This document shows positions 1 through 64,000 of a DNA stretch of 64,000 bases, piece after piece. Both the position numbers and the translations under genes were made by a program. The DNA comes from Candidatus Falkowbacteria bacterium (GTDB lineage: Bacteria > Patescibacteriota > Patescibacteriia > Patescibacteriales > UBA12465). Numbering within the stretch: the stretch's first letter is position 1; each line of letters starts with the position of its first letter. The notes under the pieces were generated by a model. It was not told the DNA's origin. It worked only from the letters and a program-made list of their open reading frames with translations, and ran no database searches. The stretch is from NCBI GenBank assembly GCA_037132255.1, contig JBAXPN010000001.1, forward strand, positions 17,020 through 81,019. Reading direction: 5' to 3'.

Positions 1-30
1 ATAAGTTCGAAAAATAAAATATGCAAAAAT

Positions 31-933
31 ATGAATAAGGAAATGCCAATCGTTGATAGTATTCAAAAGCCTGGCTTTGATGACCGTATTGTTCGTTATG
101 AACAAATACATAAAGTTAGAGATGTTGATTATCAGGCCTTAATGAAAGCAATTAATCCCCAGCCAGGAGAGCTAATTTTTGAGGGTTGCTCTGGTTATGC
201 CGATATAGCCAAACATATTATCGAGGCGTCCAATGATTTTAATGAAAAACCAGAAATATATATTTTAGATGAAAGCCCCGTCCAAATTAAACGAGCAAAA
301 GAAGAGCTCAAAATTTTACCAGATGACCATATTTTACTCGGTGATATAAGAACGACTGGAATGGAAGATAAAAAATTCGATAAGACAGTAATTAAAATGG
401 GGCTTCATGAATTGCCCAAACTTGAACAAGAAAAAGTATTTGCCGAAATGTATAGAATATTAAAGCCGGGAGGTAAATTTATTACGTGGGAGCTTTCGCT
501 TAATCAGAATACTCAAAAACCTTTTCAAGATATTTTGCGAAAGAAAGATGAATTATCTGGTTTTGAAGCTTTAGTACAAAAACGATATTTTCAAAGACAT
601 GATGAGTTGGTAAAAATGTTTGAGGAAGCAGGGTTTAAAGAGGTTCAAGATGAACACAATATCAGATATACCTTTAATCCAAAAGGCAGAATCGAGGAAT
701 TGGTATCAAAGGATAGGATTAAAATGTTAAAAGAAAAAGAGAGTTTGTCTGTCGAGGACGAACAAACCCTGCATCAGTTAGGGCAAGAAAGAGTAAATGC
801 TCTCATTGAATATATAAGAGAAAAAGTTGCCGATTTACCAGAGGAAACCAGACAAAAAATTGAATATAAGGATTTAGGAGATGATATTGAAATGACTTTT
901 GATAAGGTAGTAATGAGTGGAAAAAAAATCTAA
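31..933 (+). CDS. Class I SAM-dependent methyltransferase (small-molecule type) with helical C-terminal extension
   Basis: Rossmann MTase motifs: LIFEGCSGYADIAKHI (motif I-like), YILDES (acidic post-I), ILKPGGKFI. No DNA-MTase DPPY/NPPY motif seen. Confidence 0.7.
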   Translation: MNKEMPIVDSIQKPGFDDRIVRYEQIHKVRDVDYQALMKAINPQPGELIFEGCSGYADIAKHIIEASNDFNEKPEIYILDESPVQIKRAKEELKILPDDHILLGDIRTTGMEDKKFDKTVIKMGLHELPKLEQEKVFAEMYRILKPGGKFITWELSLNQNTQKPFQDILRKKDELSGFEALVQKRYFQRHDELVKMFEEAGFKEVQDEHNIRYTFNPKGRIEELVSKDRIKMLKEKESLSVEDEQTLHQLGQERVNALIEYIREKVADLPEETRQKIEYKDLGDDIEMTFDKVVMSGKKI

Positions 934-940
934 AAATAGT

Positions 941-1765
941 ATGGCTGAGGAAGAGCAAAATATACAAACAGAAACAAACACCCCAAAAGTAATTAGGGGT
1001 GCTTTGCAAGTGATTGGAGGAGCTATTCCTTTTGCTGGGGGTTTATTTTCGGCTGCTGCAGGAGCTTGGTCGGAAAATGAACAAGAAAGAGTAAATAGAT
1101 TTTTTAGGCAATGGATAAAAATGCTTGAGGATGAAATAAGAGAAAAGGAAAGAACTATTCTCGAAATTATGGCTCGATTGAATATTCATGATGAAGAAAT
1201 CGCTAAAAGATTAGAAAGTAAGGAATATCAATCATTGCTTAAAAAAACATTTAGAGAATGGTCTGGAGCTGAAAGCGAGGATAAAAGAACTTATATTAGA
1301 AATATCCTTGCTAATGCGGCCGCTTCATCCATGACAAGCGATGAGGTAGTTAGACTTTTTATTGATTGGTTAAAGACTTATTCAGAATTACATTTTAAAG
1401 TTATTGCCATTGTCTATAAACACGGAACAAATGGAGTATCACGAGGTGGTGTTTGGAGCGATCTAGGAAAAGAAGACGTTGCCGAAAATTCCGCTGAAGC
1501 AGATTTGTTTAAACTCCTTTTTAGAGATTTAAGCACTGGCGGTGTTATTAGACAACATCGTGAAGTTGATTATTACGGCAATTTTGTAGCAAAAAAAACG
1601 CAATATCGTCCGAAAGGGTCTGGACAAAAAACTATGACTTCCGCTTTTGATGATGAAGATTCTTATGAACTTACAGAGCTGGGAAAACAATTTGTTCATT
1701 ATGCTATGACTGATTTACCGCTTAAGATAGAATATAAGCCACAAAATGAAGCAAATCAAGAATAA
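941..1765 (+). CDS. Hypothetical protein, glycine-zipper N-terminus; Abi-alpha/DUF4393-like architecture
   Basis: The ORF track starts at GTG 917; ATG 941 lies 8 nt after the upstream stop. Small-xxx-small segment GALQVIGGAIPFAGGLFSAAAGAW, then a helical region with NILANAAASS and a winged-helix-like C-terminus. Family assignment is from memory of the fold and is not verified. Confidence 0.4.
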   Translation: MAEEEQNIQTETNTPKVIRGALQVIGGAIPFAGGLFSAAAGAWSENEQERVNRFFRQWIKMLEDEIREKERTILEIMARLNIHDEEIAKRLESKEYQSLLKKTFREWSGAESEDKRTYIRNILANAAASSMTSDEVVRLFIDWLKTYSELHFKVIAIVYKHGTNGVSRGGVWSDLGKEDVAENSAEADLFKLLFRDLSTGGVIRQHREVDYYGNFVAKKTQYRPKGSGQKTMTSAFDDEDSYELTELGKQFVHYAMTDLPLKIEYKPQNEANQE

Positions 1766-1931
1766 TTATTATAAATATTGAGGAGAGCCGTTCCAAGTGT
1801 GTCCCACCCTCTCTAGGTATTACTAATAAAGATTTAAATAAGATTCCGGTCGGCTCGTTTACCCCGTCCCAGATTAAAAAAATTGAGGACATTATTAGCG
1901 GTAAGATAAAATAAGGATTACTATCTCGAAT

Positions 1932-1969
1932 AAGGCAGAGTTTTTGAAGTTAATAAAATAAAAAAACTC
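1932..1969 (+). repeat. Hairpin motif copy A (AAGGCAG + 8-bp stem + 16-nt loop containing AGTTAATAAAATA)
   Basis: Stem GAGTTTTT (1938-1945) pairs with AAAAACTC (1962-1969). The loop and 5' flank are nearly identical to the copy at 3827-3861. Confidence 0.55.
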
Positions 1970-1980
1970 ATAATAAAAAA

Positions 1981-3789
1981 ATGCCGAAAATAAATGACAT
2001 ACCAAATTTGGAAAACATTCCAAAATTTATAAAAGATTTCTCGAAAGAAGAATCAAAAGATGAAAGGTACCAGGCCGCCGTTGATATTCGTGCTAAAAGA
2101 TCGGAATATTTTAATGAGGAAAAAATTGAAAAAGCTAGACAAGTAGAATCAGAAAAGGAAGGAAATGAAAGAAGAAGGTTATTGTCAGAGCAGCTAGAAA
2201 AAATTTATAATCTTAAAAATGAGATTACTGAACTTTCAGAATCTGGTTTAAAAAAAATACTAAATTATTTTGAATTAAAAAAGATTAGAGCGGAGATTGT
2301 CATTGGAAAAAAAACATATGAAGAATTAAATGACCAGTTTAATAAGAATAATGCGATTGAATCATTAGTTTCTCAAAAAACAGAAGAAGAAATATTATTA
2401 CCTTGGCAGACGACGAAAATAATGCTGGATAATTTTTATCAGGAACAGGAAAAAAAATGGGCGAATAGTGAATATGCCAGAGAAGATGTGATTAAGTATT
2501 TTTCTGAAAAAAATCTTGCTGCATTATCACTTGAAGAATACACCCTTTTGCTAAAGCGTTTTTCAGGTGAGATGGTAACTCATGTTACCAGGCAGGGAGT
2601 AAGGGATCATGTCGGGCATTCATATCATACGGCCGGTGAAGGTGAATTTTCTGAGGGATTTTCTAAAATGATTGAGGACGGTCGATTGCGTTCACCGCTA
2701 GGGGTTAGGTTAATTGAAAATGAAAAAGAAAAAGCTCTTGCTAAATTCCTGTCATTAGATAATTTTAATACCAAAGAAGAGGCCCTTGCTCATTTGTCTG
2801 CTATTACTAATACTAGTCAAGATTCGGGATCATATATGGACAGCATGGCCGTACATTTTGCCGCCGAAGAAGTAGCTGATGATTACTACGGATCAGAGAA
2901 GGGAAACGAAATTTTTATTGCGTATCCATCTTTGTATATCGCTTCGCAATATTATTTTAGAGGTTTTTTAGATGATAATAGCGGGGGTTATTGGAATGAT
3001 AGTTGGGTATGGGCGAATGAAGAAAAAGGAATTGATTTGAATACTGGGATTATTTTTATCCCTGAAGAAGCTAAAGTTGATCGACAAACTGGCTCTAGAT
3101 ATGAGTTAGATGAAGACAGAAAACCGATTAAGAATCAAGAATATTATGAATTAATTAGAAAAGTCGTCAATTCTGAAGATTTTTATGATTTTGCTGGGCA
3201 AGTTATAGAAATTACGGGCTATTGTTCAGGATTTTTTGAAAGTCATTGGGATACGTCAAGCTTAACGTTAGAAGATGAATTAGTAATTAAAAAATTAGAT
3301 CCATTTTTAAAAAAACTGGAACAAGAATTTAATATTACTGATAAGCGTTTGCAGCAGGCAATTATGAGATACGACAACTTAACAAATTTTGTTCAAGAAA
3401 GAAAAAATCGAGAGATGGGAATAAAGGAAAAGGAGTTTTATTCCTTTGATTATTATATTAATAAGGCATTAAAACAACAAGGAATTTTGTTTTCTGAAAC
3501 TAAGGATGACCTTAGTTCGAAGGAATTTTGGGAAAATAAATTTAGGGCAAATTCTAAAACAAAGCCATCCAAGATTGTCTATTATCATGGCATAGACGCA
3601 ACGAATGCTCTTAATAAATGGAGAGAGGAAAATGAAATAATTAAAAAAAAGGCTAGCCATGATATGGGTTTTCCAGAAAAGCATATAAACACAAATGAAC
3701 CGCCAGCAATATCTGGCATTGATCGTTTTCAGACTTTGGCAGAAAAAGTAATTGAAGATTATTTTAATAAAAAAGAAGTTGTAGAGTAG
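1981..3789 (+). CDS. Uncharacterised 602-aa protein: Lys/Glu-rich coiled-coil N-terminus plus unassigned globular region
   Basis: Long uninterrupted ORF in an AT-rich genome. The N-terminal ~140 aa are heptad-like and charged. The central segment HVTRQGVRDHVGHSYHTAGEGEFSEGF matches no family I recognise. Confidence 0.75.
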   Translation: MPKINDIPNLENIPKFIKDFSKEESKDERYQAAVDIRAKRSEYFNEEKIEKARQVESEKEGNERRRLLSEQLEKIYNLKNEITELSESGLKKILNYFELKKIRAEIVIGKKTYEELNDQFNKNNAIESLVSQKTEEEILLPWQTTKIMLDNFYQEQEKKWANSEYAREDVIKYFSEKNLAALSLEEYTLLLKRFSGEMVTHVTRQGVRDHVGHSYHTAGEGEFSEGFSKMIEDGRLRSPLGVRLIENEKEKALAKFLSLDNFNTKEEALAHLSAITNTSQDSGSYMDSMAVHFAAEEVADDYYGSEKGNEIFIAYPSLYIASQYYFRGFLDDNSGGYWNDSWVWANEEKGIDLNTGIIFIPEEAKVDRQTGSRYELDEDRKPIKNQEYYELIRKVVNSEDFYDFAGQVIEITGYCSGFFESHWDTSSLTLEDELVIKKLDPFLKKLEQEFNITDKRLQQAIMRYDNLTNFVQERKNREMGIKEKEFYSFDYYINKALKQQGILFSETKDDLSSKEFWENKFRANSKTKPSKIVYYHGIDATNALNKWREENEIIKKKASHDMGFPEKHINTNEPPAISGIDRFQTLAEKVIEDYFNKKEVVE

Positions 3790-3826
3790 AAAATCGCCGA
3801 AAAATTTGGAATTATCATCTTTAACA

Positions 3827-3861
3827 AAGCAGGGTTTTCGCAGTTAATAAAATAAAAACCC
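3827..3861 (+). repeat. Hairpin motif copy B (AAAGCAG + 7-bp stem + 16-nt loop containing AGTTAATAAAATA)
   Basis: Stem GGGTTTT (3832-3838) pairs with AAAACCC (3855-3861). Relative to copy A, stem position 2 changes A:T to G:C. The 3' arm overlaps an alternative hairpin, CCCATC (3859-3864) with GATGGG (3881-3886). Confidence 0.55.
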
Positions 3862-3948
3862 ATCTTATGCGAAATTAATTGATGGGAGAAAAGAAAATCT
3901 TTATTTAAAGTACTATTTTTAATTAGAGCTAATAGTTAAACAATATAA

Positions 3949-4716
3949 ATGGGAAAACTATTTAAAGTCTTATATTTTGTTTTGGCAATTATCTTTTTTA
4001 TTTCTTGGTTCGAAGTAAAGAAACTTCCTGCTGCCAGCGAAATAAATCCTGCTTTATTACAGGCGCCTATCCAAGCCTCGAGCACTGAGCGAGTAAATTT
4101 CGATTACTATTATCGCAATAAATGGTACAGTGTAAAACCCTTGGCCGATTACGAGCTTTGGGGCCTGGTTGTTTCGCAAAACAATATTAATGCTTGGTAT
4201 AATTATTATCATGACGAAAACTCAGTTAATTTAAAAGATGTTTGCGTAGTTTGGGGAGATAACGTAAAAGACGGCGCTTATAATCAAAAGAGTTTGAATT
4301 TTAAGAGTGGGGAATGGACCTGCTATTTCGGTTGGTCTGGTAATTTGGAAAAACAATTTTATCCTTTTAAATTATCGAATAATCATCTTCTAGCCGATAA
4401 TGAAAAAGTGCTTTCGACGATTCGCAATGTTAATATCGGTGACCAAATACATTTTAAGGGAGCGTTAATTGATTATTCGGAAAAAGGTAGCTCCTGGCTA
4501 CGCCAGACAAGCTTATCGCGAGAAGATGAGAACGGAAATTCACGTAGCGGAGGCGCCTGCGAGATTGTGTTTGTTGATAAAATTGATATTATTAAACATA
4601 ATAAAGCAATCTGGAATAGCGTCTATGATTGGACAGGGAGGGTGGCGCTTGGCACTTTTCTTTTAAATATATTGTGGGTATTTATTGATACCAGACGCAG
4701 GCCCCATAAAAGTTGA
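3949..4716 (+). CDS. Hypothetical bitopic membrane protein (TM helix at each end, Trp/Tyr-rich central domain)
   Basis: Hydrophobic N-terminus VLYFVLAIIFFISWF and C-terminal helix VALGTFLLNILWVFI. No recognisable catalytic motif. Confidence 0.6.
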   Translation: MGKLFKVLYFVLAIIFFISWFEVKKLPAASEINPALLQAPIQASSTERVNFDYYYRNKWYSVKPLADYELWGLVVSQNNINAWYNYYHDENSVNLKDVCVVWGDNVKDGAYNQKSLNFKSGEWTCYFGWSGNLEKQFYPFKLSNNHLLADNEKVLSTIRNVNIGDQIHFKGALIDYSEKGSSWLRQTSLSREDENGNSRSGGACEIVFVDKIDIIKHNKAIWNSVYDWTGRVALGTFLLNILWVFIDTRRRPHKS

Positions 4717-4752
4717 TTAGCATAAAGCGCGACAATACAAATAAAGAAAATT

Positions 4753-4783
4753 AAAAACCCGCTTCTTCCGAAACGGGTTTTGT
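4753..4783 (+). terminator. Intrinsic terminator after the 3949-4716 gene
   Basis: AAAACCCG (4754-4761) pairs with CGGGTTTT (4774-4781), 12-nt loop, T-rich 3' side. Confidence 0.6.
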
Positions 4784-4832
4784 CATATATTGGTATGCGT
4801 TTTAAATACATATTTCTCCCTTTTCATCGATA

Positions 4833-4841
4833 TGTTATAAT
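4833..4841 (+). promoter_or_regulatory. Extended -10 box TGTTATAAT
   Basis: TGnTATAAT lies 43 nt upstream of ATG 4885. The same element type recurs ahead of several operons in this window. Confidence 0.4.
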
Positions 4842-4884
4842 TAAAGCATCAAAAAATATTGTGGAAAAATAAATTATTGAAATT

Positions 4885-6843
4885 ATGTTTAAAAAAATAC
4901 CAGCTTTAAAACTCTTAGTTTTAATGCTCTTTATACTAATATCTACGGGTTCTGCTCAGGCGGCCAGCTCTTTTGTTTTTAATAATAATCTAAAACAGGG
5001 AAGCACTAGCCAGGACGTTAAAGAATTACAACAGTACTTGAACGCTAATGGCGATCAAGTAGCTATAACTGGCGCTGGATCGAAAGGCCAAGAATCGATA
5101 AATTTTGGCCAGGCAACTAAAGAAGCGCTGATTAAGTTTCAAAAAAATAATAAAATATTACCAGCGAATGGTTACTTCGGACCGCTAACACGTAATTTTA
5201 TTAATAAAAAGTTGCTTAGTGTTGTCTCCGTTATGCCGACGTCTGAGAATATGGGGCTAATTTCAGCCCCTGTTGTCACAAGCGAAAATAAGTATTCAAT
5301 CGGTGGGAGTATCACGGGTTTAGCCGGCGCAGTCACACTTAAGAATAATGGAGCCGATGATATTACAATAAATATAACCGATAGTAGCAACTTCAGCTTT
5401 CCGACTAAAGTTGCAAACGGAACAAAGTATGAAGTAAGCGTAGTGCCAAAATTTTTGGGTCAGAAATGCTACGCCGATAGTAATACGGGATCAGTCACTG
5501 GCGCCGACCTTAAAGATATTAAGATAGCCTGTGGCGCGCATCTCGATTATAATCCCTTTAAGTTTATCCCGAGTAGCGGTTCAGTAACAATTACCGAAAA
5601 ATTTAATGATCTTTTATCTGTTTTATTTTCGCCTGGCGCTAGCCGAATAGCTTTAACTTTTCAGAAAGTAGGGCAGAGCGCTAATGTCGGGACGCCTATT
5701 ACTTTAAGCGCTACCCCAGCCGCTGACGCAAGTATATTTTATACGATGGACGGCTCAGAACCATCTAATTTGAGCACGAAATATACTGGGCCGATAAATG
5801 TTAATTCAGATTTAACTATAAAAGCAAACGCTTATAAGAGTAGCTATAGTAATTTCGCTACTATTTCTTCAAGCTATAAAATTAATCAAAGCACCGGTGG
5901 TCTTTTCGCAAATCCGCATGGTACAGTGCGTGTTGGGAATAAGTTTTTTATCGGTTCACGAACTAATCCGGCGACTATAACGGTGTTTAATAATCCGAAC
6001 GACTTATCTGATTATCAGACAGTAACTCTTACTGGCCATTCTAATTTAGATTATTTAATCTATGATGATGTAAATGATAAGTTGTACGCGAGTTGTTATG
6101 ATGGCGAAGCTTACCAAGTGCCGCATAAGATGACGATTCTGAAAATTAATCCGAATAACTTAAACGACTGGTCGGTAGTTTATAACAATGCCTTTCTATG
6201 GTCTGATTGGTCAGCGCCAATTGTGACTGACGGAACTTATATCTACGGCGCTACTTTTAATGTTGACCCAGCACAATTATTTAAGATTAGAATTTCGGAT
6301 GGTTTTTTGGTAACTTGGCGCGGTTGGACAGGCGTCTATTATCCTCACGCAGCAGCGATTGTAAAATATGCCGGACGCAGTGAAATGTATATAACTTCAG
6401 TTTTTGATGCCCCAAATAGGTTTGCCAAGGTTAATTTATCTAATTTAACTTTCACTAGTGTTAGCATGGGCACAAACGATTATTTAACTGATGATATTGC
6501 CTGCCGCTATATGGACGATACCGGTTCTATTTGTTATATGGGAACCGATGAGGGGTCCGTAAGTCCTCTGGGATATAAGATGGATACGCGAACAATGGCG
6601 ACTTCAACTTTCTCGATCGGCGGTGCGAATACCTATGGTATGTTTATTAAAGATAATGATTTATATGCCATGGGAATTAATGATACGCTTGTAAGATATA
6701 AGAACTTTAATACCGCCGCCCCGGAAATATTCTCCACTCCGGGCATAACTCCTAACGAAATGCTATATTCGACTGACGGAAAAATGTTTATTACTGATTG
6801 GAGTGCCTCGTCTCGTTTAGTGGAATTTAAATTGGCCGAATAA
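4885..6843 (+). CDS. Secreted multidomain protein: signal peptide, PG-binding domain, chitobiase/hexosaminidase-C-like (Fn3-like) domain, C-terminal beta-propeller-like region
   Basis: Signal LKLLVLMLFILISTGSAQA. PG_binding_1-like segment GSTSQDVKELQQYLNANG...GYFGPLTRNFI. FYTMDGSEPSNLSTKYTGPINVNSDLTIKANAY resembles the CHB_HEX_C_1 motif. Confidence 0.6.
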   Translation: MFKKIPALKLLVLMLFILISTGSAQAASSFVFNNNLKQGSTSQDVKELQQYLNANGDQVAITGAGSKGQESINFGQATKEALIKFQKNNKILPANGYFGPLTRNFINKKLLSVVSVMPTSENMGLISAPVVTSENKYSIGGSITGLAGAVTLKNNGADDITINITDSSNFSFPTKVANGTKYEVSVVPKFLGQKCYADSNTGSVTGADLKDIKIACGAHLDYNPFKFIPSSGSVTITEKFNDLLSVLFSPGASRIALTFQKVGQSANVGTPITLSATPAADASIFYTMDGSEPSNLSTKYTGPINVNSDLTIKANAYKSSYSNFATISSSYKINQSTGGLFANPHGTVRVGNKFFIGSRTNPATITVFNNPNDLSDYQTVTLTGHSNLDYLIYDDVNDKLYASCYDGEAYQVPHKMTILKINPNNLNDWSVVYNNAFLWSDWSAPIVTDGTYIYGATFNVDPAQLFKIRISDGFLVTWRGWTGVYYPHAAAIVKYAGRSEMYITSVFDAPNRFAKVNLSNLTFTSVSMGTNDYLTDDIACRYMDDTGSICYMGTDEGSVSPLGYKMDTRTMATSTFSIGGANTYGMFIKDNDLYAMGINDTLVRYKNFNTAAPEIFSTPGITPNEMLYSTDGKMFITDWSASSRLVEFKLAE

Positions 6844-6891
6844 AGAGGGAAGAACCCAAAGAATCATAAATTATTTATCCACATATTATTT

Positions 6892-6920
6892 AAAAAAACC
6901 TTTTAGCAAGGGTTTTTTTA
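6892..6920 (+). terminator. Intrinsic terminator (weak stem, long T-run)
   Basis: AAAAAAACCTT-TTAGC-AAGGGTTTTTTT lies 50 nt after the stop at 6843. Confidence 0.5.
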
Positions 6921-6968
6921 TTTGGGCAATTTATTGTGAAATATGCCCGTATTTTCGGTATTGGAGCT

Positions 6969-7015
6969 TACCATATCTTGTGGTATAATATCTATTACTA
7001 CCACTACTGATGGTA
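6969..7015. promoter_or_regulatory. Two TACCA-N7-TGGTA palindromes spaced exactly 30 bp apart, upstream of nrdAB (candidate repressor operator)
   Basis: Box 1 is 6969-6985 (TACCATATCTTGTGGTA). Box 2 is 6999-7015 (TACCACTACTGATGGTA). Box 1 overlaps the extended -10 box at 6981-6989. Confidence 0.45.
6981..6989 (+). promoter_or_regulatory. Extended -10 box TGGTATAAT (nrdAB promoter candidate)
   Basis: TGnTATAAT lies 52 nt upstream of ATG 7042. Confidence 0.4.
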
Positions 7016-7041
7016 TTTATTAAAAAAACCTAAATATTCTT

Positions 7042-9789
7042 ATGTTAACTTATAAAATCATGAAAAGAAGTGGAATTCTAGTGGATTTTGCTTCCGAAAA
7101 AATTACGGCGGCGATTACTAATGCTATGGCCGTGACCAATAAAGAAGAAAAACTATCTCCGAGTGTTCTTACGGCTCTTGTTGAAGAAAAAATTCAAAAT
7201 AATTATATTAATCTTGATAAAGTTTTAAGTGTCGAAAACGTTCAAGATCTAGTTGAGGAAGCTTTAATGAGTGCTGGCGCCTATGAAGTCGCTCGTCAGT
7301 ATATTATTTACCGCTCTGAACACGAGAAGCAACGAGAACAGGAAAAGGAGAAGATTAGAGAAGAAATTAGTCAAAATTCTTTTAAGATTATAAATGATGA
7401 TGGCGCAGAGGAAAGATTCTCCGAAAATAAAATAAGAATAAAAATGACCGGAATGGTGCTTGGCCTAGATAATATAAATATCGATGCGATTATTAAAGAG
7501 ATCGAAAAGAATTTATATGAAGGAATTAAAGTCGCCGAACTCAAAAAAACAATTATAAACGCCGCGACCCAGTTAATTGAAAGACATTATAATTATGCCT
7601 TCTTGGCGGCCCGTCTGCTTTGGGATCAATTATATGAGGAAATTTTAGGTGACGATTATGATAAGGAATTATTAGGTGAAGACTTGAGCGCGAAAAAATA
7701 TCAGCAAGGGTTTATTGATTATGTAGCCGAGGGGATTGAATATCAATTACTTGATCCAGAGCTGGGAAATTTTGATTTGTTAAAACTAGCAGCTGCTCTA
7801 AAGAAAGAGCGTGATAATGAATTTCAGTATTTAGGCGCACAAACGGTTTATGATCGCTATCTTTTAAAGACACCGACAAAACCACGTCGCATATTTGAGC
7901 TTCCGCAATGGATGTGGATGCGAATCGCGATGGGGCTTGCTCTTAAGGAAACTAATCGCGAAGAAATGGCGATTGAATTCTATAATGTTATTTCCCAATT
8001 TTTACTCGTCCCGTCGACACCAACTCTATTTAATAGCGGCACGATTCACAGTCAACTTAGCTCCTGTTTTTTAAACACGGTCGACGATTCACTGATTGGT
8101 ATATTTAAATCATTTTCTGATGTGGCGCGCTTATCGAAATGGTCGGGCGGAGTTGGAACTGATTGGACCGCTGTTCGTTCAATGGGTTCTAAAATTAAAG
8201 GCACTAACGGCGACTCGCAGGGAATTATTCCGTTTGTGAAAATATTTAATGATATTGCGGTGGCTGTGAATCAAGGCGGAAAACGTCGGGGAGCTTTAGC
8301 TGCCTATCTTGAGGTTTGGCATAATGATATTGAAGAGTTTTTGGAACTTAAGAAAAACACCGGCGATGAACGCCGTCGCGCACATGACATTCATCCAGCT
8401 GTTTGGATTCCTGATTTATTTATGAAGCGTGTGCTTAGCGATGGCGTTTGGACATTATTTTCTCCGAGCGAAGTAAAAGAACTCCATGATTTATATGGAA
8501 AAAAATTTGAAGCAAAATATGAAGAATACGAGAAAGCTAATCTAGCTGGTGCGCGCCAAATTTCGGCCAAAGAATTATGGCGCAAAATATTAACCATGCT
8601 TTATGAAACCGGGCACCCTTGGATTACTTTTAAGGATCCCTGCAATTTACGCTCGCCACAGGATCATGTCGGCGTAATACATAATTCTAATTTATGCACC
8701 GAAATTACGCTTAATAATTCTGTAGACGAAGTGGCGGTTTGTAATTTAGCGAGTCTAAATTTAGCACGCATGATTAAAGACGGCGATTTGAATGAAGAGT
8801 TGATTGAAAAAACCGTGACGACTGGCATGCGCATGCTTGATAATGTTGTTGATATTAATTTTTATACGATTCCGGAAACCGAAAAATCAAATAATTTGCA
8901 TCGCCCAGTTGGGCTTGGCTTAATGGGTTATCAAGATGCGCTCTATCAATTAGAAATTGATTTCGCGAGTGAGAAAAATTTACAGTTTGCTGATCGTTCA
9001 ATGGAACTTGTCTCTTATCATGTATATTCTGCGAGTTCTGATTTAGCGAAAGAGCGTGGTTCATATGAAACATATCCAGGAAGTAAATGGAGCCGCGGAA
9101 TTCTGCCTATCGATACTCTGAAAATTCTTGAAACTGAGCGGGGAATGGACTTAACAATTGATAAGAACTTTAGTTTAGATTGGGAAGCGCTGCGTGAAAA
9201 AATAAAAGCGCAGGGAATGCGTAATTCTAATTGTATCGCCATTGCGCCAACAGCCACCATCTCAAATATTACGGGTGTTGCGCCTTGCGTTGAGCCGATA
9301 TTTAAGAATATTTATAGCAAGGAAAACATGTCCGGAAGTTTCTTGGTTATCAATAAATATTTAGTTGATGATTTAAGCGCGCAGAATTTATGGAATAAAC
9401 AAATTCTTGATTTAATTAAATATAATAATGGATCCGTCGCTAATATCCCTTCAATTCCGGTGAGACTAAAAAATAAATATCGGGAAACCTTTGAGATTGA
9501 TCCCTATTGGATAGTGCGTGCGGCCGCTTACCGCGGAAAATGGATTGACCAGAGCGCCTCAACCAATATTTTTATCTCGACTAGTAGTGGTAAAGTTTTA
9601 AGTGATTTATATCTCGACGCCTGGCGTGCCGGTCTTAAGACGACTTATTACTTGAGAACTCTAGCGGCTTCACAAATTGCGAAAACAATTGAAGCACCGG
9701 AAATACCGGTAGCGCTTGAGATGCCAGTAGCCGCTCCAATGCCGAAGGCCTGTCTAATTGATAATCCTGATTGTGAGGCCTGCCAATAA
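7042..9789 (+). CDS. nrdA: Ribonucleoside-diphosphate reductase alpha subunit (class I) with N-terminal ATP-cone
   Basis: ATP-cone start IMKRSGILVDFASEKI. Catalytic motifs SSCFL, NLCTEI, PTATIS. C-terminal redox Cys pair CEAC. Confidence 0.93.
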   Translation: MLTYKIMKRSGILVDFASEKITAAITNAMAVTNKEEKLSPSVLTALVEEKIQNNYINLDKVLSVENVQDLVEEALMSAGAYEVARQYIIYRSEHEKQREQEKEKIREEISQNSFKIINDDGAEERFSENKIRIKMTGMVLGLDNINIDAIIKEIEKNLYEGIKVAELKKTIINAATQLIERHYNYAFLAARLLWDQLYEEILGDDYDKELLGEDLSAKKYQQGFIDYVAEGIEYQLLDPELGNFDLLKLAAALKKERDNEFQYLGAQTVYDRYLLKTPTKPRRIFELPQWMWMRIAMGLALKETNREEMAIEFYNVISQFLLVPSTPTLFNSGTIHSQLSSCFLNTVDDSLIGIFKSFSDVARLSKWSGGVGTDWTAVRSMGSKIKGTNGDSQGIIPFVKIFNDIAVAVNQGGKRRGALAAYLEVWHNDIEEFLELKKNTGDERRRAHDIHPAVWIPDLFMKRVLSDGVWTLFSPSEVKELHDLYGKKFEAKYEEYEKANLAGARQISAKELWRKILTMLYETGHPWITFKDPCNLRSPQDHVGVIHNSNLCTEITLNNSVDEVAVCNLASLNLARMIKDGDLNEELIEKTVTTGMRMLDNVVDINFYTIPETEKSNNLHRPVGLGLMGYQDALYQLEIDFASEKNLQFADRSMELVSYHVYSASSDLAKERGSYETYPGSKWSRGILPIDTLKILETERGMDLTIDKNFSLDWEALREKIKAQGMRNSNCIAIAPTATISNITGVAPCVEPIFKNIYSKENMSGSFLVINKYLVDDLSAQNLWNKQILDLIKYNNGSVANIPSIPVRLKNKYRETFEIDPYWIVRAAAYRGKWIDQSASTNIFISTSSGKVLSDLYLDAWRAGLKTTYYLRTLAASQIAKTIEAPEIPVALEMPVAAPMPKACLIDNPDCEACQ

Positions 9790-9815
9790 TTATTAACGAT
9801 AAATAAAATAAATAT

Positions 9816-10862
9816 ATGGGAAGAATGATAGGAAAAATGAATACTTTATCTAACGCAGAGGTAATAAATCAGCGTAGAGTTATTAATGGTCAAGACGACG
9901 GCCTAATGCAACTCTCTCCGCTTAAGCATCCTTTCGCCGATGAAATATTTCGGACATCGCTCCAAAATAATTGGATGCCGCAGGAAGTAAATTTACAGGA
10001 AGATATTGAGCAATGGAAGAAGCCGAATTTTTTGTCCGAAAATGAAAAGCGGGTTTATAATCGCAGCTTGGCATTTATTTCCAATCTCGATGGTATCCAA
10101 ACCGGAAATTTAACAACCAATATAATTAATCAGATTACGTCACCGGAAATTATTTTAGCGGTTGTGCGTCAAGCCTATGAGGAAGCGTTGCACGTTCATA
10201 GCTATGCGACCATGATTGAAGCGCTTGGTTTTAATCCTGATGAAATTTACGGAATGTATAAAACGGATAAAGAATTATATTCTAAAAATGAATACGTGCT
10301 GAGAGCCATCAATAAAATTGGCGATCCAGCTTTCCAGACCGGCAATCTAGAGAATGATCAATTATTTTTAGAGGCTTGTGTCGGTAATGTTATTTTAGAA
10401 GGAATCTATTTCTATAGCGCATTCTTAAATTTCTATGTTCTACGCCGAAATAATAAAATGCCCGGGAGCGCGCAAATGATTCAATTTATTAACCGCGACG
10501 AAGATATGCATCTGCGCCTTTTTATTAATATTGTTAATACGATTAAGCAAGAGCAACCTGAACTTTGGACGCCGGAATTTCAGGCACGAATATCCGAAAA
10601 TATTAAAGGAGCCGTTGAACATGAACTTGATTGGGGTCTCTCTTGCATTCAAGACGGTATTCTTGGTTTAAATAAAGAGAACTTAACAAATTATTTACAC
10701 TTCGTCGGTGACTTAAGATTAAAAGCGCTGGGCCTAAGCAAAATCTGGAACGCAGAGAATCCTTTTGCTTGGCTTGATGAATTTACTCAAGGCAATATGA
10801 CCGAAAGTAATTTCTTTGAGTCAACCGTTAAAGAATACTCGACTGGTAGCTTAGAGTGGTAA
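9816..10862 (+). CDS. nrdB: Ribonucleoside-diphosphate reductase beta subunit (di-iron/tyrosyl radical)
   Basis: Iron ligand motifs EEALHVHSY and NRDEDMHL. Lies immediately downstream of nrdA. Alternative starts at 9825 and 9837. Confidence 0.9.
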   Translation: MGRMIGKMNTLSNAEVINQRRVINGQDDGLMQLSPLKHPFADEIFRTSLQNNWMPQEVNLQEDIEQWKKPNFLSENEKRVYNRSLAFISNLDGIQTGNLTTNIINQITSPEIILAVVRQAYEEALHVHSYATMIEALGFNPDEIYGMYKTDKELYSKNEYVLRAINKIGDPAFQTGNLENDQLFLEACVGNVILEGIYFYSAFLNFYVLRRNNKMPGSAQMIQFINRDEDMHLRLFINIVNTIKQEQPELWTPEFQARISENIKGAVEHELDWGLSCIQDGILGLNKENLTNYLHFVGDLRLKALGLSKIWNAENPFAWLDEFTQGNMTESNFFESTVKEYSTGSLEW

Positions 10863-10910
10863 GATGTATAGTATATAAAGAATATAAATACATCATTTAA
10901 TTATAATTTT

Positions 10911-12050
10911 ATGAAAGACGTCTATCAAGAGTCCGTCGACATGCACCGCGCGCATCAAGGTAAATTGGCGGTCGTCTCGAAAGTGAGTGTAAAAAATAAA
11001 GCTGATTTAAGTTTAGCTTATACTCCAGGAGTCGCCGAAGTTTGTCGCGTGATTGCGAAAGATAAAACGCAGACGCGTGAATTAACTTTAAAAGGAAATA
11101 CAGTCGCTGTTATTACTGACGGTAGCGCGATTTTAGGTTTGGGCAATCTCGGACCGGAAGCGGCGCTTCCAGTGATGGAAGGGAAATGTATTTTGTTTAA
11201 AGAATTTGCCGGCGTCGATGCTTTTCCGATTTGTCTTGATACTCAGGATACAGAAGAAATAATCAAAACCATAAAATATCTAGCACCAGTTTTTGGCGGT
11301 ATTAATCTTGAAGATATTTCTGCACCACGTTGTTTTGAAATTGAAGATCGTCTTAAAGCGGAGCTGAATATCCCGGTAATGCATGATGATCAGCACGGAA
11401 CAGCTACGGTTGTTTTAGCGGGTCTTATTAACGCGCTTAAAGTTCGGGGAATTGATAAAGAAACGGTAAAAGTTGTCTTAAATGGTTCGGGTGCGGCGGG
11501 AGCGACAATCGCGAAATTATTATTAGAGTACGGATTTAGAAATATTATTATTTGTGATCGTGAGGGAGCGATATACGAAGGTCGTCCTAATTTAAAAGAA
11601 GCAAAAAAACATTTAGCCGTCTTAACAAACCACGCAAAAATTATTGGTGGCCTAAAAGAAGCTGTTAAAGATGCAGATATATTTATCGGTGTTAGTGCGC
11701 CTGGAGTTTTGAGCGCTGATATGGTTCGCACAATGCATGAAAAGCCAATTATTTTTGCTCTTGCTAATCCAGTTCCAGAAATTATGCCAGAAGAAGCTAA
11801 AGCCGCCGGCGCCTATATAATTGCGAGCGGTCGCAGCGACTATCCGAATCAAATTAATAATGTTTTAGTTTTCCCGGGGATTTTTCGCGGAGCGCTTGAT
11901 AATAAAGTTCGACAGATAACGGACACGATGTTAATTAGAGCGGCAAAAAATTTAGCTGGCTTAATTAGCGAGCCGACCCCAGAATTAATTTTAGTTGACC
12001 CCTTTAATCCTGAGGCGGCTAAAGTCGTCGCGGCTGCGATTTATGAATAA
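10911..12050 (+). CDS. NAD(P)-dependent malic enzyme (short, ~380-aa type)
   Basis: AYTPGVAEVC, VITDGSAILGLGNLGPEAALPVMEGKCILFKEFAGVDAFPI, FGGINLEDISAPRCFEIE. Confidence 0.85.
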   Translation: MKDVYQESVDMHRAHQGKLAVVSKVSVKNKADLSLAYTPGVAEVCRVIAKDKTQTRELTLKGNTVAVITDGSAILGLGNLGPEAALPVMEGKCILFKEFAGVDAFPICLDTQDTEEIIKTIKYLAPVFGGINLEDISAPRCFEIEDRLKAELNIPVMHDDQHGTATVVLAGLINALKVRGIDKETVKVVLNGSGAAGATIAKLLLEYGFRNIIICDREGAIYEGRPNLKEAKKHLAVLTNHAKIIGGLKEAVKDADIFIGVSAPGVLSADMVRTMHEKPIIFALANPVPEIMPEEAKAAGAYIIASGRSDYPNQINNVLVFPGIFRGALDNKVRQITDTMLIRAAKNLAGLISEPTPELILVDPFNPEAAKVVAAAIYE

Positions 12051-12146
12051 AGTAGCTAAGCGCTTTAAAAGCCAGTCTAAACCCTAGTATTTTTTAAATA
12101 AATCTGCTACTCTATTTGGGTTATTAGAAATTAATTTTCGTAAAAT

Positions 12147-13601
12147 ATGGCAGAAGAAGTCGTCTTAAGATTTGATGAGGTAAAATTTGAATATTTAGTA
12201 AAGCGGCCAATTTTAGATGAGGCCTCTTTTAGCGTTCGTCGTGGCTCAAAAATGACTTTAATGGGGCAGAATGGTGCTGGCAAAAGTACTATTTTCGGTT
12301 TGATTAAAAAAGAATTAGAACCAAAGAGCGGACGTATCTCGCTTGAAAATGGTGCCACTATCGGTACGGCTCGTCAGACTATTGCGCGCGAAGATTTACC
12401 TTTAACTGTCCAAGCCTATTTTGAAACAGCCTTTACTGAAGTTCCGGGAAATATTAAAAGCCGGATTAATAAAGCGCTTGAAGCCGTTAATTTTGATATT
12501 CCGATTGATCGTATCGTTGGTGATTTATCCGGCGGTCAGCAAGCTCGTTTACTTCTAGCCTATTCTTTAATTCAGAGCCCGGACATTCTTTTGCTTGATG
12601 AGCCGACTAATAATTTAGATAAAGCGGGGATTGATCATTTAATTACATTCCTTGTCATGTATGATAAAACTGTTTTAGTTATTTCTCATGATGCCGATTT
12701 TTTAAATTGTTTTACTGAAGGAGTTATTTATTTAAATAACTTTACCCATAAAACAGAAATGTATGTCGGCGACTATTATTCAGTCGTCGAAGAAATTTCT
12801 CGTCGTGTCGAAAGGGAACAGAGAGAAAATGCGCAACTTGAGAAACAGATTAAAGATCGTAAAGAGAAAGTTAATTTTTTTGCCCATAAGGGAGGCAAGA
12901 TGCGTAAACTCGCCAAAAAATTAAAAGATGAAACGGAAGATTTAGAGGAAAATAAAGTTGAGGTTCGTCAGGAAGATAGAACGATTCGCGACTTTACGGT
13001 TCCAGTCCAAGATATTACCGGCGATATTGTTGTTTTAAGTAAGGTAAAAGTGATAAAAAATCACGAACCAATTTTAAAAGAAATAAATAAAACATTACGT
13101 AAGAAGGATCGCTTGTTAGTTGTTGGTCCGAACGGAATTGGAAAAAGTACATTGCTACGCTCACTTGTTGAAGGTAAACAAGAGGGCCAAACAATTGTCG
13201 ATGGCGTTCGCTTGGGGTATTATAGTCAAGATTTCTCGACTCTAAATTTTGATGAATCAGTTTTTGATTCTTTAAAAAATAGCATGGCCGACGGATTAGA
13301 CGAGCAAGATATGCGCTCGGTCGCATCGGGATTTTTAATAACTGGTGATTTAATGGGTCATAAAGTTGGCGCATTATCTGAAGGGCAGAAAGGACTATTA
13401 TCATTTGCTCGTTTAGTTTTAATGCAACCGGGGCTTCTTATTCTTGACGAGCCGACTAATCATATTAATTTCCGTCATATTCCTGTTATCGCTGAGGCGA
13501 TTAATAAATATGAAGGCGCACTAATAATGGTAAGCCATATGCCTGAGTTTGTTTCTGCAATTAAAATTACCGAAGAATTAGATTTAGGAAAACTTAAATA
13601 A
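12147..13601 (+). CDS. ABC-F family ATPase (two ABC domains, no TM domain)
   Basis: Walker A GQNGAGKST and GPNGIGKST. Signatures LSGGQQ and LSEGQK. Charged linker between the two domains. Confidence 0.85.
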   Translation: MAEEVVLRFDEVKFEYLVKRPILDEASFSVRRGSKMTLMGQNGAGKSTIFGLIKKELEPKSGRISLENGATIGTARQTIAREDLPLTVQAYFETAFTEVPGNIKSRINKALEAVNFDIPIDRIVGDLSGGQQARLLLAYSLIQSPDILLLDEPTNNLDKAGIDHLITFLVMYDKTVLVISHDADFLNCFTEGVIYLNNFTHKTEMYVGDYYSVVEEISRRVEREQRENAQLEKQIKDRKEKVNFFAHKGGKMRKLAKKLKDETEDLEENKVEVRQEDRTIRDFTVPVQDITGDIVVLSKVKVIKNHEPILKEINKTLRKKDRLLVVGPNGIGKSTLLRSLVEGKQEGQTIVDGVRLGYYSQDFSTLNFDESVFDSLKNSMADGLDEQDMRSVASGFLITGDLMGHKVGALSEGQKGLLSFARLVLMQPGLLILDEPTNHINFRHIPVIAEAINKYEGALIMVSHMPEFVSAIKITEELDLGKLK

Positions 13602-13660
13602 TACTGTAAGCCAAAAATAATCAAAAGCTCTAGCCACTCATCATAAAATATCAGTTAATT

Positions 13661-13690
13661 AAAAAGACCGTTTATAAGCGGTCTTTTGTG
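13661..13690. terminator. Bidirectional intrinsic terminator between convergent genes
   Basis: AAAAAGACCG-TTTATAAG-CGGTCTTTTGTG: 6-bp GC-rich stem flanked by an A-run and a T-run. Confidence 0.65.
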
Positions 13691-13715
13691 TTTACTGTCT
13701 TTAATCATTTAAATT

Positions 13716-15221
13716 TTATTTTTCCGTGCTATAGCCTAAGAAATCAAGGAACTCTTTCGCTGCTTCAATAACGAATTCAGTTTTTCTTTCGGCGGCCCCG
13801 GTATAGTTTTCGGGATGAGCAAAAAGTTGGCGGATTTCCTGTGGAATTTTTGTGAGTACTTCTACTAGCTCCATATCGTTGAGTGATGATTCCAGAGTCA
13901 AGGCTTCGTAAAGACTGATATTCAAGGCCTGCGCTTTCCCCATTAAGGTTTCGTTCACCAATTTATGGGCATCGCCAGTATATCCGTAGAGTTGCAGAGC
14001 AACGTAAATCGGCTCGGCCAGGATATAATTTTTTTGCAGTTCGAAATTCTTTTGCAGATTTTCATTGTTGACGACGATACGTTTAATAAATGGAACACCA
14101 TCTTTATTTTCCCGGAGGAGATTATCGAGTTGAAGTTGCAAATTTATTACGATAGTAGGGAAGTCCCGCATCACAGAACTATCGGTTAAATCACGCTGGT
14201 GTTCAGAAATCAAAGTTTCAAAAACCTTCATGAATTCAACTTTAGTTTTTTTCCAGGTGCCAACCAAATTTTCAAATATAATTGGATTTCTTTTGTGGGC
14301 CATAGTCGATGAACCAACCTGACCTTCAACGAATTCTTCCTGAATCTCGCCGATTTCCGTCCGCATGAGCTGCCGGCAATCATTTCCGAATTGCGCAATC
14401 GCGGCCGTCATCATTGTAACTGAAAAAAGGAAATAAGCCAGAGGTTCGGGGGGAACGATTTGGGTAGTAATTAGAGCCGGTTGCAGCTCAAGTCGACCAA
14501 GAACTTTTATCTCAAATTCTTCCGCGCTTTCGTATTCGTCGAGTCCTAAACCGACATAAGCATTCATCGCACCAACCGCACCAGAAATTTTTCCGACAAG
14601 TTCGTCGCTAGCTGAATCCATTTTTTCCCAATTATAAATAAGGCGATTTATAATTGTTGAGAGCCAGAAGCCAACGGTGATAGGGAGGGCATGTTGGCCA
14701 TGAGTACGGCCGATTTGTATTTGGGCTTTATATTGTTCAGCTAGTTCGACCAGGTGTTTCACCAGTTTTCCAATTTCCGGCGACAATACATTTTGGTAGG
14801 CTAATTTAAAGCGGAGTGCGGCGGCCGTATCAATCGGGTCGTAGCTCGTTAACATAACGTGAAGATACTGTTTGATTTGAGGCGGCAACTTGGCCTGAGC
14901 GATTTGGACAAAAGCACGGATATCGTGCTTGGTGACCTCGCGCTCATAGCGGTCAACCTCAGAAGTAACAATATTACTTAAGAGATTATAAGTGTCTTCA
15001 TTCAACTGTTCTCGCGCTTCTTCTGGCACAAGACCGGCAGAAATAAGAATCTCGATTAATTCTTCCAGGGCTGCGTATTCTACGCGTCCGATGTAGCCAT
15101 AAAGCTCATCGTAGCCGAAGAATGGTTTTAATGCGTTTGGTTGGTAGCGCGGGTTTCCCGGCATTTGCCAATTTGTCTTAACGCCGCTCGCGTCGGTCGC
15201 CTTCATGGGTTCTTTGGGCAT
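13716..15221 (-). CDS. purB: Adenylosuccinate lyase family protein (fumarate-lyase superfamily)
   Basis: Fumarate-lyase signature GSSTMAHKRNP. PurB-like N-terminal RY...E pattern. At 501 aa it is longer than a typical PurB. Confidence 0.7.
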   Translation of the reverse strand: MPKEPMKATDASGVKTNWQMPGNPRYQPNALKPFFGYDELYGYIGRVEYAALEELIEILISAGLVPEEAREQLNEDTYNLLSNIVTSEVDRYEREVTKHDIRAFVQIAQAKLPPQIKQYLHVMLTSYDPIDTAAALRFKLAYQNVLSPEIGKLVKHLVELAEQYKAQIQIGRTHGQHALPITVGFWLSTIINRLIYNWEKMDSASDELVGKISGAVGAMNAYVGLGLDEYESAEEFEIKVLGRLELQPALITTQIVPPEPLAYFLFSVTMMTAAIAQFGNDCRQLMRTEIGEIQEEFVEGQVGSSTMAHKRNPIIFENLVGTWKKTKVEFMKVFETLISEHQRDLTDSSVMRDFPTIVINLQLQLDNLLRENKDGVPFIKRIVVNNENLQKNFELQKNYILAEPIYVALQLYGYTGDAHKLVNETLMGKAQALNISLYEALTLESSLNDMELVEVLTKIPQEIRQLFAHPENYTGAAERKTEFVIEAAKEFLDFLGYSTEK

Positions 15222-15328
15222 CGTTGTTGTTTTTTGGGTTTAACTTAGGAGATTTCTATGGATTTATTACATTTAATTGTTAAGGTAATGAAATAATTTA
15301 TCATTTGAATGTATTTTTGTCAATAATT

Positions 15329-15337
15329 TGGTATAAT
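15329..15337 (+). promoter_or_regulatory. Extended -10 box TGGTATAAT
   Basis: Lies 28 nt upstream of ATG 15366. Confidence 0.4.
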
Positions 15338-15365
15338 TATCGTAAGATAGATATTATAAATATAT

Positions 15366-15881
15366 ATGAAAAAAAATATAGTATTACCAATGCTTTTAGG
15401 AGCTTTAATCTTTATTGTTAGCGGTTGTGGAGCGAAAAAGGTTAATCTCGAACCAATGGTCGACCCTTCGGTTACACAAGAAGTCGTTCCCTCAGTAAAG
15501 ACGGTAGAAACAAAAGCGGAAGCAACAAAAACAGCCGTTAGTGCGGCCGGAGAAACTGATAAGATGGTTAGTTGCGGGAGCGACCGAACTTGTTTTATGA
15601 ATCAATTTTTAGAGTGTTTGCCGTCAGAATTTAAAATAATAACAGGGGATGGAGAAAAACAACTAAACATTATCGGCTTAGCTGGCAGTCATTGTTATTT
15701 TCAGGGTGGACTTTATAAAGATGGTCTTCTAATTGGTTCAGGCATAAGTTGTAGTATGCCGAAGAATCTAATAACTAATGACGTCTTTAATCATTTTTTT
15801 GGACAGGATACAGCCCTTGGCAAAGAGGATATAAAATCGGAACAAGATAGAATTCAAGATGAATATTGTAATGCTATTTAA
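15366..15881 (+). CDS. Cys-rich lipoprotein, unknown function
   Basis: Signal peptide with lipobox IVSGC. Mature part has six further Cys residues. Confidence 0.6.
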   Translation: MKKNIVLPMLLGALIFIVSGCGAKKVNLEPMVDPSVTQEVVPSVKTVETKAEATKTAVSAAGETDKMVSCGSDRTCFMNQFLECLPSEFKIITGDGEKQLNIIGLAGSHCYFQGGLYKDGLLIGSGISCSMPKNLITNDVFNHFFGQDTALGKEDIKSEQDRIQDEYCNAI

Positions 15882-15889
15882 ATTTAGAT

Positions 15890-16699
15890 TTAAATAACGT
15901 CGAGAATCATAACTAGAATATAAAGCAGTAGAAGAATAGCTCCGCCGAGAACACCGGCAAAAATTTTCTCTTGGCTAATCTGTGATTGTAATAATTCATC
16001 GGTCACCGGATAGCGACTTTCAATTTTTTGAAACCAACGGCGAGAAAATATTTTTTCCATAAACCACTCACTTTTGTTTACAAAATAAACCCAAATGCTT
16101 TGGCCCTTCTTCTTGATTAACCAATAGGCGGCAAAAGCGATGAGGGCTAGCCCGATGATAATAAATAAGCGGCTAGACCCTTTTTTAATAATAACGGCGA
16201 TAATATTTCCCGAAAAATAACCGAGACCAACATTATAGACGGCCCAACCGAGAGCGCTTAGGGCATTCCAAAAGAAAAAAGAACGCGCTTTCATTTTTGA
16301 GGTTCCGGCAACGAAGGGAACGACAGCGCGGGTTGCGCCGATAAATCTTCCCCAGAATATACTTTTATTGCCGTGACGACGAAAAAAGTCTTCACCCTTG
16401 TCGATTGTTTCTTGTTTAATGAGTTTTTTTCTGATAAGCCATTTCGAGCCCCAGCGACCGAGGGAATATCCGGAATAGTCGCCGATAATCGCACCGACAA
16501 TCGAAAAAACAAAAACATCCCAGACATTAAAATAGCCTTGGGCGGCAAAGAAGGCGGCAATAGAGATTAATGTTCCACCCGGGAAAATGCTACCCACAAT
16601 CGGGATGCATTCGGTTAGCGCAATAAATAAAAACAGCCAGTTACCTAACCAGCCGAACTTATTTAATATTGAGAGAAAGAAATCAGTATTTTTATTCAT
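15890..16699 (-). CDS. DedA/SNARE-associated family membrane protein
   Basis: FFRRHGNKSIFWGRFIGATRAVVPFVAGTSKM is the DedA hallmark. Multiple TM helices. Confidence 0.8.
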   Translation of the reverse strand: MNKNTDFFLSILNKFGWLGNWLFLFIALTECIPIVGSIFPGGTLISIAAFFAAQGYFNVWDVFVFSIVGAIIGDYSGYSLGRWGSKWLIRKKLIKQETIDKGEDFFRRHGNKSIFWGRFIGATRAVVPFVAGTSKMKARSFFFWNALSALGWAVYNVGLGYFSGNIIAVIIKKGSSRLFIIIGLALIAFAAYWLIKKKGQSIWVYFVNKSEWFMEKIFSRRWFQKIESRYPVTDELLQSQISQEKIFAGVLGGAILLLLYILVMILDVI

Positions 16700-16732
16700 A
16701 CTTGTATATTATAGCAGATTGCTAGTAAAAGA

Positions 16733-16741
16733 TGCTATAAT
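16733..16741 (+). promoter_or_regulatory. Extended -10 box TGCTATAAT
   Basis: Lies 45 nt upstream of ATG 16787. Confidence 0.4.
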
Positions 16742-16786
16742 ATAATAAATATTAAAACATTAGCCGAATAATACCCTTATATAATT

Positions 16787-17878
16787 ATGAAAATATTAAT
16801 AGTCGTTACTAAATCAGAACTTGGTGGTGCTCAGGTTTTTGCGCTTAATTTAGCACGCGGGCTTAAAGCGCGCGGAGAGGATGTAACAATCGCCGGCGGT
16901 CCGGGTGAGTATTTGCCCGAAGCTTTAGCGAAGTCAGATATTCCTTTTTATCGTTTTCAAAATCTAGAGCGAAGTTATAATCCTTTGAAAGTTTTTAAAT
17001 TTATTAAGGAGTTAAAAGATTACGTTAAAAATAACGGCTTCGAAGTCGTGCATTTAAATAGTACTAATGCGCTCTTCGGAGTTTGGGGTTTAGCAGGTTT
17101 GAAACCGAGCCCAAAAATTGTTTTTACGGTTCATGGTTTATCTTTCCTTGATCCAAATCACCGCACGAATTTTATTATTAGTTTCGCTTATCAATTTCTT
17201 TTTAAAACAGCTTGGAAAAAAATTACGCGCCTAGTTTTTGTTAGTCGCCTGAATTATGCGAGCGTTTTAAAGCGTGGCTTGGCAAAAACAGGAGAGCTTA
17301 TTTATAATGGCCTCGATTTAAGGAGTGAGTATTTTGAGGGAAGAGAGGAAGCGCGGAAGTATCTCGGTACTCAAGTCGGCAGTGATTTAAGTAATGCCTA
17401 TATAGTTGGCTCAATTGGTCGCCTCGCTTATCCGAAGAATTATGAATTTTTAATTAATTCATTTACCGAAATTAAAAAATTAAAACCCAACGCAAAAATT
17501 ATTCTAATCGGCGAAGGGCCGGAGCGGGCGAAATATGAAACTCTAATTAAGTCTTACCGCTACGAAAAAGAGGTTTATCTCTTGGGAGAAATACAAGAAG
17601 CCGGGCGCTATTTAAGAGCCTTTGATTTATTTGTACTTCCTTCAGTCTTTGAAGGAATGTCCCTGAGCTTAATGGAAGCGCTCGCCGCCGGTGTTCCGGC
17701 AATTGCGAGTCGCGTCGGCGGGAGTGAAGAGATTATCGGTATCGAGAATTGCTTCGCGCTTAATAATAAGGCAGAGTTTTTAGAGAAATTAGTTTCTGTT
17801 AAACTAAAAAAAGTCGAAGATAATCTCTTCACTCAAGAAAAGATGGTTGAGGGATATCGAAATTTATATTTAAGCTAG
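16787..17878 (+). CDS. Glycosyltransferase family 4 (GT-B)
   Basis: N-terminal GGAQVF and C-terminal PSVFEGMSLSLMEALAAGVPAIASRVGG (E-x7-E region). Confidence 0.8.
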   Translation: MKILIVVTKSELGGAQVFALNLARGLKARGEDVTIAGGPGEYLPEALAKSDIPFYRFQNLERSYNPLKVFKFIKELKDYVKNNGFEVVHLNSTNALFGVWGLAGLKPSPKIVFTVHGLSFLDPNHRTNFIISFAYQFLFKTAWKKITRLVFVSRLNYASVLKRGLAKTGELIYNGLDLRSEYFEGREEARKYLGTQVGSDLSNAYIVGSIGRLAYPKNYEFLINSFTEIKKLKPNAKIILIGEGPERAKYETLIKSYRYEKEVYLLGEIQEAGRYLRAFDLFVLPSVFEGMSLSLMEALAAGVPAIASRVGGSEEIIGIENCFALNNKAEFLEKLVSVKLKKVEDNLFTQEKMVEGYRNLYLS

Positions 17879-18421
17879 TTTATTTGTCCATTCAACAAGA
17901 GCAACGAGCATTTCAGCGATTTTCTCTTTTGTTTTATCATCATTAATTTCTCCCTTCTCGTCGATTTTATCTTGGGCCATGCCAATCATTACTTCTGGCT
18001 TATTGATCGGATACATATCAAGAAAAACTAAACATTGTCTTAGATGATATTGCATACGAGCTGTTGCAATATTACCGACTGAAGCGCCCATAATAGCGGC
18101 CGGCTTACCAGCGAAGCTATTCTCACCCCAGGGGCGGGAAGCGACATCAAGGGCGTTTTTTAAGACGCCAGGGATAGAGTAATTATACTCGGGGCTAGAA
18201 AAGAGAAGCGCATCAGCGCTTTTTATTTTGGCTTTAAAATCCGTAATGGCCGGGATATTTGTATATTCCAGGTCCTGGTTATAAAGAGGAATGTTTTCCA
18301 AAGTAATTATCTCGAGTTCAACCTCAGGCGGCAATAATTTAGCAGCTGCCCGTAAAAGAGCGAGGTTATAGGATTCTTTCCGTAAACTACCGGAAATACC
18401 CAATATTTTAATTTTTTTCAT
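17870..18421 (-). CDS. NAD(P)H-dependent FMN reductase (ChrR/YieF-like)
   Basis: ILGISGSLRKESYN, SPEYNYSIPGVLKNALDVASRP. Its 3' end overlaps the convergent GT4 gene by 9 bp. Confidence 0.8.
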   Translation of the reverse strand: MKKIKILGISGSLRKESYNLALLRAAAKLLPPEVELEIITLENIPLYNQDLEYTNIPAITDFKAKIKSADALLFSSPEYNYSIPGVLKNALDVASRPWGENSFAGKPAAIMGASVGNIATARMQYHLRQCLVFLDMYPINKPEVMIGMAQDKIDEKGEINDDKTKEKIAEMLVALVEWTNKLA

Positions 18422-18496
18422 ATTTGATTCGTTTATTTAATAATAGCTATAATATATTACGCTTACTCAATGAATTAAATTTTAGAGCTGGATTAA

Positions 18497-18544
18497 TGAC
18501 CCCTTATGACCTCTATTGACCCCTTTAATAGGAAAGGATATAAT
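18497..18544 (+). promoter_or_regulatory. Near-consensus sigma-70 promoter (TTGACC-17-TATAAT) overlapped by three TGACC direct repeats at a 10-bp period
   Basis: TGACC at 18497, 18507 and 18517; the outer two repeats share the 9-mer TGACCCCTT. The -35 box is 18516-18521 and the -10 box is 18539-18544. ATG 18551 lies 6 nt after the -10. Confidence 0.6.
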
Positions 18545-18550
18545 TGAGTT

Positions 18551-18799
18551 ATGAATCAAGAAATACGTCCAAACGCGGTCTATACGACTAGCGAAACAGA
18601 AGCTCTGCTTAAGATCAGCAATAGCACGCTGAAGCGTCTTTTGAAGAAGGGAATTCTTAAAGCGAATAAGGTTGGTAAGCAATATCGCATTCTCGGGCTT
18701 GAGATTTTAAAGCTAGTCTCTCCTGTCGTTGAGGAGAAGGCAGTTAGTGCTTATCTTAATTTAAAGAAAAAGGTAATTGAGAAAACTAGTGAATGGTAA
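18551..18799 (+). CDS. Excisionase-family (MerR-like) helix-turn-helix DNA-binding protein
   Basis: YTTSETEALLKISNSTLKRLLKKGILKANKVGKQYRI matches the HTH_17/excisionase pattern. It is the first gene of the plus-strand glycan operon. Confidence 0.7.
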   Translation: MNQEIRPNAVYTTSETEALLKISNSTLKRLLKKGILKANKVGKQYRILGLEILKLVSPVVEEKAVSAYLNLKKKVIEKTSEW

Positions 18800-18811
18800 T
18801 TAATTAATAAA

Positions 18812-20080
18812 ATGATATTAACTGCCAAAAACATTAAGAAGAGGATAGGAGAAATCTGGTCTCATGCTGGATTCCGGCGGTATTTTCGGAATACGGGCTG
18901 GCTGTTTGCTTTTCGGATTGCGAGCATGCTGGTTTCTTTTTTGGTTTCGATTTCAGTGGCAAGATATTTGGGCCCGGAAAATCTGGGAATAATAAATTAC
19001 TCGGTAAGTTTAGTTGGATTGTTTTCTTTTTTAGCGAGTTTAGGAATTGATAGTATTTTATATCGAGATTTAGTCAACGAGCCGGAGAAAGAAAATAAGC
19101 TAATGGGTACAGCGTTTTTTTTGAGACTTTTTGGATCAGTATTAGCTTTTATTGGCGTTATTATTACGATGATAGTTCTTCACGGTAATGCTTTAACCAA
19201 TGCGATTATTTTAATTATTGCCTCCGGTTATATTTTTCAAGCATTTTTAGTAATCCCATTTTATTTTCAGGCAAAAGTTATTTCTAAACATCTAGCACTA
19301 TCAATGTTTTTCGGAGTGTTTGTTTTATCGGCGCTTAAATTATTATTAATGTTTGTAAGCGCGAATATATTTTACTTTGCGATTGTTTTGCTACTCGAGC
19401 CAATATTGTATATGGTGATTTATTGGTTTATTTATAATCAGGCTGGTCGGAAAATTTTTGATTGGCGATTTGATAAAAAAATAGCCAAAACAATGCTGCT
19501 TGTTTCTTGGCCATTAATGTTTACCGGTGCTTTCGCGGCAATATATTCGCGCATCGATCAAGTAATGCTTGGCTCTTTACTAAACGCGAGAGCGGTCGGT
19601 ATTTATAGTGTTTCCGCTCTACTTTCAGAGTATTGGTATTTTGTTCCTTTAGGAATAGTTAGTTCTTTGGTACCGGCGATAATAAACGGGAAAAAGTCGG
19701 GAGAGATAACTTATAAAAAACGTTTAAAAAGCCTTCTGGGTTTAGTGGCATTAATCGGTTTAGCTGCGGCCGCTTTTTTTACGATATTTTCCGATTGGAT
19801 AATCCAGTTTTTTTACGGCGCAAATTATATTGAAGCGGCAAATGTTTTAAAGATATATATATGGGGCGGAATCGGTATGAGTTTAGGATTTGTTGTTAAT
19901 CAGCTTTTGATTATAGAAAATAAAACAAAGATAATTTTTATTTTTGGTTTAATTAGTATGTTGGTTAATGTAATCTTGAATTTAGTATTGATACCGAGAT
20001 TCGGTATGCATGGGGCGGCGATCGCAACGCTTATTTCATACTCGATAATTCCGCTTCCGATTTTGTTTATTAAATATTAA
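18812..20080 (+). CDS. Oligosaccharide flippase (Wzx-like, MOP superfamily)
   Basis: 422 aa with ~12 predicted TM helices. Lies in a glycan-locus context. Confidence 0.7.
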   Translation: MILTAKNIKKRIGEIWSHAGFRRYFRNTGWLFAFRIASMLVSFLVSISVARYLGPENLGIINYSVSLVGLFSFLASLGIDSILYRDLVNEPEKENKLMGTAFFLRLFGSVLAFIGVIITMIVLHGNALTNAIILIIASGYIFQAFLVIPFYFQAKVISKHLALSMFFGVFVLSALKLLLMFVSANIFYFAIVLLLEPILYMVIYWFIYNQAGRKIFDWRFDKKIAKTMLLVSWPLMFTGAFAAIYSRIDQVMLGSLLNARAVGIYSVSALLSEYWYFVPLGIVSSLVPAIINGKKSGEITYKKRLKSLLGLVALIGLAAAAFFTIFSDWIIQFFYGANYIEAANVLKIYIWGGIGMSLGFVVNQLLIIENKTKIIFIFGLISMLVNVILNLVLIPRFGMHGAAIATLISYSIIPLPILFIKY

Positions 20081-20087
20081 TTTGCAT

Positions 20088-20960
20088 ATGATTTCAGTAA
20101 AAGTAAGTGGAGGTCTAGGAAATCAAATGTTCCAATATGCTATTGGGCGGAATTTAGCTGAAAAGAATAATACCCAGCTTAAATTAGATATCACCGCCCT
20201 TTTAAATAGCTTGCCGAAAAAGGATTTTAGTTTTAGAGAGTTTGGTCTAGATGTATTTCAAGTGAAATATAAATTCAATATTTGTTCTCGTCTGGCGCTA
20301 GCAACTGGATTAAAAAATATATTTTTTATCATGAATAAAGTGGGTCTCATTTTTAGGAATAAAATTAGACCAATAATAGTAGAGAAGGGACAATTTAATT
20401 TCGAGGAAAAAGTTTTAGATTTGAAGGATGAGTTATATTTAGATGGTTATTGGCAAAATGAGAGATATTTTTTAGAAATATCTGATATAATTAGGCAAGA
20501 GTTTTTATTAAAAAATTCGCTTGATGGTTGGGCAAGTAATTGGCAAAAGCAAATAAACTCAGTCAATTCAGTTGCTATTCATATCAGAAGGGGCGACTAT
20601 GTTAACCTGGGGCTGAGTGAAATTTGCGGGCTAGATTATTATGAGAGAGCAATTGAATTAATTAAATCAAAAATTGAAAATCCTGAATTCTTTATCTTTT
20701 CCGATGATCCCAAATGGGCTAGTGATAATTTTTCCGGAGATAATATTCACATTGTTTCAAGTATAGAGAATAAAAGTGCGGCAATTGAAATGTATTTGAT
20801 GTCGGCCTGTGCTCATCAAATTATCGCCAATAGTTCCTTTAGTTGGTGGGGCGCGTGGTTAAATAAAAATATAAATAAAATAGTTATTGCTCCGAGTAAG
20901 TGGACAATTGGGACAGAAAATAGTCCCATTCTTACAACTTGGATAAAGGCACATGTATGA
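20088..20960 (+). CDS. Alpha-1,2-fucosyltransferase-like glycosyltransferase (GT11), intact copy
   Basis: GT11 motifs GGLGNQMFQYA, GYWQNERYF, HIRRGDY, ANSSFSWWGAWL. The track starts at TTG 20082; ATG is at 20088. Confidence 0.8.
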   Translation: MISVKVSGGLGNQMFQYAIGRNLAEKNNTQLKLDITALLNSLPKKDFSFREFGLDVFQVKYKFNICSRLALATGLKNIFFIMNKVGLIFRNKIRPIIVEKGQFNFEEKVLDLKDELYLDGYWQNERYFLEISDIIRQEFLLKNSLDGWASNWQKQINSVNSVAIHIRRGDYVNLGLSEICGLDYYERAIELIKSKIENPEFFIFSDDPKWASDNFSGDNIHIVSSIENKSAAIEMYLMSACAHQIIANSSFSWWGAWLNKNINKIVIAPSKWTIGTENSPILTTWIKAHV

Positions 20961-21877
20961 TTAAAGATAATTTAACATTTAAGCAGTGGATGAAGAAAAT
21001 ATTACCCGCAAGGAGTCTTTATTATCTTGATAGAATCTATCGTAAAATAATTAAATTTGCCCCAGTCGTTAGCAAAATTTCGAATTTTTATGTCCCTATT
21101 TATCAAGGAGCGAAATCAGATATTAAAAATGATGTTAATGATGACCAAGATTCAATTTCTGTAATTTTGAGTGGATACAAACGACCACACACGCTGACGG
21201 AACAAATTATTTCTGTAAAAAATCAGACACACAAGCCGAAAGAGATATTATTTTGGCAAAATAAATCTGATAAAATAGTAAATTTTGATAAGAAAGCAGT
21301 TTCTCAGATGAAGGCTGCAATATCAAATTATAATTTTGGCGTATGGGCGCGATTTGCCTTCGCTCTTAATTGTAAATCTGAATATGTTTGTATATTAGAC
21401 GATGATACAATTCCTGGGAGTCGATGGTTGGAAAATTGTCTTGCCTCATATAAAAAAAAGCCAGGACTTTATGGCACAATTGGATTAATTTTTGAATCAA
21501 CCGAGACTTATTACAAGGCACAAAGACTGGGCTGGGATGGCATTAATAATCATGACATAACCGAAGTTGATATTGTTGGGCATGCTTGGTTTTTTAAAAG
21601 AGAATCTCTATCTATGTATTGGAGAGACTTGCCGGATTTTGAAGATGTTTATGTGGGAGAGGATATGCATTTTTCTCATATGTTGCAAAAATATAGCGAC
21701 ATGAAAACGTATGTTCCTCCACACCCAATTAATTCGATGGAAATGTGGGGAAGTATCAAGGGAGAAAAATATGGAAGCGATGCAGTGGCTACTGCTGGTT
21801 TTGCTGTTCCCATAATGGACAAGTATTACAAAAAAATAATATCAAGGGGTTTTAAAATTATCAATGAAAATAAATAA
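20957..21877 (+). CDS. GT-A fold glycosyltransferase (DxD type), family uncertain
   Basis: SVILSGYKRPHTLTEQIISVKNQT plus ILDDDTIPG (DxD). The ATGA overlap with the upstream stop suggests translational coupling. Confidence 0.45.
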   Translation: MIKDNLTFKQWMKKILPARSLYYLDRIYRKIIKFAPVVSKISNFYVPIYQGAKSDIKNDVNDDQDSISVILSGYKRPHTLTEQIISVKNQTHKPKEILFWQNKSDKIVNFDKKAVSQMKAAISNYNFGVWARFAFALNCKSEYVCILDDDTIPGSRWLENCLASYKKKPGLYGTIGLIFESTETYYKAQRLGWDGINNHDITEVDIVGHAWFFKRESLSMYWRDLPDFEDVYVGEDMHFSHMLQKYSDMKTYVPPHPINSMEMWGSIKGEKYGSDAVATAGFAVPIMDKYYKKIISRGFKIINENK

Positions 21878-21892
21878 TTTTATATAAATAAT

Positions 21893-22582
21893 ATGAAAAC
21901 ATTTAGAGGGGAGATAGAAAAGATACTTGAAATGTTAAAATCAGAAAAGAAATTTTCGTTTAGTAAATATGCTGATGGAGAATGGTCTATAATGGAAGGA
22001 AGACGTTTAAATAATAAAGAGTTTAGTTTTTCATTTTTTGATAAATTTTACAAAAATAAATTAATTGAATCATTTAGGTTTCGAGATGAAAATTATTTTG
22101 TTGGTATAAGCTGTTTTTGTTGTCAGGGAGATAATTATTATAAAATGAAAGAATTTTGCGGCCAAGATGAAGAACATCTAACATTTGCGAATATTTTTGT
22201 TAACTCGAATTATGCCTTTTACGTTGATAATTTTATAGATGAATATAAAAAACGAGACATAGTTTTAGTTGCTAACAAGAATTCAAAAATAGAAAAATTA
22301 CCATTCGAAATAGAAAAGTTTTATCCAGTAGGTTTCTCTGCATGGAAGAAAAACTATAATTTAGCCGAAATAATAAAAAAAGAGAAATATAAAAACAAAT
22401 TATTTCTTTTTGCCTGTGGGCCTCTGGGTAATATTTTAGCTCATCAGCTTTGGGAGGATAATAAGGACAATGTTTATTTAGACATTGGGTCGACATTGAA
22501 TCCTTGGTTGCAAAGTGAGGGCTTCAAGAGAGACTACTATTGCGATGGCGCAAATAGTAAAAAAGAATGCATTTGGGCTTAG
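21893..22582 (+). CDS. Hypothetical; possible GT-D (DUF1792-like) glycosyltransferase
   Basis: N-terminal FSKYADGEWSIM resembles the family's FGDGE metal-binding motif. Lies in a glycan-locus context. Weak call. Confidence 0.3.
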   Translation: MKTFRGEIEKILEMLKSEKKFSFSKYADGEWSIMEGRRLNNKEFSFSFFDKFYKNKLIESFRFRDENYFVGISCFCCQGDNYYKMKEFCGQDEEHLTFANIFVNSNYAFYVDNFIDEYKKRDIVLVANKNSKIEKLPFEIEKFYPVGFSAWKKNYNLAEIIKKEKYKNKLFLFACGPLGNILAHQLWEDNKDNVYLDIGSTLNPWLQSEGFKRDYYCDGANSKKECIWA

Positions 22583-22613
22583 TAGTTTTTAATATGTTTT
22601 ATTGAAATTATTT

Positions 22614-23714
22614 ATGAAGAAAAATAGTAAGATTAAAATAGCTATTATCCTTGGAACTCGTCCAGAAATAATAAAAATGTCGCCAATAATTAGACAATGT
22701 AAAAAGCAAAATATTGATTTCTTTATTATACATTCCAATCAGCATTACGCGGAAAAATTAGATAAGATTTTTTTTAAAGAGTTAAACTTGCCAAGACCAA
22801 AATACAATCTTAATGTCGGCTCAGGCAAACATGGTGAAATAACTGGGAGAATGCTGCTTTTAATAGAAGAAATATTAATTAAAGAGTCTCCAAGTAGAGT
22901 TTTAGTTCAGGGAGACACGAATACTGTTTTGGCGGGTGGGTTAGCTGCTAGAAAATTAAATATTCCTGTTGGACACATCGAGGCTGGATTACGCTCTTAT
23001 GATGAAGAAATGCCTGAAGAGGTTAATCGAGTCCTAGTCGACCACTTAGCTGCTTATTTATTTCCGCCGACTGAATTAGCAAAACGGAATCTCGTAAAGG
23101 AGGGTATTGATAAAAACAGAATTTATGTAACAGGCAATACGGTCGTTGATTCGTTATTTGAAAATCTAGAGATAGCTAATCGAAAATCTAAAATAATGGC
23201 AAATTTAAAAATAAATTCCAAACAATATATTCTAGCAACAGCCCATAGACAGGAAAATGTTGACAACAAGGTAAGATTGATAAATATAATGGACGGACTT
23301 TCACGCTTAAGCAAAGAATTAAAAATACCTGTGATTATTCCGGCGCATCCGCGATTAATAAAAATGTTAGAAATTTTCGCGATTAAAGTTGGGGATACAA
23401 TTAAGTTTATCCCTCCGTTGGGCTATCTAGATTTTCTTGTTTTAGAAAAAAATGCCTTAGTTATCGCTACGGACTCAGGCGGGGTCCAGGAGGAAGCCTG
23501 TGTACTAAATATACCTTGTATTACGCTAAGAAATAATACAGAACGCCCGGAAACTATTGATGTTGGTGCAAATATATTAGTTGGAACTAACCCAGATTCG
23601 ATATTAAGAGGGGGGAAAAAAATACTAAAGAATGTGAAAAAATGGAAAAATCCCTTTGGTACTGGACATGCCGCTGAAAAAATAATAACAATAATAATTA
23701 AGCAAAAATTATAA
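22614..23714 (+). CDS. wecB: UDP-N-acetylglucosamine 2-epimerase (non-hydrolysing)
   Basis: LGTRPEIIKMSP, VQGDTNTVLAG, GHIEAGLRS, TDSGGVQEEA, RNNTERPE. The track starts at TTG 22602. Confidence 0.88.
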   Translation: MKKNSKIKIAIILGTRPEIIKMSPIIRQCKKQNIDFFIIHSNQHYAEKLDKIFFKELNLPRPKYNLNVGSGKHGEITGRMLLLIEEILIKESPSRVLVQGDTNTVLAGGLAARKLNIPVGHIEAGLRSYDEEMPEEVNRVLVDHLAAYLFPPTELAKRNLVKEGIDKNRIYVTGNTVVDSLFENLEIANRKSKIMANLKINSKQYILATAHRQENVDNKVRLINIMDGLSRLSKELKIPVIIPAHPRLIKMLEIFAIKVGDTIKFIPPLGYLDFLVLEKNALVIATDSGGVQEEACVLNIPCITLRNNTERPETIDVGANILVGTNPDSILRGGKKILKNVKKWKNPFGTGHAAEKIITIIIKQKL

Positions 23715-23745
23715 TTATGTATTGTAGATAAATTTAAAACAATTT

Positions 23746-24648
23746 ATGCAAATATCATTATTAACAAGAAGGCCTGGAGTATTTAACATTGATTATTTAA
23801 AAGAAATAATTAAGCGTCTTTTGAATAAAAAATCTGGACCGCTTTCTGTTCTGGAAAGTATGAAGAGGGGCCTCTCTTTTCTTGGCGTAGAGTATTCAGT
23901 TAATGATAAAATATTTGAGATTGTCCATGTTGTTAGTGGCGTTAATGCTCTGCGTTATGCGCTTGATTTGAAAAAGAAGAATTTAATTAAAACTTTAATC
24001 GTCGGGCCGGCGATTATCGCTTCTCCGGAAGAAGAAGGCGGTATTATTAATGACCCTAGTATCGATGTTATAGTTTTTCCGTCTCAGTGGACAAAGAATT
24101 ACTTTTGCTCAAAGTTACCAGAACTAAAAGATAAGATAGAACTTTGGCCAGCCGGAGTAATGGACTTAGGTGAAAATAGCCAGGACAAAGAAGGGGTATT
24201 AATTTTTAATAAGAATAATGTTAAATTAACAGGAGAAATATCCGGATATTTAAATAATAAAATTAAATATAGTATTATTAAATATGGTAAGTTTAAGCGA
24301 GAAGATTATTATAAATTATTAGATGCAAATAAATATCTAATTTATCTTTCTGATTCCGAAAGTCAGGGTTTAGCCCTTCAAGAAGCCTGGATGAGAAATG
24401 TGCCAACATTTGTTTATAATCGGGGTTATTGGCAATTAGGTTCTAATAAATGGACGGATGAAAAGATAAGCGCGCCATATTTAAATGATGAGACGGGAAT
24501 GTTTTTTAAAGATATAGAAGATTTTAAAAATAAGTTCGATATATTTATATCGCAAAAATATAATCCTAGAAAATATTGTTTAGAGAATTTAAGTGATAGA
24601 AAGTCGGCAGAAATATTAATAAATATAATTAATAAATATGTTAAATAA
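23746..24648 (+). CDS. Putative GT-B glycosyltransferase (GT1/GT4-like C-terminal half)
   Basis: YLSDSESQGLALQEAWMRNVPTF resembles the GT4 E-x7-E region. The N-terminal half is not recognisable. Confidence 0.45.
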   Translation: MQISLLTRRPGVFNIDYLKEIIKRLLNKKSGPLSVLESMKRGLSFLGVEYSVNDKIFEIVHVVSGVNALRYALDLKKKNLIKTLIVGPAIIASPEEEGGIINDPSIDVIVFPSQWTKNYFCSKLPELKDKIELWPAGVMDLGENSQDKEGVLIFNKNNVKLTGEISGYLNNKIKYSIIKYGKFKREDYYKLLDANKYLIYLSDSESQGLALQEAWMRNVPTFVYNRGYWQLGSNKWTDEKISAPYLNDETGMFFKDIEDFKNKFDIFISQKYNPRKYCLENLSDRKSAEILINIINKYVK

Positions 24649-25300
24649 GATTTTATTTAAACTTTTTGGGGTTCGTCTGATAAGCAGTCAATGTGGAGAG
24701 GACTTAATTATTGAGACCCTGCTCCCGTTTAAAAAAGAAGGATTTTATATTGATGTCGGCGCTAATCATCCGATAAAATATAATAATACTTTTTTATTTA
24801 AGAATAAGGGTTGGCGGGGAATTAATATTGAGCCGAATCCGAAAAGAATGAAATTGTTTAAAATGTTGAGACGAAGAGATGTTAACTTAAATGTCGGTAT
24901 TGGGCAGACAGAATCAGAATTAGATTTTTATGTTTTTGACGAACATACTTTAAGCACATTTGATACAAATTCAGTCGAAGAGTTTAAAAAAATTGGTCAT
25001 AAAGTTATAGAAGTTATTAAAGTACCTATTGTGCCTTTAAAAAATATTCTCGAAAAATATTGCGCGAAGCAAGAAATTGATTTGCTTTCTGTCGACACAG
25101 AGGGCTACGATCTCGAAGTATTGAAAAGTAATGATTGGAATAAGTTCCGTCCCCGATTCATTATTATTGAAACGCTTGAATATCGCAAAGAAGGAGAAGG
25201 GAAGAAACTAAATAATATATACGATAGCTTCATGTTAGAAGTTGGGTATAATAAAATAGCTGACACATATATAAATACAATTTATGAAAAAATCAACTAA
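24638..25300 (+). CDS. FkbM-family methyltransferase
   Basis: IDVGANHP...NIEPNP...LLSVDTEGYDLEVLKS follows the FkbM pattern. Confidence 0.75.
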   Translation: MLNKILFKLFGVRLISSQCGEDLIIETLLPFKKEGFYIDVGANHPIKYNNTFLFKNKGWRGINIEPNPKRMKLFKMLRRRDVNLNVGIGQTESELDFYVFDEHTLSTFDTNSVEEFKKIGHKVIEVIKVPIVPLKNILEKYCAKQEIDLLSVDTEGYDLEVLKSNDWNKFRPRFIIIETLEYRKEGEGKKLNNIYDSFMLEVGYNKIADTYINTIYEKIN

Positions 25301-26030
25301 GAGAAAATTATTTAAACTTTATCGAATTACTACGGGTTTGCTTTCTTTCCGCGCCCCCGGATTCTTTCAAGATTATTTTGCTTTTAAATCCCGCGGGAGT
25401 GAACGCTTTAGCTTATCGCCATTTGATTTCTATCCGCGAATGGGTGAGAAAACTCCGAATACTGCCTTTGATGCTCATTACGTTTATCATACTTCTTGGG
25501 CGGCCAGAAAAGTTAAAGAGATAAATCCCGAAATACACACTGATATTTCTTCTAGCCTTTATTTTTGCGGACTTGTTTCGGCCTTTGTTCCTGTTGATTT
25601 TTACGACTATCGTCCAGCAGAATTAACTTTATCAGGCTTAAAAACAGCATCAGCTGATTTAACGAAACTATTTTTTGCGGATAATAGTATTAAGTCGATC
25701 TCTTGCATGCATACGATTGAACATGTTGGCCTTGGTCGCTATGGCGATCCGATTGACCCCGAGGGTGATATTACCGCCATTAATGAATTAAAGAGGGTAA
25801 CCGCAATCGGCGGCTCAATTCTGTTTGTTGTTCCAGTCGGAGTACCACGCATCGAATATAATGCCCATCGTATATATTCATATGAAATGATTATGGAATC
25901 TTTTAGTGGCATGAAGCTAAAAGAATTTTCCCTGATTAATGACTACGGAAAATTTATTACGAACGCTGACCCAAGTTTAGTTAAGGAGCAGAAGTATAGT
26001 TGCGGTTGTTTTTGGTTTATCAAAGAATAA
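25284..26030 (+). CDS. Class I SAM-dependent methyltransferase (DUF268/Methyltransf_11-like)
   Basis: FADNSIKSISCMHTIEHVGLGRYGDPIDPEGD and GGSILFVVP. Overlaps the upstream gene by 17 nt. Confidence 0.6.
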   Translation: MKKSTKRKLFKLYRITTGLLSFRAPGFFQDYFAFKSRGSERFSLSPFDFYPRMGEKTPNTAFDAHYVYHTSWAARKVKEINPEIHTDISSSLYFCGLVSAFVPVDFYDYRPAELTLSGLKTASADLTKLFFADNSIKSISCMHTIEHVGLGRYGDPIDPEGDITAINELKRVTAIGGSILFVVPVGVPRIEYNAHRIYSYEMIMESFSGMKLKEFSLINDYGKFITNADPSLVKEQKYSCGCFWFIKE

Positions 26031-26037
26031 TTTAATT

Positions 26038-26889
26038 ATGTTGATCGTTGAACTTCAAGGCGGATTAGGCAACCAATTATTCCAATATGCATTTGGACGT
26101 CGTTTGGCGATTATTCGAAATGAAGAATTATTTCTCGATGTGACTGGTTTAGAAAATAATCTTGTCATTAAGCGCGAATACGGTCTAGAGCCCTTCAATG
26201 TAATAGCGCGCTTAGCCGACCCTAAAGTAGTGGAGAAAATAAAATATCCCTATGGTTTATTTTCCAAGCTAATTATAATCTTTTATCAAAAGATATTGCG
26301 CTTATTTTATATTGGCTATGAGCCGCACCTTCTTAAGTCTAAGGCGAAATATTTTTCTGGATTTTTTTAGAGTTATAAATACTTAGAGCCGATATGCGGT
26401 GAGCTCCTAAAAGAAATAAGTCTTAAAGAATCGCTGGCTACAAAATACACAGAGCTTCTGGCAGAAATTTCAACGACAAATTCTGTTTCTTTGCATATTC
26501 GTCGTGGTGATTATGTATCCGACCCTAATACGAAAGCGGCGCACTATACCTACGGAATGGAATATTATTCTTCTGCGATTAAATTAATCGATTCTAAATT
26601 AGATAATCCGGTTTATTTTATTTTCTCCGATGATATTGCTTGGGTAAAGGAGAATTTAAAGATTAGTTCTTCGGTAATATTTGTTTCCGCTCCGAGTACA
26701 CATGACTACGAGGAATTAATGCTGATGAGTAAATGTAAAAATAATATTATTGCTAATTCAAGTTTTAGTTTTTGGGGAGCCTGGCTCAATCAGAATAGTA
26801 ATAAAATAGTCATTGCGCCGAAAAGGTGGAATAATGTTTATGAAAGCGAGTATAAAGAATTACTCCCTCATTCTTGGTTAAAAATATAA
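26038..26889 (+). pseudogene. Second GT11 fucosyltransferase-like gene interrupted by one in-frame TAG (26368-26370)
   Basis: Both track ORFs (26038-26370 and 26491-26889) are in the same frame. Reading through gives ...KYFSGFF*SYKYLEP...SLHIRRGDYV...ANSSFSFWGAWL. The TAG aligns with the Gln of the GYWQN/GYFQS motif. The C-terminal half has no ATG start. Confidence 0.75.
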
Positions 26890-26890
26890 T

Positions 26891-27652
26891 ATGGAAACAA
26901 AAGTTTCAATCATAATTTGTACTTATAATCGAGCAAACTATATCGCGCATGCGCTTGATAGTATTTTAATGCAGACTTATCAGGGCTACGAAGTTATTAT
27001 TATTGATGACGCCTCGACTGATGATACCGAAGAACTCGTAAAGAAATATTTATCTCTCGATATGAGAATTAAATATTTTAAGAATGAGAAAAATCTTGGA
27101 ATACCGAAGAGTCGCAATAAAGGAGTCGTCTTATCACAAGGTGAATATATTGCAATGCTCGATAGTGATGATTATTGGTTGAGCGCTGAAAAGATCGCTA
27201 AACAAATTGAATTACTTGATTCAGATAAAGAGCTTGGACTCATCGGCGCAGGAATTATTTGTATTGATGAAAATGATCAAGAAACAAAAAAAGATATCTT
27301 TGCGACAGAGGATTATGAAATTAGAGAGAGAATCTTAGCCAAGAACCAATTTATGCAATCGAGCGTAGTCTTCCGTAAAGATGCTTATAAAGTAGTTGGT
27401 GGCTATCAGGAAAAATTTACAGTTTGCGAGGATTTCGATTTATGGTTAGCGATAGGCAGTAAATATAAATTGGCGAATTTACTTGCGCCCATGGTTGCGT
27501 ATCGCCTTCACTCAGGTGGAATTTCTAAAACCAGAAAATTAGAAATCGCACGAACAACTGACGAAATTATCGATAAATATAAAAAAAATTACCCGAATTA
27601 TTTACGGGCAAAATTTAAATCAATTCTACGAATAATGAAGTCTTATGTCTAA
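26891..27652 (+). CDS. Glycosyltransferase family 2
   Basis: VSIIICTYNRANYIAHALDSILMQTY, DDASTDDT, LDSDD. Confidence 0.85.
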   Translation: METKVSIIICTYNRANYIAHALDSILMQTYQGYEVIIIDDASTDDTEELVKKYLSLDMRIKYFKNEKNLGIPKSRNKGVVLSQGEYIAMLDSDDYWLSAEKIAKQIELLDSDKELGLIGAGIICIDENDQETKKDIFATEDYEIRERILAKNQFMQSSVVFRKDAYKVVGGYQEKFTVCEDFDLWLAIGSKYKLANLLAPMVAYRLHSGGISKTRKLEIARTTDEIIDKYKKNYPNYLRAKFKSILRIMKSYV

Positions 27653-28193
27653 GGAAAAACTAAATCTCGGAGCAGGGACGAAAAATCTTGAGGGCTATAT
27701 TAATGTTGATAACCGGAAAGAATGTAATCCGGAAGTTATCCATGATTTAAATATTATTCCGTACCCCTTCGCTGACAGTCAATTCTCGGAAGTTATAATG
27801 GATCACGCGATTGAGCATCTGAGTGACCCACTGGCCGTTCTTGGTGAGATATATCGTATTAGCGAACCAAACGCTATGATTTATATCAACTGTCCGCATT
27901 TTTCCGGTAACTGGGTTCACCCTGGTCATAAGTCGGCGATTAGTGTACATCTTTTTGATTTCCTTCGCCCAGGCGGGGAAGAGGTCTATGGAAATGCTAA
28001 TTTTGAACTTGAAAAAGTAGAGCTTCGTTGGTTCCGTTATCTTATTGGCCGGCGCGCGAATCCAATTTTAAAAATTTTAAATTATTTAATAAATATTGTC
28101 GCTAATTTAAGTCCGTCGTTTACGGAAAGATTTTTGTGTTATTCGGTGGGCGGATTTGAGGAAATAAGATTTACGGCAAGAGTAGTAAAATAA
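27645..28193 (+). CDS. SAM-dependent methyltransferase (Methyltransf_11/23-like)
   Basis: LNLGAGTKNLEGYINVD (motif I) and an IMDHAIEHL region. Confidence 0.6.
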   Translation: MSKEKLNLGAGTKNLEGYINVDNRKECNPEVIHDLNIIPYPFADSQFSEVIMDHAIEHLSDPLAVLGEIYRISEPNAMIYINCPHFSGNWVHPGHKSAISVHLFDFLRPGGEEVYGNANFELEKVELRWFRYLIGRRANPILKILNYLINIVANLSPSFTERFLCYSVGGFEEIRFTARVVK

Positions 28194-28201
28194 TTAATAC
28201 T

Positions 28202-29674
28202 TTAGTGTAAGAGCAAATATTGCGCTTGAATAGTTTTTTGATTAGATATTTTGAATGGCCAAAGTAGGGGATGATTATAGATTCTTAAATTCCAAATTAA
28301 TTCTTCATGCTGCGTAAAATTTTGTTTAATATAGTTTTCAAGTTCAATATTTTTTGCATTATCGTCGGCGTTTATAATAAAACAGTCGATTTTTTTTGAT
28401 TTAATATCATTTAAGATTTGTTTTTGAATCTCGGGCGTGAAAGTCCAGCTCCAATTAGGATAAAGAAAATAACTCTTCTGGAGATTGGGAAGGCGGAGAT
28501 ACATCATCGGACTACTTGGATAAATATAAATACTTTGACATTTTACTCTATCATAAATTATTACTCGGCTATCACTAGAAAAATTATAAGAATAAATTCC
28601 AGGTTTCGTAATAAAATTAAAATATGATGTATAAATTTGTCCGGTTAGATACGAGAAGAGAAATGAAAAAAAGCAGAGATTAAAAATGAGAATTGTGAGT
28701 TGGTTTAGCTTCGTATTATTCTTTAATAATTTCCGGCTTTCATCAATAATAATTATTGTTCCAATAAATAAACCAAGAAGAGAGGGGAGAAGATGATAGT
28801 CATCATTACGCGGGTAGGCTAGAAAAATTAAAAGAGCTGATGAAATTAACGGTAATAACAAATTCGAATATTTTGCTTTTCGAATAATTATAATTAAGGC
28901 ACTAATATCTCCAATAAGCATTAAATAAAAAAGACTGAGAGTATTTGGTGGCCATATTTTTCCCAAGCTTAGTACAACATCTCTATTGTATATAAATAGC
29001 CAATTATAAACGCTTACTAGTGAACTATGATAAATTAGGATAAATGGCAATAAGCTGATTAAAAAACCACTAAAGATAAGAGCGCCATTTTTAATGATTA
29101 ATTGTATATCTTTTTGATAGAGTAAAATCTGCCAAATAATAATGCTAATACTTAGAAGCGCGGCGGCATTTGGTTTTATTAAAAATATTAATCCTGTGAG
29201 CAGGCCAGCTAGTATATAATGAGCTGGCTTTATTTTTTGAATTACGCGGAAAACTAAAATTAGGAGAAAAAAGATATATGGCTCAGGCATTAAAGAAAAA
29301 CCAGTCAAACTAATCCAAAAAATAATGAACAGTAAGGCTGTTAAATACCTTTGCCAAGCCCTTAAGCTAAAAAGAGAAAGAAGGAAATAAATAATATATG
29401 TCGCACTAAGACAATTGATGAAAATAATAATAATCGGAAAATAATCTAAACTGAATAACTTATATAGTGGAGCGAAAAAAAAGTATAGTAGTGGCCCGTG
29501 ATGCTCGAAGAAGTTAACGAAAGGTATGAGTCCATGAGATGTCTGAGCGATTGATAGTAAGTGTTCTTGACCGTAAAGGCCGCGGGAAAGATAAAAAAAT
29601 ATTCCTCCGTAAAGCAGGATTAAAAAATAACTAAGATATTCTAATGTTTTTTTATTTCTCATGATACTCGTCAT
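28202..29674 (-). CDS. Polytopic membrane protein; candidate O-antigen polymerase or GT-C glycosyltransferase
   Basis: Has >10 hydrophobic helices and a ~120-aa soluble C-terminus. Lies in the glycan locus, which has no other polymerase candidate. Confidence 0.35.
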   Translation of the reverse strand: MTSIMRNKKTLEYLSYFLILLYGGIFFYLSRGLYGQEHLLSIAQTSHGLIPFVNFFEHHGPLLYFFFAPLYKLFSLDYFPIIIIFINCLSATYIIYFLLSLFSLRAWQRYLTALLFIIFWISLTGFSLMPEPYIFFLLILVFRVIQKIKPAHYILAGLLTGLIFLIKPNAAALLSISIIIWQILLYQKDIQLIIKNGALIFSGFLISLLPFILIYHSSLVSVYNWLFIYNRDVVLSLGKIWPPNTLSLFYLMLIGDISALIIIIRKAKYSNLLLPLISSALLIFLAYPRNDDYHLLPSLLGLFIGTIIIIDESRKLLKNNTKLNQLTILIFNLCFFSFLFSYLTGQIYTSYFNFITKPGIYSYNFSSDSRVIIYDRVKCQSIYIYPSSPMMYLRLPNLQKSYFLYPNWSWTFTPEIQKQILNDIKSKKIDCFIINADDNAKNIELENYIKQNFTQHEELIWNLRIYNHPLLWPFKISNQKTIQAQYLLLH

Positions 29675-31094
29675 CGGCGTTAACCTGCCAAATATTTTCC
29701 TTGTTTGTTATATTATTTATAATATTATCGGCAGCTGTAAATCCAGACAGAATTGAGTGATCCATATTATTGTAGCGGTGCATGCCATTACGTCCGATGA
29801 GATATAAATTGTTGATTTTATCAAGATAATTTTTCAGAATATCAAAATTTTGATAAGTGCCAAAATAGGCGGGATAGGCTTTTTTAATGCGAAGGACTTT
29901 AAAATCAAGACTGGCGCTTTTATTTACAAGCTCCATTTCTTGTAATTCATTTTCAGCGAGCGTTCGAAGCTCTAGATCGCTCGAGCGCCAGAGCTCATCT
30001 TTTTCTTGGCAATAATATTCCGCACCGAGGCAAGCCATATTATTATTTCGTGTCATTTCACTACTAAAATTATGAAATAAATCGAGGCGGCCCATTTTTA
30101 TATTACTTTCCTGAACGTATATCCAATTATCTTTTAAAGCCTCGTTTCCATTTAAATTATTTTTATTGAATAGTAAACTGACTATAATATAATCACGGTA
30201 AATAAGGCCTTTAGCAATATCATAAATTTCTGCCGGAACATCTATCTTAAATCCCGATACTAAATTCTTAATCGGCATCGTCGATAAGAAATAATCAGCT
30301 CTAATTGTTTCAATATCGCCTGTTATTAAGTTTCGTATTTCGACAGAGCTAATTTCACCGTTTTCAAAATTAAAATTTTCCGCGCGTGAATCAAGCTTTA
30401 TAATTCCTCCCGACGCAATAATTTTTTCCGCAATTTTCTCATACATCTGACCGGCGCCTTTCTTCGGATAATAAAATTCATTGATTAAACTTTTCTCTTC
30501 AGTTGATTTCTGAAAAAAGTAATTTAGGAAAAAACTCTTGAGCGCTTTGGAGATAGAAAGATTATTTATTCTTTGTGCTCCCCAGTCTTTAGGAATATTT
30601 TGGCAACTAACGCCCCAAACTTTTTCGGTATATTCGCGAAAGAAAGTATTGTATAATTCTCGTCCAAAGCGATTGATATAAAAATCTTCTAAAGAATTTT
30701 CCGCTCTCTTGAATATTTTAGTTCGAATATAGCTAAATAATATTTTTACAGTTTTTATAAAACCTAAATTTGTAAGAGTTGTCGTGCTAACGCTTATCGG
30801 GTAACTAAAAAATTTCTTTAAATAAAAAATTCTGGTCACACGATTGACCTTTAAGAAATTTTCTTCGTTTAAGAGTTTATGCCAAAATTTATTTACTCGT
30901 TCTGATTTAGAAAAAAAGCGATGCGGGCCGATATCTGTCGAGAAGGTATTAGTAGTAATTGTCTTCGACAGACCGCCAACTTGCGAGTCTTCTTCGATAA
31001 TAATAATTTTGATGTCAGATTTCTCTAGCAACTCGTAGGCGGCTGCTAAGCCGGCCGGACCAGCCCCGATGATCAGCGCGGTTTTTGAAGTCAT
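29652..31094 (-). CDS. FAD-dependent oxidoreductase (amine-oxidase/UDP-galactopyranose-mutase-like fold)
   Basis: N-terminal dinucleotide motif IIGAGPAGLAAAYEL...IIEEDSQVGG. Confidence 0.6.
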   Translation of the reverse strand: MTSKTALIIGAGPAGLAAAYELLEKSDIKIIIIEEDSQVGGLSKTITTNTFSTDIGPHRFFSKSERVNKFWHKLLNEENFLKVNRVTRIFYLKKFFSYPISVSTTTLTNLGFIKTVKILFSYIRTKIFKRAENSLEDFYINRFGRELYNTFFREYTEKVWGVSCQNIPKDWGAQRINNLSISKALKSFFLNYFFQKSTEEKSLINEFYYPKKGAGQMYEKIAEKIIASGGIIKLDSRAENFNFENGEISSVEIRNLITGDIETIRADYFLSTMPIKNLVSGFKIDVPAEIYDIAKGLIYRDYIIVSLLFNKNNLNGNEALKDNWIYVQESNIKMGRLDLFHNFSSEMTRNNNMACLGAEYYCQEKDELWRSSDLELRTLAENELQEMELVNKSASLDFKVLRIKKAYPAYFGTYQNFDILKNYLDKINNLYLIGRNGMHRYNNMDHSILSGFTAADNIINNITNKENIWQVNADDEYHEK

Positions 31095-31116
31095 ATCTAA
31101 ATTGAGACTTTAAGAA

Positions 31117-32442
31117 TTATCGGCCGCCACGACTAATCATCGTCGCAACTGTTTTAAGAGTTATTGCGAGGTCTAAATAGAAGGAGCGATGTTTTAAATA
31201 GAATAAATCGTATTGAAGTTTTTCAAGACTGTCTTCAAGGGACGGGGAATGGTAGTGACCAGAAATTTGATCCCAGCCGGTTATGCCTGGTTTGATTAAG
31301 AGACGCGTTTTATAAAAGGGAATTTGATGTTCAAGTTCAGCTACAATTTTTGGCTGTTCTGGGCGGGGACCAATAAAACTCATTTCGCCTTTAATAATAT
31401 TAATTACTTGTGGAATTTCATCAAGGCGCGATTTCCGTAAAAATAATCCAAAAGGAGTAACCCGTTTATCGCCTTCGCTTGTTGGCAGGCCGTCGTTATT
31501 TTCTGTTCGCATCGTCCGGAATTTGATCATCTTGAATATTATTTCATTGCGGCCATAACGCTCTTGAGTAAAAAATATTGGTCCTCGGCTTCCGAGTTTA
31601 ATTATCAAAGCGATGAGTGGCCAAAAAATAAATGAAATAATAAGAATTACTATTGCACCAATCAAATCGATAACGCGTTTGACGAAATTAAAATAATTTC
31701 TTTCCCCTTCTTTTAAATTATCTAAGAACCAAATTGGGCCGATTGCTTCAACCGGAACTTTCCCAGTAAGAAGTTCGTAGAAGGCTGGATAGTCGAAAAA
31801 AATAAGGTTAAACGCAAGACAGCTAAATAAAGCTTCGCGCACTTTTTCACTTTCGCCAAAATCATCAGTCACAACAATCGCGCGAATATTTTTTTCTTTG
31901 ATACTTTCGATTAGCGTGTCCATCTTTTCCGGGCTTTTGAAGATTAGAGCTGTTTGATAACCAGAGCCGGGATTATTTTTTAATTCCTCGATTAGTTTTT
32001 CCGTTCGATTATTAAAACCAATAATTGCGAGATTGCTTTTTGGAATTAGGGATTTAACAAGTGTACTAAAAATACCTCTCCAAACAAAGAATAGGGCCAT
32101 GAAGACGACGATAAAAATCGCGAGGTTAGTTTTTGGGGCAATAGCAGATTGAACGTTAACGTAGAAATAAATGACAGAGAGGAGGGAGCTAAGGACGGCG
32201 GCGTTGACGGTTTGCAGAAAGAATTTTCGGCCGCTGGCTTTAAGGTTTAAATTATATAAGTCGTTAATGTATAAAATGACAACCCAAATCAAAAATATAA
32301 CTAAAAAATGCGGTAAGTGGCCGCGGTAATTTTCGACTAGGGTTTCTTTAGGGTAGCGGATAACGAGCGTTAGGAAAAGGGCGAGATTTAAGAACAAGAG
32401 GTCACCTAGCAGGAGAATTGTTTTTTTAAGGCGGGTAAGCAT
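31117..32442 (-). CDS. Polyprenyl-phosphate sugar-phosphate transferase (WbaP/EpsL-type priming enzyme)
   Basis: C-terminal bacterial sugar transferase motifs SFIGPRPE, KPGITGWDQI and DEIPQ, preceded by TM helices. Confidence 0.85.
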   Translation of the reverse strand: MLTRLKKTILLLGDLLFLNLALFLTLVIRYPKETLVENYRGHLPHFLVIFLIWVVILYINDLYNLNLKASGRKFFLQTVNAAVLSSLLSVIYFYVNVQSAIAPKTNLAIFIVVFMALFFVWRGIFSTLVKSLIPKSNLAIIGFNNRTEKLIEELKNNPGSGYQTALIFKSPEKMDTLIESIKEKNIRAIVVTDDFGESEKVREALFSCLAFNLIFFDYPAFYELLTGKVPVEAIGPIWFLDNLKEGERNYFNFVKRVIDLIGAIVILIISFIFWPLIALIIKLGSRGPIFFTQERYGRNEIIFKMIKFRTMRTENNDGLPTSEGDKRVTPFGLFLRKSRLDEIPQVINIIKGEMSFIGPRPEQPKIVAELEHQIPFYKTRLLIKPGITGWDQISGHYHSPSLEDSLEKLQYDLFYLKHRSFYLDLAITLKTVATMISRGGR

Positions 32443-32673
32443 ATTTTTATGAAATTTATATTGTTAATATAGCAATATAAATACAAAAAATCAATCATTT
32501 CAGGGGCTTTTAATTAAAAAGGCCCCCTACTTAAGATTGAGTCTTATTATGTCGCTCTCCACGTGGTCGAGAGTCAGTCGTTTGTCTTTTTGATTTACAA
32601 AGAAATGGTGAAAATTACTTTAGGATAAAATCAATTTTTTGTCAAAAATAAGCCTTATATTTTTTATTAATTA

Positions 32674-32682
32674 TGATATAAT
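32674..32682 (+). promoter_or_regulatory. Extended -10 box TGATATAAT
   Basis: Lies 35 nt upstream of ATG 32718. Confidence 0.4.
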
Positions 32683-32717
32683 GGAGTCAGATTATAAATA
32701 TTCTAAAATCGAATAAA

Positions 32718-35354
32718 ATGTCTAAATTAAATTTACGTATTTTTCTCTTAGCTACCCTGTTTTTTATCATGCCTTTTTTTGCGAAAGCGGCGGTTTGCGA
32801 CCAGAACACAATTCTAAAAGTTACGGCGCGTGATCCCGATGGATCTTATATTGCCGGCGCTTATGTGGATGTTTATGCGCAGACAGTCGACGCTAATGGC
32901 AATAAAAAACCTGGGGCGAGAATCGCCGGTGGCTCAACGGACGCAATTTTAGGGATTGCGAGTATTAGTTTTCGAAATAGCGCTGTCGCCTCGGCAACAT
33001 ATGCTATAAGAATTCGGACGATTGGAAAAGATTCGGCTAGTTTCTGGTTTTTTGATAATACTTTGAATTGCGGTGAAACAAGTTCTATTAGTAAAACATT
33101 AAGTGGAGTTTCTGTTTCACTCAGGCAGTCTAACGGAAGCGTGCTAACAAATACCAGTTTTAGTATCTATACACAGATGCATGACTCTAGCGGAAGTTTA
33201 ATAAACGCCAAGAATGAACTACTCGGAACATATAATACTGGCAATTCGGGACAAGTAAAAATATATTTGCCACAGGGAAGCGTGCGCGGAATACTGGCCT
33301 CAGCGTCTGATCATTATGTTATTGAAATTAATCATTCCGGCATCAAATATAACGCCTATAATGTCTATATAAGTGATGGCGCAATGACTAATTATGAATA
33401 TTATTTAAGCGTTCTTCGCATTCGTTTGCAATATGAGGCAGGAGCTAGTGCGACTGGCGCGACAGTTGAAGTTTATACGCAAAAAGTTAATCTCGACTAT
33501 GATCAGGAAACCGATCTTAGAGTCGGCTCTTTTGCTATTAGCGATGATGGTTATGGGTCGATGGAACTTGCGCCCGGAACCTACGCTTTAAAGATCAAAG
33601 TTGCCGGCGTCTATCAATATTTTTGGGATAATTATGTTTATGATGGGAAGACAACTCAATACAATATAACTTTAAAGGGCAATAATACCGCTGTAACTTC
33701 GTCTTCTTCGTCTAATACAACGGCTACAACCTGCGCAAATGCTTCGAAAGTTTATGTCGCCTTAACTGATATTGCCGGTCACGGCGCGGCCGCTTTAAAA
33801 TTTGAAATTTATGAGCAAGGAGCTGATATTAATAATTTGCCTCTCCCTGGTCTTAAGGTAGTCTCTGGGACGACTGATATAAACGGGCGGGCAACAATCA
33901 GCTTCAAGCCAGACTCAAGTAAAAATTACGCCCTAAAGGTCTGGGATAAAAAAGCCGACCTGGGAGAGTTTTGGTATTATAATGTTTTAAAATTTGTTTG
34001 TGACTATGATCGCAAATTAACGAAGAGTTTACCGTCACTAAAAATAGTGCTTCGCGATGCCGAAGGAAAGCCGAGATATAATTATGCTTTTTCTTTATAT
34101 GCGCAGCGTTTTGATGTTGACGGTAATCCAAGTTTTGGGACAACAGATTTAATTGCTAATCTTAAAACTGGCGCCGATGGTCAGGCGATTGTCTATGTGG
34201 CTCCTTATAATACTTATAATAGTCATCAGACTGGTTATTATGCCCTAGGCACAAAAGACGGAAATAATAATACAAAAAATTTCTATAATATAAATATAAA
34301 CGAGTCCAAAGATTATACTTATGAGCCAGCTTTTAGTGGCTTAAGCGGCACTTTTCTTGATGCCGAGGGGCGTATTTTCGGTAATCGAAGCTTGATTTTA
34401 TTTGAACAGAAATCAAGCGATGGTTATTTTAATCTTGGTCAAAAACTTTTATCATTTCGGACTGATTTGAATGGTAAATATAAATTTGAATATTCAGAGG
34501 GGACTTATGCAATCTCCGCAACCGATGATCTCGGCAAAACAAATGTTTTTTGGAATGTTGTGATTGGACCGAGTAGCACGAGCAAAAAATTAACAGCCAG
34601 TTTAATAAACTTTAATTTTACCGGCGGATCGGCGACGGGGCCAGTTTTACAGCTCTATACTTTGTCGGGGAAAAATGGCGCTTATGCTCGAGGCGATTTA
34701 ATTAATACGATTAGACTGAAAAATAATCATGCCGCCTTGTCTCTGGCCGCTGGCGCCTATCTAGCATCTTACGAAGGTTCTAATAATCGTATTTTTGGCC
34801 AAACATTTTATGCTAAAAACGGGTATACTTATAACGTTAATTTTTCGACCAGCGCAAAATATTCAATAATTGGTAAAACAAGTTTCGCTCTTGATGGAGC
34901 TGAGGCTAATTTAGCGGTCGCTGCACCGGCGCCTATTGCCACAGTAAACTCAAGCGCAAATGCAGTCGTTGCTACGGGGCCTTTGTCTACTCGTTTAAAG
35001 GGTCGCATCCTACTTCAAGTTGAAGATAAGGGACAGGCTTGGTATTTAAATCCGGTTGATGGTAAACGCTATAGTCTTGGGCGACCGGAGGACGCTTATA
35101 ACGTCATGCGCCGTTTAGCGCTTGGTGTTTCAAACGATACATATGGCGCGATTGAAAATAATCCGAGCGCTTGGAAAAAATTAGCAGGAAGAATTCTTTT
35201 GAAAGTTGAAGATAGCGGTAAGGCTTATTATTTTGATCCCACTAATTTAGTTTTATACTATCTTGGTCGTCCGGCTGACGCCTTTAATGTCATGCGCGGT
35301 CGCGGATTAGGTATTACGACTAGTAATCTTAATCAATTAAATTCAGCCGAATAG
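32718..35354 (+). CDS. 878-aa secreted protein made of repeated beta-sandwich (carboxypeptidase-regulatory/prealbumin-like) modules with a twin ~60-aa C-terminal repeat
   Basis: Signal peptide LATLFFIMPFFAKAA. Recurring D.NG...PG..v.G.TD..G.a.i.f modules. The two C-terminal repeats are GRILLQVEDKGQAWYLNP...LGRPEDAYNVMR and GRILLKVEDSGKAYYFDP...LGRPADAFNVMR. Confidence 0.6.
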   Translation: MSKLNLRIFLLATLFFIMPFFAKAAVCDQNTILKVTARDPDGSYIAGAYVDVYAQTVDANGNKKPGARIAGGSTDAILGIASISFRNSAVASATYAIRIRTIGKDSASFWFFDNTLNCGETSSISKTLSGVSVSLRQSNGSVLTNTSFSIYTQMHDSSGSLINAKNELLGTYNTGNSGQVKIYLPQGSVRGILASASDHYVIEINHSGIKYNAYNVYISDGAMTNYEYYLSVLRIRLQYEAGASATGATVEVYTQKVNLDYDQETDLRVGSFAISDDGYGSMELAPGTYALKIKVAGVYQYFWDNYVYDGKTTQYNITLKGNNTAVTSSSSSNTTATTCANASKVYVALTDIAGHGAAALKFEIYEQGADINNLPLPGLKVVSGTTDINGRATISFKPDSSKNYALKVWDKKADLGEFWYYNVLKFVCDYDRKLTKSLPSLKIVLRDAEGKPRYNYAFSLYAQRFDVDGNPSFGTTDLIANLKTGADGQAIVYVAPYNTYNSHQTGYYALGTKDGNNNTKNFYNININESKDYTYEPAFSGLSGTFLDAEGRIFGNRSLILFEQKSSDGYFNLGQKLLSFRTDLNGKYKFEYSEGTYAISATDDLGKTNVFWNVVIGPSSTSKKLTASLINFNFTGGSATGPVLQLYTLSGKNGAYARGDLINTIRLKNNHAALSLAAGAYLASYEGSNNRIFGQTFYAKNGYTYNVNFSTSAKYSIIGKTSFALDGAEANLAVAAPAPIATVNSSANAVVATGPLSTRLKGRILLQVEDKGQAWYLNPVDGKRYSLGRPEDAYNVMRRLALGVSNDTYGAIENNPSAWKKLAGRILLKVEDSGKAYYFDPTNLVLYYLGRPADAFNVMRGRGLGITTSNLNQLNSAE

Positions 35355-35364
35355 AAAATATATT

Positions 35365-36357
35365 ATGGCGAAAGATATTGCACGCACAACTGAATATGTC
35401 TGGCCCTCGATTGGAAACGATAAGGCAATTGAATTTTTGAATCGCAGTATTTTAAGCGATAAGATTGCACAGACTTATGTATTTATTGGTCCGGAAGAGT
35501 TAGGGAAGTCAACGATTGCTCTCGCCTTTGCGCGTAATCTTCAAGGCGATTATGATGGTTTTAATAGTGATTTATATGTTTTAAATCCAGAACCTGGGAA
35601 GAAAGGAATCGGGATTGAACAAGTTAGAGAATTTATTAAAATGCTCAATTTGAGTTCTTTTATGAATTCTTATAAGATTGGATTAATTAAAGAGGCTGAT
35701 CTTTTAAGTGAAGAAGCGAAAAGCGCTTTGCTAAAGACTCTGGAAGAACCGAAAGACAAAGTAATTATAATCATGCTGGTTAATACAGAAGAAAGTTTAC
35801 CGGCGACAATTTTATCGCGTAGCCAGAAACTTTATTTTTATCCCGTTCCGGCTGCAACGATTTATGATTATCTAATTGCTAATTACGGCGCCAGTCGTTC
35901 GCTTGCCAAAGATTTAGCGAGCTTAGCGCTTGGCCGTCCTCTAAAGGCAATTCGTTATTTAGAAAATCCTGAAGTTTATAAAACATATTTAGAAGAGGCG
36001 GAAAGTTTTTTAAGTTTATTTAACATTGATTTGAACGCTCGTTTAAAAGTTCTTGATTCTATTTTTACTGATAAGACTTATAGCAAGCAAGCGACTGAAG
36101 ATGCTCTAAGCTTTTTGCTGATGGCCGAAGGCTTGTTTCGCGATATGCTTTTACTAGTTCTTGAGCAAAAAGATCGCGTGCAGCATTTAGTAATTTTAAG
36201 TGCGCTTGAAAAAAGTTTGGCGAGTTTGCCGGGTGACACGGACGAAAAAATTAAGGGAATTTTAAATCGCCTGAAGTTTATTGCCCAAGCCAAGGAATAT
36301 TTAGAAGCGAATGTTAACCCGCGTTTAGTGCTTGAGCAATTAATAGTCAATTTATAA
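35365..36357 (+). CDS. holB: DNA polymerase III delta-prime subunit
   Basis: AAA+ clamp-loader motifs YVFIGPEELGKST, ALLKTLEEP, TILSRSQ. Confidence 0.8.
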   Translation: MAKDIARTTEYVWPSIGNDKAIEFLNRSILSDKIAQTYVFIGPEELGKSTIALAFARNLQGDYDGFNSDLYVLNPEPGKKGIGIEQVREFIKMLNLSSFMNSYKIGLIKEADLLSEEAKSALLKTLEEPKDKVIIIMLVNTEESLPATILSRSQKLYFYPVPAATIYDYLIANYGASRSLAKDLASLALGRPLKAIRYLENPEVYKTYLEEAESFLSLFNIDLNARLKVLDSIFTDKTYSKQATEDALSFLLMAEGLFRDMLLLVLEQKDRVQHLVILSALEKSLASLPGDTDEKIKGILNRLKFIAQAKEYLEANVNPRLVLEQLIVNL

Positions 36358-36368
36358 TTAATAAATAT

Positions 36369-37481
36369 ATGTCCACAAAATCTTTTAAATTAATTATCGC
36401 CCTTGTTGCCGTAGTTCTTCTAACTTCAGCTTGTACAATTTCAACGAGTACGACAGGAAGCACGCAGAGCGTCGATAGCAGTGTTTTCGCTTCAGCTGAT
36501 CGCGGTGATACTTGGCGTTCGATGGCGTCTATTCCAGTAACGAGCGGAAGCGCCGGCAGTATCGCTAACATCAGCGTTAATTTAATGACGATGGATCCGA
36601 GCGATAATCAGGCAATATATTTAGCGAGCGAAGGAGCCGGTCTTTATTATACTTATAAAATAAGTGATGGTTGGAATTTGGTTAAAGGTTTGCCAGTGAG
36701 CATGATTAACGATATAAAGGTTGACCCAAAGTCTAAATGTAACCTTTACTCAGCAATCGGTAATCGTGTTTATCGTTCGACTGATTGTTCCCGCAATTGG
36801 ACCCAAGTATATTTTGATAGTAATAGCGAAGTGAGTGTTAATGCGATTGCGATTGATCAATATAATCCGAGCAATATTTATATCGGTACGAGTCGCGGAG
36901 AAATAATTAAAAGTATTGATAGTGGAAATTCGTGGCGAACAATTCAGCGTTTAGACGAAGGGGTTGCGCGCCTTATAATTTCGCCGCTCGATAGTCGTTT
37001 GATATTTGTCGCATCATCAAAAAATAATATTTATAGCTTTAACTCGAATACCAATACTAATCCCGGTGATTCAGCAAATCTCGAAGCTAACTTTTTAGTT
37101 GAGAATTGGACAGATTTAAATGAAATTTTACGAGAGTATAATTTAGGTACGAGTTTTAAAGATATTATTGTAAGTCCGAAAGATGGCATAATGTTTCTCG
37201 CAACTGAAAAAGTTATTTTGCGTTCAAGCGATAACGCCATGACTTGGGAGAATATAAAATTAATCCAACCGGAAAAAGATGCCGTTATTAATGCAATTGC
37301 GGTTGATCCACAAAATTCTAATAATCTTTATTATGTTACTAATACAACCTTCTTTCGCTCAAGCGACGGTGGGGCAACTTGGACAACCAAGAAATTACCG
37401 ACTAAGCGCGCGGGAAGAGAATTGATAATTGATTTTAAGAATCCGAATGTGATATATTTAGGGACTAAGAAAGTTCAGTAA
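36369..37481 (+). CDS. Secreted/lipid-anchored BNR (Asp-box) repeat beta-propeller protein
   Basis: Five SxDxGxTW-like boxes: SADRGDTW, STDCSRNW, SIDSGNSW, SSDNAMTW, SSDGGATW. The N-terminal signal ends in SAC. Confidence 0.7.
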   Translation: MSTKSFKLIIALVAVVLLTSACTISTSTTGSTQSVDSSVFASADRGDTWRSMASIPVTSGSAGSIANISVNLMTMDPSDNQAIYLASEGAGLYYTYKISDGWNLVKGLPVSMINDIKVDPKSKCNLYSAIGNRVYRSTDCSRNWTQVYFDSNSEVSVNAIAIDQYNPSNIYIGTSRGEIIKSIDSGNSWRTIQRLDEGVARLIISPLDSRLIFVASSKNNIYSFNSNTNTNPGDSANLEANFLVENWTDLNEILREYNLGTSFKDIIVSPKDGIMFLATEKVILRSSDNAMTWENIKLIQPEKDAVINAIAVDPQNSNNLYYVTNTTFFRSSDGGATWTTKKLPTKRAGRELIIDFKNPNVIYLGTKKVQ

Positions 37482-37501
37482 TTTATTAAAAAATTAAAAA
37501 T

Positions 37502-38056
37502 ATGAATGATTATTTACAAAAAAAACAAGGTGATTTCGCTAATGCTCTCGATTTCTTCAGGAAAGAAATAGGAACTCTCCGTACTGGCCGAGCTAATCCG
37601 TCAGTGCTTGATAATATTCAAGTTGAAGCTTACGGAGTAATGAATCCGGTTAACGCCGTTGGAAATATTGCGGTGGCCGATGCCCGCAGTATTGTTATTG
37701 TCCCATGGGATAAAACAGTTTCCAAAGCAATTGAAAAAGCGATTGTTGATGCTGGTCTTGGCATGGGTATTTCGAATGAAGGAGATAAGATTCGTTTAAC
37801 TGTTCCGGCTTTAACTGAAGAAAATCGCAAGGCGCTCGTTAAGACGCTAAACGAAAAGATGGAAAAAACTCGTATTATCTTACGCCAGGCTCGAGATGGA
37901 ATTAAAGCCTCGATTGAAACGGCATTCACCGACAAAGAAATTAGTGAAGATGATAAATTTAGATTCATGAAAGAGCTCGATGAGTTTTCGGCTAAGAAAA
38001 ATGATGAACTTAAAGAAATCCGCGACCGTAAGGAAACGGATATAATGGAAATTTAA
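37502..38056 (+). CDS. frr: Ribosome recycling factor
   Basis: 184 aa; LRTGRANPSVLDNIQVEAYG and the PALTEENRK region are typical of RRF. Confidence 0.9.
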   Translation: MNDYLQKKQGDFANALDFFRKEIGTLRTGRANPSVLDNIQVEAYGVMNPVNAVGNIAVADARSIVIVPWDKTVSKAIEKAIVDAGLGMGISNEGDKIRLTVPALTEENRKALVKTLNEKMEKTRIILRQARDGIKASIETAFTDKEISEDDKFRFMKELDEFSAKKNDELKEIRDRKETDIMEI

Positions 38057-38070
38057 TTAATAAATAATTT

Positions 38071-39231
38071 ATGTTGTTAACGATTGTAATATTCGTTTTA
38101 GTTTTATCCGTCTTAGTCTTCGGACATGAATTTGGCCATTTTTTTACCGCTCGTCGTTTCGGCGTTAAAGCGGAAGAATTTGGTTTCGGTTTTCCGCCAC
38201 GTGGTATCGGGATTTATAAAAACAAGCATGGTAAATGGCGCTTCGTCTTCGGGAATCGGAGCGTAGAAAGTTTAGAAACCGCCGAAGACTCTAGCCTCCA
38301 TCCCGCTCCTAAATCTACTGTCTACTCGCTTAACTGGTTACCGCTTGGTGGATTTGTAAAAATTAAGGGTGAAAACGGGGAAGGTGAGAATGATAAAGAT
38401 AGTTTTGCTTATCAAAAAATTTGGAAACGCATTGTTATCTTATCGGCTGGCGTTATCATGAATGTGCTTTTAGCTTGGGTTTTATTTTCGGTTGGTTATA
38501 TGATTGGCATGCCGCAATCAACTGATACGATTGGTAAAGGCGCGATTGTTTCTGAGCCGAAAGTCATGATTGCGACTGTTATGCCTAATTCTCCGGCGTC
38601 AGCAGCGGGTTTGAAAGAAGGTGACGCGATTTTACGTATTAATAATGAAGCAGTCGGTAGCGAAAAATCTTTGCAAGACGAAGTGGCTAAAAATGATGGC
38701 GTCGTGACAAATTTGTCAGTTAAAAGAGCAGACAAAGAAATAAGCATTTCTGTGACGCCGGCCGCTAAAGATGGCGGGCGTGCGACGATGGGCGTCGCGA
38801 TTTTTGCCGCTGGCTTAGTTCGTTATCCGTTTTTTCCTGCCTTAATTGAGGGTGCGAAGACAACGACTTGGATGATCCAGCAAATTTTCGTCGCTTTCTT
38901 TAATTTATTTAAAGATATTTTTGCCGGACAGAAAGTTGGTGATCAATTCGCTGGTCCAGTCGGAATCGCAACGATTACCGGCCAGGCAGCTCGTCTCGGT
39001 TTCTCTTATCTACTGCAATTTACCGCGCTCCTATCTTTAAACCTGGCAGTTATAAATATTTTACCGTTACCAGCTCTTGATGGCGGACGCATCCTGTTTC
39101 TATTAATTGAGAAAATTAAAGGAAAGCCAGTAAAGAGAGAAGTCGAAGCTGTGATTCATAATATCGGATTCCTACTCTTAATTGCCTTGATATTATTTAT
39201 CACCTATCGCGATATCATTAAGTTATTTTAA
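38071..39231 (+). CDS. rseP: Site-2 (M50) intramembrane zinc metalloprotease with PDZ domain
   Basis: HEFGHFF (HExxH), PDZ segment NSPASAAGLKEGDAILRINN, and C-terminal NLAVINILPLPALDGG. Confidence 0.88.
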   Translation: MLLTIVIFVLVLSVLVFGHEFGHFFTARRFGVKAEEFGFGFPPRGIGIYKNKHGKWRFVFGNRSVESLETAEDSSLHPAPKSTVYSLNWLPLGGFVKIKGENGEGENDKDSFAYQKIWKRIVILSAGVIMNVLLAWVLFSVGYMIGMPQSTDTIGKGAIVSEPKVMIATVMPNSPASAAGLKEGDAILRINNEAVGSEKSLQDEVAKNDGVVTNLSVKRADKEISISVTPAAKDGGRATMGVAIFAAGLVRYPFFPALIEGAKTTTWMIQQIFVAFFNLFKDIFAGQKVGDQFAGPVGIATITGQAARLGFSYLLQFTALLSLNLAVINILPLPALDGGRILFLLIEKIKGKPVKREVEAVIHNIGFLLLIALILFITYRDIIKLF

Positions 39232-39247
39232 TTTTAAGAATAATTAT

Positions 39248-39571
39248 ATGAACATTAGAATTAAAGCAACTCGCTTAGAATTAACTCCGGCTATTCGCGA
39301 TTATTTCCAAATGAAAATGGACATGATTGAAAAATACCTAGGAGATATAAAAGCTATTAATTGCGACGTAGAAATTGAAAAAGCAGTTGGTGGTCAAAAT
39401 AAAGGAGAAATATTTCGTGCTGAAGTAAATCTCGAGGTTCCGCAAAAATTATTGCGTGTCGAAAGAACTGAAGATGATTTATATAAAGCGATTGATAAAG
39501 TTAAAGACCATCTCGAACTCGTAATTAAAAAATACAAAGATAAGATGATTGATAAAAAGAGAGGGAAGTAA
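39248..39571 (+). CDS. hpf: Ribosome hibernation factor, short HPF/RaiA type
   Basis: 107 aa; the MNIRIKATRLELTPAIRDYF start is typical of the S30AE family. Confidence 0.8.
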   Translation: MNIRIKATRLELTPAIRDYFQMKMDMIEKYLGDIKAINCDVEIEKAVGGQNKGEIFRAEVNLEVPQKLLRVERTEDDLYKAIDKVKDHLELVIKKYKDKMIDKKRGK

Positions 39572-39591
39572 AAAATAGATATTTGCAATAG

Positions 39592-39621
39592 AAAACTGTC
39601 TCCGTAAGGAGATAGTTTTTT
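39592..39621 (+). terminator. Strong intrinsic terminator after hpf
   Basis: AAAACTGTCTCC-GTAA-GGAGATAGTTTTTT: 12-bp stem with one G:T pair, followed by a T-run. Confidence 0.8.
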
Positions 39622-39741
39622 AACAATTAATTTACACATTAGTCAATATTTATTTTATCTAGAGAACGTATTATACTAATGTTAGAGCTAAAGGCAGACT
39701 TTAGATCTGTTTGTTTTTATATAAAGTTAGTCAAAATCAAT

Positions 39742-42501
39742 ATGAACATCTTTAATATCTTCGGTGATGCCAATGAAAAGATAGTAAAAGCCATGCAGCC
39801 GACAATTGATAAAATTGCCAGCTTTGAGGCGGAACTCCAGAAATTATCAGACGAAGAATTAAAAGCGAAAACCGCTATATATAAAGAGCGTATAATCAAA
39901 GGTGAAACTCTTGATGAGCTATTACCTGAAGCTTATGCCACAATGCGTGAAGCCGCGCGCCGGATTTTAAACCAGCGCCATTTTGACGTGCAGCTTGTCG
40001 GCGGCATCGTTTTGCATCGCGGTCAGATTGCGGAAATGAAAACTGGTGAAGGTAAAACTTTAGTTGCGACTTTACCATTATATTTGAATGCCCTTGAAGC
40101 TAAAGGTGTTCATTTAATTACCGTTAATGATTATTTGGCTCGACTGGGCGCCGGTTGGATGGCCCCAGTTTTCTATTCTCTTGGGCTTAGCACGTCAGTT
40201 ATTGTTCATGAAAATGCTTTTGTCTATGATCCCGAATATATTGATGAGACTCAATATGATGAGCGCTTACAACATTTTAAACGCCTCCCGCGTCGTGAAG
40301 CCTATTCTTGTGATATAACTTATGGCACGAATAATGAATTTGGTTTTGATTATTTGCGCGATAATATGGTCTTTACTCTCGAACAGGCAGTACAGCGACC
40401 GCTTAACTACGCGATTGTTGATGAAATCGATTCTATTTTAATTGATGAAGCGCGTACCCCTTTAATTATTAGCGCACCAGCGGAAGAATCAACCGATAAG
40501 TATTTTAAATTTGCTCAGTTAGTCGAACGCTTAGATGAAACTGATGATTATAATGTTGATGAAAAAATGCGTGCGGCGACTCTAACTGAAGGCGGAATCG
40601 CAAAGGTTGAAAAAATATTAGGACTCGGAAATATTTATGTCGAAGGCGGTGTTAAAGAAGTTCATCATCTTGAGCAGGCTTTAAAAGCGCGCGTCTTATT
40701 TAAAAAAGATAAGGACTATGTTGTTAAAGACGGCGAGATTATTATTGTCGACGAATTTACCGGACGTTTAATGCCGGGCCGTCGCTATAGCGAAGGTTTA
40801 CATCAAGCGATTGAAGCAAAGGAGGGTGTTAAAGTCCAAAAAGAATCCCAGACCATGGCGACAATTACTTTTCAAAACTTATTCCGTCTCTACACAAAAT
40901 TGTCCGGTATGACTGGGACAGCCGCAACGGAAGCCGAGGAATTTCATAAGATCTATAATCTCGATACGATTGTTATTCCAACTAATAAACCGAATGTCAG
41001 AAAAGATTTGAACGATTTAATCTATCGCACGGAAATGGATAAATTCAATGCGGTTATTCGTGATGTTAAAGAACGCAGTGAAAAAGGACAACCGGTTTTA
41101 ATCGGTACAATTTCAATTGAAAAAAATGAAATATTTGCCGCTTTGATGGAGCGCGAAGGGCTCCGTCCGCAAATGTTAAATGCGAAAAACCATCAACGGG
41201 AAGCGGAAATTATTGCTCAAGCCGGGCGTAAAGGCGCAATCACCCTAGCTACTAATATGGCTGGTCGTGGCGTCGATATTATTTTGGGAGGTAATCCGCC
41301 GAAAGAGGATGAACAAGCAGAAATTCGAGCTCTGGGAGGCCTTCACGTCGTCGGTACTGAGAGACATGAGTCGCGCCGCATCGATAATCAATTAAGAGGT
41401 CGCGCTGGTCGTCAGGGAGACCCGGGTTCATCCCAGTTCTATGTTTCAACCGATGACGATTTGATGCGTATTTTTGGTGGCGATCGCATGAAAGGTCTAA
41501 TGCAAACTTTAAATGTTCCGGCTGATATGCCAATTGAGAATAAGATGATTTCGAAATCAATTGAATCCGCTCAGAAGAAAGTTGAGGGGAATAATTTTGA
41601 TATCAGAAAACATTTAGTTGAATACGATGATGTTATTAATAAACATCGTACAGCTATTTATAAACGACGCCGTGAGATTCTAGAAATTGCGGAAGGTAAA
41701 GAAGTCATTGAACTCAAGAATATTAATGATGACGATGAAAGAAATGAAATTGAAACAGGAACAGTAAAGACTTTAACTTCAATTATCGCTGAGATGGTGC
41801 ACGCCGAAATTAATGCGGTTGCTAGTTTTCATACTGCAAGCGATGATAAGAGCGAATGGAGTTTGAAAGAAATTTATGAAACCATGCGCACGATTTGGAC
41901 CGCGCCGATTGAAGTTAAAAATAAATTAGAAGAACTTGCTAAGAGTGATAAGACAAAGGATGAGATTAGAGAAGATATTTTAAATTATTTAGTATCAGAA
42001 TCTGATAATTTTTATGCCGCCCTAGTTGAGAAATTTATTAATGTCGGCGTTGAATTTAAAGAAGTTGAAAAGGGAATACTTATTCGTTCAATCGATGAGA
42101 TGTGGGTTGAGCATTTAGAAACGGTTGATTATTTAAGACGGGGTATCGGTTTACGCGGCTACGGTCAGCGTGATCCGCTCGTTGAGTATAAGAAAGAAGC
42201 TTGGACCATGTATCAAGAATTAAATGCACTTATAAATAAGAATGTTGTTTACGCGATATTTAAAACTGCCGATGCGCTCGCTATGGCTAATATACCGGAA
42301 ATAAAATTATTTGCCGAGCAACCGGCGAGTAAATTAGAATTTACCGGAGCGGCTAAAGAAATGCATAAACAGGCTGAAGCGCGCAATACGGCTGATTTAG
42401 TCCATGAAAAAACCAAAGGGGAGAGCGGCGAGAAAGTAGGTCGGAACGATCCTTGCCCATGTGGGAGCGGTAAAAAATATAAGCAGTGTCATGGGAAATA
42501 A
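39742..42501 (+). CDS. secA: Preprotein translocase ATPase SecA
   Basis: MKTGEGKTLVATLP (Walker A), DEIDSILIDEARTPLIIS, TNMAGRGVDI, C-terminal zinc finger CPCGSGKKYKQCHG. The track start at 39679 adds 21 non-conserved residues; MNIFNIFG at 39742 is the likely start. Confidence 0.93.
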   Translation: MNIFNIFGDANEKIVKAMQPTIDKIASFEAELQKLSDEELKAKTAIYKERIIKGETLDELLPEAYATMREAARRILNQRHFDVQLVGGIVLHRGQIAEMKTGEGKTLVATLPLYLNALEAKGVHLITVNDYLARLGAGWMAPVFYSLGLSTSVIVHENAFVYDPEYIDETQYDERLQHFKRLPRREAYSCDITYGTNNEFGFDYLRDNMVFTLEQAVQRPLNYAIVDEIDSILIDEARTPLIISAPAEESTDKYFKFAQLVERLDETDDYNVDEKMRAATLTEGGIAKVEKILGLGNIYVEGGVKEVHHLEQALKARVLFKKDKDYVVKDGEIIIVDEFTGRLMPGRRYSEGLHQAIEAKEGVKVQKESQTMATITFQNLFRLYTKLSGMTGTAATEAEEFHKIYNLDTIVIPTNKPNVRKDLNDLIYRTEMDKFNAVIRDVKERSEKGQPVLIGTISIEKNEIFAALMEREGLRPQMLNAKNHQREAEIIAQAGRKGAITLATNMAGRGVDIILGGNPPKEDEQAEIRALGGLHVVGTERHESRRIDNQLRGRAGRQGDPGSSQFYVSTDDDLMRIFGGDRMKGLMQTLNVPADMPIENKMISKSIESAQKKVEGNNFDIRKHLVEYDDVINKHRTAIYKRRREILEIAEGKEVIELKNINDDDERNEIETGTVKTLTSIIAEMVHAEINAVASFHTASDDKSEWSLKEIYETMRTIWTAPIEVKNKLEELAKSDKTKDEIREDILNYLVSESDNFYAALVEKFINVGVEFKEVEKGILIRSIDEMWVEHLETVDYLRRGIGLRGYGQRDPLVEYKKEAWTMYQELNALINKNVVYAIFKTADALAMANIPEIKLFAEQPASKLEFTGAAKEMHKQAEARNTADLVHEKTKGESGEKVGRNDPCPCGSGKKYKQCHGK

Positions 42502-42505
42502 CTTA

Positions 42506-42958
42506 ATGAGTAAATTAATCGAAAATAAAACAGAATTAATTGAGACAGTAAAATATATTGCCAAGGAAACGGCTCGTCTTTGCAAAAGTATCGTTGGCAA
42601 ATCTTTTCCGATTAAATCATTAACTATTTTTTCACACGATGAAACTGAATATAAATTGTTATTTGCTAATCTGCAAACCCTAGGTGATCCTTATAATTAT
42701 AATAACGGTCCACGCGTGGAATTATTTAAACCGATTGTCGCTGGTGATAATAAAATAACCCATCTGCGTATTCGAAAACCAGACATGGAGCGTCCGCAAG
42801 TTGGCTGTAACGATTTCGAAACCGATTATGAATTATTTAAAAAAGAATATTTATTGAAATATCCCGAACATCTTGAGTTAATTATTCGTCCAGAGTACGA
42901 GATGATAGAATTTCGCGATAATAAATTCGATGTTCTAGCTTATGTAGTTTCAAATTAG
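42506..42958 (+). CDS. Hypothetical protein (~150 aa), unassigned
   Basis: ATG 42506 lies 4 nt after the secA stop. The track ORF from 42461 overlaps secA. No family recognised. Confidence 0.55.
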   Translation: MSKLIENKTELIETVKYIAKETARLCKSIVGKSFPIKSLTIFSHDETEYKLLFANLQTLGDPYNYNNGPRVELFKPIVAGDNKITHLRIRKPDMERPQVGCNDFETDYELFKKEYLLKYPEHLELIIRPEYEMIEFRDNKFDVLAYVVSN

Positions 42959-42965
42959 ATATTAT

Positions 42966-43163
42966 ATGGATATAGATTCGGAAAATTTAGAACAAATTAA
43001 GGTTTCACAATCGGACTCAGATGAAATTAAGATTAAAAAAATTTACGATAGTTTTATTGTTAAATTAAACCTTATAAAAAATAAGCAATTTGTTTTTTTG
43101 AATAACCTATTTATCGCTAAACAGCAAGCCGATTTAAAAGAATTAAGAAAAAAAATTCAATAA
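42966..43163 (+). CDS. Hypothetical small helical protein (65 aa)
   Basis: Tightly packed between neighbouring ORFs (7-nt and 11-nt gaps), with charged, coiled-coil-like composition. Confidence 0.45.
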   Translation: MDIDSENLEQIKVSQSDSDEIKIKKIYDSFIVKLNLIKNKQFVFLNNLFIAKQQADLKELRKKIQ

Positions 43164-43174
43164 TAATTTTAAAT

Positions 43175-44173
43175 ATGGATGAAGTTTTAAATAAAAATGA
43201 GCAGCGGGCGCCCGAGTCAAAGGCAGAAAATATTGTTGAGCTTGATTGGGAAAAATTACGTGGAACTACTGAGTTAAAAATTGATCAAGAGGTAACTAGC
43301 GCAATCACCGGGGGCGAACATGTTTTAGATACTATCCCTAATGTTACTGAGGATGAAAAAAAAGAATTTGTGGAAATTAAAAATGAAATAGTTAATTTAC
43401 AAAAAGAAACTAGAAACGAATTAGAAAAAAGTTTCGACACAAGCAAGAAAACACCAGAGAATTTTTCTAAGTCGGCCAGCTTGTTGTTAAGTGCGCTTGA
43501 GGGCAAGGAAGAATCAGCCGAGAAGGGATATGTTTTTAGCTATGACCCGATTATGGAAAAAACTAGCCAGGGAAAAGAAATAAAAGTTGATTGTTTAAGT
43601 TGGATCGGCGATGACGGTTTTGCAACTGATAATAAAAGACGCTTGGTCTTGGTGGCTACTAATCCGATTGACGGTAAAGTCGTTGGCTTGCGCCTGTCTG
43701 ATATTAGGCCAGATGGTCTATCTCATGATGAAAAAAGAGGCTATATTAATAAAGAAGCGATTACCGGAGAAATATTAACTCGTTTGCGAGGTGAAGGCAT
43801 CGCGCCGGCGTTAGATAACGCCTTCTTAAAAACGGTAACCAAAATCGCTAATTACTATAAGAAAGAGTTTGGCGGCGAGCACCAATTTACTTGGGTAGTT
43901 GAGAATGCTAATTTAAAAAGATTAAATCAGAAAAAAGAAGAAGGTCTATCGGGCCCTGAGCTTGAAGAGCTTGAAACTGAGCAGAAAAGATGGCAGGCAG
44001 TATACGGTGAGAACGGTAAACTAGGATTTAATAAAATAGATGAATATCGCTACGAGAAAGTTGTTCAGCCGGACGCAAAAGATGGTGAGTCGTATGAAAT
44101 GCAAAAAGTTGATATGAATAAGTATCACGCTATTCAATCTTCCTTAGAAGAATGCGTAAATAATGAAAAATAA
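43175..44173 (+). CDS. Hypothetical protein with possible GNAT acetyltransferase-like core
   Basis: LVLVATNPIDGKVVGLRLS...LTRLRGEGIAPALDNAFLKTV resembles GNAT beta4-alpha3 (R/Q-x-x-G-x-G/A). The N-terminal ~110 aa are acidic or disordered. Confidence 0.35.
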   Translation: MDEVLNKNEQRAPESKAENIVELDWEKLRGTTELKIDQEVTSAITGGEHVLDTIPNVTEDEKKEFVEIKNEIVNLQKETRNELEKSFDTSKKTPENFSKSASLLLSALEGKEESAEKGYVFSYDPIMEKTSQGKEIKVDCLSWIGDDGFATDNKRRLVLVATNPIDGKVVGLRLSDIRPDGLSHDEKRGYINKEAITGEILTRLRGEGIAPALDNAFLKTVTKIANYYKKEFGGEHQFTWVVENANLKRLNQKKEEGLSGPELEELETEQKRWQAVYGENGKLGFNKIDEYRYEKVVQPDAKDGESYEMQKVDMNKYHAIQSSLEECVNNEK

Positions 44174-44181
44174 AAAAACAT

Positions 44182-44574
44182 ATGAAATCAGTCGTTATAT
44201 GTGGGAGTAATCGCTTTGCTCCACAAATGCGAGAATTCGCAAAAGGATTAAAAGCTCTGGGCGTTGTCGTCTTTGAGCCGCATTTGTATCGTGCTTCTGG
44301 AGGAGTTTGGGCGGATCTTAAAGATTTTGATAAGAAATTTGTTGCGCTTGGTTTAACGCACGATCATTTTTATAAAATTAGAATGGCGGATGCGGTTTAT
44401 GTTTATAATGAAGAAGGCTATTCTGGTGTTAGTGTTAGTATGGAAATTGGTTACTCTGTCGCTGTTAATAAAGCTATTTACGTTTTCGATGAAAAGGACG
44501 AAGAAATTTGTCGCAAGGTTCTATTTAGCGGCGTCGCTAAAACGCCAGAAGAACTATTAAATTATCTAAAATAA
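44182..44574 (+). CDS. Hypothetical; nucleoside 2-deoxyribosyltransferase-like Rossmann protein
   Basis: MKSVVICGSNRF...ADAVYVYNEEGYSGVSVSMEIGYSVAVNKAIYVF follows the pattern of the NDT-like superfamily. Not verified. Confidence 0.35.
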   Translation: MKSVVICGSNRFAPQMREFAKGLKALGVVVFEPHLYRASGGVWADLKDFDKKFVALGLTHDHFYKIRMADAVYVYNEEGYSGVSVSMEIGYSVAVNKAIYVFDEKDEEICRKVLFSGVAKTPEELLNYLK

Positions 44575-44584
44575 TTTAAATTAT

Positions 44585-44854
44585 ATGTCATTAGGACGTC
44601 ATAACGATGGGCAATTTGATTTGATTAGTGATTTTGAAGCAACTGGACTCGCGAAGCCTGCGGAGAAGCAAAGAGTGCCGCGCAAGACCATTGCCGATAA
44701 GATGATCGATGAAATGTATAAGAAAGTCGCCGAAGCGGAAAAGGTGCAAAGCGAAAAAAAGAAAGTAACTAATAGCGTAAGCATTAAGGGACTTATCGAC
44801 GAGATTCATGCGTTAAAGCCCGAAGATAATATTGAAAATAAAGATAAAGAATAA
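44585..44854 (+). CDS. Hypothetical small charged protein (89 aa)
   Basis: The ORF fills the gap before ileS. Lys/Glu-rich, no recognisable motif. Confidence 0.45.
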   Translation: MSLGRHNDGQFDLISDFEATGLAKPAEKQRVPRKTIADKMIDEMYKKVAEAEKVQSEKKKVTNSVSIKGLIDEIHALKPEDNIENKDKE

Positions 44855-44868
44855 TTATAATAAAAAAT

Positions 44869-47838
44869 ATGTCAGATAAAGTAAAGCAAGCTCCTCCAGC
44901 TGCTGTTAATCATCCGGCGCCAGCGAATGCATTTGTCGCCATGGAAGAAACAATTTTAGATTTTTGGGAAAAGTCAGATATTTTTGCCAAATCAATTCAG
45001 AAAAATTCACCGCAAGGTAATTATGTTTTTTTCGAAGGGCCGCCAACAGCTAATGGCATGCCGGGCATTCATCACGTTTTAGCGCGTTCTTTTAAGGACG
45101 TTATGCCGCGTTTTAAAACCATGAATGGATATCGGGTTGAGCGTAAAGCTGGTTGGGACACACACGGACTTCCGGTAGAACTTCAGGTTGAAAAACAATT
45201 AGGAATTTCTGGCAAACCAGATATTGAAAAATACGGTATTAAAGAATTCAATGAAAAATGTAAGGAGAGTGTTTGGGTCTATCTTGATGAATGGCAGAAA
45301 TTAACTCGCCGCATCGCTTTTTGGGTAGACATGGAGCACCCTTATATTACCTATGAAAATACTTATATCGAATCTTTGTGGTGGATATTAAAAGAAATCG
45401 ATAAAAAAGGCTTGGTTTATAAAGGTCATAAAGTTGTGCCCCATTGTCCGCGTTGCGGCACTGCGCTTTCAACTCATGAAGTCGCCCAAGGCTATAAATT
45501 AACGAAAGATAATTCGGTTTATTTAAAGTTTAAAGTCACTCATGGAAACTCTCAGGTTAATCCGGGCGATTTTATTTTAGCTTGGACAACTACTCCTTGG
45601 ACTTTGCCGGGGAACGTTGCGCTTGCCGTTGGAAAAGATATTGATTATGTTCTTGTAAAACATGAAAATGAAAATTTTGTTTTAGCTAAAGAACTCACTG
45701 AAAAAGTATTTAAAGATTTAAGCCATGAAATTATTAAAGAATTCAAAGGCTCTGAATTATTAGATTTAGAATATGAACCTTTATTTGAAATTCCTTTAAT
45801 TCGCGCTGACGAAATTAAGTCTGGTAAAAAGGCTTATCGCGTTGTGCCGGCAAATTTTGTAACTACCTCGGACGGTACCGGCGTTGTTCATACCGCTGTT
45901 ATGTACGGTGAGGACGATTATAATTTAGGAGAAGAAGTTGGCTTACCAAAAGTTCATACGGTTGATGAAGCCGGCCATTTCACAAATGATTTATCCGCTT
46001 ACGGCCTCGAAGGAAAATTTGTCAAAAGCGCCGGAACGGAAAAAATTATTATCGATTATTTAATAGAGAAGGGAATACTTTTTAAAGAAGAAATTTACGA
46101 GCATGACTATCCTTTCTGCTGGCGTTGTGATACTCCGCTTCTTTATTATGCAAAAGACTCTTGGTTTATTGCCATGAGCACACTTAAGGAAAAATTATCG
46201 GCGAATAATAAAAATATTAATTGGGTCCCTGAACATATTAAAGAAGGTCGCTTTGGCGAATGGTTAAATAATGTTAAAGATTGGGCGATTTCGCGTGAAC
46301 GTTATTGGGGTACACCACTTCCAATTTGGGAATGTGAAACATGCAATAAGCATCACGTAATTGGTAGCGTTGAAGAACTTGGCGAATTAAGTGGCCAGAA
46401 AGTTACAATAGACTCGGATATCCATAAACCGGAAATCGATACTTATGAATTTACTTGCGTTGAATGCGGCGGAAAAATGAAACGCGTCAAAGAAGTTTTT
46501 GATTGCTGGTTTGATTCTGGCGCCATGCCTTATGCGCAGCATCATTATCCTTTTGAAAATCAAGAAATGATTGATAACAATGTTCAATTCCCAGCTGAGT
46601 ATATTTGCGAGGCGATTGATCAGACTCGTGGTTGGTTCTATACCTTACTCGCTATTTCTACGACCTTGGGTAAAGGGACACCTTATAAAAATGTAATTTG
46701 TCTCGGTCATATTAATGATAAATTCGGCAAGAAAATGTCGAAGTCAAAAGGGAATATTGTTAGTCCCTGGGAAGTTATTTCGCAATATGGCGTTGATGCG
46801 GTTCGTCAGCATATGTATACGATTAATCAACCCGGCGAAGGGAAACGTTATGATTTAGATGACGTTAAAGATGTTTTCCGAAAAAATATAATGTTGCTCT
46901 GGAATGTTTATAAATTCTATGAAACATACGCCACGGAAGAAAAAGGTGAAGCAAAAAAACCAGAGAGTCAAAATGTTTTAGATTTATGGATTCTCGCAAA
47001 ACTCTCAGTTTTAACTAAGAGCATGACTTTTGAATTAAATCAGTATCATATTTATGAAGCCGCTCGCCAAATTCCAGAATTTATTGATGAGCTTTCAACT
47101 TGGTATCTACGCCGAAGCCGCGATCGCTTTAAGTCCGATGACTTAGAAGATAAGAAAAATGCACTTGCGACGACTCATTACGTTTTAGGAGAACTAGCTA
47201 AATTAATGGCGCCTTTCATGCCTTTTGTTTCCGAGAATCTTTGGCAGAAAGTTAATGGCTATAATTTTAATGACGCAAATCGCTCTGTTCATTTAGAAGC
47301 CTGGCCAGTGAACGATGAGACTGACAATACAAAATTATTAGCTGACATGGACGTGATTCGTAAGATTGTTGAGCTTGGGCTCGCGAAGCGCGATGAGGCC
47401 GGAATTAAGATTCGTCAGATGCTTTCGAAAATTACTGTTAAAGTTAAGTCAGAAATTGCGCCTGAGTATATTGAGCTCATTAAAGATGAATTAAATTTAA
47501 CCGGTGTAGAATTTGCGGAGACTAAAGAAGATAAGATTGAAGTTGAGCTCGATACGGAAATTACGCCGGAATTAAAAGAAGAAGGTTTGAAGAGAGAATT
47601 GATTCGCTTCGTTAATATGTTACGTAAAGAAGGAAATCTAAATATTAATGATGAGACAAGTATTTATATTGCTGGGGCGAGCGAAGAATTAAAATCCGCG
47701 CTTATTAAAAAGAAAATGGATATCATGAAAGATACATTAAGCACGGAAATTAATTTCGTTGACTCCTTGCCGGAAGTTCTGGTTAGTAAAGAGGTAAAGA
47801 TTGATGAAGTTAAATTAATGCTCGGCCTAAAGAAGTAA
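44869..47838 (+). CDS. ileS: Isoleucyl-tRNA synthetase, type 2 (eukaryote-like)
   Basis: FFEGPPTANGMPGIHH (HIGH), KMSKSKGN (KMSKS), WTTTPWTLP, zinc motifs CPRCGT and CWRCDTP. Confidence 0.92.
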   Translation: MSDKVKQAPPAAVNHPAPANAFVAMEETILDFWEKSDIFAKSIQKNSPQGNYVFFEGPPTANGMPGIHHVLARSFKDVMPRFKTMNGYRVERKAGWDTHGLPVELQVEKQLGISGKPDIEKYGIKEFNEKCKESVWVYLDEWQKLTRRIAFWVDMEHPYITYENTYIESLWWILKEIDKKGLVYKGHKVVPHCPRCGTALSTHEVAQGYKLTKDNSVYLKFKVTHGNSQVNPGDFILAWTTTPWTLPGNVALAVGKDIDYVLVKHENENFVLAKELTEKVFKDLSHEIIKEFKGSELLDLEYEPLFEIPLIRADEIKSGKKAYRVVPANFVTTSDGTGVVHTAVMYGEDDYNLGEEVGLPKVHTVDEAGHFTNDLSAYGLEGKFVKSAGTEKIIIDYLIEKGILFKEEIYEHDYPFCWRCDTPLLYYAKDSWFIAMSTLKEKLSANNKNINWVPEHIKEGRFGEWLNNVKDWAISRERYWGTPLPIWECETCNKHHVIGSVEELGELSGQKVTIDSDIHKPEIDTYEFTCVECGGKMKRVKEVFDCWFDSGAMPYAQHHYPFENQEMIDNNVQFPAEYICEAIDQTRGWFYTLLAISTTLGKGTPYKNVICLGHINDKFGKKMSKSKGNIVSPWEVISQYGVDAVRQHMYTINQPGEGKRYDLDDVKDVFRKNIMLLWNVYKFYETYATEEKGEAKKPESQNVLDLWILAKLSVLTKSMTFELNQYHIYEAARQIPEFIDELSTWYLRRSRDRFKSDDLEDKKNALATTHYVLGELAKLMAPFMPFVSENLWQKVNGYNFNDANRSVHLEAWPVNDETDNTKLLADMDVIRKIVELGLAKRDEAGIKIRQMLSKITVKVKSEIAPEYIELIKDELNLTGVEFAETKEDKIEVELDTEITPELKEEGLKRELIRFVNMLRKEGNLNINDETSIYIAGASEELKSALIKKKMDIMKDTLSTEINFVDSLPEVLVSKEVKIDEVKLMLGLKK

Positions 47839-47867
47839 AGGGAAGAGAAATAAATCTTTTTGAATGT

Positions 47868-47910
47868 AAAAAAGCCCCATGCACGATGTTCTGTGCTTGG
47901 GGCTTTTGGT
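47868..47910. terminator. Bidirectional intrinsic terminator between ileS and the convergent gene
   Basis: AAAAAAGCCCCATGCAC-GATGTTCT-GTGCTTGGGGCTTTTGGTTT: 13-bp stem with one mismatch. Confidence 0.8.
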
Positions 47911-47939
47911 TTACGAGTTTGTGTTTGCTTTAGAATAGC

Positions 47940-48386
47940 TTAGCTGCGTTTTTTTGCCTTTGAAAGATTTATTAATAAGATCACTATTATGAGTGCGGCG
48001 CAAGCAAGTACGGCCCAGAATAATGTTTTGTAGATTTCGAGTTGATTAGTGGCCCAGTCGAGATCCTGCGTGGCGACTTCATGGTTCTCCTCGATTTCTG
48101 TTTTTTGCTGTGCGAGCACAAACGCCTGGGTGGAGAAAAGGAGATTGGTGTTATTGGCGAAGAGAGGCCAAGCATCCTGGGGTATTTCCAGAGATTTTAG
48201 AATGGACACATCTGTGCCGGTGTAGGTATTGGTACTGATTTCAGTGCTACCGCTGCCATAGGTAGTCAAAGTGTAAACAGTCAACGTTGTTCCGTTTTTA
48301 ATGACAAGGTGGTCATCCTGGGCAAATAAGTTGCTGACAATTAATACGGATACCAAGGTCAGGGCAATCATGATTCTGTTTTTCAT
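47940..48386 (-). CDS. Hypothetical secreted protein with C-terminal membrane anchor
   Basis: Signal peptide MKNRIMIALTLVSVLIVSNLFAQ. C-terminal TM helix followed by KAKKRS. Confidence 0.55.
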   Translation of the reverse strand: MKNRIMIALTLVSVLIVSNLFAQDDHLVIKNGTTLTVYTLTTYGSGSTEISTNTYTGTDVSILKSLEIPQDAWPLFANNTNLLFSTQAFVLAQQKTEIEENHEVATQDLDWATNQLEIYKTLFWAVLACAALIIVILLINLSKAKKRS

Positions 48387-48485
48387 GGGTAATTGGTTTT
48401 AGGGGTTAGATAAGCTATTCAATTATGAAAGAACGACAAGCGCTCTCATTCCTTTAACTTAAAAGTATAGCACATTTTATTAATC

Positions 48486-48523
48486 TTGTCAATATTTATT
48501 AATACTCTAAAATATACTATAAT
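48486..48523 (+). promoter_or_regulatory. Candidate promoter (TTGTCA-16-TAAAAT, or the downstream TATAAT)
   Basis: TTGTCA at 48486-48491 and TAAAAT at 48508-48513; alternative TATAAT at 48518-48523. ATG is at 48551. Confidence 0.3.
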
Positions 48524-48550
48524 AAATTATAATTAAATTTGGCTAATCTT

Positions 48551-49813
48551 ATGATAAAATTTGAATTACTTGCTCCCGCCGGGAATGAACTTAAAATGAA
48601 AACGGCCTTCGCTTATGGTGCTGATGCAGTCTATTTGGGTATTCCGGACTTTTCCCTCCGCGTCCGAATAAACGACTTTGATCTTAAGGGAATCAAGGCC
48701 GCTGTTAAATATGCCCATGATAAAAAGAAGAAAGTCTACGTTACCGTTAATATTTTTGCCCATAATGAACATATCAAGAAATTGCCGGCCTATTTAAAGG
48801 CGATAAAAGCGATGAAAGTCGATGCGTTAATCGTATCTGACCCAGGTATTATCCATGTGATAAAAAAAGTTTGGCCGACGGCGGAAATTCATTTATCAAC
48901 TCAGGCTAATTGTACAAATCTTGAGGCGGTTAAGTTTTGGGCTAAGCAGGGTTTGAAGAGAATAATTTTAGGTCGCGAAGTAACGCTCAAAGAGATAAAA
49001 GAAATTCATAAGGCGGTTCCGAAGATTGAATTAGAATATTTTGTTCATGGCGCAATGTGCATGGCTTATTCTGGTCGCTGTTTTTTGTCTAAAATGATAC
49101 TCGACCGGAGCGGCAATCTTGGTGACTGCGCGCAACCGTGTCGCTGGGAGTATGACGTGACTTTAAAAACTGGTAATCATGACGAGGAATTAGAACTTGT
49201 TGAAGAAAAACACGGGACATATTTACTTAATTCTAAGGATTTATGTTTACTTAAATACATTAAAGATTTAGCGGCCGCGGGAATTACGAGTTTTAAGATT
49301 GAAGGCCGCGCGAAAAGCGTATATTATCAGGCGACGGTCTGTGGTATTTATCGCCGTGCGCTTGACCTAATTAATAAAAAAACCAGTCAAGCTAAATTAA
49401 AGACAGAGCTTGGCTATTTATTTATTGAGCTTGAAACTAAATTAGTCCATCGCGGCTATACGGCTGGTTTTCTATTGGGAGGTAAAGCTGAACAAAATAT
49501 TGCCAATTCTCATAATACGAGCGATTGGGAATTTTGCGGTCAGGTCTTAAAGACTGAACTAACGAAAGACAAAAAAACGCGAGTCTATTTTCAGGTTCAT
49601 AATACGATTAAAATTGGTGATACGGTGGAGATTATTAGGCCGAGTTATGATATAATAAGCATAAAGCTTACTCATCTTTGGGATGCTAAAAAAGAAACGG
49701 CGCTTGAAGAGGCTCATGGCGGCGGCGGTAGTCAGACGGCATTTATTGAGCTTTATGAAGAAGTTGGATACGTGCCTGACTTATCGGTACTAAGAAGAAA
49801 AAATACAAAATAA
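48551..49813 (+). CDS. Peptidase U32 family protein (RlhA/TrhP-like)
   Basis: ELLAPAGN...GADAVYLG and the U32 signature EYFVHGAMCMAYSGRCFLS. The track starts at TTG 48539. Confidence 0.85.
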   Translation: MIKFELLAPAGNELKMKTAFAYGADAVYLGIPDFSLRVRINDFDLKGIKAAVKYAHDKKKKVYVTVNIFAHNEHIKKLPAYLKAIKAMKVDALIVSDPGIIHVIKKVWPTAEIHLSTQANCTNLEAVKFWAKQGLKRIILGREVTLKEIKEIHKAVPKIELEYFVHGAMCMAYSGRCFLSKMILDRSGNLGDCAQPCRWEYDVTLKTGNHDEELELVEEKHGTYLLNSKDLCLLKYIKDLAAAGITSFKIEGRAKSVYYQATVCGIYRRALDLINKKTSQAKLKTELGYLFIELETKLVHRGYTAGFLLGGKAEQNIANSHNTSDWEFCGQVLKTELTKDKKTRVYFQVHNTIKIGDTVEIIRPSYDIISIKLTHLWDAKKETALEEAHGGGGSQTAFIELYEEVGYVPDLSVLRRKNTK

Positions 49814-49814
49814 T

Positions 49815-50393
49815 ATGATTGCTTATCTTCACGGAAAAATAATTAATAAAACGCTTAATTACGCAATTATTGAAGTTGCCAGTATTGGCTATCAGGTATT
49901 TACCGGTGAGAATTTTTTAAACGAGTTAAAGCTTGGCGATAATGCGGAAGTATATACTCATCATCAGGTTCGAGAAGAAGCGAGCGATTTATATGGTTTC
50001 AAAACGCTTGAAGATTTAGAATTATTTGAATTACTATTAAGCGTTTCCGGCGTTGGTCCGAAATCAGCCTTGGGAGTAATTTCAATGGCGAGTGCGAGTG
50101 ATATTAAAGAGGCAATTATTCGCGGTGACGCTGATTTATTAACTAAAGTTTCCGGTATTGGAAAAAAAACGGCCGAGCGTTTAGTATTAGAACTTAAAAC
50201 AAAAGTTTTGCGAACTACGAGCGGCGCCAGTCTTGGTTCGCCAAGTTTAGCTGGCAGCGATGAAATCGATGCTTTAATGAGCTTAGGGTACTCTCTGAGC
50301 GAAGCGCGAGCCGCTTTTAATATGGTCGACCCTAGCCTCACAGATAGTGGCGAAAGGGTCAAGGCAGCGCTTAAAAAAATGGTGAAAAAGTAG
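49815..50393 (+). CDS. ruvA: Holliday junction DNA helicase subunit RuvA
   Basis: MIAYLHGKI start, two HhH motifs (LLSVSGVGPKSA, KVSGIGKKTAERL), and a C-terminal domain III. Confidence 0.88.
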   Translation: MIAYLHGKIINKTLNYAIIEVASIGYQVFTGENFLNELKLGDNAEVYTHHQVREEASDLYGFKTLEDLELFELLLSVSGVGPKSALGVISMASASDIKEAIIRGDADLLTKVSGIGKKTAERLVLELKTKVLRTTSGASLGSPSLAGSDEIDALMSLGYSLSEARAAFNMVDPSLTDSGERVKAALKKMVKK

Positions 50394-50413
50394 CTTTACA
50401 GCTAGCTTTTTTT
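50386..50413 (+). terminator. Weak intrinsic terminator after ruvA
   Basis: AAAAAGTAGC-TTTACA-GCTAGCTTTTTTT: short stem with a long T-run. Confidence 0.3.
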
Positions 50414-50459
50414 AAGTTAGGATAATAGAAAAGAGCTCAAAAATACAAATTTATAAAAT

Positions 50460-51896
50460 ATGGCGATTAACGAAAAGAGAACAATTACTAAACAATCGGT
50501 TGATTTTCCGGGCTGGTATCAAGATGTTGTCCGAGACGCGGAATTAGCCGAGGTTTCGGAGGTTCGCGGCTGCGGCATCGTCCGTCCTTATGGTTTAAAA
50601 ATTTGGGAATTAATTAAAGCTGAACTGAGCCGACAATTGGAAGCGGATGGTGTGGAAAATGTTTACTTTCCAATTTTTGTGCCGCTCGAAAATTTAGAGG
50701 CCGAGAAGGATCACGTTGAAGGTTTTTCTCCCGAACTCGCTATCGTTACTCATGCTGGCGGCGAAGAATTAGTTAATAAATTAGCAATTCGGCCGACGAG
50801 TGAAGCGGCGATGTATAAAACTTACGCTAAATGGATTCAGAGCTATAAGGATTTACCACTTCGTTTAAATCAATGGGCGAATGTTGTTCGCTGGGAAAAG
50901 CGACCACGCGCCTTTTTACGTTGGAGCGAATTTCTCTGGCAAGAAGGTCATACTGTTTTTGCGAGTGAAGAAGAGTCGCGCGCGGAAGTTGGAAAAATGC
51001 TTGGTATTTATAAATCAGTTTATGAGTTCATGGCAATTCCAACTTTTAGCGGCCGTAAATCCGAGAGCGAAAAATTTGCCGGTGCAGTTATGACTTTAAC
51101 TGCTGAGGTAATGGCGCGTGACGGAAAGGCGATTCAGGGTGCAACTAGTCATTATCTAGGAACTAATTTTGCGAAAGTTTTTGATGTTAAATATTTAGGT
51201 GCTGACGGTGAATTTCATTTTGGTCATCAAAATAGCTGGGGTTTATCTTGGCGTTCAGTGGGAGCCTTAATTATGGTGCACGGTGATGATAATGGTTTAC
51301 GTTTGCCTCCAAATATCGCTCCGGTCCAAATCGTTATTGTTCCGATTTATAAAGATGAAGAAGCGCGTAAGCAAGTTTTAGAATATTGCGAAAATATAAA
51401 AACAAATTTTTCTGATAAATATCGAATTAAGATTGATGCCCGCGACGGCCAAACTCCAGGTTTCAAATTTAATTATTGGGAAGTTCGCGGCGTTCCGGTT
51501 CGCTTAGAAATCGGTCCGAAAGAGGCATCCGAAAAAAAATTAACTATTTTCCGTCGTGATAACGGCAAAAAAGAAATTATTGAGCTCGCTAGTCTCGAAG
51601 AATATTTACCGAAGACAATGAAAGAAATTCATGAGAATTTATATGCTCAGGCACAAGATTTCTCAAGTAAAAATATTAACCGGATAGAGTCCTGGGATGA
51701 AATTAAAGATCAGGTCGGCTGGTTTGAAGCAAGCTGGAGCGAAGATGCAGAAACGGAAAAAGAGTTGAAGGAAAAATACGGAATCGTTTCTCGTGTTTTG
51801 CTTACTGAAAAAGAAAATGCCGCACCAAAGAATAAGAAATGTTTTATTAGTGGCCAGACGGCAAAACATGATTGGCTATTTGCCAAATGCTATTAA
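50460..51896 (+). CDS. proS: Prolyl-tRNA synthetase, archaeal/eukaryote-like type
   Basis: FPGWYQDVVRDAELAE start, class II motifs, and a C-terminal domain ending in Tyr (FAKCY). No bacterial INS editing insertion. Confidence 0.88.
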   Translation: MAINEKRTITKQSVDFPGWYQDVVRDAELAEVSEVRGCGIVRPYGLKIWELIKAELSRQLEADGVENVYFPIFVPLENLEAEKDHVEGFSPELAIVTHAGGEELVNKLAIRPTSEAAMYKTYAKWIQSYKDLPLRLNQWANVVRWEKRPRAFLRWSEFLWQEGHTVFASEEESRAEVGKMLGIYKSVYEFMAIPTFSGRKSESEKFAGAVMTLTAEVMARDGKAIQGATSHYLGTNFAKVFDVKYLGADGEFHFGHQNSWGLSWRSVGALIMVHGDDNGLRLPPNIAPVQIVIVPIYKDEEARKQVLEYCENIKTNFSDKYRIKIDARDGQTPGFKFNYWEVRGVPVRLEIGPKEASEKKLTIFRRDNGKKEIIELASLEEYLPKTMKEIHENLYAQAQDFSSKNINRIESWDEIKDQVGWFEASWSEDAETEKELKEKYGIVSRVLLTEKENAAPKNKKCFISGQTAKHDWLFAKCY

Positions 51897-51956
51897 AGAC
51901 GATATCGCACATTATTTCCCCTGTTTACCCCCTTATTTATTAAATGAATTTTAAAT

Positions 51957-52997
51957 ATGTTCAATAAACTGCTCGGAAAATTCAGCCATGATTTAGGTAT
52001 CGATCTTGGTACTCGTAATACCCTTGTTTATGTTGCCGATAAAGGAATTGTTGTTAATGAGCCGAGTGTAGTTGCGATTAATAAAAGAACTAATGAAATT
52101 CTCGAGGTTGGAGAAGCGGCCAAGAAAATGGTCGGCAAAACTCCCGGCCATATTGAAGCTATTAAACCCTTAGTCGATGGCGTTATTTCTGATTTTGAAA
52201 TTACGGAAAAAATGTTGAAGTATTTTATTAATAAAGTTCATAGTGAAAATTTTACTTTAATTTCTCGTCCACGTGTCGTTATCGGTATCCCGCTTGATTT
52301 AACTGAAGTTGAAAAAAAAGCGGTTGAAGATGCGGCTCGTTCGGCCGGGGCCCGAAAAGTATATTTAATTGAAGAGGCCATGGCTGCCGCTATCGGCGCT
52401 CGTCTTCCGGTAACGGAAGCAACAGCAACTATGATTGTTGATATTGGTGGCGGGACAACCGAGATCGCTGTAATCTCGCTTGGTGGCGTCGTAACTTGGC
52501 GCTCACTCAAAGCGGCTGGCAATGAATTTGATAATAATATTATTGAGTATATTCGTGAAGAATTTAATATTTTAATTGGCGAGCAATTAGCCGAGAGTAT
52601 TAAAATCGGAATCGGTTCCGCTGTGCCGCTTGATGAACCAAAGGAAATAGAAGTTCGTGGTCGTGATTTATTAACTGGTCTCCCGAAAGCAATCATGATT
52701 AGCGACAAGCAAGTGCGTGAAGCGATTAGTCGAACGATTTCCAAGATAATTGAAACTATTAAAACAATTTTAGAAACTACTCCGCCGGAATTAGTGTCAG
52801 ATATTTATGAACGTGGCCTTTATTTATCTGGCGGTGGCGCTTTGCTCCGCGGCCTCGATAAAGCGATATCTTCAGCCGCAAAGATTCCGGTTAAGATTGT
52901 TGATGATCCGCTAACTTGTGTTGCGCGTGGAACCGGCCTCTTGCTCGGTAATAAAGAATTATTAGAAAAAGTTGTCCTGGCTAATAACCAAGAATAA
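51957..52997 (+). CDS. mreB: Rod-shape-determining actin homologue MreB (copy 1, in the mreBCD operon)
   Basis: GIDLGTRNTLVY, NEPSVVA, DIGGGTTEIAVISLGG, LSGGGALLRGLD. Confidence 0.92.
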   Translation: MFNKLLGKFSHDLGIDLGTRNTLVYVADKGIVVNEPSVVAINKRTNEILEVGEAAKKMVGKTPGHIEAIKPLVDGVISDFEITEKMLKYFINKVHSENFTLISRPRVVIGIPLDLTEVEKKAVEDAARSAGARKVYLIEEAMAAAIGARLPVTEATATMIVDIGGGTTEIAVISLGGVVTWRSLKAAGNEFDNNIIEYIREEFNILIGEQLAESIKIGIGSAVPLDEPKEIEVRGRDLLTGLPKAIMISDKQVREAISRTISKIIETIKTILETTPPELVSDIYERGLYLSGGGALLRGLDKAISSAAKIPVKIVDDPLTCVARGTGLLLGNKELLEKVVLANNQE

Positions 52998-53022
52998 TAT
53001 TTTTGTCTCCTAATTTTTTTTC

Positions 53023-53835
53023 ATGAAAAAACTAAAAAAGAACAACCCAATTTTAATTTTTCTGGTAGTTTTCGGACTACTGGTTTTTTTACATACCATT
53101 GGTGTTTTGCGTCCCCTTGAAATATTATTTCTTAACGGCGTCAAACCCGTTAGCGGTCAGTTTTATAAATGGGGTAATAGTTTTAGCCGAACTTATCAGG
53201 ATAGAGAAAGTCAGGCCTCGCTCTCAGCACGTGTCGAAGCTTTGACTAATCAGGTAGCTGTTTTAACAGTCGCCAACTCTGAGCAAAAAGAATTAGTTGA
53301 GGAAAATTCGAAATTGCGGAAACAATTAAAATTCATTAACGATAATAATTTTAAAGCCATTGCGGCCGCTGTTATAGCACGCGAGTCAATCGCAGAAGAT
53401 ACTGAAGAAGGGCAGGACTTAGTAATTAATCGAGGGACGAAAGATGGTATTGCTCTTGGCCAAGGCGCAGTTAGCGAAGAAGGTGTTATTATCGGAAAAA
53501 TAATTGAAGTTAAAGAAACAAGCGCCAAGATTTGTTTAACGACTAGCTCAGAGTGTAAATTGGCCGCCGCCATTCAAAACCAAACACGAACACAGGGGAT
53601 TACCGACGGTGATTTGGGTTTAACTATAAAAATGAATTATATACCGCAACTCGAAAAAATTGCTGCCGGCGACACGGTTATAACCTCCGGCTTAGGCGGA
53701 AGTATTCCGCGTGGGCTAGTTATCGGAAAGGTAATTGAAGTGCGCAATGAGAGCAATGAGGTTTGGCAGGACGCAACCATCGAACCTCTAGTTAATTTAA
53801 ATAACTTAACCGTTGTCACGATAATTATCCCTTAA
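53023..53835 (+). CDS. mreC: Rod-shape-determining protein MreC
   Basis: N-terminal TM helix, coiled coil (LTNQVAVLTVANSEQKELVEENSKLRKQL), and a beta-rich C-terminus with VITSGLGGSIPRGLVIGKV. Confidence 0.85.
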   Translation: MKKLKKNNPILIFLVVFGLLVFLHTIGVLRPLEILFLNGVKPVSGQFYKWGNSFSRTYQDRESQASLSARVEALTNQVAVLTVANSEQKELVEENSKLRKQLKFINDNNFKAIAAAVIARESIAEDTEEGQDLVINRGTKDGIALGQGAVSEEGVIIGKIIEVKETSAKICLTTSSECKLAAAIQNQTRTQGITDGDLGLTIKMNYIPQLEKIAAGDTVITSGLGGSIPRGLVIGKVIEVRNESNEVWQDATIEPLVNLNNLTVVTIIIP

Positions 53836-53848
53836 TTAAGTTTGTCTT

Positions 53849-54391
53849 ATGTTGGAGCGCATTTGGAAAATTATAATCTTAATACTAATAATTTCCGCTT
53901 TGGCTTTATTACAATTTTCGCTTATCAGCGCACTTCCTGAGCCTTATCGTCAATTTAATTTGGTTTTAACGGTTTTGACTTTTACTTTATTTTTTATTGA
54001 TTTTCGCGTTTCCTTGATCGCCGCACTGATTGCCGGTTTTTGGCTTGATGTTCTATCTTTTCATTTTTTCGGTTTCTATTTCATAATATTTTTCTTTTCA
54101 CTTTTAGTCTCGCAATGGATTCTCAAGAATTGGCTGACTAATCGCTCCTTGTATTCATTGCTGGCTCTGATGGTAAGTTCGACTTTCTTTTATAATTTTT
54201 TGGCAGCCATAATTTTATATACTTTTAGTGCCGATTACAAAACCTTTTTTCTTTTTCAATCTAATTTCTGGTTAACCCTTTTTTATCAGAGCATTTGGAG
54301 TGTACTCTCCGCGCTAATTTTATTTAATTTAGCGGCACTTGTCTCAAAACGAATTAAGCCTTTCTTTTTGGAAAAGAAGTCTTTTATATGA
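53849..54391 (+). CDS. mreD: MreD-like integral membrane protein
   Basis: 180 aa with ~5 TM helices, immediately downstream of mreC. The call rests on position and topology. Confidence 0.6.
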   Translation: MLERIWKIIILILIISALALLQFSLISALPEPYRQFNLVLTVLTFTLFFIDFRVSLIAALIAGFWLDVLSFHFFGFYFIIFFFSLLVSQWILKNWLTNRSLYSLLALMVSSTFFYNFLAAIILYTFSADYKTFFLFQSNFWLTLFYQSIWSVLSALILFNLAALVSKRIKPFFLEKKSFI

Positions 54392-54422
54392 TATTATAAA
54401 ATAAATAATAATTAGCATAATT

Positions 54423-55421
54423 ATGAAATACGATTTTATAACAGTTGGTGGGGCCACGCGAGATATTTCTTTTTTTACCGATCAGGGTGTTCTGATTGAT
54501 AATAAAAAAGATATTTTGCGTCAAAGACTTCTTGGTTTCGAATACGGAGCGAAAATCAAAGTTGATAAATTTTATTATTCATTTGGGGGCGGCGCTGCTA
54601 ATGCGGCCGTTTGCTTGTCTAATTTCGGTTTAAATACGGCTTGCCTGGCTTGCTTGGGCGGCGATGAAGGAGAGAAGACGATAATAAATAATTTTAAAGA
54701 GTATCACGTAAAAACTAATTTGATAAAAATTAATAAAAGCGCTGAAAGCGGTTCATCTTTTATTTTAGTGTCTCCGAGTGGTGAAAGGATAATTTTTGGT
54801 TCTCGCGGCGCTAATCACGAATTAGTGATTGATAAACATGATTTAAAGATTCTTAAAGAAACGGCGAATATCTATTTATCATCTTTATCCGGCGCCTGGT
54901 TAAAAAATTTACGAAGCATTTTTTCTGTCGTTACTAAAGATGGACCAAAAATATTTTGGAATCCGGGAGGTCAACAGCTTCGGGCGGGACTCAAGAAGAT
55001 TGCGCCATTTTTAAAAAAGACGACCGTATTTTCGATAAATAAAGATGAAGCGATTGAACTCATTTTGAGTTCAGATCGCCACCGAACGCTTACAAATTCG
55101 TTTTTGAATAAAGAGGAAAATCTCTTGGAAATTATTAAAAGTTTTGGTCCGAAGATAGTTATTATTACAATGGGTGAAAACGGCGTTATTGCCTCCGATG
55201 ATAAAAAAACTTATCACCATCAGATTATAAAAGAAAAAAAACGGGTTGACACAACCGGCATTGGCGATGTTTTTAATTCATCTTTCGCGGCCGGCTTTGT
55301 CTGTTTTTCTGATTTAGATAGAGCATTAGTTTTAGCTCTTCATAATACCGCCGCCAAAATTTCGCATCTTGGCGCGCAGAATGGATTACTTATAAAGAAT
55401 TTAAAAAAAAATAATTTATGA
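54423..55421 (+). CDS. PfkB-family carbohydrate kinase
   Basis: GGGAANAA N-terminal motif and C-terminal DTTGIGDVFNSSFAAG (PfkB signature 2). Confidence 0.8.
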   Translation: MKYDFITVGGATRDISFFTDQGVLIDNKKDILRQRLLGFEYGAKIKVDKFYYSFGGGAANAAVCLSNFGLNTACLACLGGDEGEKTIINNFKEYHVKTNLIKINKSAESGSSFILVSPSGERIIFGSRGANHELVIDKHDLKILKETANIYLSSLSGAWLKNLRSIFSVVTKDGPKIFWNPGGQQLRAGLKKIAPFLKKTTVFSINKDEAIELILSSDRHRTLTNSFLNKEENLLEIIKSFGPKIVIITMGENGVIASDDKKTYHHQIIKEKKRVDTTGIGDVFNSSFAAGFVCFSDLDRALVLALHNTAAKISHLGAQNGLLIKNLKKNNL

Positions 55422-55870
55422 TTCACGGTGTAATAATTAAACAAATAACAAAAAATAATGACAATAGAGGCTGGTTAGCGGAAGTTTTCCGTCGCGATGA
55501 ATTAGAATTTGACCCAGCCATGTCATACATAAGTTTAACAAATCCAGGCGTCATTCGTGGTCCCCATGAACACGTGGCGCAAAGTGATTGTTTTATTTTT
55601 CTCGGTCCCGGAACCTTCCGTCTCCATCTTTGGGATAGACGCGAAAATTCACCAACGAAAGGTGAGGCCGTAGAAATGGAAGTTGGTGAGAATAATCCGA
55701 TTGTCGTTACCGTCCCTCCAGGCGTCGTTCATGGTTATAAATGTATTTCGGATATTCCGGCGCTTAGTATTAATATGCCGGATAAATTATATAAGGGTAT
55801 TAATAAAGCTCAGGAGGTTGATGAAATCAGATGGGAAAAAGACGAGAATAGCCCGTATAAAATAGTCTAA
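55418..55870 (+). CDS. RmlC-like cupin (dTDP-4-dehydrorhamnose 3,5-epimerase-related)
   Basis: DNRGWLAEVFR, IRGPHEH, PPGVVHGY. At 150 aa it is shorter than canonical RmlC. ATGA overlap with the kinase gene. Confidence 0.6.
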   Translation: MIHGVIIKQITKNNDNRGWLAEVFRRDELEFDPAMSYISLTNPGVIRGPHEHVAQSDCFIFLGPGTFRLHLWDRRENSPTKGEAVEMEVGENNPIVVTVPPGVVHGYKCISDIPALSINMPDKLYKGINKAQEVDEIRWEKDENSPYKIV

Positions 55871-55879
55871 TATATTATT

Positions 55880-56275
55880 ATGTGTATTTTTTGCAAAATT
55901 GTTAATCACGAAATTCCTTGCCACCTGATTTATGAAGATGATAAGACTTTGGTTTTTTTAGATATTAAGCCGGTTAATCCTGGCCATCTCCTAGTTTTGC
56001 CAAAAATGCATTATGCTAATATCGAAGAAACGCCAGCTGATGTTTTAGCTGATATAATTCTTGTTGTTAAAAAGATGGGCAAGTTGTTGAAAGATAAATT
56101 AGGTGTTTTAGGCTATAACGTCATGGAGAATAATGATCCGATTGCCGGGCAAGGTGTTCCACATTTGCATTTTCATGTTATCCCGCGCCATGAGGGCGAT
56201 GGACACGTGCAGTGGCCGCAGAGTGACTACGCAGAAGGCGAGGCCGGGCTAGTAGCTAAAAAATTAATATCTTAA
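55880..56275 (+). CDS. HIT-family (Hint-like) nucleotide hydrolase/transferase
   Basis: CIFCKI start and histidine triad HLHFHVIP. Confidence 0.88.
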   Translation: MCIFCKIVNHEIPCHLIYEDDKTLVFLDIKPVNPGHLLVLPKMHYANIEETPADVLADIILVVKKMGKLLKDKLGVLGYNVMENNDPIAGQGVPHLHFHVIPRHEGDGHVQWPQSDYAEGEAGLVAKKLIS

Positions 56276-56277
56276 TT

Positions 56278-57243
56278 ATGAAGATTTTTGTTACCGGCGG
56301 CGCCGGATTTATTGGTTCAAACTTTATCCATTATTGGTTCAAGAATTACCCTGAGGATCAAATTGTTAATTTTGATGTTTTGACTTATGCCGGTAATCTT
56401 GATAACCTACGCGATATCGAAAACATGCCTAATTATAAGTTTATCCAAGGCGATATTACCGATGAGGATTTAGTAAACGAAAGTGTGAAGGGGATGGACT
56501 TAATAGTTCACTTCGCCGCTGAAAGCCATGTCGATCGTTCAATAAAAGATAGCGCCGATTTCATTAAAACTAACGTTGAGGGTACGCGCGTTCTGCTTGA
56601 GGCCGCAAAAAATAATGGGAATATTCGTTTCCATCATATCTCAACCGACGAGGTCTTTGGTTCTCTTGCTCTTGATGCGCCGAAGTTCACAGAAAAAACT
56701 CCCTATGACCCACGCTCACCTTATAGCGCTTCAAAAGCGGCCGCCGATCATTTAGTCCGCGCTTATTTCCATACTCATAAATTACCAATCACAATTTCCA
56801 ATTGCTCAAATAATTATGGTCCCTACCAATATCCGGAAAAGTTGATCCCGCTCTTTGTAACGAATTTGATAATGGGCAAAAAAGTTCCTATCTATGGTGC
56901 TGGAAAAAATATTCGTGATTGGATACATGTTGATGATCATAATCGAGGTGTGGATTTCATTATTAAAAATGGTAAGATTGGCGAAACTTATTGTTTGGGC
57001 GGAAATAGTGAAAAAAGTAATTTAGAAATTACGGAGCTAATTTTAAAAACAATGGTGGCGGGGAGCGATATGGTCGAATATGTCAGCGATCGCTTAGGAC
57101 ATGATCTGCGCTATGCAATTGATTATACAAAAGCGAAAACTGAATTAGGCTGGCAGCCGCAGATCGATTTTGCGACTGGCCTTGAAGAAACTATTAATTG
57201 GTATAAAAATAATAATGCCTGGTGGCAAAAACTAAAAAAATAA
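56278..57243 (+). CDS. rfbB: dTDP-glucose 4,6-dehydratase
   Basis: TGGAGFIGSNF, AAESHVDRS, STDEVFG, YSASKAAADHL (YxxxK). Confidence 0.9.
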   Translation: MKIFVTGGAGFIGSNFIHYWFKNYPEDQIVNFDVLTYAGNLDNLRDIENMPNYKFIQGDITDEDLVNESVKGMDLIVHFAAESHVDRSIKDSADFIKTNVEGTRVLLEAAKNNGNIRFHHISTDEVFGSLALDAPKFTEKTPYDPRSPYSASKAAADHLVRAYFHTHKLPITISNCSNNYGPYQYPEKLIPLFVTNLIMGKKVPIYGAGKNIRDWIHVDDHNRGVDFIIKNGKIGETYCLGGNSEKSNLEITELILKTMVAGSDMVEYVSDRLGHDLRYAIDYTKAKTELGWQPQIDFATGLEETINWYKNNNAWWQKLKK

Positions 57244-57247
57244 TCCT

Positions 57248-57673
57248 ATGAAAAGTAAAAAAATATTTATCGTCGAGGATGACGCTAATATCTTATACGG
57301 TTTAGAATCACAATTTACGGCCGCCGACATCGATGTTGAGATTAGTGAGGCTAATGAAGAGATTGAGGAGCTAATAAAAGAAATAAAAGATTTCGATCCC
57401 GATTATATTATTCTTGATTTAATTTTGCCGAAGATAGATGGTTTTGAGGTTGTTAAAAAAATTAAGAGTGATGATGAATTAAGCGAAAAAGAAATATTTA
57501 TCTTTACTGATTTAAGCGATGAGGATAGTCGTAGTCGCTCACTCGAGCTCGGCGCTGACTATGTTTTCTTCAAGGAAGAATTTGATACATTTGAGTTCGC
57601 CGAGAAGGTAAAAAAGATTGTCGCTAACAAGGATAAAGACGACGATAACGACGACCGCGATTACGAGGAATAA
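57248..57673 (+). CDS. Stand-alone response-regulator receiver domain with acidic C-terminal tail
   Basis: REC residues EDD (9-11), phospho-acceptor in ILDLILP, T in FTDLS, K in VFFKEE. The tail is DKDDDNDDRDYEE. No output domain, and no kinase in the window. Confidence 0.8.
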   Translation: MKSKKIFIVEDDANILYGLESQFTAADIDVEISEANEEIEELIKEIKDFDPDYIILDLILPKIDGFEVVKKIKSDDELSEKEIFIFTDLSDEDSRSRSLELGADYVFFKEEFDTFEFAEKVKKIVANKDKDDDNDDRDYEE

Positions 57674-57682
57674 ATCGCTAAT

Positions 57683-57711
57683 TTGACTAAAACATCGAAA
57701 AATACTAAGAT
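57683..57711 (+). promoter_or_regulatory. Candidate sigma-70 promoter TTGACT-17-TAAGAT for mreB copy 2
   Basis: -35 box at 57683-57688 and -10 box at 57706-57711. ATG is at 57734. Confidence 0.45.
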
Positions 57712-57733
57712 GAGTTAGTTAAGGTTTTTTATT

Positions 57734-58741
57734 ATGTTTATCAAAAGAATCGGGATTGATCTCGGTACAACTTATACGCTTGTCCACCTGCCGAAACGCG
57801 GGATTGTTATTAATGAGCCAAGTGTTGTTGCGGTTTCAATAGCCGATAAGAAAATTTTAGCGGTTGGAAATGAGGCAAAAGATATGATTGGCCGTACTCC
57901 GGATACTATTTTGGCGGTCAGACCGCTTAAGGATGGGGTAATTGCTGATTATAAAGCGACCGAGGCGATGATTCGTTATTTTATCAATAAAACTTTAGGT
58001 GGTATCCGCTTATTTCGACCAGAGGTTATGGTTGCAGTTCCAGCCGGAATTTCTTCTACTGAACGCCGGGCGGTTATCGAAGCCACAATCGCTGCTGGTG
58101 CTAAAGCCGCTTATATTATTAAAGAGCCGGTAGCGGCTGCGATCGGCGCCGATATTCCAATCGGTTCAGCAACCGGTCATATGGTTATTGATATTGGTGG
58201 CGGAACCGCGGAAATGGCTGTTATTTCTTTGGGTGGTATCGTTGCTTCGACTTCTGTTCGTGTTGGAGGCAATAAATTTGACGCTGCCATTTTAGAATAT
58301 GTACGAAAAAAATATAATTTAGCTATTGGCGAAAGAACGGCTGAAGAAATTAAAATAAATATTGGTTCGGCTCTCTATATGGAGGACAAATTGCATATGG
58401 AAATTCGGGGTCGTGATATCGTTACTGGGCTACCTAGAAGTATTACTGTCTCAAGCGATGATGTAACTGAAGCGATTCAAAATGAATTAGAGGCCATTAT
58501 TTCAGCGGCAAAAAAAGTTTTACAAAAAACACCCCCAGAGTTATCGGCGGATATTATGGACAAGGGGATCGTGCTAACTGGTGGTTCCTCGCTTTTACGA
58601 AATATTGATCAATTAATTTCTCGAACAACTGGTGTCCCAGCCTATGTTGCTGATGACGCGATGCTCTGCGTCGCTAAGGGAACTGGTATTGCATTGGACA
58701 ATTTAGATTCATATAAACGCAGTATTTTGGCGACTAAGTAA
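57734..58741 (+). CDS. mreB: Second MreB/Mbl-type actin homologue (copy 2)
   Basis: [47 protein letters not shown]. By eye, roughly half to 60 percent identical to copy 1. Confidence 0.9.
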
Positions 58742-58744
58742 TTA

Positions 58745-58780
58745 AATTCCGGCTCATTCCCCGGAATTTTATTTTTATTT
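58745..58780 (+). terminator. Strong intrinsic terminator after mreB copy 2
   Basis: AATTCCGG-CTCATTCC-CCGGAATT followed by TTATTTTTATTTT. Confidence 0.8.
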
Positions 58781-58781
58781 T

Positions 58782-59993
58782 ATGATTATTGGTATTGACG
58801 CCTCTCGCGCCAATCGACAACGTAAGACGGGCACAGAGTGGTATTCATTTTATCTTATCCAAAATTTAGCAGTCATCGATAAGACAAATAAATATTGGTT
58901 ATATTTGAATACGCCTCCGACGCCAGAATTAATCGATGCCGTTCATGATAATCCTAATTTCACTTTTAAATATTTAAATTGGCCTTTATATTCATTTTGG
59001 ACCCTGGGCCGTCTCTCGCTCGAAATGCTTTGGAAGCGCCCGGATGTGCTCTTTGTTCCGGCTCATACTTTACCTCTCTTTAGTCCGCGAAAAACTGTTA
59101 ATACTATTCATGATATTGCTTTCGTTCGCGAGCAAAATTTATATTTTTCGGAAAAAGTTAAAACAAAAATCGCGGGTTCGCGCCGTTTGGTTAATTTTTT
59201 AGTTAAACTTATTACTCTTGGTAAATATCGCTCTGATTCCGTTGATTATTTATATTGGTCAACTGCTTTTGCGCTTCGCCATGCCAAAAAAATTATTACT
59301 GTTTCCGAATTTACTAAACAGGAAATTATTAGCTTATATCCTAAGACAAAAATACAGAAGATTGCTGTTGTCCATAACGGCTATAATAATGAATTATTCC
59401 GTCCTCTTAAAGATAGTGATAAAATGCAGATGGTTCTGGATAAATATAATCTCACTCAGCCATTTTTTCTTTATGTCGGACGTTTAGAGAAAAAGAAAAA
59501 TACACCGGCTTTAATTGAAGCTTTATCGCTTGTGCGCGAAAATAATCCCGAAATTAAAGAAAAATTAGTTTTAATCGGTAATGCGGCCTATGGCTTTGAC
59601 GAAGTAAAATATGTTATTGAGGAATTTGATTTAAATAACGATGTTTATATTCCGGGTTGGGTTAGCGAAGAAGATTTGCCTTATATTTATAATGCCGCTA
59701 GCGCCTTTGTTTTCCCAACTAAACATGAAGGTTTCGGTATACCGATTCTTGAGTCATTGGCTTGCGGTCTACCGACGATTGCTTCAAATATTCCTGTTTT
59801 GCGCGAAATTGCCGAGGACGCAGTCTTATATTTTGATCAAAATAATAAGCATTCAATCGCCGAAGCCATGGTTCGGATTGTTAAAGATGAGGCTCTCCGC
59901 AATGATTTAATAGCCAAGGGCTTAATCCAGAGCCAAAAGTTTAGTTGGCGTCGTTGCGCCACTGAAACGCTTAAAGAGATTGAAAATCTCTAG
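58782..59993 (+). CDS. Glycosyltransferase family 4 (GT-B)
   Basis: FPTKHEGFGIPILESLACGLPTIASN (E-x7-E region) and a GRLEKKKN linker. Confidence 0.8.
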   Translation: MIIGIDASRANRQRKTGTEWYSFYLIQNLAVIDKTNKYWLYLNTPPTPELIDAVHDNPNFTFKYLNWPLYSFWTLGRLSLEMLWKRPDVLFVPAHTLPLFSPRKTVNTIHDIAFVREQNLYFSEKVKTKIAGSRRLVNFLVKLITLGKYRSDSVDYLYWSTAFALRHAKKIITVSEFTKQEIISLYPKTKIQKIAVVHNGYNNELFRPLKDSDKMQMVLDKYNLTQPFFLYVGRLEKKKNTPALIEALSLVRENNPEIKEKLVLIGNAAYGFDEVKYVIEEFDLNNDVYIPGWVSEEDLPYIYNAASAFVFPTKHEGFGIPILESLACGLPTIASNIPVLREIAEDAVLYFDQNNKHSIAEAMVRIVKDEALRNDLIAKGLIQSQKFSWRRCATETLKEIENL

Positions 59994-60044
59994 TAAAAAG
60001 TGTCTACAAAAAAACCATTAAATATGTTATTATGAAGATGTTAT

Positions 60045-62072
60045 ATGAAAAAAATAATAACATCTTTTTTTATACTTTTTCTCGTGTTCGCCGAGCCGGT
60101 TTTGGCTAGCATAACGCCTAATGATCCCTTTTATAAGAATCAATGGTATTTAGCAAAAATCCGTGCTGATAGCGCTTGGGGAAAGATTTCCGAGAGTCCT
60201 GACATGGTTATTGCCGTGATTGACTCAGGGATTGATATTAATCACCCTGATATCAGCGATAATATTTGGCATAATGGAAAAGAGATTGCCGGTAATAATA
60301 AAGATGATGACAATAATGGTTTTGCTGACGATACTAATGGTTGGGATTTCGTTTTAAATAATTCTAATCCGACGCCAAAATTCTCCTCTGGCTGGACAGA
60401 AGCGGGAGTTTCTCATGGAACTATGGTTGCCGGTATTATTGCGGCGCGCGGAAATAATAATCAGGGCGTCGCCGGAGTTACTTGGCGGACAAAAATTATG
60501 GCGCTTCGCGTTTTGAATGATAAAGGCGAAGGAAAAATTTCTGATGTGGTGCGAGCGATAGATTATGCGACGAATAATGGAGCGGATATTATTAATTTAA
60601 GTTTTGTTAATTTTAATTATAGTGAAGCAGTCCAAGAAGCGATCAAGCGGGCTCATAGTAATGGCGTGATGATAGTGGCAGCGGCTGGTAATGAGCAAGC
60701 GGCCGGTGAAGGTTACAATATAGACAAGACACCAATTTATCCCGCCTGTTATGATGGGCAATTTGGTGAGAATATGGTGATTGGTGTTGTTGCGACTGAC
60801 GCTCTTGATCAAAAGGCACATTTTTCTAGTTACGGTTTCCATTGTGTCGATATCGCGGCACCGGGGATTAGCTTTTTTAATACGGTTACTCCAGGGAGCG
60901 ATGTTAATAATCCGAATAAGTATTATGACGGTTATTGGTCGGGAACTTCAATGGCGGCGCCACTCGTTTCTGCTTCGCTCGCTTTAATTGCTCAGGCCAA
61001 TCCGGAATTGAGCCGTCGAGAAATTGTTAATATTTTATTTGCTTCGACTGATAATATTAGCCGCCTTAATCCGACTTATCTCGGACAATTGGGCAACGGA
61101 CGTTTAAATTTAAATTCCGCTATTGAAATGGCCAAAGACCGTCTTTATAGTCGTCTGGGTCGTATAATTGTTGTTCCAGCGAGTGGCGCGAAAGAAAGTA
61201 AATTAACTGCGGCCAATGGTGATTTGGTTAAAAATATTAATTGGACGGAAAAAATTGGCTCGAATGTAAGCTTGGCAACGGGCGATGTCAACGGCGACGG
61301 TATTGAAGAAATTATAATTGGCGCTGCGCCCGGCAGTGATCCTAATGTCATGATTTTTAACAAAGACGGCAAGCTCGTGAAAAAATTTCTCGCTTTTGAT
61401 AAAAATTTCCGCGGCGGCATTAATGTCGCAGTCTCAATTTCAAGCAATAATGATCAAGCAGAAATTATTACAGCCCCGGCCTCTCGCGGCACAGCCCAAG
61501 TGAGAATATTTAATAATCAGGGAAAATTGCAGAAACAATTTTTGGCCGGAGACAAAAAATATATCGGCGGTCTTAATATCGCCGTCGGTGATTTAGAGGG
61601 CAAGGGAGAGAACAAAATTGTGGTCGCTTATGCTAGCGGTCAGGAACCACAACTTAAAATTTATAGTCGTGATGGTAAATTAATTGGCGCTTGGCTCGCT
61701 TATGAAAAGAAATTTCGGGGCGGAGTTAAAGTCGCGGTCGCAAATATTAATGGCCGCAAAGATCATGATCGCGCTGAAATTATAGTTTCTCCTGGTAAGG
61801 GGAGAGAGCCACAAGTTAAGATTTTTAATAATTACGGAACTTTGCAAAAGCAATTTCTCGCTTATGGCAAAGCTTGGCAAGGCGGGGTAAATTTAGCCGT
61901 CGGTGATTTGAACAATGACGGCATTAACGAAATTGCGCTTGGCGCCAGTGCCGGGGCAACGCCGCATGTTCGTGTCTTTGATAACGCCGGTACTCTTCTT
62001 GAGTCTTTCTATGCTTGGGAGGCAAGCTGGAGCGGAGGCGTTAATCTTGGTATAATAAGAATAAATAATTAA
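60045..62072 (+). CDS. Secreted subtilisin-like (S8) serine protease fused to C-terminal FG-GAP/VCBS-type repeats
   Basis: Catalytic triad contexts VIDSGID (D), HGTMVAG (H) and GTSMAAP (S). At least five repeats of the GD.NGDG..EI type with FL.A.....GG.N.AV. Confidence 0.85.
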   Translation: MKKIITSFFILFLVFAEPVLASITPNDPFYKNQWYLAKIRADSAWGKISESPDMVIAVIDSGIDINHPDISDNIWHNGKEIAGNNKDDDNNGFADDTNGWDFVLNNSNPTPKFSSGWTEAGVSHGTMVAGIIAARGNNNQGVAGVTWRTKIMALRVLNDKGEGKISDVVRAIDYATNNGADIINLSFVNFNYSEAVQEAIKRAHSNGVMIVAAAGNEQAAGEGYNIDKTPIYPACYDGQFGENMVIGVVATDALDQKAHFSSYGFHCVDIAAPGISFFNTVTPGSDVNNPNKYYDGYWSGTSMAAPLVSASLALIAQANPELSRREIVNILFASTDNISRLNPTYLGQLGNGRLNLNSAIEMAKDRLYSRLGRIIVVPASGAKESKLTAANGDLVKNINWTEKIGSNVSLATGDVNGDGIEEIIIGAAPGSDPNVMIFNKDGKLVKKFLAFDKNFRGGINVAVSISSNNDQAEIITAPASRGTAQVRIFNNQGKLQKQFLAGDKKYIGGLNIAVGDLEGKGENKIVVAYASGQEPQLKIYSRDGKLIGAWLAYEKKFRGGVKVAVANINGRKDHDRAEIIVSPGKGREPQVKIFNNYGTLQKQFLAYGKAWQGGVNLAVGDLNNDGINEIALGASAGATPHVRVFDNAGTLLESFYAWEASWSGGVNLGIIRINN

Positions 62073-62109
62073 ATAGCCGCCTTTGCCTAATGGCAAAGAG
62101 CTCAAACAT

Positions 62110-63129
62110 ATGTCTAAACAAGTAATTTTCGATAAGAAAAATGTACTCGTCGCTGGCGGCGCCGGCTTTATCGGTTCGCATTTATGCGATGAATTAATTA
62201 AAACTTGTAAGGTTATCTGCGTTGATAATTTTATTTCTGGCAGTGAACGTAATATTGACCATCTTCTCGCTAGTCCTGATTTTGCTTTTATTAATCACGA
62301 CTTGAGCAAACCTCTTGATCTTGAAGGACATGAAGATTTAAAGAAATTTAAAATTGAATTTCAAGGTATCCAGGAAATATATAATTTAGCTTGCCCGATG
62401 TCGCCGCGCCGGTTTTTAACTAACCGTTTAGCGACATTACTCGCTAATTCGTTTGCCGTTAAGAATTTGCTCGATATCGCCGTTAAATATGATGCTAAAT
62501 TTTTGCAATTTTCTTCTTCGGTAGTTTACGGTCCGCGTCAGAGCGATAACCCTGAGCTTAAAGTAACTGAAATGGATTTGGGACGAGTCGATAATTTATC
62601 GGAACGTAGCTCGTATGACGAGGGTAAACGTTTCGCGGAAACAATGGTCTCAAATTATCGGTCAATATACAATATTGATACGAAGATAATTCGCTTGTTT
62701 AGAATATATGGTCCAAGAATGGAGCAGAACGACGACCAAATGATTCCTGATTTTATAAATAATGCTTTGGAAAATAAAGAAATCATTATTCCGGGAGGCG
62801 CCAGTTTTTCTTCCTCTTTTTGTTATATTGAAGACGCTTTAGACGCCGTCATGAAAATTATGACAACCGATATTGCTGGACCAATTAATATTGGCTCAGA
62901 TGTCGATGTTAATTTAACAACGCTTGTTAATCTTATAATTTCGGAAATTGGTTCAAGCTCGACTATCAGCTATGTTGATAGCCCAATATTTATTTCAGAA
63001 TTAGCTTTACCTGATATTAGACAAGCAAAAAATAATTTGAATTGGATGCCGGTTGTGACGCTGTCTAACGGTTTGAAAAAAACAATTTTTGATATCCAGG
63101 CAAATAAGCGTTTGCAAGGAATTAATTAA
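62110..63129 (+). CDS. NAD-dependent epimerase/dehydratase, UDP-glucuronate decarboxylase-like
   Basis: VAGGAGFIGSHLCDEL...CVDNFISG and YDEGK (YxxxK). The track start at 62083 precedes a more plausible ATG at 62110. Confidence 0.75.
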   Translation: MSKQVIFDKKNVLVAGGAGFIGSHLCDELIKTCKVICVDNFISGSERNIDHLLASPDFAFINHDLSKPLDLEGHEDLKKFKIEFQGIQEIYNLACPMSPRRFLTNRLATLLANSFAVKNLLDIAVKYDAKFLQFSSSVVYGPRQSDNPELKVTEMDLGRVDNLSERSSYDEGKRFAETMVSNYRSIYNIDTKIIRLFRIYGPRMEQNDDQMIPDFINNALENKEIIIPGGASFSSSFCYIEDALDAVMKIMTTDIAGPINIGSDVDVNLTTLVNLIISEIGSSSTISYVDSPIFISELALPDIRQAKNNLNWMPVVTLSNGLKKTIFDIQANKRLQGIN

Positions 63130-63160
63130 GAATAAAGGATATTCAAATATATAGTTAATT

Positions 63161-63195
63161 AAAAAAAGAGCCCGGATATTCGGGCTCTTTTATTT
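63161..63195. terminator. Bidirectional intrinsic terminator
   Basis: AAAAAAAGAGCCCG-GATATT-CGGGCTCTTTTATTTATT between convergent genes. Confidence 0.8.
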
Positions 63196-63196
63196 A

Positions 63197-64000
63197 TTAT
63201 TTTTTTAAAATATGCTTTTCTAAATCGAGTATGTCGCCAGGCCGGAAGAGCTTATCGTTGCTGTTTATAATTTCCGGTATCCCGCCGATATTCGCGGCTA
63301 GAACTCTGAGCTTGGAATTGTGTGCCTCGTGGATGGTCATAGGCGTGTTCTCATAGCATAAAGACGGAATTACTAGACAATCGCTACTCTCCATTATTTT
63401 TTTAAGCTCTGGTGCTTCAAGGCGACCGCGGAAATCAATTTTGGGATCATTTTTTGCTAATTGTTTCGCTTCGCTCATAAGGCTGCCATCGCCGATGATA
63501 GTTAATCTTAAATCAGCTTTTGTTTCTAGTGCGCTTAGGAAGGCTTTAATTAATAAGAGAATGCCTTTATGGAATTCAATCTGGCCAACGAAGAGAAAAT
63601 TTTGCTTAGATTTTTGTTCGTCTTGTTTAGTTGTTTCTTTCGCTACTTTTTCACCCGAATTAAAATTTTTAATTTCTGTTTCCGAGTCGTGGAAAAAACC
63701 ACGTAGGCGATGTTGACCAAGTAGCCAGAGGGAAGGGGAAATTACTTTTGCCGGTGATTCGAAAAAAGCACGAGTAAATAATTGATAAAATTTTGCTGGC
63801 CACGAGTCGACAATTTTTTCTTTGCCAAGCATCATTAGGCCAGTTGGATAAAGCAACTGAATATCATGTAGGTAATGCTCGTGGTGTATTTTTAATTTTT
63901 TAATTACGCAGGGAAGACGAAAACCAAGACCCATTAAGTTATGGGTAATAATTAGTTCTGGTTTCTCGACTACTAAAATTTTTTTTATTTCCGCAGACCT
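63197..64000 (-). CDS. Glycosyltransferase family 4-like, 5' end beyond the window
   Basis: FVGQIEFHKGILLLIKAF and IPSLCYENTPMTIHEAHNSKLRVLAANIGGIPEII. The reading frame stays open upstream of Met 63934 (…VVEKPELIITHNLMGLG) to the window edge. Confidence 0.7.
   Translation of the reverse strand, partial: RSAEIKKILVVEKPELIITHNLMGLGFRLPCVIKKLKIHHEHYLHDIQLLYPTGLMMLGKEKIVDSWPAKFYQLFTRAFFESPAKVISPSLWLLGQHRLRGFFHDSETEIKNFNSGEKVAKETTKQDEQKSKQNFLFVGQIEFHKGILLLIKAFLSALETKADLRLTIIGDGSLMSEAKQLAKNDPKIDFRGRLEAPELKKIMESSDCLVIPSLCYENTPMTIHEAHNSKLRVLAANIGGIPEIINSNDKLFRPGDILDLEKHILKK

Follow-up and report, generated by a model that had tools for sequence, protein, structure and literature searches.

Genomic islands that integrate at tRNA genes are bounded by direct repeats, attL and attR, and so are CIMEs, which lack an integrase. 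In integrons, single-ORF cassettes lie between attC sites, which are similar imperfect palindromes in direct orientation with RYYYAAC and GTTRRRY core sites, and an integron integrase is present. Short units of the IS200/IS605 type have two similar hairpins on the same strand near their ends and encode HUH/Y1 TnpA and TnpB. REP/BIME-like repeats are dispersed intergenic palindromes, and intrinsic terminators place a stem-loop followed by a U-tail just past a stop codon. The early genes of phage T7 are flanked by RNase III processing hairpins of ~20 bp.

The locus described here shares something with each of these systems and departs from all of them. It lies in a window of 64 kb (the whole stretch of DNA that was analyzed) from a Candidatus Falkowbacteria genome, and it comprises the 602-aa orphan ORF WCN88_00085 (1981 to 3789, + strand) and the two copies, R_A and R_B, of a direct repeat that brackets it. 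As in tRNA-integrating islands, direct repeats surround what may be inserted DNA, and members of the 602-aa family elsewhere sit at tRNA 3' ends, the repeat being the tRNA 3' end itself at loci L040 and L156. Unlike those islands, the 64-kb window has no tRNA genes, neither repeat copy overlaps a tRNA 3' end, the ~65-nt repeat is 23% diverged, and the only enclosed gene is an orphan rather than a tyrosine or serine recombinase. The likeness to attC cassettes lies in a single ORF between similar, directly oriented imperfect palindromes with a pairing-preserving double change, and one homologous locus, L159, adds a hairpin repeat with five copies between consecutive genes. However, RYYYAAC/GTTRRRY core sites are absent (GTTAATA carries T where the consensus calls for R, and a complementary TTAAC occurs only upstream of copy B), as is an integron integrase; there are two sites only, and the cassette would carry its own promoter. 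The two same-strand hairpins near the ends of a short unit recall IS200/IS605, but TnpA and TnpB are missing and the protein matches nothing in Pfam and no known fold. Lineage-specific intergenic palindromes like REP/BIME repeats do occur at homologous loci (L010, L013, L017, and L159), whereas the element in the window is undispersed: its only two copies in the 64 kb flank a single gene. Copy B resembles an intrinsic terminator in being a stem-loop just past a stop codon, but it has an A/T stem with 2 to 3 G:C pairs, a 16-nt loop, and no U-tail; and similar hairpins on either side of a cistron in one transcript recall phage T7, but with ~8 bp they fall far below the ~20-bp RNase III substrate. 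A search of the literature on integrons, islands, and mobile elements of the candidate phyla radiation (CPR), to which this genome belongs, found nothing relevant. Our tentative reading, which we hold at somewhat under even confidence, is that R_A and R_B are the scar left by the insertion or duplication of a single-gene cassette, with the upstream copy acting as a promoter, and are not an RNA switch.

The initial annotation described two matching hairpin strings around the ORF. Both exist, the first at 1932 to 1969 as given, while the second, a 36-nt string, begins at 3826 and not at 3827. The hairpins are the 3' portions of a longer imperfect direct repeat of ~65 nt per copy. R_A (1905 to 1969, + strand) lies 11 nt upstream of the ATG of the 602-aa ORF, and R_B (3799 to 3861, + strand) lies 10 nt past its stop codon, so that the pair encloses exactly one ORF. 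An ungapped core of 60 nt (1905 to 1964 versus 3799 to 3858; spacing, 1,894 nt) is 77% identical, and the similarity continues through the 3' arm to 1969 and 3861 by way of a 2-nt indel. This core includes the 17-mer AGTTAATAAAATAAAAA at 1948 to 1964 (+ strand), supplying the loop and the first part of the 3' arm, which has an identical twin at 3842 to 3858. The repeat may also extend colinearly across the start codon, ATGCCGAAAATAAATGA at 1981 to 1997 being matched by ATG-CGAAATTAATTGA at 3867 to 3882 (+ strand; p ~0.015 to 0.02), which is a faint candidate for a vestigial start and first codons. A by-eye resemblance (KKIEDII versus KVIEDYF) raised the idea that a lost paralogue had left its decayed 3' end upstream of R_A; this was unsupported, since neither the family HMM run on all six-frame fragments nor DNA alignment upstream of 1905 found a decayed paralogue there.

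R_A most likely serves as the present-day promoter of the 602-aa gene. It offers a promoter-like layout on the + strand (1944 to 1974) consisting of a -35 hexamer, TTGAAG (1944 to 1949), a 19-nt spacer, and a -10 hexamer, CATAAT (1969 to 1974), followed after 6 nt by the ATG; the -35 sits at the junction of the 5' arm and loop of the hairpin, and the -10 is just 3' of it. This geometry suggests a leaderless mRNA. A -10-like hexamer ends 6 to 8 nt upstream of the ATG in 18 of 58 family loci, and the distance from CATAAT to the ATG matches the family mode; loci L003, L094, and L095 read TTGATA-17-TAAAAT/TAGAAT-6/8-ATG. The 19-nt spacer is unusually long, and the extended -10, TGnTATAAT, of other genes here is absent. 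The promoter scanner, which accepts spacers of 16 to 18 nt only, does not list the TTGAAG-19-CATAAT arrangement.

If the scar reading is right, R_A and R_B would be diverged copies of the 5' control region of the 602-aa gene, ~65 nt and possibly ~90 nt long, left in direct orientation on either side of that gene by the insertion or duplication of a single-gene cassette. A circular copy might have been joined by Campbell-type integration, or a tandem duplication might have been followed by loss of the second gene body. R_B, probably neutral, would then be a decaying vestige between the stop codon and the next gene, and the inverted repeat of T-run and A-run would be a weak by-product, at most recombination-prone, and not a folded regulatory RNA. 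The family-mode promoter geometry and the possible start-codon vestige after R_B both fit such an origin, while the long spacer, the missing extended -10, the marginal nature of the start-codon extension, and the lack of a gene remnant upstream of R_A weaken it.

The genomic surroundings support the same reading. In the closest relative, L087 (75% amino-acid identity in the downstream gene), homology to the window does not begin until 3929, with a conserved core block on the + strand (3929 to 4783) that contains hyp255 and its terminator; left of 3929, the two differ entirely, and L087 has no R and a different upstream gene, which rules out conservation of R at the orthologous site. The GC content of the 602-aa gene is the 6th lowest among 57 genes, and the gene adjoins a single-gene mosaic unit (940 to 1779, + strand) that encodes a 274-aa hypothetical protein and shares 91% DNA identity with other Falkowbacteria up to, but not beyond, the gene boundaries; both facts are in keeping with an inserted gene. 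Homologues 95% identical to the upstream neighbor sit in a different island and their homology ends with the gene, so that an empty site could not be recognized by way of this neighbor. Neither an empty site nor an excision product was found for the genome of the window, for which three assemblies are identical and the nearest relative is too diverged; this weakens the scar reading, as does the lack in the window of a tRNA gene and of a recognizable recombinase (recombinase Pfam domains are absent from all 57 ORFs).

Homologues elsewhere point the same way. Lineage-specific direct repeats flank family genes in other CPR lineages at 12 of 94 loci, compared to 9 of 295 neighboring genes (Fisher p = 9e-4), with the upstream copy typically 16 to 260 nt before the ATG and the downstream copy from -1 to ~200 nt past the stop codon. 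These repeats are unrelated in sequence to R and to one another. Where a tRNA is close, its 3' end faces the family gene (16:0 within 150 nt and 23 versus 2 within 300 nt; binomial p ~2 to 3e-5), whereas distant tRNAs are balanced at 15:12. At L040 and L156, the repeat on both sides consists of the 3' end of the neighboring tRNA, and the family gene is the sole ORF enclosed; in the first set of loci, a far-side duplicate reached significance at L040 alone, L156 having been added later. Copies with 78 to 90% identity have unrelated surroundings and share only the gene itself and up to ~80 nt upstream of it. Inverted repeats measuring between 25 and 136 nt are found in the subfamily of L003, L094, L095, and L117 (for L003, 25 nt only, to the contig ends), and the L094 and L095 contigs are compatible with an invertible segment or one long palindrome. 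The family looks like a small mobile unit that often lands beside tRNA genes, and the bracketing repeats, tRNA bias, tRNA duplicates, and context-shifted copies all support the scar reading. Some bracketing repeats in other genomes, however, are no more than hairpin repeats that lie between genes throughout the genome, or tandem paralogues (L159 and L123), which weakens it. Among the options that the initial annotation had listed, cassette boundaries around the ORF fit best, because one gene is bracketed, only two copies exist in 64 kb, repeats recur at homologues, and the context shifts; the RNA element and switch did not find support.

Several other explanations of the pair were weighed. Chance likeness of two A/T-rich intergenic stretches, for which the low GC content of the window (32 to 40%) might speak, was ruled out by shuffling controls and is a negligible prospect: the local alignment of R_A and R_B scores 32 against 11.9 ± 1.7 for shuffles (maximum, 18), a 30-nt degenerate pattern of flank, stem, and loop matches only the two copies and nothing in 100 shuffles, and a covariance model built from both copies gives them 93 and 89 bits, compared to 21 for the next best match. 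A functional structured element used twice and selected at both positions, either an RNA processing or stability hairpin or a palindromic protein site, seems unlikely to us. The stems that the initial annotation had read are there, GAGTTTTT and AAAAACTC around a 16-nt loop in R_A (1938 to 1969, + strand; -4.8 kcal/mol as RNA, -5.1 as DNA, z -3.2) and GGGTTTT and AAAACCC around a 16-nt loop in R_B (3832 to 3861, + strand; -4.7 as RNA, -4.9 as DNA), with the double change from A:T to G:C as claimed. These hairpins fold better than shuffles (z ~ -3), the identical 17-nt block and the compensatory pair survive 23% divergence, and both copies are on the sense strand of a probable joint 602-hyp255 transcript, probable because no canonical terminator occurs before 4754 to 4781. 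In a neutral simulation at 23% divergence, P is ~0.047 for retaining 7 or more of the 8 pairs while changing one or more of them on both sides, which together with the identical 17-mer hints at constraint on both copies. On the other side, the hairpins reach only about -5 kcal/mol, with A/T-only stems extended by 2 to 3 G:C pairs, and one pair changed on both sides carries little weight, since the covariation statistic is powerless with two sequences and a shuffle control on the same two sequences reaches as much in 245 of 500 trials. The alternative hairpin CCCATC/GATGGG (3859 to 3886, + strand) is present as had been claimed, but at copy B only, copy A having no counterpart; with its flanks, copy B takes this as its minimum-energy fold and leaves the GGGTTTT/AAAACCC stem unused. 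A regulatory switch would have its competing hairpin at one copy only, in an element absent from every related locus. Scanning by covariance model with filters off, as the initial annotation had proposed, revealed no third copy in the 64-kb window and no R copy in 21 related loci; likewise, the exact pattern was not found in 84 other loci, and no further copies appeared among ~170 related loci, where the repeats around homologues have no common sequence or structure.

The hairpins were also compared with known RNA families and with terminators. Rfam returned no matches over the whole window at gathering thresholds and only chance-level ones (E above 7) at permissive thresholds in 1750 to 4000, which rules out a known RNA family. 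Intrinsic terminators are also ruled out: the sequences 3' of the stems, ATAATAAAAAAA and ATCTTATGCG, have no U-tail, in agreement with the initial annotation, a terminator scan lists neither copy, and the real terminators of this genome have an A-run, a GC stem with a 4- to 8-nt loop, and a T-run. It is quite improbable that R is instead a promoter or operator module shared by the 602-aa gene and hyp255 for co-regulation. A + strand gene does follow each copy, TAAAAT occurs within the conserved block, and hyp255 retains in the window only a degenerate form of its ancestral extended -10, which reads TGGTATAAT in L087; yet the spacing to the ATG is unequal (11 versus 87 nt), TTGAAG reads TCGCAG in copy B with no -10 at the equivalent place, and the element is seen neither before hyp255 in relatives nor at any other gene in the 64 kb. 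The remaining alternative makes R_A and R_B the att-like ends of an autonomous single-gene element and the 602-aa protein a novel recombinase, which we regard as doubtful. Such a protein would recognize hairpin-forming DNA, for example tRNA 3' ends, and duplicate or carry a copy of its target; insertion at tRNA 3' ends and other hairpin-forming intergenic sites would leave the direct or inverted flanking repeats. The family gene being the sole ORF between duplicated tRNA 3' ends, the one-sided facing of tRNA 3' ends, the inverted repeats of the L003 subfamily, the changes of context, and the patchiness and small size of the family (640 representatives among 1.84 billion) would all agree with this, and invariant His/Asp/Glu/Arg/Tyr motifs suggest an enzyme. 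However, the structure model of the protein is confident (pTM 0.87) and matches no recombinase, transposase, or nuclease fold; Pfam is empty for the protein and 30 homologues, and PHROG and PADLOC gave no hits; and within-genome paralogues are old (46 to 49% identity to the query), unlike those of an active insertion sequence. The gene is found in both orientations relative to the tRNA, most tRNA-adjacent loci have no far-side tRNA duplicate, and it is equally possible that the gene is cargo moved in trans. The family is also absent from IMG/VR, which speaks against a viral origin. For the family as a whole, we consider it rather unlikely that the 602-aa protein is an enzyme mobilizing its own gene, as a ~2-kb single-gene integrative element of CPR bacteria.

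By itself, the hairpin pair is of modest interest, as a duplicated promoter region that would mark the ends of one inserted gene. Its setting suggests more: CPR genomes appear to swap single genes with very sharp boundaries, of which the window offers two adjoining examples, and an orphan family of ~640 sequence clusters, lacking any known domain or fold, behaves genomically like an integrative element. Were the protein to mobilize its gene, it would represent a new recombinase class and a minimal mobile element in under-studied, uncultivated bacteria; were it cargo, its repeated capture beside tRNAs would still mark an accessory function deserving characterization. The protein itself has an N-terminal coiled coil followed by a 440-aa domain of no recognizable fold. 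Translation might alternatively start from a TTG at 2008 and would then begin with MENIPKFIKDFSKE, matching the N-terminal consensus of the family.

The hairpins on either side of the orphan 602-aa ORF (1981-3789, + strand; product, NCBI WCN88_00085) belong to a longer direct repeat, for which the most economical explanation, put forward here tentatively, is a diverged duplication of the gene's 5′ control region around a single-gene cassette. The window is chromosomal DNA of Candidatus Falkowbacteria (Patescibacteria/CPR) and is carried with zero differences by two other assemblies. The strings quoted in the initial annotation are found in it, although the 36-nt string of the downstream copy starts at 3826 rather than 3827, and the similarity described there is real but larger in extent than was seen. 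The upstream copy, R_A, and the downstream copy, R_B, align without gaps over 60 nt (1905-1964 versus 3799-3858) at 77% identity and a spacing of 1894 nt, and the similarity continues via the 3′ stem arm up to 1969 and 3861, the A-runs differing by a 2-nt indel; 5′ of 1905, the alignment gave no significant similarity. Between the end of R_A and the ATG at 1981 lie 11 nt, and R_B begins 10 nt past the stop at 3789. The start codon region also shows a colinear 14/17 match between ATGCCGAAAATAAATGA (1981-1997) and ATG-CGAAATTAATTGA (3867-3882), which is marginal (p about 0.015-0.02), and that only in a test limited to the colinear position.

Integration of such a cassette, or its tandem duplication followed by trimming, would have placed the 5′ control region on both sides of the gene, with R_A now acting as promoter and R_B persisting as a remnant. 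Of 58 family loci whose N-terminus is reliable, 11 have a −10-like hexamer ending 6 nt upstream of the ATG and 7 have one ending 8 nt upstream, and three homologue loci (L003, L094, and L095) carry TTGATA-17-TAAAAT/TAGAAT-6/8-ATG. The R_A region has TTGAAG (1944-1949), a 19-nt spacer, and CATAAT (1969-1974), 6 nt from an ATG that has no Shine-Dalgarno sequence; together with the family −10 position, this suggests that the 3′ half of R_A overlaps a promoter of leaderless geometry. A simple promoter scanner accepting only 16- to 18-nt spacers does not list this site, the spacer of which is long. A TTG at 2008 is a candidate alternative start whose N-terminus, MENIPKFIKDFSKE, fits the family consensus, and the true start of the gene is therefore not certain. 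In one subfamily (L004, L026, L117, and L121), the upstream regions (about 60 nt before the ATG) have a conserved leader made up, in this order, of TGATAAAATGA, a hairpin, TTTGCTTGC...GCAAATA, and a C-rich tract (CCTCCC) in place of a Shine-Dalgarno sequence.

Chance can hardly account for the resemblance of the two copies; their local alignment scores 32, versus 11.9 ± 1.7 (maximum, 18) for shuffles, and a 30-nt degenerate pattern of flank, stem, and loop matches twice in the window and never in 100 shuffles. A functional hairpin used twice, which an identical 17-mer in both copies and the compensatory pair would favor, we consider unlikely. The stems pair G(A/G)GTTTT(T) with (A)AAAAC(T/C)C, enclose a 16-nt loop, and fold with −4.8 (R_A) and −4.7 (R_B) kcal/mol as RNA (z, −2.5 and −1.9) and with −5.1 and −4.9 as DNA (z about −3). 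Between the copies, one stem pair has changed on both sides (A:T to G:C) and one loop-proximal pair has been lost; the compensatory change is as first described, but two sequences give covariation no statistical power. When neutral evolution was simulated at 23% divergence, 21% of trials kept at least 7 of 8 pairs, and 4.7% did so with a double-sided change as well. The CCCATC/GATGGG hairpin is present at R_B, where, with natural flanks, it takes the place of the shared hairpin in the minimum-energy fold; R_A has no counterpart, so the mutually exclusive structures proposed in the initial annotation are not a conserved property. The check proposed there, a covariance model of the two copies, scored them at 93 and 89 bits and the next hit in the window at 21 (filters off), found no further copy in 160 kb of related loci, and Rfam held no matching family. 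That R is a shared promoter or operator seems highly unlikely to us; R_B has TCGCAG at the −35 position, and its degenerate −10 position lies outside the repeat. True terminators of this genome consist of an A-run, a GC-rich short-loop stem, and a T-run (4754-4781, 6895-6920, and about 13660, 39590, 47870, and 63167), and its clear promoters have an extended −10, TGnTATAAT; the R element resembles neither.

The duplication reading gains from the wider family. We fetched 160 homologue loci, 99 of them non-redundant, and the window's R sequence is absent from all 160. A direct repeat shared by the upstream and downstream flanks (300 nt each; score of ≥29) nevertheless brackets 12/94 family loci, compared with 9/295 neighboring genes (odds ratio, 4.7; Fisher p = 9e-4); an earlier subset gave 9/70 versus 5/257. 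These repeats are 19 to 63 nt long and lineage specific, the upstream copy typically lying 16 to 260 nt before the ATG and the downstream copy from −1 to about 200 nt past the stop. Homologues closest to the 602-aa protein (about 59% identity) include L094 and L095, in which inverted repeats as long as 125-136 nt have ends at the promoter and stop codon; in L003, the contig stops after only 25 nt of an inverted repeat, and in L117 a 27-nt direct repeat encloses a 63-nt inverted repeat. The long inverted repeats carry terminal hairpins (L094, 1-136/1926-2061; L095, 345-485; L003, contig ends). The downstream outer flank of L094 is the reverse complement of the upstream outer flank of L095, which means that the gene segment is invertible or that the sequence is one long palindrome. 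Brackets are not always specific to the family gene: in L010, L013, and L017 neighboring genes are also surrounded by palindromic repeats, the L123 bracket involves a tandem paralogue, and in L159 one hairpin-containing repeat occurs five times (788, 1335, 1734, 2354, and 4225), separating five consecutive genes. The arrangement of the L159 repeat (TCCGCCTAGTGGAGG.YGTTAGAACC) is similar to a cassette array, and that locus has no visible integrase.

Family genes also adjoin tRNA 3′ ends. Within 150 nt, a tRNA faces the family gene with its 3′ end in 16 loci and with its 5′ end in none (23 versus 2 within 300 nt; binomial p about 2-3e-5), while beyond 600 nt orientation is balanced (15:12). The tRNAs, of at least a dozen identities, precede the start in some loci and follow the stop in others. 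The tRNA 3′ end is duplicated in L040 (tRNA-Glu) and L156 (tRNA-Ser), and between its two copies stands the family gene as the sole ORF, together with a promoter and a terminator of its own; such an arrangement is the classical mark of site-specific integration. L013 and L117 have additional duplicated tRNA-Leu 3′ ends. Copies 78 to 90% identical in protein stand in unrelated contexts (L128 versus L131; L004 versus L117 and L026), their nucleotide homology limited to the gene and at most about 80 nt upstream, whereas core genes of the window keep synteny with L087, the locus of the closest relative of the downstream 255-aa gene, at similar divergence.

The tRNA-end data fit an orphan protein that would mobilize its own cassette, with R as an att-like end, but we find this quite unlikely; the protein has no recognizable catalytic fold and no recent paralogues, and no empty site was observed. 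Neither the 602-aa protein on its own nor a set of 30 homologues matches anything in Pfam, NCBIfam, PADLOC, PHROG, or PDB sequences. Of 1.84 billion cluster representatives, 640 belong to the family at E of 1e-3 or better, most by far being 550 to 620 aa long; named sources are CPR or unclassified bacteria with few exceptions (MAGs labeled Gammaproteobacteria, Bacillota, and Bdellovibrionales), and an IMG/VR search found no member. In AlphaFold predictions, two long helices pair in the N-terminal part (residues 26-162), and a 114-sequence alignment gives a confident C-terminal domain (pLDDT 87, pTM 0.87) for which Foldseek returned no match (best E, 0.37 in PDB and 0.11 in BFVD). This domain has many invariant His/Arg/Asp/Glu/Tyr residues, e.g., in HVTRQGxRDHxGH, HFAxEE, and GSEKGNE. 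Direct repeats flanking inserted DNA are of an already known kind; in this CPR genome, the variant consists of one orphan gene that has a promoter of its own and no known recombinase, and as far as our literature searches show, the family-wide tRNA 3′-end signature has no earlier description. The hairpin pair led to this family-level pattern, which is of more interest than the hairpin alone.

The gene order in the window is a methyltransferase (31-933), a 274-aa hypothetical protein (941-1765), the 602-aa ORF, a 255-aa hypothetical protein (3949-4716), a PG-binding/Fn3 protein, and ribonucleotide reductase (RNR). L087 (75% amino acid identity in the 255-aa gene) retains the 255-aa/PG-binding/RNR block, including the terminator after the 255-aa gene, but its DNA homology starts only at 3929; its upstream gene differs (216-aa), and it has no R-like sequence. 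The 274-aa gene has 3872 homologues; in other Falkowbacteria, it shows 95 to 96% protein identity and 91% DNA identity, and the homology does not extend past the gene borders (940-1779). The 602-aa ORF therefore lies in a single-gene mosaic at the edge of a conserved block. Those other Falkowbacteria carry the 274-aa gene 3′ of an AAA_15/AAA_21 ATPase and a 166-aa gene, in an island that also has a large serine recombinase, a Rep protein, and a RelB/ParE pair, and the gene may be a horizontally exchanged defense-type gene. A contig of an independent assembly (L002, GCA_005795915.1) ends inside it, at the equivalent of about 1283 in the window, as would be consistent with repetition or variability of this gene in the population. 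A 25-nt intergenic motif, CGTTCCAAGTGYGTCCCACCCTCTC (1789-1813), recurs at 96% identity in an unrelated intergenic region of another Falkowbacteria (L176, 8470-8494).

The 602-aa ORF has the 6th-lowest GC content of 57 genes (0.327; median, 0.381). The search for tRNAs in the window found none, and no window ORF is a recognizable integrase, transposase, or resolvase; the remainder consists of housekeeping genes and one low-GC glycosylation cluster (about 18800-32450; GC, 0.29 to 0.34) of glycosyltransferases, a flippase, an epimerase, and methyltransferases. At its head, in a 390-nt "intergenic" gap (18422-18811), is an unlisted 82-aa ORF (18551-18799, + strand) matching HTH_17, an excisionase-family helix-turn-helix (E = 2e-9). 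Glyco_transf_11 is represented in the cluster by a full gene (20082-20960) and by a 132-aa fragment (26491-26889) whose match covers no more than the C-terminal part of the family, suggesting a duplicate that was truncated. Two MreB paralogues (51957-52997 and 57734-58741) lie less than 6 kb apart, with MreC and a weak MreD match.

Follow-up and report, generated by a model that had tools for sequence, protein, structure and literature searches.

The window, by which we mean the whole 64-kb stretch of DNA analysed, carries a gene for a small helix-turn-helix (HTH) protein of 82 amino acids. Its stop codon is followed after 12 nt by a Wzx flippase gene, the start of a co-directional glycan operon that also contains GT11, GT2 and GT-D genes, a UDP-GlcNAc 2-epimerase, methyltransferases, a split GT11 and a further GT2. 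On the other side, an array of direct repeats and a promoter precede the HTH gene, in an intergenic region of 129 nt shared with a divergent FMN reductase gene (Table 1). A longer reading frame for the HTH protein is ruled out by an in-frame TGA at 18545-18547.

Table 1. Features around the HTH gene, in window coordinates.
Feature	Position	Strand	Remarks
FMN reductase gene	17870..18421	-	divergent; shares the intergenic region with the array
Rival upstream promoter-like site, TTGATT-18-TATAAT	18424..18453	+	10/12 in the consensus scan
Repeat unit 1, ATGACCCCTT	18496..18505	+	predicted -55 to -46 if the start is 18551
Repeat unit 2, ATGACCTCTA	18506..18515	+	predicted -45 to -36 if the start is 18551
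Repeat unit 3, TTGACCCCTT	18516..18525	+	begins with the -35 hexamer TTGACC (18516-18521)
-10 hexamer, TATAAT	18539..18544	+	17 nt past the -35
Gene for the 82-aa HTH_17 winged-helix protein	18551..18799	+	Pfam HTH_17, 38.1 bits; TIGR01764, 31.8 bits
Co-directional glycan operon	18812..28193	+	downstream of the HTH gene

A first-pass annotation of this DNA had described three TGACC repeats at exact 10-bp phasing, the outer two sharing an identical 9-mer and the third doubling as the -35 box of a promoter whose -10 lies 6 nt before the ATG of the HTH gene. Reading the sequence bears out each of these points: on the plus strand, copies of TGACC begin at 18497, 18507 and 18517, the 9-mer TGACCCCTT occupies both 18497-18505 and 18517-18525, TTGACC and TATAAT are separated by 17 nt within 18516-18544, and six nucleotides lie between the -10 and the ATG at 18551. 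The full repeat goes beyond mere TGACC and is a 10-bp direct unit, wTGACmCyTA, as defined from 103 Patescibacteria units. With up to two mismatches allowed, the pattern TGACCN5TGACCN5TGACC has one match in the window against 0.01 expected from shuffles. Furthermore, three TGAC at a period of 10 occur a single time within the 64 kb, and no match was found in the window at any other period from 6 to 15.

The same annotation had ranked the array promoter as the best sigma-70 promoter in the window, and here it went too far, as the promoter scores 11/12 in a consensus scan and six further sites in the window also reach 11/12, giving a seven-way tie. Transcription from the rival promoter-like site further upstream (Table 1) could produce an mRNA with a long leader in the genome of the window. 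That site is not conserved in the closest relative, whose HTH protein is 94% identical and in which the intergenic region has diverged and the array alone has been retained. No Rfam match was found, which, together with the position of the repeats upstream of the likely transcription start, disfavours reading them as an RNA element.

By its domain matches, the 82-aa protein is a member of the HTH_17/TIGR01764 family, scoring 38.1 bits against Pfam HTH_17 (PF12728; cut-off 27) and 31.8 bits against the excisionase-family domain TIGR01764 (cut-off 28.8). The annotation of a Candidatus Falkowbacteria MAG includes an identical protein, and proteins about 76-96% identical (typically ~80%) form more than 100 clusters from many Patescibacteria lineages. 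The N-terminus is conserved, with E4 and I5 invariant, and so is the C-terminal helix, which ends in an invariant W82. An AF2 model of the protein (pLDDT 91) consists of a strand (10-12), two helices (13-20 and 24-32), a wing (38-48) and a helix (49-56), and this winged helix is followed by a long C-terminal helix (58-79). When the model was compared with the PDB by Foldseek, the top matches were the BldC-DNA complexes 6ama and 6amk, with target-normalised TM scores of 0.73-0.82 and an rmsd of 1.5-1.9 A over ~50 residues at ~22% identity, and the next ranks were taken by Pukovnik Xis, RdfS, RacA and GlnR. The E-values are modest (~0.01), as expected of a domain of 50 residues. Neither phmmer nor a profile search of PDB sequences recovered BldC at E values up to 10.

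BldC of Streptomyces, the founder of the BldC family (PDB 6AMA, 6AMK), is a small single-domain MerR/Xis-like winged helix on which the core of the HTH protein superposes, and its operators, like the array described here, consist of direct repeats that vary in number and follow each other at about one turn of the helix, which it binds as head-to-tail cooperative multimers of 2-4 protomers (PMC5859096). The two proteins differ in several respects. No relationship is detectable between their sequences, the structural identity being ~22%, and by sequence the HTH protein is not placed in the BldC family. The BldC unit is AATTxxxx(C), whereas the unit at the HTH gene is 10 bp long with a TGAC core; BldC has 68 aa and is without the extra conserved 22-residue C-terminal helix (58-79) of the HTH protein; and BldC serves a developmental regulon, whereas the HTH array lies on the -35 of the protein's own gene, at the head of a glycan operon. 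Judged from the model, BldC, a direct-repeat-binding transcription factor, would be the closest analogue of how the HTH protein works, rather than a working excisionase. Proteins with tandem HTH_17 domains exist naturally, with four to five domains ~52 aa apart (metagenomic representatives P0142, P0162, P0175, P0206 and P0225), and look like covalent head-to-tail arrays. Such fusions are what a head-to-tail array domain would predict, and they support cognate binding. Another protein, P0122 (159 aa), has an HATPase_c fragment fused ahead of the HTH domain, probably an artefact of gene calling or assembly.

We compared 80 orthologous loci from species-representative genomes, 36 of Patescibacteria type and 44 mostly from Omnitrophota MAGs; counts of conservation among them are uncorrected for phylogeny. 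The gene next downstream of the HTH gene (the +1 gene) shares its strand in 72 of 74 loci, and in 67 of these it begins within 150 nt. Among the 75 +1 proteins that were scanned against Pfam, the window's included, 24 match sugar-nucleotide epimerase/dehydratase families (GDP_Man_Dehyd, Epimerase; 22 of them also match Polysacc_synt_2), 19 match Wzx-type flippases (Polysacc_synt_3), five NeuB and three DegT aminotransferases, and the remainder includes ABC-2 transporters, glycosyltransferases and a cytidylyltransferase. Upstream neighbours are variable, often glycan-related (e.g. PMT_2, GT4), and differ between loci, and the FMN reductase is not a conserved partner. As the +1 genes are on the same strand and mostly glycan genes, the HTH gene holds a conserved place at the front of surface-glycan operons in both phyla. 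The proposal that the promoter controls the whole glycan operon is in keeping with the 12-nt gap to the Wzx gene and with this arrangement elsewhere, and the recurrence of repeats and HTH gene at the glycan loci of relatives, which had been suggested as a check, was found in both Patescibacteria and Omnitrophota. The first-pass annotation had also called a Xis-like HTH protein at a glycan locus unusual; the association itself is seen, but it is no local oddity, being conserved across two phyla.

Repeats are visible by eye in nearly all of the upstream regions of these orthologues. Three TGAC at a period of 10, with at most one mismatch and on the strand of the gene, lie within 200 nt upstream in 56 of 78 loci and within 300 nt, again on the same strand, in 58 of 78; about 20 of the 78 are without a clean three-unit array at the threshold used. 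By contrast with this period, no other in the range 7-14 gave an array within 300 nt of the gene in any of the 78 loci. The remaining 677 kb of flanks, searched on both strands, contain three such arrays, two of which sit at -253 and -292 of the same HTH gene. Arrays hold from two to six units, their orientation relative to the gene is constant across loci, and the consensus of the 10-bp unit is TTGACACCTA in Patescibacteria and ATGACTACTA in Omnitrophota. The strict 10-bp phase, with no other period, is what would be expected of the same-face operator that had been proposed, and the pairing of this array with the HTH gene is supported by its near absence elsewhere in the 677 kb and by covariation with the recognition helix of the protein.

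A reverse scan of metagenomes for arrays was dominated by generic 10-mer tandem repeats. On the metagenomic contig L123, three copies of TTGACACCTA and a TATAAT (2255-2278, minus strand) lie directly upstream of a gene for a 503-aa Capsule_synth-like protein, with no HTH gene. Arrays at L102 and L178 stand upstream of a gene for a 23S_rRNA_IVP four-helix-bundle protein. Since the L123 array is found at a capsule gene that has no HTH gene beside it, the protein may have targets in trans, and the arrays of L123, L102 and L178 may be such targets. A viral-classed contig (L083, IMGVR_UViG_3300033516_000061, GC 0.34), in which a downstream HTH gene was not detected, holds an array of five perfect TTGACCCTTA units that ends at 2229 on the minus strand.

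In the recognition helix, residues S23, S25, T26 and R29 are conserved in both phyla, beside the invariant TGAC core of the unit, and variation at residues 27 and 28 goes along with that at positions 6 and 7 of the unit, in raw counts that ignore shared ancestry. Counted in this way, with kinship ignored, K28 pairs with C at position 7 in 78 of 99 units, M28 pairs with A at position 7 in 40 of 61 units and also with T at position 6, C at position 6 accompanies L27, and T there accompanies T27. One Omnitrophota MAG (WJMG01) has two paralogous HTH loci, L057 and L066, with units of the flavours TGACTA and TGACCA and recognition helices STMMR and STTMR, respectively, differences that hint at paralogue-specific operator codes.

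Because the repeats are real and recur before the same gene at the head of sugar operons in two phyla, the array is most likely the operator of the 82-aa protein itself, which would make this protein an undescribed regulator of cell-surface glycans. A different factor, such as an OmpR/PhoB-type response regulator, might instead bind the repeats, or tandem -35-like elements might strengthen promoter capture. Direct repeats of 10-11 bp are typical of OmpR-family sites (PMC5859096), the TGAC core is the core of a -35, and array-like sites are found without the HTH gene on L123 and L102/L178. However, the array is strictly linked to the HTH gene at 58 of the 78 loci, across two phyla, and is nearly absent from the flanks, its variable positions track the recognition-helix residues of that very gene, and just one unit per array has a correctly spaced -10. 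We regard both versions of this explanation as very unlikely.

The promoters of the orthologous loci share a common geometry, in which the -35 is always supplied by the last or second-last unit of the array, in the form TTGACm-16..18-TATAAT, and one unit only has a -10 at the correct distance. The promoter matches the consensus at 11-12 of 12 positions, with a spacer of 16-18 nt, in most loci, and a perfect unit lies inside the -35/-10 spacer in many of them (e.g. L006, L009, L016, L028). At 18 of 37 Patescibacteria loci, the window included, an in-frame ATG follows the end of the -10 by 6-9 nt; Omnitrophota loci have leaders with GGAGG instead. Consequently, the leaderless or nearly leaderless design put forward in the first-pass annotation, in which a transcript would begin close to the start codon, has a geometry that recurs among relatives. 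For the window, the -10 would place the transcription start at the A of the ATG at 18551, giving a leaderless mRNA. A GGAG or GAGG between -18 and -3 is missing from all 57 window ORFs that reach 100 aa, and the sequence 5' of their start codons is A/T-rich; since Shine-Dalgarno sequences are not used in this genome, the missing ribosome-binding site is not special to the HTH gene. A -10 so near to the ATG was seen at only 2 of 23 gene starts examined. A second leaderless candidate in the window is TTGAAA-18-TATAAT (11/12; 44832-44861), 7 nt before the ATG of a 989-aa ORF (44869-47838, plus strand).

From these elements we propose a mechanism that we consider probable: a three-unit operator and a BldC/Xis-like protein, assembling head-to-tail, would occlude the -35 and so bring about negative autoregulation of a leaderless HTH-glycan mRNA. 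The operator would comprise the 30 bp from 18496 to 18525, three units of wTGACmCyTA at a period of exactly 10 bp, and we infer that it is bound by the HTH protein, cooperatively and with one protomer per unit. The monomers would probably lie head-to-tail on one face of the helix, by analogy with BldC on its direct repeats. Given a start at 18551, the array would span -55 to -26, with unit 3 as the -35, and three protomers would fill the major groove into which sigma region 4 has to bind; as the promoter-proximal unit is itself the -35 hexamer, an occupied array should exclude sigma region 4. The outcome would be negative autoregulation of an mRNA that starts at the ATG and runs into the glycan operon. 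That the protein would repress rather than activate is argued from the overlap with the -35 and from a promoter that is already consensus. Negative autoregulation is likewise favoured by a promoter that reaches consensus unaided and by the perfect unit in the -35/-10 spacer of many loci.

The main rival to this mechanism retains the same protein-operator pair and has the protein activate, the upstream protomers recruiting RNA polymerase while sigma region 4 sits on the proximal TTGAC unit, in the manner of PhoB or another class II activator or through MerR-type remodelling of the spacer. The units resemble -35 hexamers, so that there could be room for both sigma region 4 and the protein on the array, which reaches upstream to about -55, where activators bind, and the fold is MerR-like. 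Activator-dependent promoters usually have a poor -35, as do those of PhoB and MerR, whereas here the promoter is already at 11-12 of 12 with a 16-18-nt spacer in most loci; the spacer of 19-20 bp needed for MerR-type activation is absent, and a perfect unit inside the spacer of so many loci also speaks against activation. We therefore think activation unlikely, and repression by -35 occlusion remains the reading that we prefer.

Canonical MerR regulators share with the HTH protein a MerR-type N-terminal winged helix, and some HTH loci have a unit in the -35/-10 spacer, where MerR operators lie. MerR operators, however, are palindromic within a spacer of 19-20 bp, whereas the HTH system has direct repeats and spacers of 16-18 bp (17 here), and MerR proteins carry a C-terminal effector domain, which the HTH protein, at 82 aa, is without; a coiled-coil dimer formed by its C-terminal helix would be hypothetical. 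The direct repeats, the 17-bp spacer and the length of 82 aa led us to reject a canonical MerR regulator.

In another reading, the protein would act as a functional excisionase or recombination directionality factor (RDF), and the repeats would be its arm-type sites, used in excision of a mobile glycan island or in inversion of the promoter (phase variation). Several Xis-type proteins also repress promoters. The HTH protein shares the winged-helix fold and the Pfam/TIGRFAM domain family with lambda Xis, Pukovnik Xis (4J2N) and RdfS (8DGL), the TIGR01764 match and the structural similarity to Pukovnik Xis and RdfS being joined by weak PHROG excisionase matches (E ~6e-5), and Xis proteins and RDFs, too, bind direct repeats head-to-tail, forming filaments (PMC5859096). 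The genomic context is against it. The HTH locus is without a recombinase, att sites or a mobile-element setting, and the gene occupies a conserved chromosomal position as the first of glycan operons. No integrase or recombinase occurs among the 25 most frequent upstream or downstream neighbour families of 75-76 loci, nor in the window between 13716 and 31094; no convincing inverted repeats surround the promoter; and the orientation of the array to the gene never varies. A tblastn search of 50,697 phage records and 72,556 plasmid records found nothing, and an identity of ~80% across many Patescibacteria lineages resembles that of a core gene. On this context, with no recombinase among the 25 most frequent neighbour families, no phage or plasmid matches and no convincing flanking inverted repeats, we rejected an RDF identity, and we give a function in recombination hardly any credence.

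In other systems, too, surface-glycan operons carry a dedicated regulator or cis-element at their 5' end. UpxY/UpxZ of Bacteroides and RfaH with ops/JUMPStart act on elongation and antitermination via NusG-like proteins; these differ from the HTH protein, which is a predicted promoter-bound winged helix with a direct-repeat operator. The best NCBIfam match of the protein is MamR of the magnetosome island (NF040990; E 1.7e-10, residues 2-54), which is likewise a small HTH_17-like protein and is found in an unrelated genomic context. Membership in MamR was rejected, the score being 41 bits against a cut-off of 100. Some Omnitrophota are magnetotactic, and a distant relationship to MamR is perhaps worth a look. 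Our literature search found no paper on the HTH family or its operator, nor on a connection of this family with glycan loci.

Most Patescibacteria and Omnitrophota, two phyla of ultra-small bacteria, have yet to be cultured, and to our knowledge targets have been identified for hardly any of their transcription factors. The HTH protein comes with a clear candidate operator, a predicted recognition code and a conserved class of targets, surface-glycan operons, and surface glycans are plausible determinants of host attachment and phage sensitivity in these organisms. If the proposed mechanism is right, it would carry the head-to-tail binding of direct repeats known from BldC into a new clade and give it a different function in physiology. 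As the promoter matches the sigma-70 consensus, the system is testable in E. coli or in vitro without culturing its source. A wider view, which we offer tentatively and hold to be somewhat unlikely as a whole, is that of a dedicated regulator of surface-glycan operons across Patescibacteria (CPR) and Omnitrophota: a BldC-like mini-protein that would polymerise on 10-bp units mimicking the -35, in competition with sigma region 4, with paralogue-specific codes (K28-C7, M28-A7) that would switch glycan loci independently and a C-terminal helix that would receive a signal. On this view, the pair would be among the first defined transcription factor-operator pairs in CPR bacteria and would give access to the way in which these episymbionts regulate their surface.

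Within the glycan operon of the window, the second GT11 (fucosyltransferase-family) gene is split in two (26038-26889, plus strand). The first ORF (26038-26370) shares 42% identity with the N-terminus of the GT11 encoded at 20082-20960, the second (26491-26889) matches positions 168-286 of the GT11 profile, and the break falls at a run of seven T (26363-26369). The same sequence is present in an independent assembly (L213), and the split may mark either a pseudogene or a gene whose phase varies by slipped-strand mispairing.

Follow-up and report, generated by a model that had tools for sequence, protein, structure and literature searches.

Between secA and ileS of a Candidatus Falkowbacteria bacterium: probably a reduced copy of a variable nucleotide-sanitation and accessory-enzyme array

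Small genes of unclear kinship that are packed between housekeeping genes raise the question of whether they form a functional unit of their own or are neighbours for another reason. Such a case is found in a 64,000-nucleotide stretch of a Candidatus Falkowbacteria bacterium (GCA_037132255.1 JBAXPN010000001.1:17020-81019; the window), in which five plus-strand ORFs of 150, 65, 332, 130 and 89 aa (block 42506-44854) are flanked by secA and ileS. The initial annotation had taken these ORFs to be orphans that make up one lineage-specific module. Our analysis favours a different answer: the block is probably a reduced local copy of a variable array of nucleotide-sanitation and accessory-enzyme genes, which would have become neighbours by gene loss and be co-expressed with secA and ileS. 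The co-directional, tight packing itself was confirmed, with spacers of 4, 7, 11, 8, 10 and 14 nt from secA through ORF1, ORF2, ORF3, ORF4 and ORF5 to ileS. The two anchors of this conserved frame are secA upstream (39742-42501, plus strand, stop at 42501; SecA Pfam domains are recorded on its homologues) and ileS downstream (44869-47838, plus strand, start at 44869). The secA reading frame opens at 39679, but its homologues can be aligned only from residue 22, which makes the ATG at 39742 the probable start. For ORF1, an alternative GTG start at 42461 was rejected, as the homologues start at the ATG at 42506.

Each of the five ORFs is coding and under purifying selection, the small ones included (dN/dS 0.04-0.17 against the related loci L116, L117 and L036, values that are given wherever dS was estimable and for which dS is saturated). 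Profile searches with the five window proteins returned a sole Pfam match, a weak one of ORF4 to PF05014 (E=1e-3, 19.6 bits, under the 28.8-bit cut-off), and nothing meaningful from NCBIfam, PHROGs or PADLOC. The label of orphan fits ORF2, ORF3 and ORF5, which are lineage-restricted, but not ORF1 and ORF4, for which at least 319 and at least 736 homologues were found. No terminator-like site was detected on the plus strand within the block, as had been stated before; the accompanying statement that the block contains no recognisable promoter is weakened by an 11/12 sigma-70-like match (TTGAAA-18-TATAAT, 44832-44861, plus strand) in the 3' end of ORF5. This site stops 7 nt short of the ileS ATG and could have arisen by chance, the DNA being AT-rich. 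Over the region as a whole, such matches are not enriched (44 observed vs 37 +/- 5.5 expected). An Rfam search over 36-49 kb gave no match, with no leader or riboswitch ahead of ileS, and ARAGORN identified no tRNA in the window.

Across 22 related loci, the interval between secA and ileS holds 3-13 small genes, the order of which is conserved and the content of which varies (NUDIX, MazG, HD, Maf, ITPase and other genes), within a conserved frame of RRF-RseP-HPF-secA-array-ileS. In 20 intervals of 1.2-8 kb, 145 ORFs were called, all but four of them on the plus strand; the census comprises 17 NUDIX genes in 13 loci, ORF4 in 16 loci, ORF2 in 11 and ORF3 in 11, together with genes for MazG, HD/HD_3 (YfbR-like)/HD_4, ASCH/DUF3850, Maf, NTPase_I-T, Ham1, 2-thiouracil desulfurase, pyrophosphatase and GrpB proteins. 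Off-theme genes also occur in the array (Bro-N, TspO, Mur ligase, Ddl, alpha/beta hydrolase and methyltransferase). Genes of the kinds named in the census number 63 in 64.9 kb of intervals vs 0 in 163.3 kb of flanks, a count made with queries drawn from the intervals themselves, so that flanking genes of distant NUDIX or HD type could have escaped it. The genomic context supports both the packing with housekeeping genes and the nucleotide-related theme that had been suggested for the block. A comparable arrangement is found in E. coli, where the NUDIX sanitiser gene mutT directly follows secA on the same strand (secM-secA-mutT): a nucleotide-pool sanitiser comes after secA there, matching the NUDIX, MazG and related genes of the CPR loci. 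However, E. coli has one gene in this place, whilst in the CPR lineage a series of 3-13 genes, which varies, extends as far as ileS, and nothing indicates common ancestry of the two arrangements.

The same comparison bears on the suggestion that the five genes make up a single module, specific to the lineage and modifying nucleotides or metabolites, which was inserted among housekeeping genes and might be a toxin or conflict system. Tight packing and the presence of NDT-like and GNAT-like folds speak for it, as does the co-occurrence of all five genes in L116 and L117. These closest relatives are, however, the only loci in which all five are found together, and 5-7 other genes are interspersed in both: L116 reads secA - 229 aa - ORF1 - NUDIX - ORF2 - ORF3 - 90 aa - Bro-N - methyltransferase - ORF4 - ORF5 - ileS, and L117 has the same five genes with seven extra genes among them. 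Other loci keep ORF1-2-3-4, ORF2-3-4, ORF2-3, ORF4-5 or ORF4 alone, and both ORF1 and ORF4 belong to widespread families with separate neighbourhoods of their own. The toxin or conflict part of the suggestion fared no better: PADLOC returned only a match of ORF5 to PD-Lambda-2_C (E=0.014, 13 bits), which we do not consider real, searches of phage DNA and plasmid proteins gave no match, and the block genes keep their synteny within the conserved frame, with a divergence that parallels that of secA and ileS in the way vertical inheritance predicts. An origin from a mobile element or prophage was rejected as well. The comparative data thus largely refute a single five-gene module, which we regard as very improbable; the changing gene content of the secA-ileS slot among relatives instead argues for a poorly characterised housekeeping operon rather than a five-gene toxin or defence module.

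The clearest assignment within the block concerns ORF4 (130 aa, 44182-44574, plus strand). Judged from its sequence, ORF4 is a member of the nucleoside 2-deoxyribosyltransferase (NDT)/DNPH1 superfamily, in keeping with the NDT-like pattern noted in the initial annotation: PF05014 was matched by 24/24 sampled family members (best E=3.6e-8), the homologues being spread across Patescibacteria at 54-86% identity, and the family shows an invariant CGS loop as well as a glutamate (E88) that is invariant in 24 sequences. The glutamate of the E-x-G segment, which comes after the central strand, is the nucleophile in NDT and DNPH1, and the glutamate of the ORF4 MEIGY motif aligns with that of VELG in the NDT 8pqp and of YELG in human DNPH1. 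Sequence searches of the PDB with ORF4 gave weak matches only. In the hhalign alignment with human DNPH1 (E=2e-3, 30% identity, 90 columns), CGSNRF of ORF4 is paired with CGSIRGG and MEIGYSVAVNKAIY with YELGRAVAFNKRIL of DNPH1. DNPH1/Rcl, a 2'-deoxynucleoside 5'-phosphate N-hydrolase and 5-hydroxymethyl-dUMP N-hydrolase, and bacterial NDTs share with ORF4 a similar size and a single small domain. Differences are also apparent: the first-strand tyrosine that precedes the CGS loop of DNPH1 (YFCGS) is absent in ORF4, where V5/I6 stand opposite Y24/F25 and the following CGS is conserved, and ORF4 has family-specific invariants of its own compared to DNPH1 and NDT (a HDHFYK segment and a C110/R111 pair). 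ORF4 lies within the secA-ileS interval in 16/20 intervals, plus L116 and L117, usually just before ileS; outside this frame, its relatives at 50 loci have 21 NUDIX genes and 14 second NDT-like paralogues no more than three genes away. This context of nucleotide-sanitising genes is a further point in which ORF4 can be likened to DNPH1.

ORF1 (150 aa, 42506-42958, plus strand) represents a family from Patescibacteria and DPANN archaea for which there is no Pfam model, with homologues of 60-82% identity across Patescibacteria and further members in assemblies labelled Micrarchaeota, Aenigmatarchaeota and Woesearchaeota (DPANN). Its structural model (pLDDT 92.7) indicates that ORF1 has a VOC fold: an N-terminal helix is followed by two beta-alpha-beta-beta-beta modules, the first comprising E36-42, H46-57, E60-63, E70-79 and E82-90 and the second E100-104, H108-116, E123-127, E132-136 and E143-148. 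The top PDB match by Foldseek was 1k4n (E=5.4e-5, probability 1.0, TM 0.58), an E. coli structural-genomics protein (EC4020) that we take to be YecM, followed in the ranking by the VOC enzymes methylmalonyl-CoA epimerase, FosX and extradiol dioxygenases. YecM has, to our knowledge, no assigned function, and a literature search for it returned only unrelated papers. Although the paired modules are common to the VOC superfamily, 1k4n and the ORF1 model, identity to 1k4n is just 11% and the ORF1 family is confined to CPR and DPANN; no curated VOC or YecM profile from Pfam or NCBIfam matched ORF1, and a PDB profile search yielded only a designed helical protein (E=1.1). Invariant polar residues are R70, R88, R90, R96, R128, D93, D103, Q98, Y108 and E135, with H44, E132, E135, C101, D103 and the mostly conserved histidine of THLR as conserved candidate metal ligands. 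In other CPR phyla, neighbours of ORF1 encode NUDIX, ASCH, Maf, TudS, NTPase_I-T, pyrophosphatase, GrpB and UDG proteins.

The position of ORF1 could also be explained if the protein were a chaperone or regulator associated with SecA instead of a metabolic enzyme, which would account for its place directly behind secA in various CPR phyla: of 30 genome loci, 15 have a co-directional secA upstream (no more than 18 nt away in 7), including Portnoy-, Kerfeld- and Parcubacteria-like and other lineages. Against this, ORF1 is also present in DPANN-labelled assemblies and in CPR loci where secA is not nearby, its fold is that of VOC enzymes and comes with many invariant polar residues, and other small enzymes also follow secA, both here and in E. 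coli. We therefore consider a SecA-associated role highly unlikely and continue to read ORF1 as a candidate enzyme of the array.

ORF3 (332 aa, 43175-44173, plus strand) consists of an N-terminal module and a C-terminal domain of ~238 aa (43457-44173, plus strand), the latter probably a divergent GNAT-like fold according to its model, with statistically marginal matches. GNAT acetyltransferases were top-ranked by Foldseek in both PDB and BFVD (E about 1e-3), and 8/8 PDB matches of an extended sequence profile were GNATs (profile E=0.028). The domain carries a R205-G-E-G208-I-A210 loop of the Q/R-x-x-G-x-G/A kind that GNATs have between strand 4 and helix 3; strand 189-202 and helix 209-231 flank it in the model. 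Also invariant is an EQxRWQxxYGxxGKxGF segment; R205, G208 and A210 are invariant or near-invariant among 17 sequences, and PDB GNATs align to this R-x-x-G-x-A segment. These observations agree with the GNAT-like segment first noted for this protein. No Pfam profile, those of GNATs included, matched the window ORF3 or, in a separate search, any of ten remote or longer family proteins; among 60 family members, Acetyltransf_1 was matched in only 3 (best E=0.002), Acetyltransf_7 in 2 and Acetyltransf_10 in 1. Compared to GNAT N-acetyltransferases (archaeal Ard1/SSO0209, Naa30, phosphinothricin N-acetyltransferase), ORF3 has its YG..GK.GF segment at the position of GNAT motif B, but its domain is larger (about 235 aa with a helical insertion at 245-277 vs 150-207 residues in the chains matched) and is joined to a 90-aa N-terminal helical module with a partner mini-protein. 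The best matches, in structure and in sequence, are the N-alpha-acetyltransferases Ard1 (5c88, 4lx9) and Naa30 (7l1k), and translation genes make up part of the surrounding frame, so that ORF3 might be a translation-related protein acetyltransferase of the RimI or N-terminal acetyltransferase type, with a function close to those of RRF, HPF and ileS and outside nucleotide metabolism. This appears improbable to us: the matches are marginal and fall mainly on the acyl-CoA-binding core common to all GNATs, and a distant homologue (P0019, locus L005) is encoded in a glycosyltransferase cluster.

The N-terminal module of ORF3 (43175-43450, plus strand) comprises acidic residues 1-23, modelled with pLDDT below 50, and two long helices (25-53, 59-87). 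At least three distinct C-terminal regions are joined to it, of which the GNAT-like domain of ORF3 is one, a region of 520-559 aa another (L062 and L117, the L117 protein being without a Pfam match) and a methyltransferase-like region a third (P0386/L119); it also occurs in one composite protein (P0260). ORF2 (65 aa, 42966-43163, plus strand) is a helical mini-protein with a conserved core (KIYDSFIVKLN...LRKKIQ), 69-76% identity to its relatives and a dN/dS of 0.08 against L116; searches of Pfam, NCBIfam and PADLOC gave no match for it, and PHROGs one of only E=0.33. In the DNA alignment, its first ~66 nt correspond to the start of the 229-aa gene carried by relatives and are followed by the ORF2 body, which indicates that the window ORF2 is a deletion chimera. 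An ORF2-like ORF precedes each contig-located carrier of the N-terminal module (E 1e-10 to 1e-29), also where the carrier has no GNAT domain at all; thus, ORF2 pairs with the N-terminal module. All of these cases are located shortly downstream of secA, and L038-L041 encode a 201-aa fusion protein in which ORF2 follows on the C-terminus of ORF1.

A small ORF immediately upstream of a GNAT-fold protein at every locus recalls the GNAT-class type II toxin-antitoxin systems AtaR-AtaT, TacA-TacT, ItaR-ItaT and GmvAT, and Foldseek matches of ORF3 do include GNAT toxins (7byy, 7f37 AtaT2, 9ilr GmvT). ORF2 and ORF3 could accordingly be imagined as a pair of this class that acetylates aminoacyl-tRNA beside ileS. 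However, N-terminal acetyltransferases are matched better (E 0.002) than the toxins (E 0.045-0.12), and ORF3 is about double in size, its 332 aa including the N-terminal module and insertions compared to 156-180 residues for the toxin chains matched. Without a Pfam, NCBIfam or PADLOC match, ORF2 belongs to no recognisable DNA-binding family, and its pairing is with the N-terminal module, including where the GNAT domain is absent. Furthermore, the two genes are syntenic and vertically inherited, and the phage and plasmid searches detected no mobile context. A toxin-antitoxin pair is hence extremely improbable.

Alternatively, ORF2 and the N-terminal module could constitute a targeting or assembly cassette, in which a helical adaptor binds a hairpin bearing interchangeable enzymatic domains and so delivers enzymes to a common site, e.g. 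the membrane, the Sec machinery, the ribosome or a multi-enzyme complex. The several C-terminal regions joined to the module together with composite P0260, the ORF2-like ORF ahead of each contig-located carrier, the ORF2-ORF1 fusion and the location just downstream of secA are all consistent with this, but every case comes from one narrow lineage, the module is absent from more distant ORF3 homologues, adjacency to secA may merely follow from the position of the array, and ORF3 has neither a secretion signal nor a strong membrane helix. We regard such a cassette as rather unlikely. The broader proposal that ORF2 and the ORF3 hairpin are an undescribed adaptor-docking cassette of Falkowbacteria-like CPR bacteria for GNAT-like, methyltransferase-like and 520-559 aa domains, and that ORF1 is in addition a nucleotide-sanitation enzyme found throughout CPR and DPANN, is unlikely as well. 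If true, the cassette would assemble or target modifying enzymes that are encoded right after secA; the pairing of ORF2 with the N-terminal module provides a concrete hypothesis of a protein-protein interaction.

The last gene, ORF5 (89 aa, 44585-44854, plus strand), encodes a small charged protein that evolves fast, with 52-60% identity where ORF4 has 78-87%. Its HMM found four clear members only, each directly before ileS, and a marginal match in L047 (E=0.0066), so that the homology of every small charged protein encoded before ileS is unproven.

We thus return to the variable array as the preferred explanation of the block. The array fills the conserved frame between secA and ileS in Candidatus Falkowbacteria and its near relatives. 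Its expression together with the genes of that frame is probable, co-transcription being read from spacing alone and the promoter-like site lying ahead of ileS. Nucleotide-cleaning and recycling enzymes dominate the array, which fits organisms that scavenge nucleic acids instead of making nucleotides. ORF4 would act as a DNPH1/NDT-like N-glycosidase that converts unwanted (deoxy)nucleoside monophosphates, for example those released by neighbouring NUDIX or MazG enzymes, to base and sugar phosphate. On the basis of fold and neighbourhood only, ORF1 is predicted to be a VOC-fold enzyme whose conserved surface is rich in arginine and whose substrate is probably a phosphorylated small molecule within this metabolic theme; ORF3 would be a GNAT-type transferase dependent on acetyl- or acyl-CoA, and ORF5 a small charged protein linked to ileS. 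The ORF2 mini-protein may bind the helical hairpin at the N-terminus of ORF3, the two serving for docking or regulation. The five genes would then be adjacent through gene loss and not as parts of one machine.

Most CPR bacteria have no de novo nucleotide synthesis and are expected to scavenge DNA (PMC6744442). Through salvage, modified nucleosides enter the pool and are intercepted there by NUDIX, MazG-type, ITPase and dUTPase enzymes (PMC12887539). The literature that we found linking Patescibacteria to nucleotide salvage and NUDIX enzymes is general background only. As CPR and DPANN organisms live on scavenged nucleic acids, the exclusion of damaged or modified nucleotides is a real physiological question for them. 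Hypothetical genes packed between housekeeping genes of a reduced genome are, as this locus illustrates, no sign of a module or conflict system through their packing alone. The secA-ileS slot gathers a nucleotide clean-up toolkit in one place, and within it ORF1 (VOC-fold) and ORF4 (DNPH1/NDT-like) represent two widespread uncharacterised families that are candidates for biochemistry.

Five + strand genes lie tightly packed between secA and ileS, as the initial annotation had described: ORF1 (42506-42958, 150 aa), ORF2 (42966-43163, 65 aa), ORF3 (43175-44173, 332 aa), ORF4 (44182-44574, 130 aa) and ORF5 (44585-44854, 89 aa). The secA stop lies at 42501 and the ileS start at 44869, with gaps of 4, 7, 11, 8, 10 and 14 nt in order from secA to ileS, so that the anatomy of the block is confirmed. 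The window belongs to Candidatus Falkowbacteria, a lineage of the CPR/Patescibacteria, going by the source given for an identical database protein. All six gaps are A/T-only stretches, and direct reading of them (42502-44868) did not reveal a GGAGG-like Shine-Dalgarno sequence, which suggests that translation may rely on coupling or on Shine-Dalgarno-independent initiation. No terminator-like site was detected on the + strand within the five genes, as had been stated before, whilst the accompanying claim that a recognisable promoter is missing holds only in part: promoter-like matches show no overall enrichment across the region, but one strong sigma-70-like match (TTGAAA-18-TATAAT, 11/12), the only one of its kind in the block, is found at 44832-44861 and ends 7 nt upstream of the ileS ATG. 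Should this promoter be used, the ileS mRNA would be nearly leaderless. Rfam gave no match across 36-49 kb, with no T-box or other element before ileS. All five genes are under purifying selection, with dN/dS of 0.04-0.17 (dS being saturated) against the closest relatives (loci L116, L117 and L036; amino acid identity 52-87%), and the small ORFs hence carry a coding signal. The secA ORF itself opens at 39679, although every homologue alignment begins only at residue 22, and translation probably begins at the ATG at 39742 (MNIFNIFGD...). GC skew is positive in each 500-nt window of 36000-50000, a stretch with almost exclusively + strand genes, which is consistent with a leading-strand location.

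Comparison with relatives reveals a conserved frame, RRF-RseP-HPF-secA ... ileS, in which the part from secA to ileS varies. A census of 20 such intervals (1.2-8 kb) by clustering and Pfam gave 3-13 ORFs apiece, the 145 called ORFs lying on the + strand with four exceptions: NUDIX genes (17 at 13 loci), ORF4 (16 loci), ORF2 and ORF3 (11 loci each) and a Bro-N protein (8 loci) are accompanied by MazG, HD/HD_3 (YfbR-like)/HD_4, ASCH, DUF3850, Maf, NTPase_I-T, Ham1, 2-thiouracil desulfurase, inorganic pyrophosphatase, GrpB, SAM methyltransferase, TspO and Mur ligase plus Ddl genes. Nucleotide-handling-type genes number 63 in 64.9 kb of intervals versus 0 in 163.3 kb of flanks, a contrast that is an upper estimate as the queries were derived from the intervals. 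The nearest relatives, L116 (secA - 229 aa - ORF1 - NUDIX - ORF2 - ORF3 - 90 aa - Bro-N - methyltransferase - ORF4 - ORF5 - ileS) and L117 (secA - MazG-like - ORF1 - 51 aa - 559 aa - 229 aa - NUDIX - ORF2 - ORF3 - 89 aa - methyltransferase - ORF4 - ORF5 - ileS), keep the gene order of the window with extra genes in between, and remoter relatives hold subsets only: ORF1-2-3-4, ORF2-3-4, ORF2-3, ORF4-5 or ORF4 alone. The five genes hence do not co-occur as a unit, and the earlier interpretation of a single orphan module or conflict system is not supported: it is contradicted by this gene content, by PADLOC, which gave no support for a defence system with the five proteins, and by phage and plasmid searches with the block, which gave no match. 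In the window, the first ~66 nt of ORF2 coincide with the beginning of the 229-aa gene (as in L117 and L037), and a short, shared A-rich stretch marks the change to the ORF2 body. This junction is the footprint of a deletion in which the body of the 229-aa gene and a NUDIX gene were lost with the ORF2 frame kept, and it shows how the block became compacted.

The term orphan, applied to all five genes previously, is loosely appropriate for ORF2 and ORF5, which are restricted to a Falkowbacteria-like clade, and for ORF3, whose close relatives number only 19 (searching 1.84 billion representatives with a profile gave 158 matches at E<=1e-3, mainly proteins of 260-280 aa), but not for ORF1, with at least 319 database relatives at 60-82% identity across many Patescibacteria groups, or ORF4, with at least 736 relatives at 54-86% identity. 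ORF1-family genes are also present in assemblies labelled Micrarchaeota, Aenigmatarchaeota and Woesearchaeota (L027, L028, L032, L035; 32-55% identity), and from these sequences the family appears to be common to CPR bacteria and DPANN archaea.

ORF1 was recognised by no sequence profile searched (Pfam, NCBIfam, PDB). Its confident AlphaFold model (pLDDT 92.7) begins with a helix and continues with two beta-alpha-beta-beta-beta modules, and Foldseek returned PDB 1k4n (E. coli EC4020, which we take to be YecM) as top match (E=5.4e-5, probability 1.0), followed by VOC-superfamily enzymes. The invariant residues include D93, Q98, D103, Y108 and E135 together with five arginines (R70, R88, R90, R96, R128), and the latter suggest that the substrate may be anionic. 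In 15/30 genome loci covering several CPR groups, ORF1 follows secA in the same orientation, within 18 nt in 7 of those; a role as SecA cofactor is nevertheless unlikely because of the VOC fold and the presence of the family in DPANN-labelled assemblies. Further neighbours of ORF1 at these loci include NUDIX, ASCH, Maf, TudS, NTPase_I-T, pyrophosphatase, GrpB, UDG and an NDT-like gene. In E. coli, too, secA is immediately followed by a NUDIX sanitiser, mutT.

In case of ORF4, the NDT-like pattern noted before was borne out: PF05014 (Nuc_deoxyrib_tr) was matched by 24/24 sampled family members (best E=3.6e-8), whilst the window protein on its own falls below threshold. The family profile aligns with human DNPH1 (E=2e-3; query sequence confirmed against PDB entries 8qhr and 4p5e), with CGSNRF placed on CGSIRGG and the invariant E88 (MEIGY) on the Glu of YELG as well as on the corresponding Glu in bacterial NDT structures; the Tyr preceding CGS in DNPH1 is, however, not conserved in ORF4. 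At 50 loci beyond the secA-ileS frame, the genes no further than three positions from an ORF4 relative include 21 of the NUDIX type and 14 second, divergent NDT-like paralogues. Such a paralogue (~28-34% identity) often adjoins the ORF4-family gene, and the pair frequently has a NUDIX gene beside it (paralogue at L066, L071, L075, L082, L086-L088, L090, L094, L101, L111, L112, L114, L115).

The ORF3 model (pLDDT 83.5; residues 1-23 below 50) consists of an N-terminal module, comprising an acidic stretch and a hairpin of two long helices (25-53 and 59-87), and an alpha/beta domain. The initial GNAT-like reading is probably right for the latter: GNATs are the top Foldseek matches in both PDB (Ard1, 5c88; E=2.1e-3, probability 0.99) and BFVD (Hokovirus N-acetyltransferase, E=1.1e-3), and all eight PDB chains found at E<10 with a broadened profile of 60 sequences are GNATs aligned on the RGxGIA segment. 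Weak Pfam matches in the family include Acetyltransf_1 (commonest, 3 members), _7 (2) and _10, and an R205-x-x-G208-x-A210 loop is predicted between strand 189-202 and helix 209-231. We accept the C-terminal domain as a probable, divergent GNAT fold; a less likely alternative for ORF3 is a role as a translation-related protein acetyltransferase. In P0332, a related protein, the GNAT-like domain is duplicated in tandem.

ORF2 is a conserved helical mini-protein of ~50 aa, and HMM searches place a copy directly upstream of each ORF3 homologue and also of two larger proteins, in L117 (6619-8298, 559 aa) and L062 (6429-7991, 520 aa). Using an HMM of ORF3 residues 1-92, both were found to combine the N-terminal module with a C-terminal region unrelated to that of ORF3 and containing a AEHEFLGHKAVD segment. 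At locus L119, a 64-aa ORF2-like ORF (E=1e-16) precedes P0386 (1441-2694), in which the module is joined to a region whose methyltransferase-like motifs were assigned by reading the sequence (order: secA - ORF2-like ORF - P0386 - deaminase - NUDIX - deaminase); P0260 unites the module, this type of methyltransferase-like region and a GNAT-like domain in a single protein. In one clade, ORF2 is fused to the C-terminus of ORF1 (201 aa; L038 4667-5272, L039 2975-3580, L040 2460-3065, L041 4090-4695; proteins P0148 and P0150). A GNAT toxin-antitoxin pair formed by ORF3 and ORF2 is unlikely, since ORF2 partners the N-terminal module rather than the GNAT domain, matches no profile library searched and resides at a syntenic locus. 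We infer that ORF2 may bind the helical hairpin of the module, and this cassette is the one unexplained feature worth following.

ORF5, directly upstream of ileS, is small, charged and fast-evolving. Most relatives exhibit another small, highly charged, low-complexity protein at this position (L001 9107-9442; L044 7569-7889; L047 8401-8790; L050 4630-5172; L062 8408-8749; L065 8151-8507; L048 9113-9445), several beginning M-[PS]-[FY]-K/E ... D-L-W; their best match to ORF5 has E=0.0066, making homology only putative. The following ileS is broken into two ORFs (433 and 559 aa) in L001 (a 911-kb ENA contig, 9457-12434) and intact with 992 aa in L002 (9457-12435, a near-identical Logan assembly), probably through a frameshift error in one assembly. 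Bro-N domains are typical of phages and viruses; proteins of 275-281 aa with this domain recur in the array (L038 2941-3777; L040 725-1570; L044 6335-7156; L048 6104-6928; L050 3400-4227; L065 7307-8146; L116 7370-8212), the window being without this gene. The window also has no counterpart of a protein of 86-89 aa, containing two hydrophobic segments, that comes after the ORF3 neighbourhood at six loci (L037, 7359-7628; L038-L041; L050), or of the 89-90-aa ORFs that L116 and L117 carry in this position behind ORF3.

[quoted passage not shown] For this reason we propose a clean-up mechanism, in which the block would be expressed along with secA and ileS: aberrant (d)NTPs would be converted to monophosphates by enzymes of the NUDIX or MazG type encoded in other parts of the array or genome, ORF4 would then cut the glycosidic bond of these monophosphates, and ORF1 may act on a phosphorylated metabolite from the same theme. 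ORF3 would carry out an acyl transfer with acyl-CoA as donor, and ORF2 would dock on its N-terminal hairpin or regulate it. The block holds divergent members of already known enzyme superfamilies and is an ordinary, under-annotated part of a CPR housekeeping operon.
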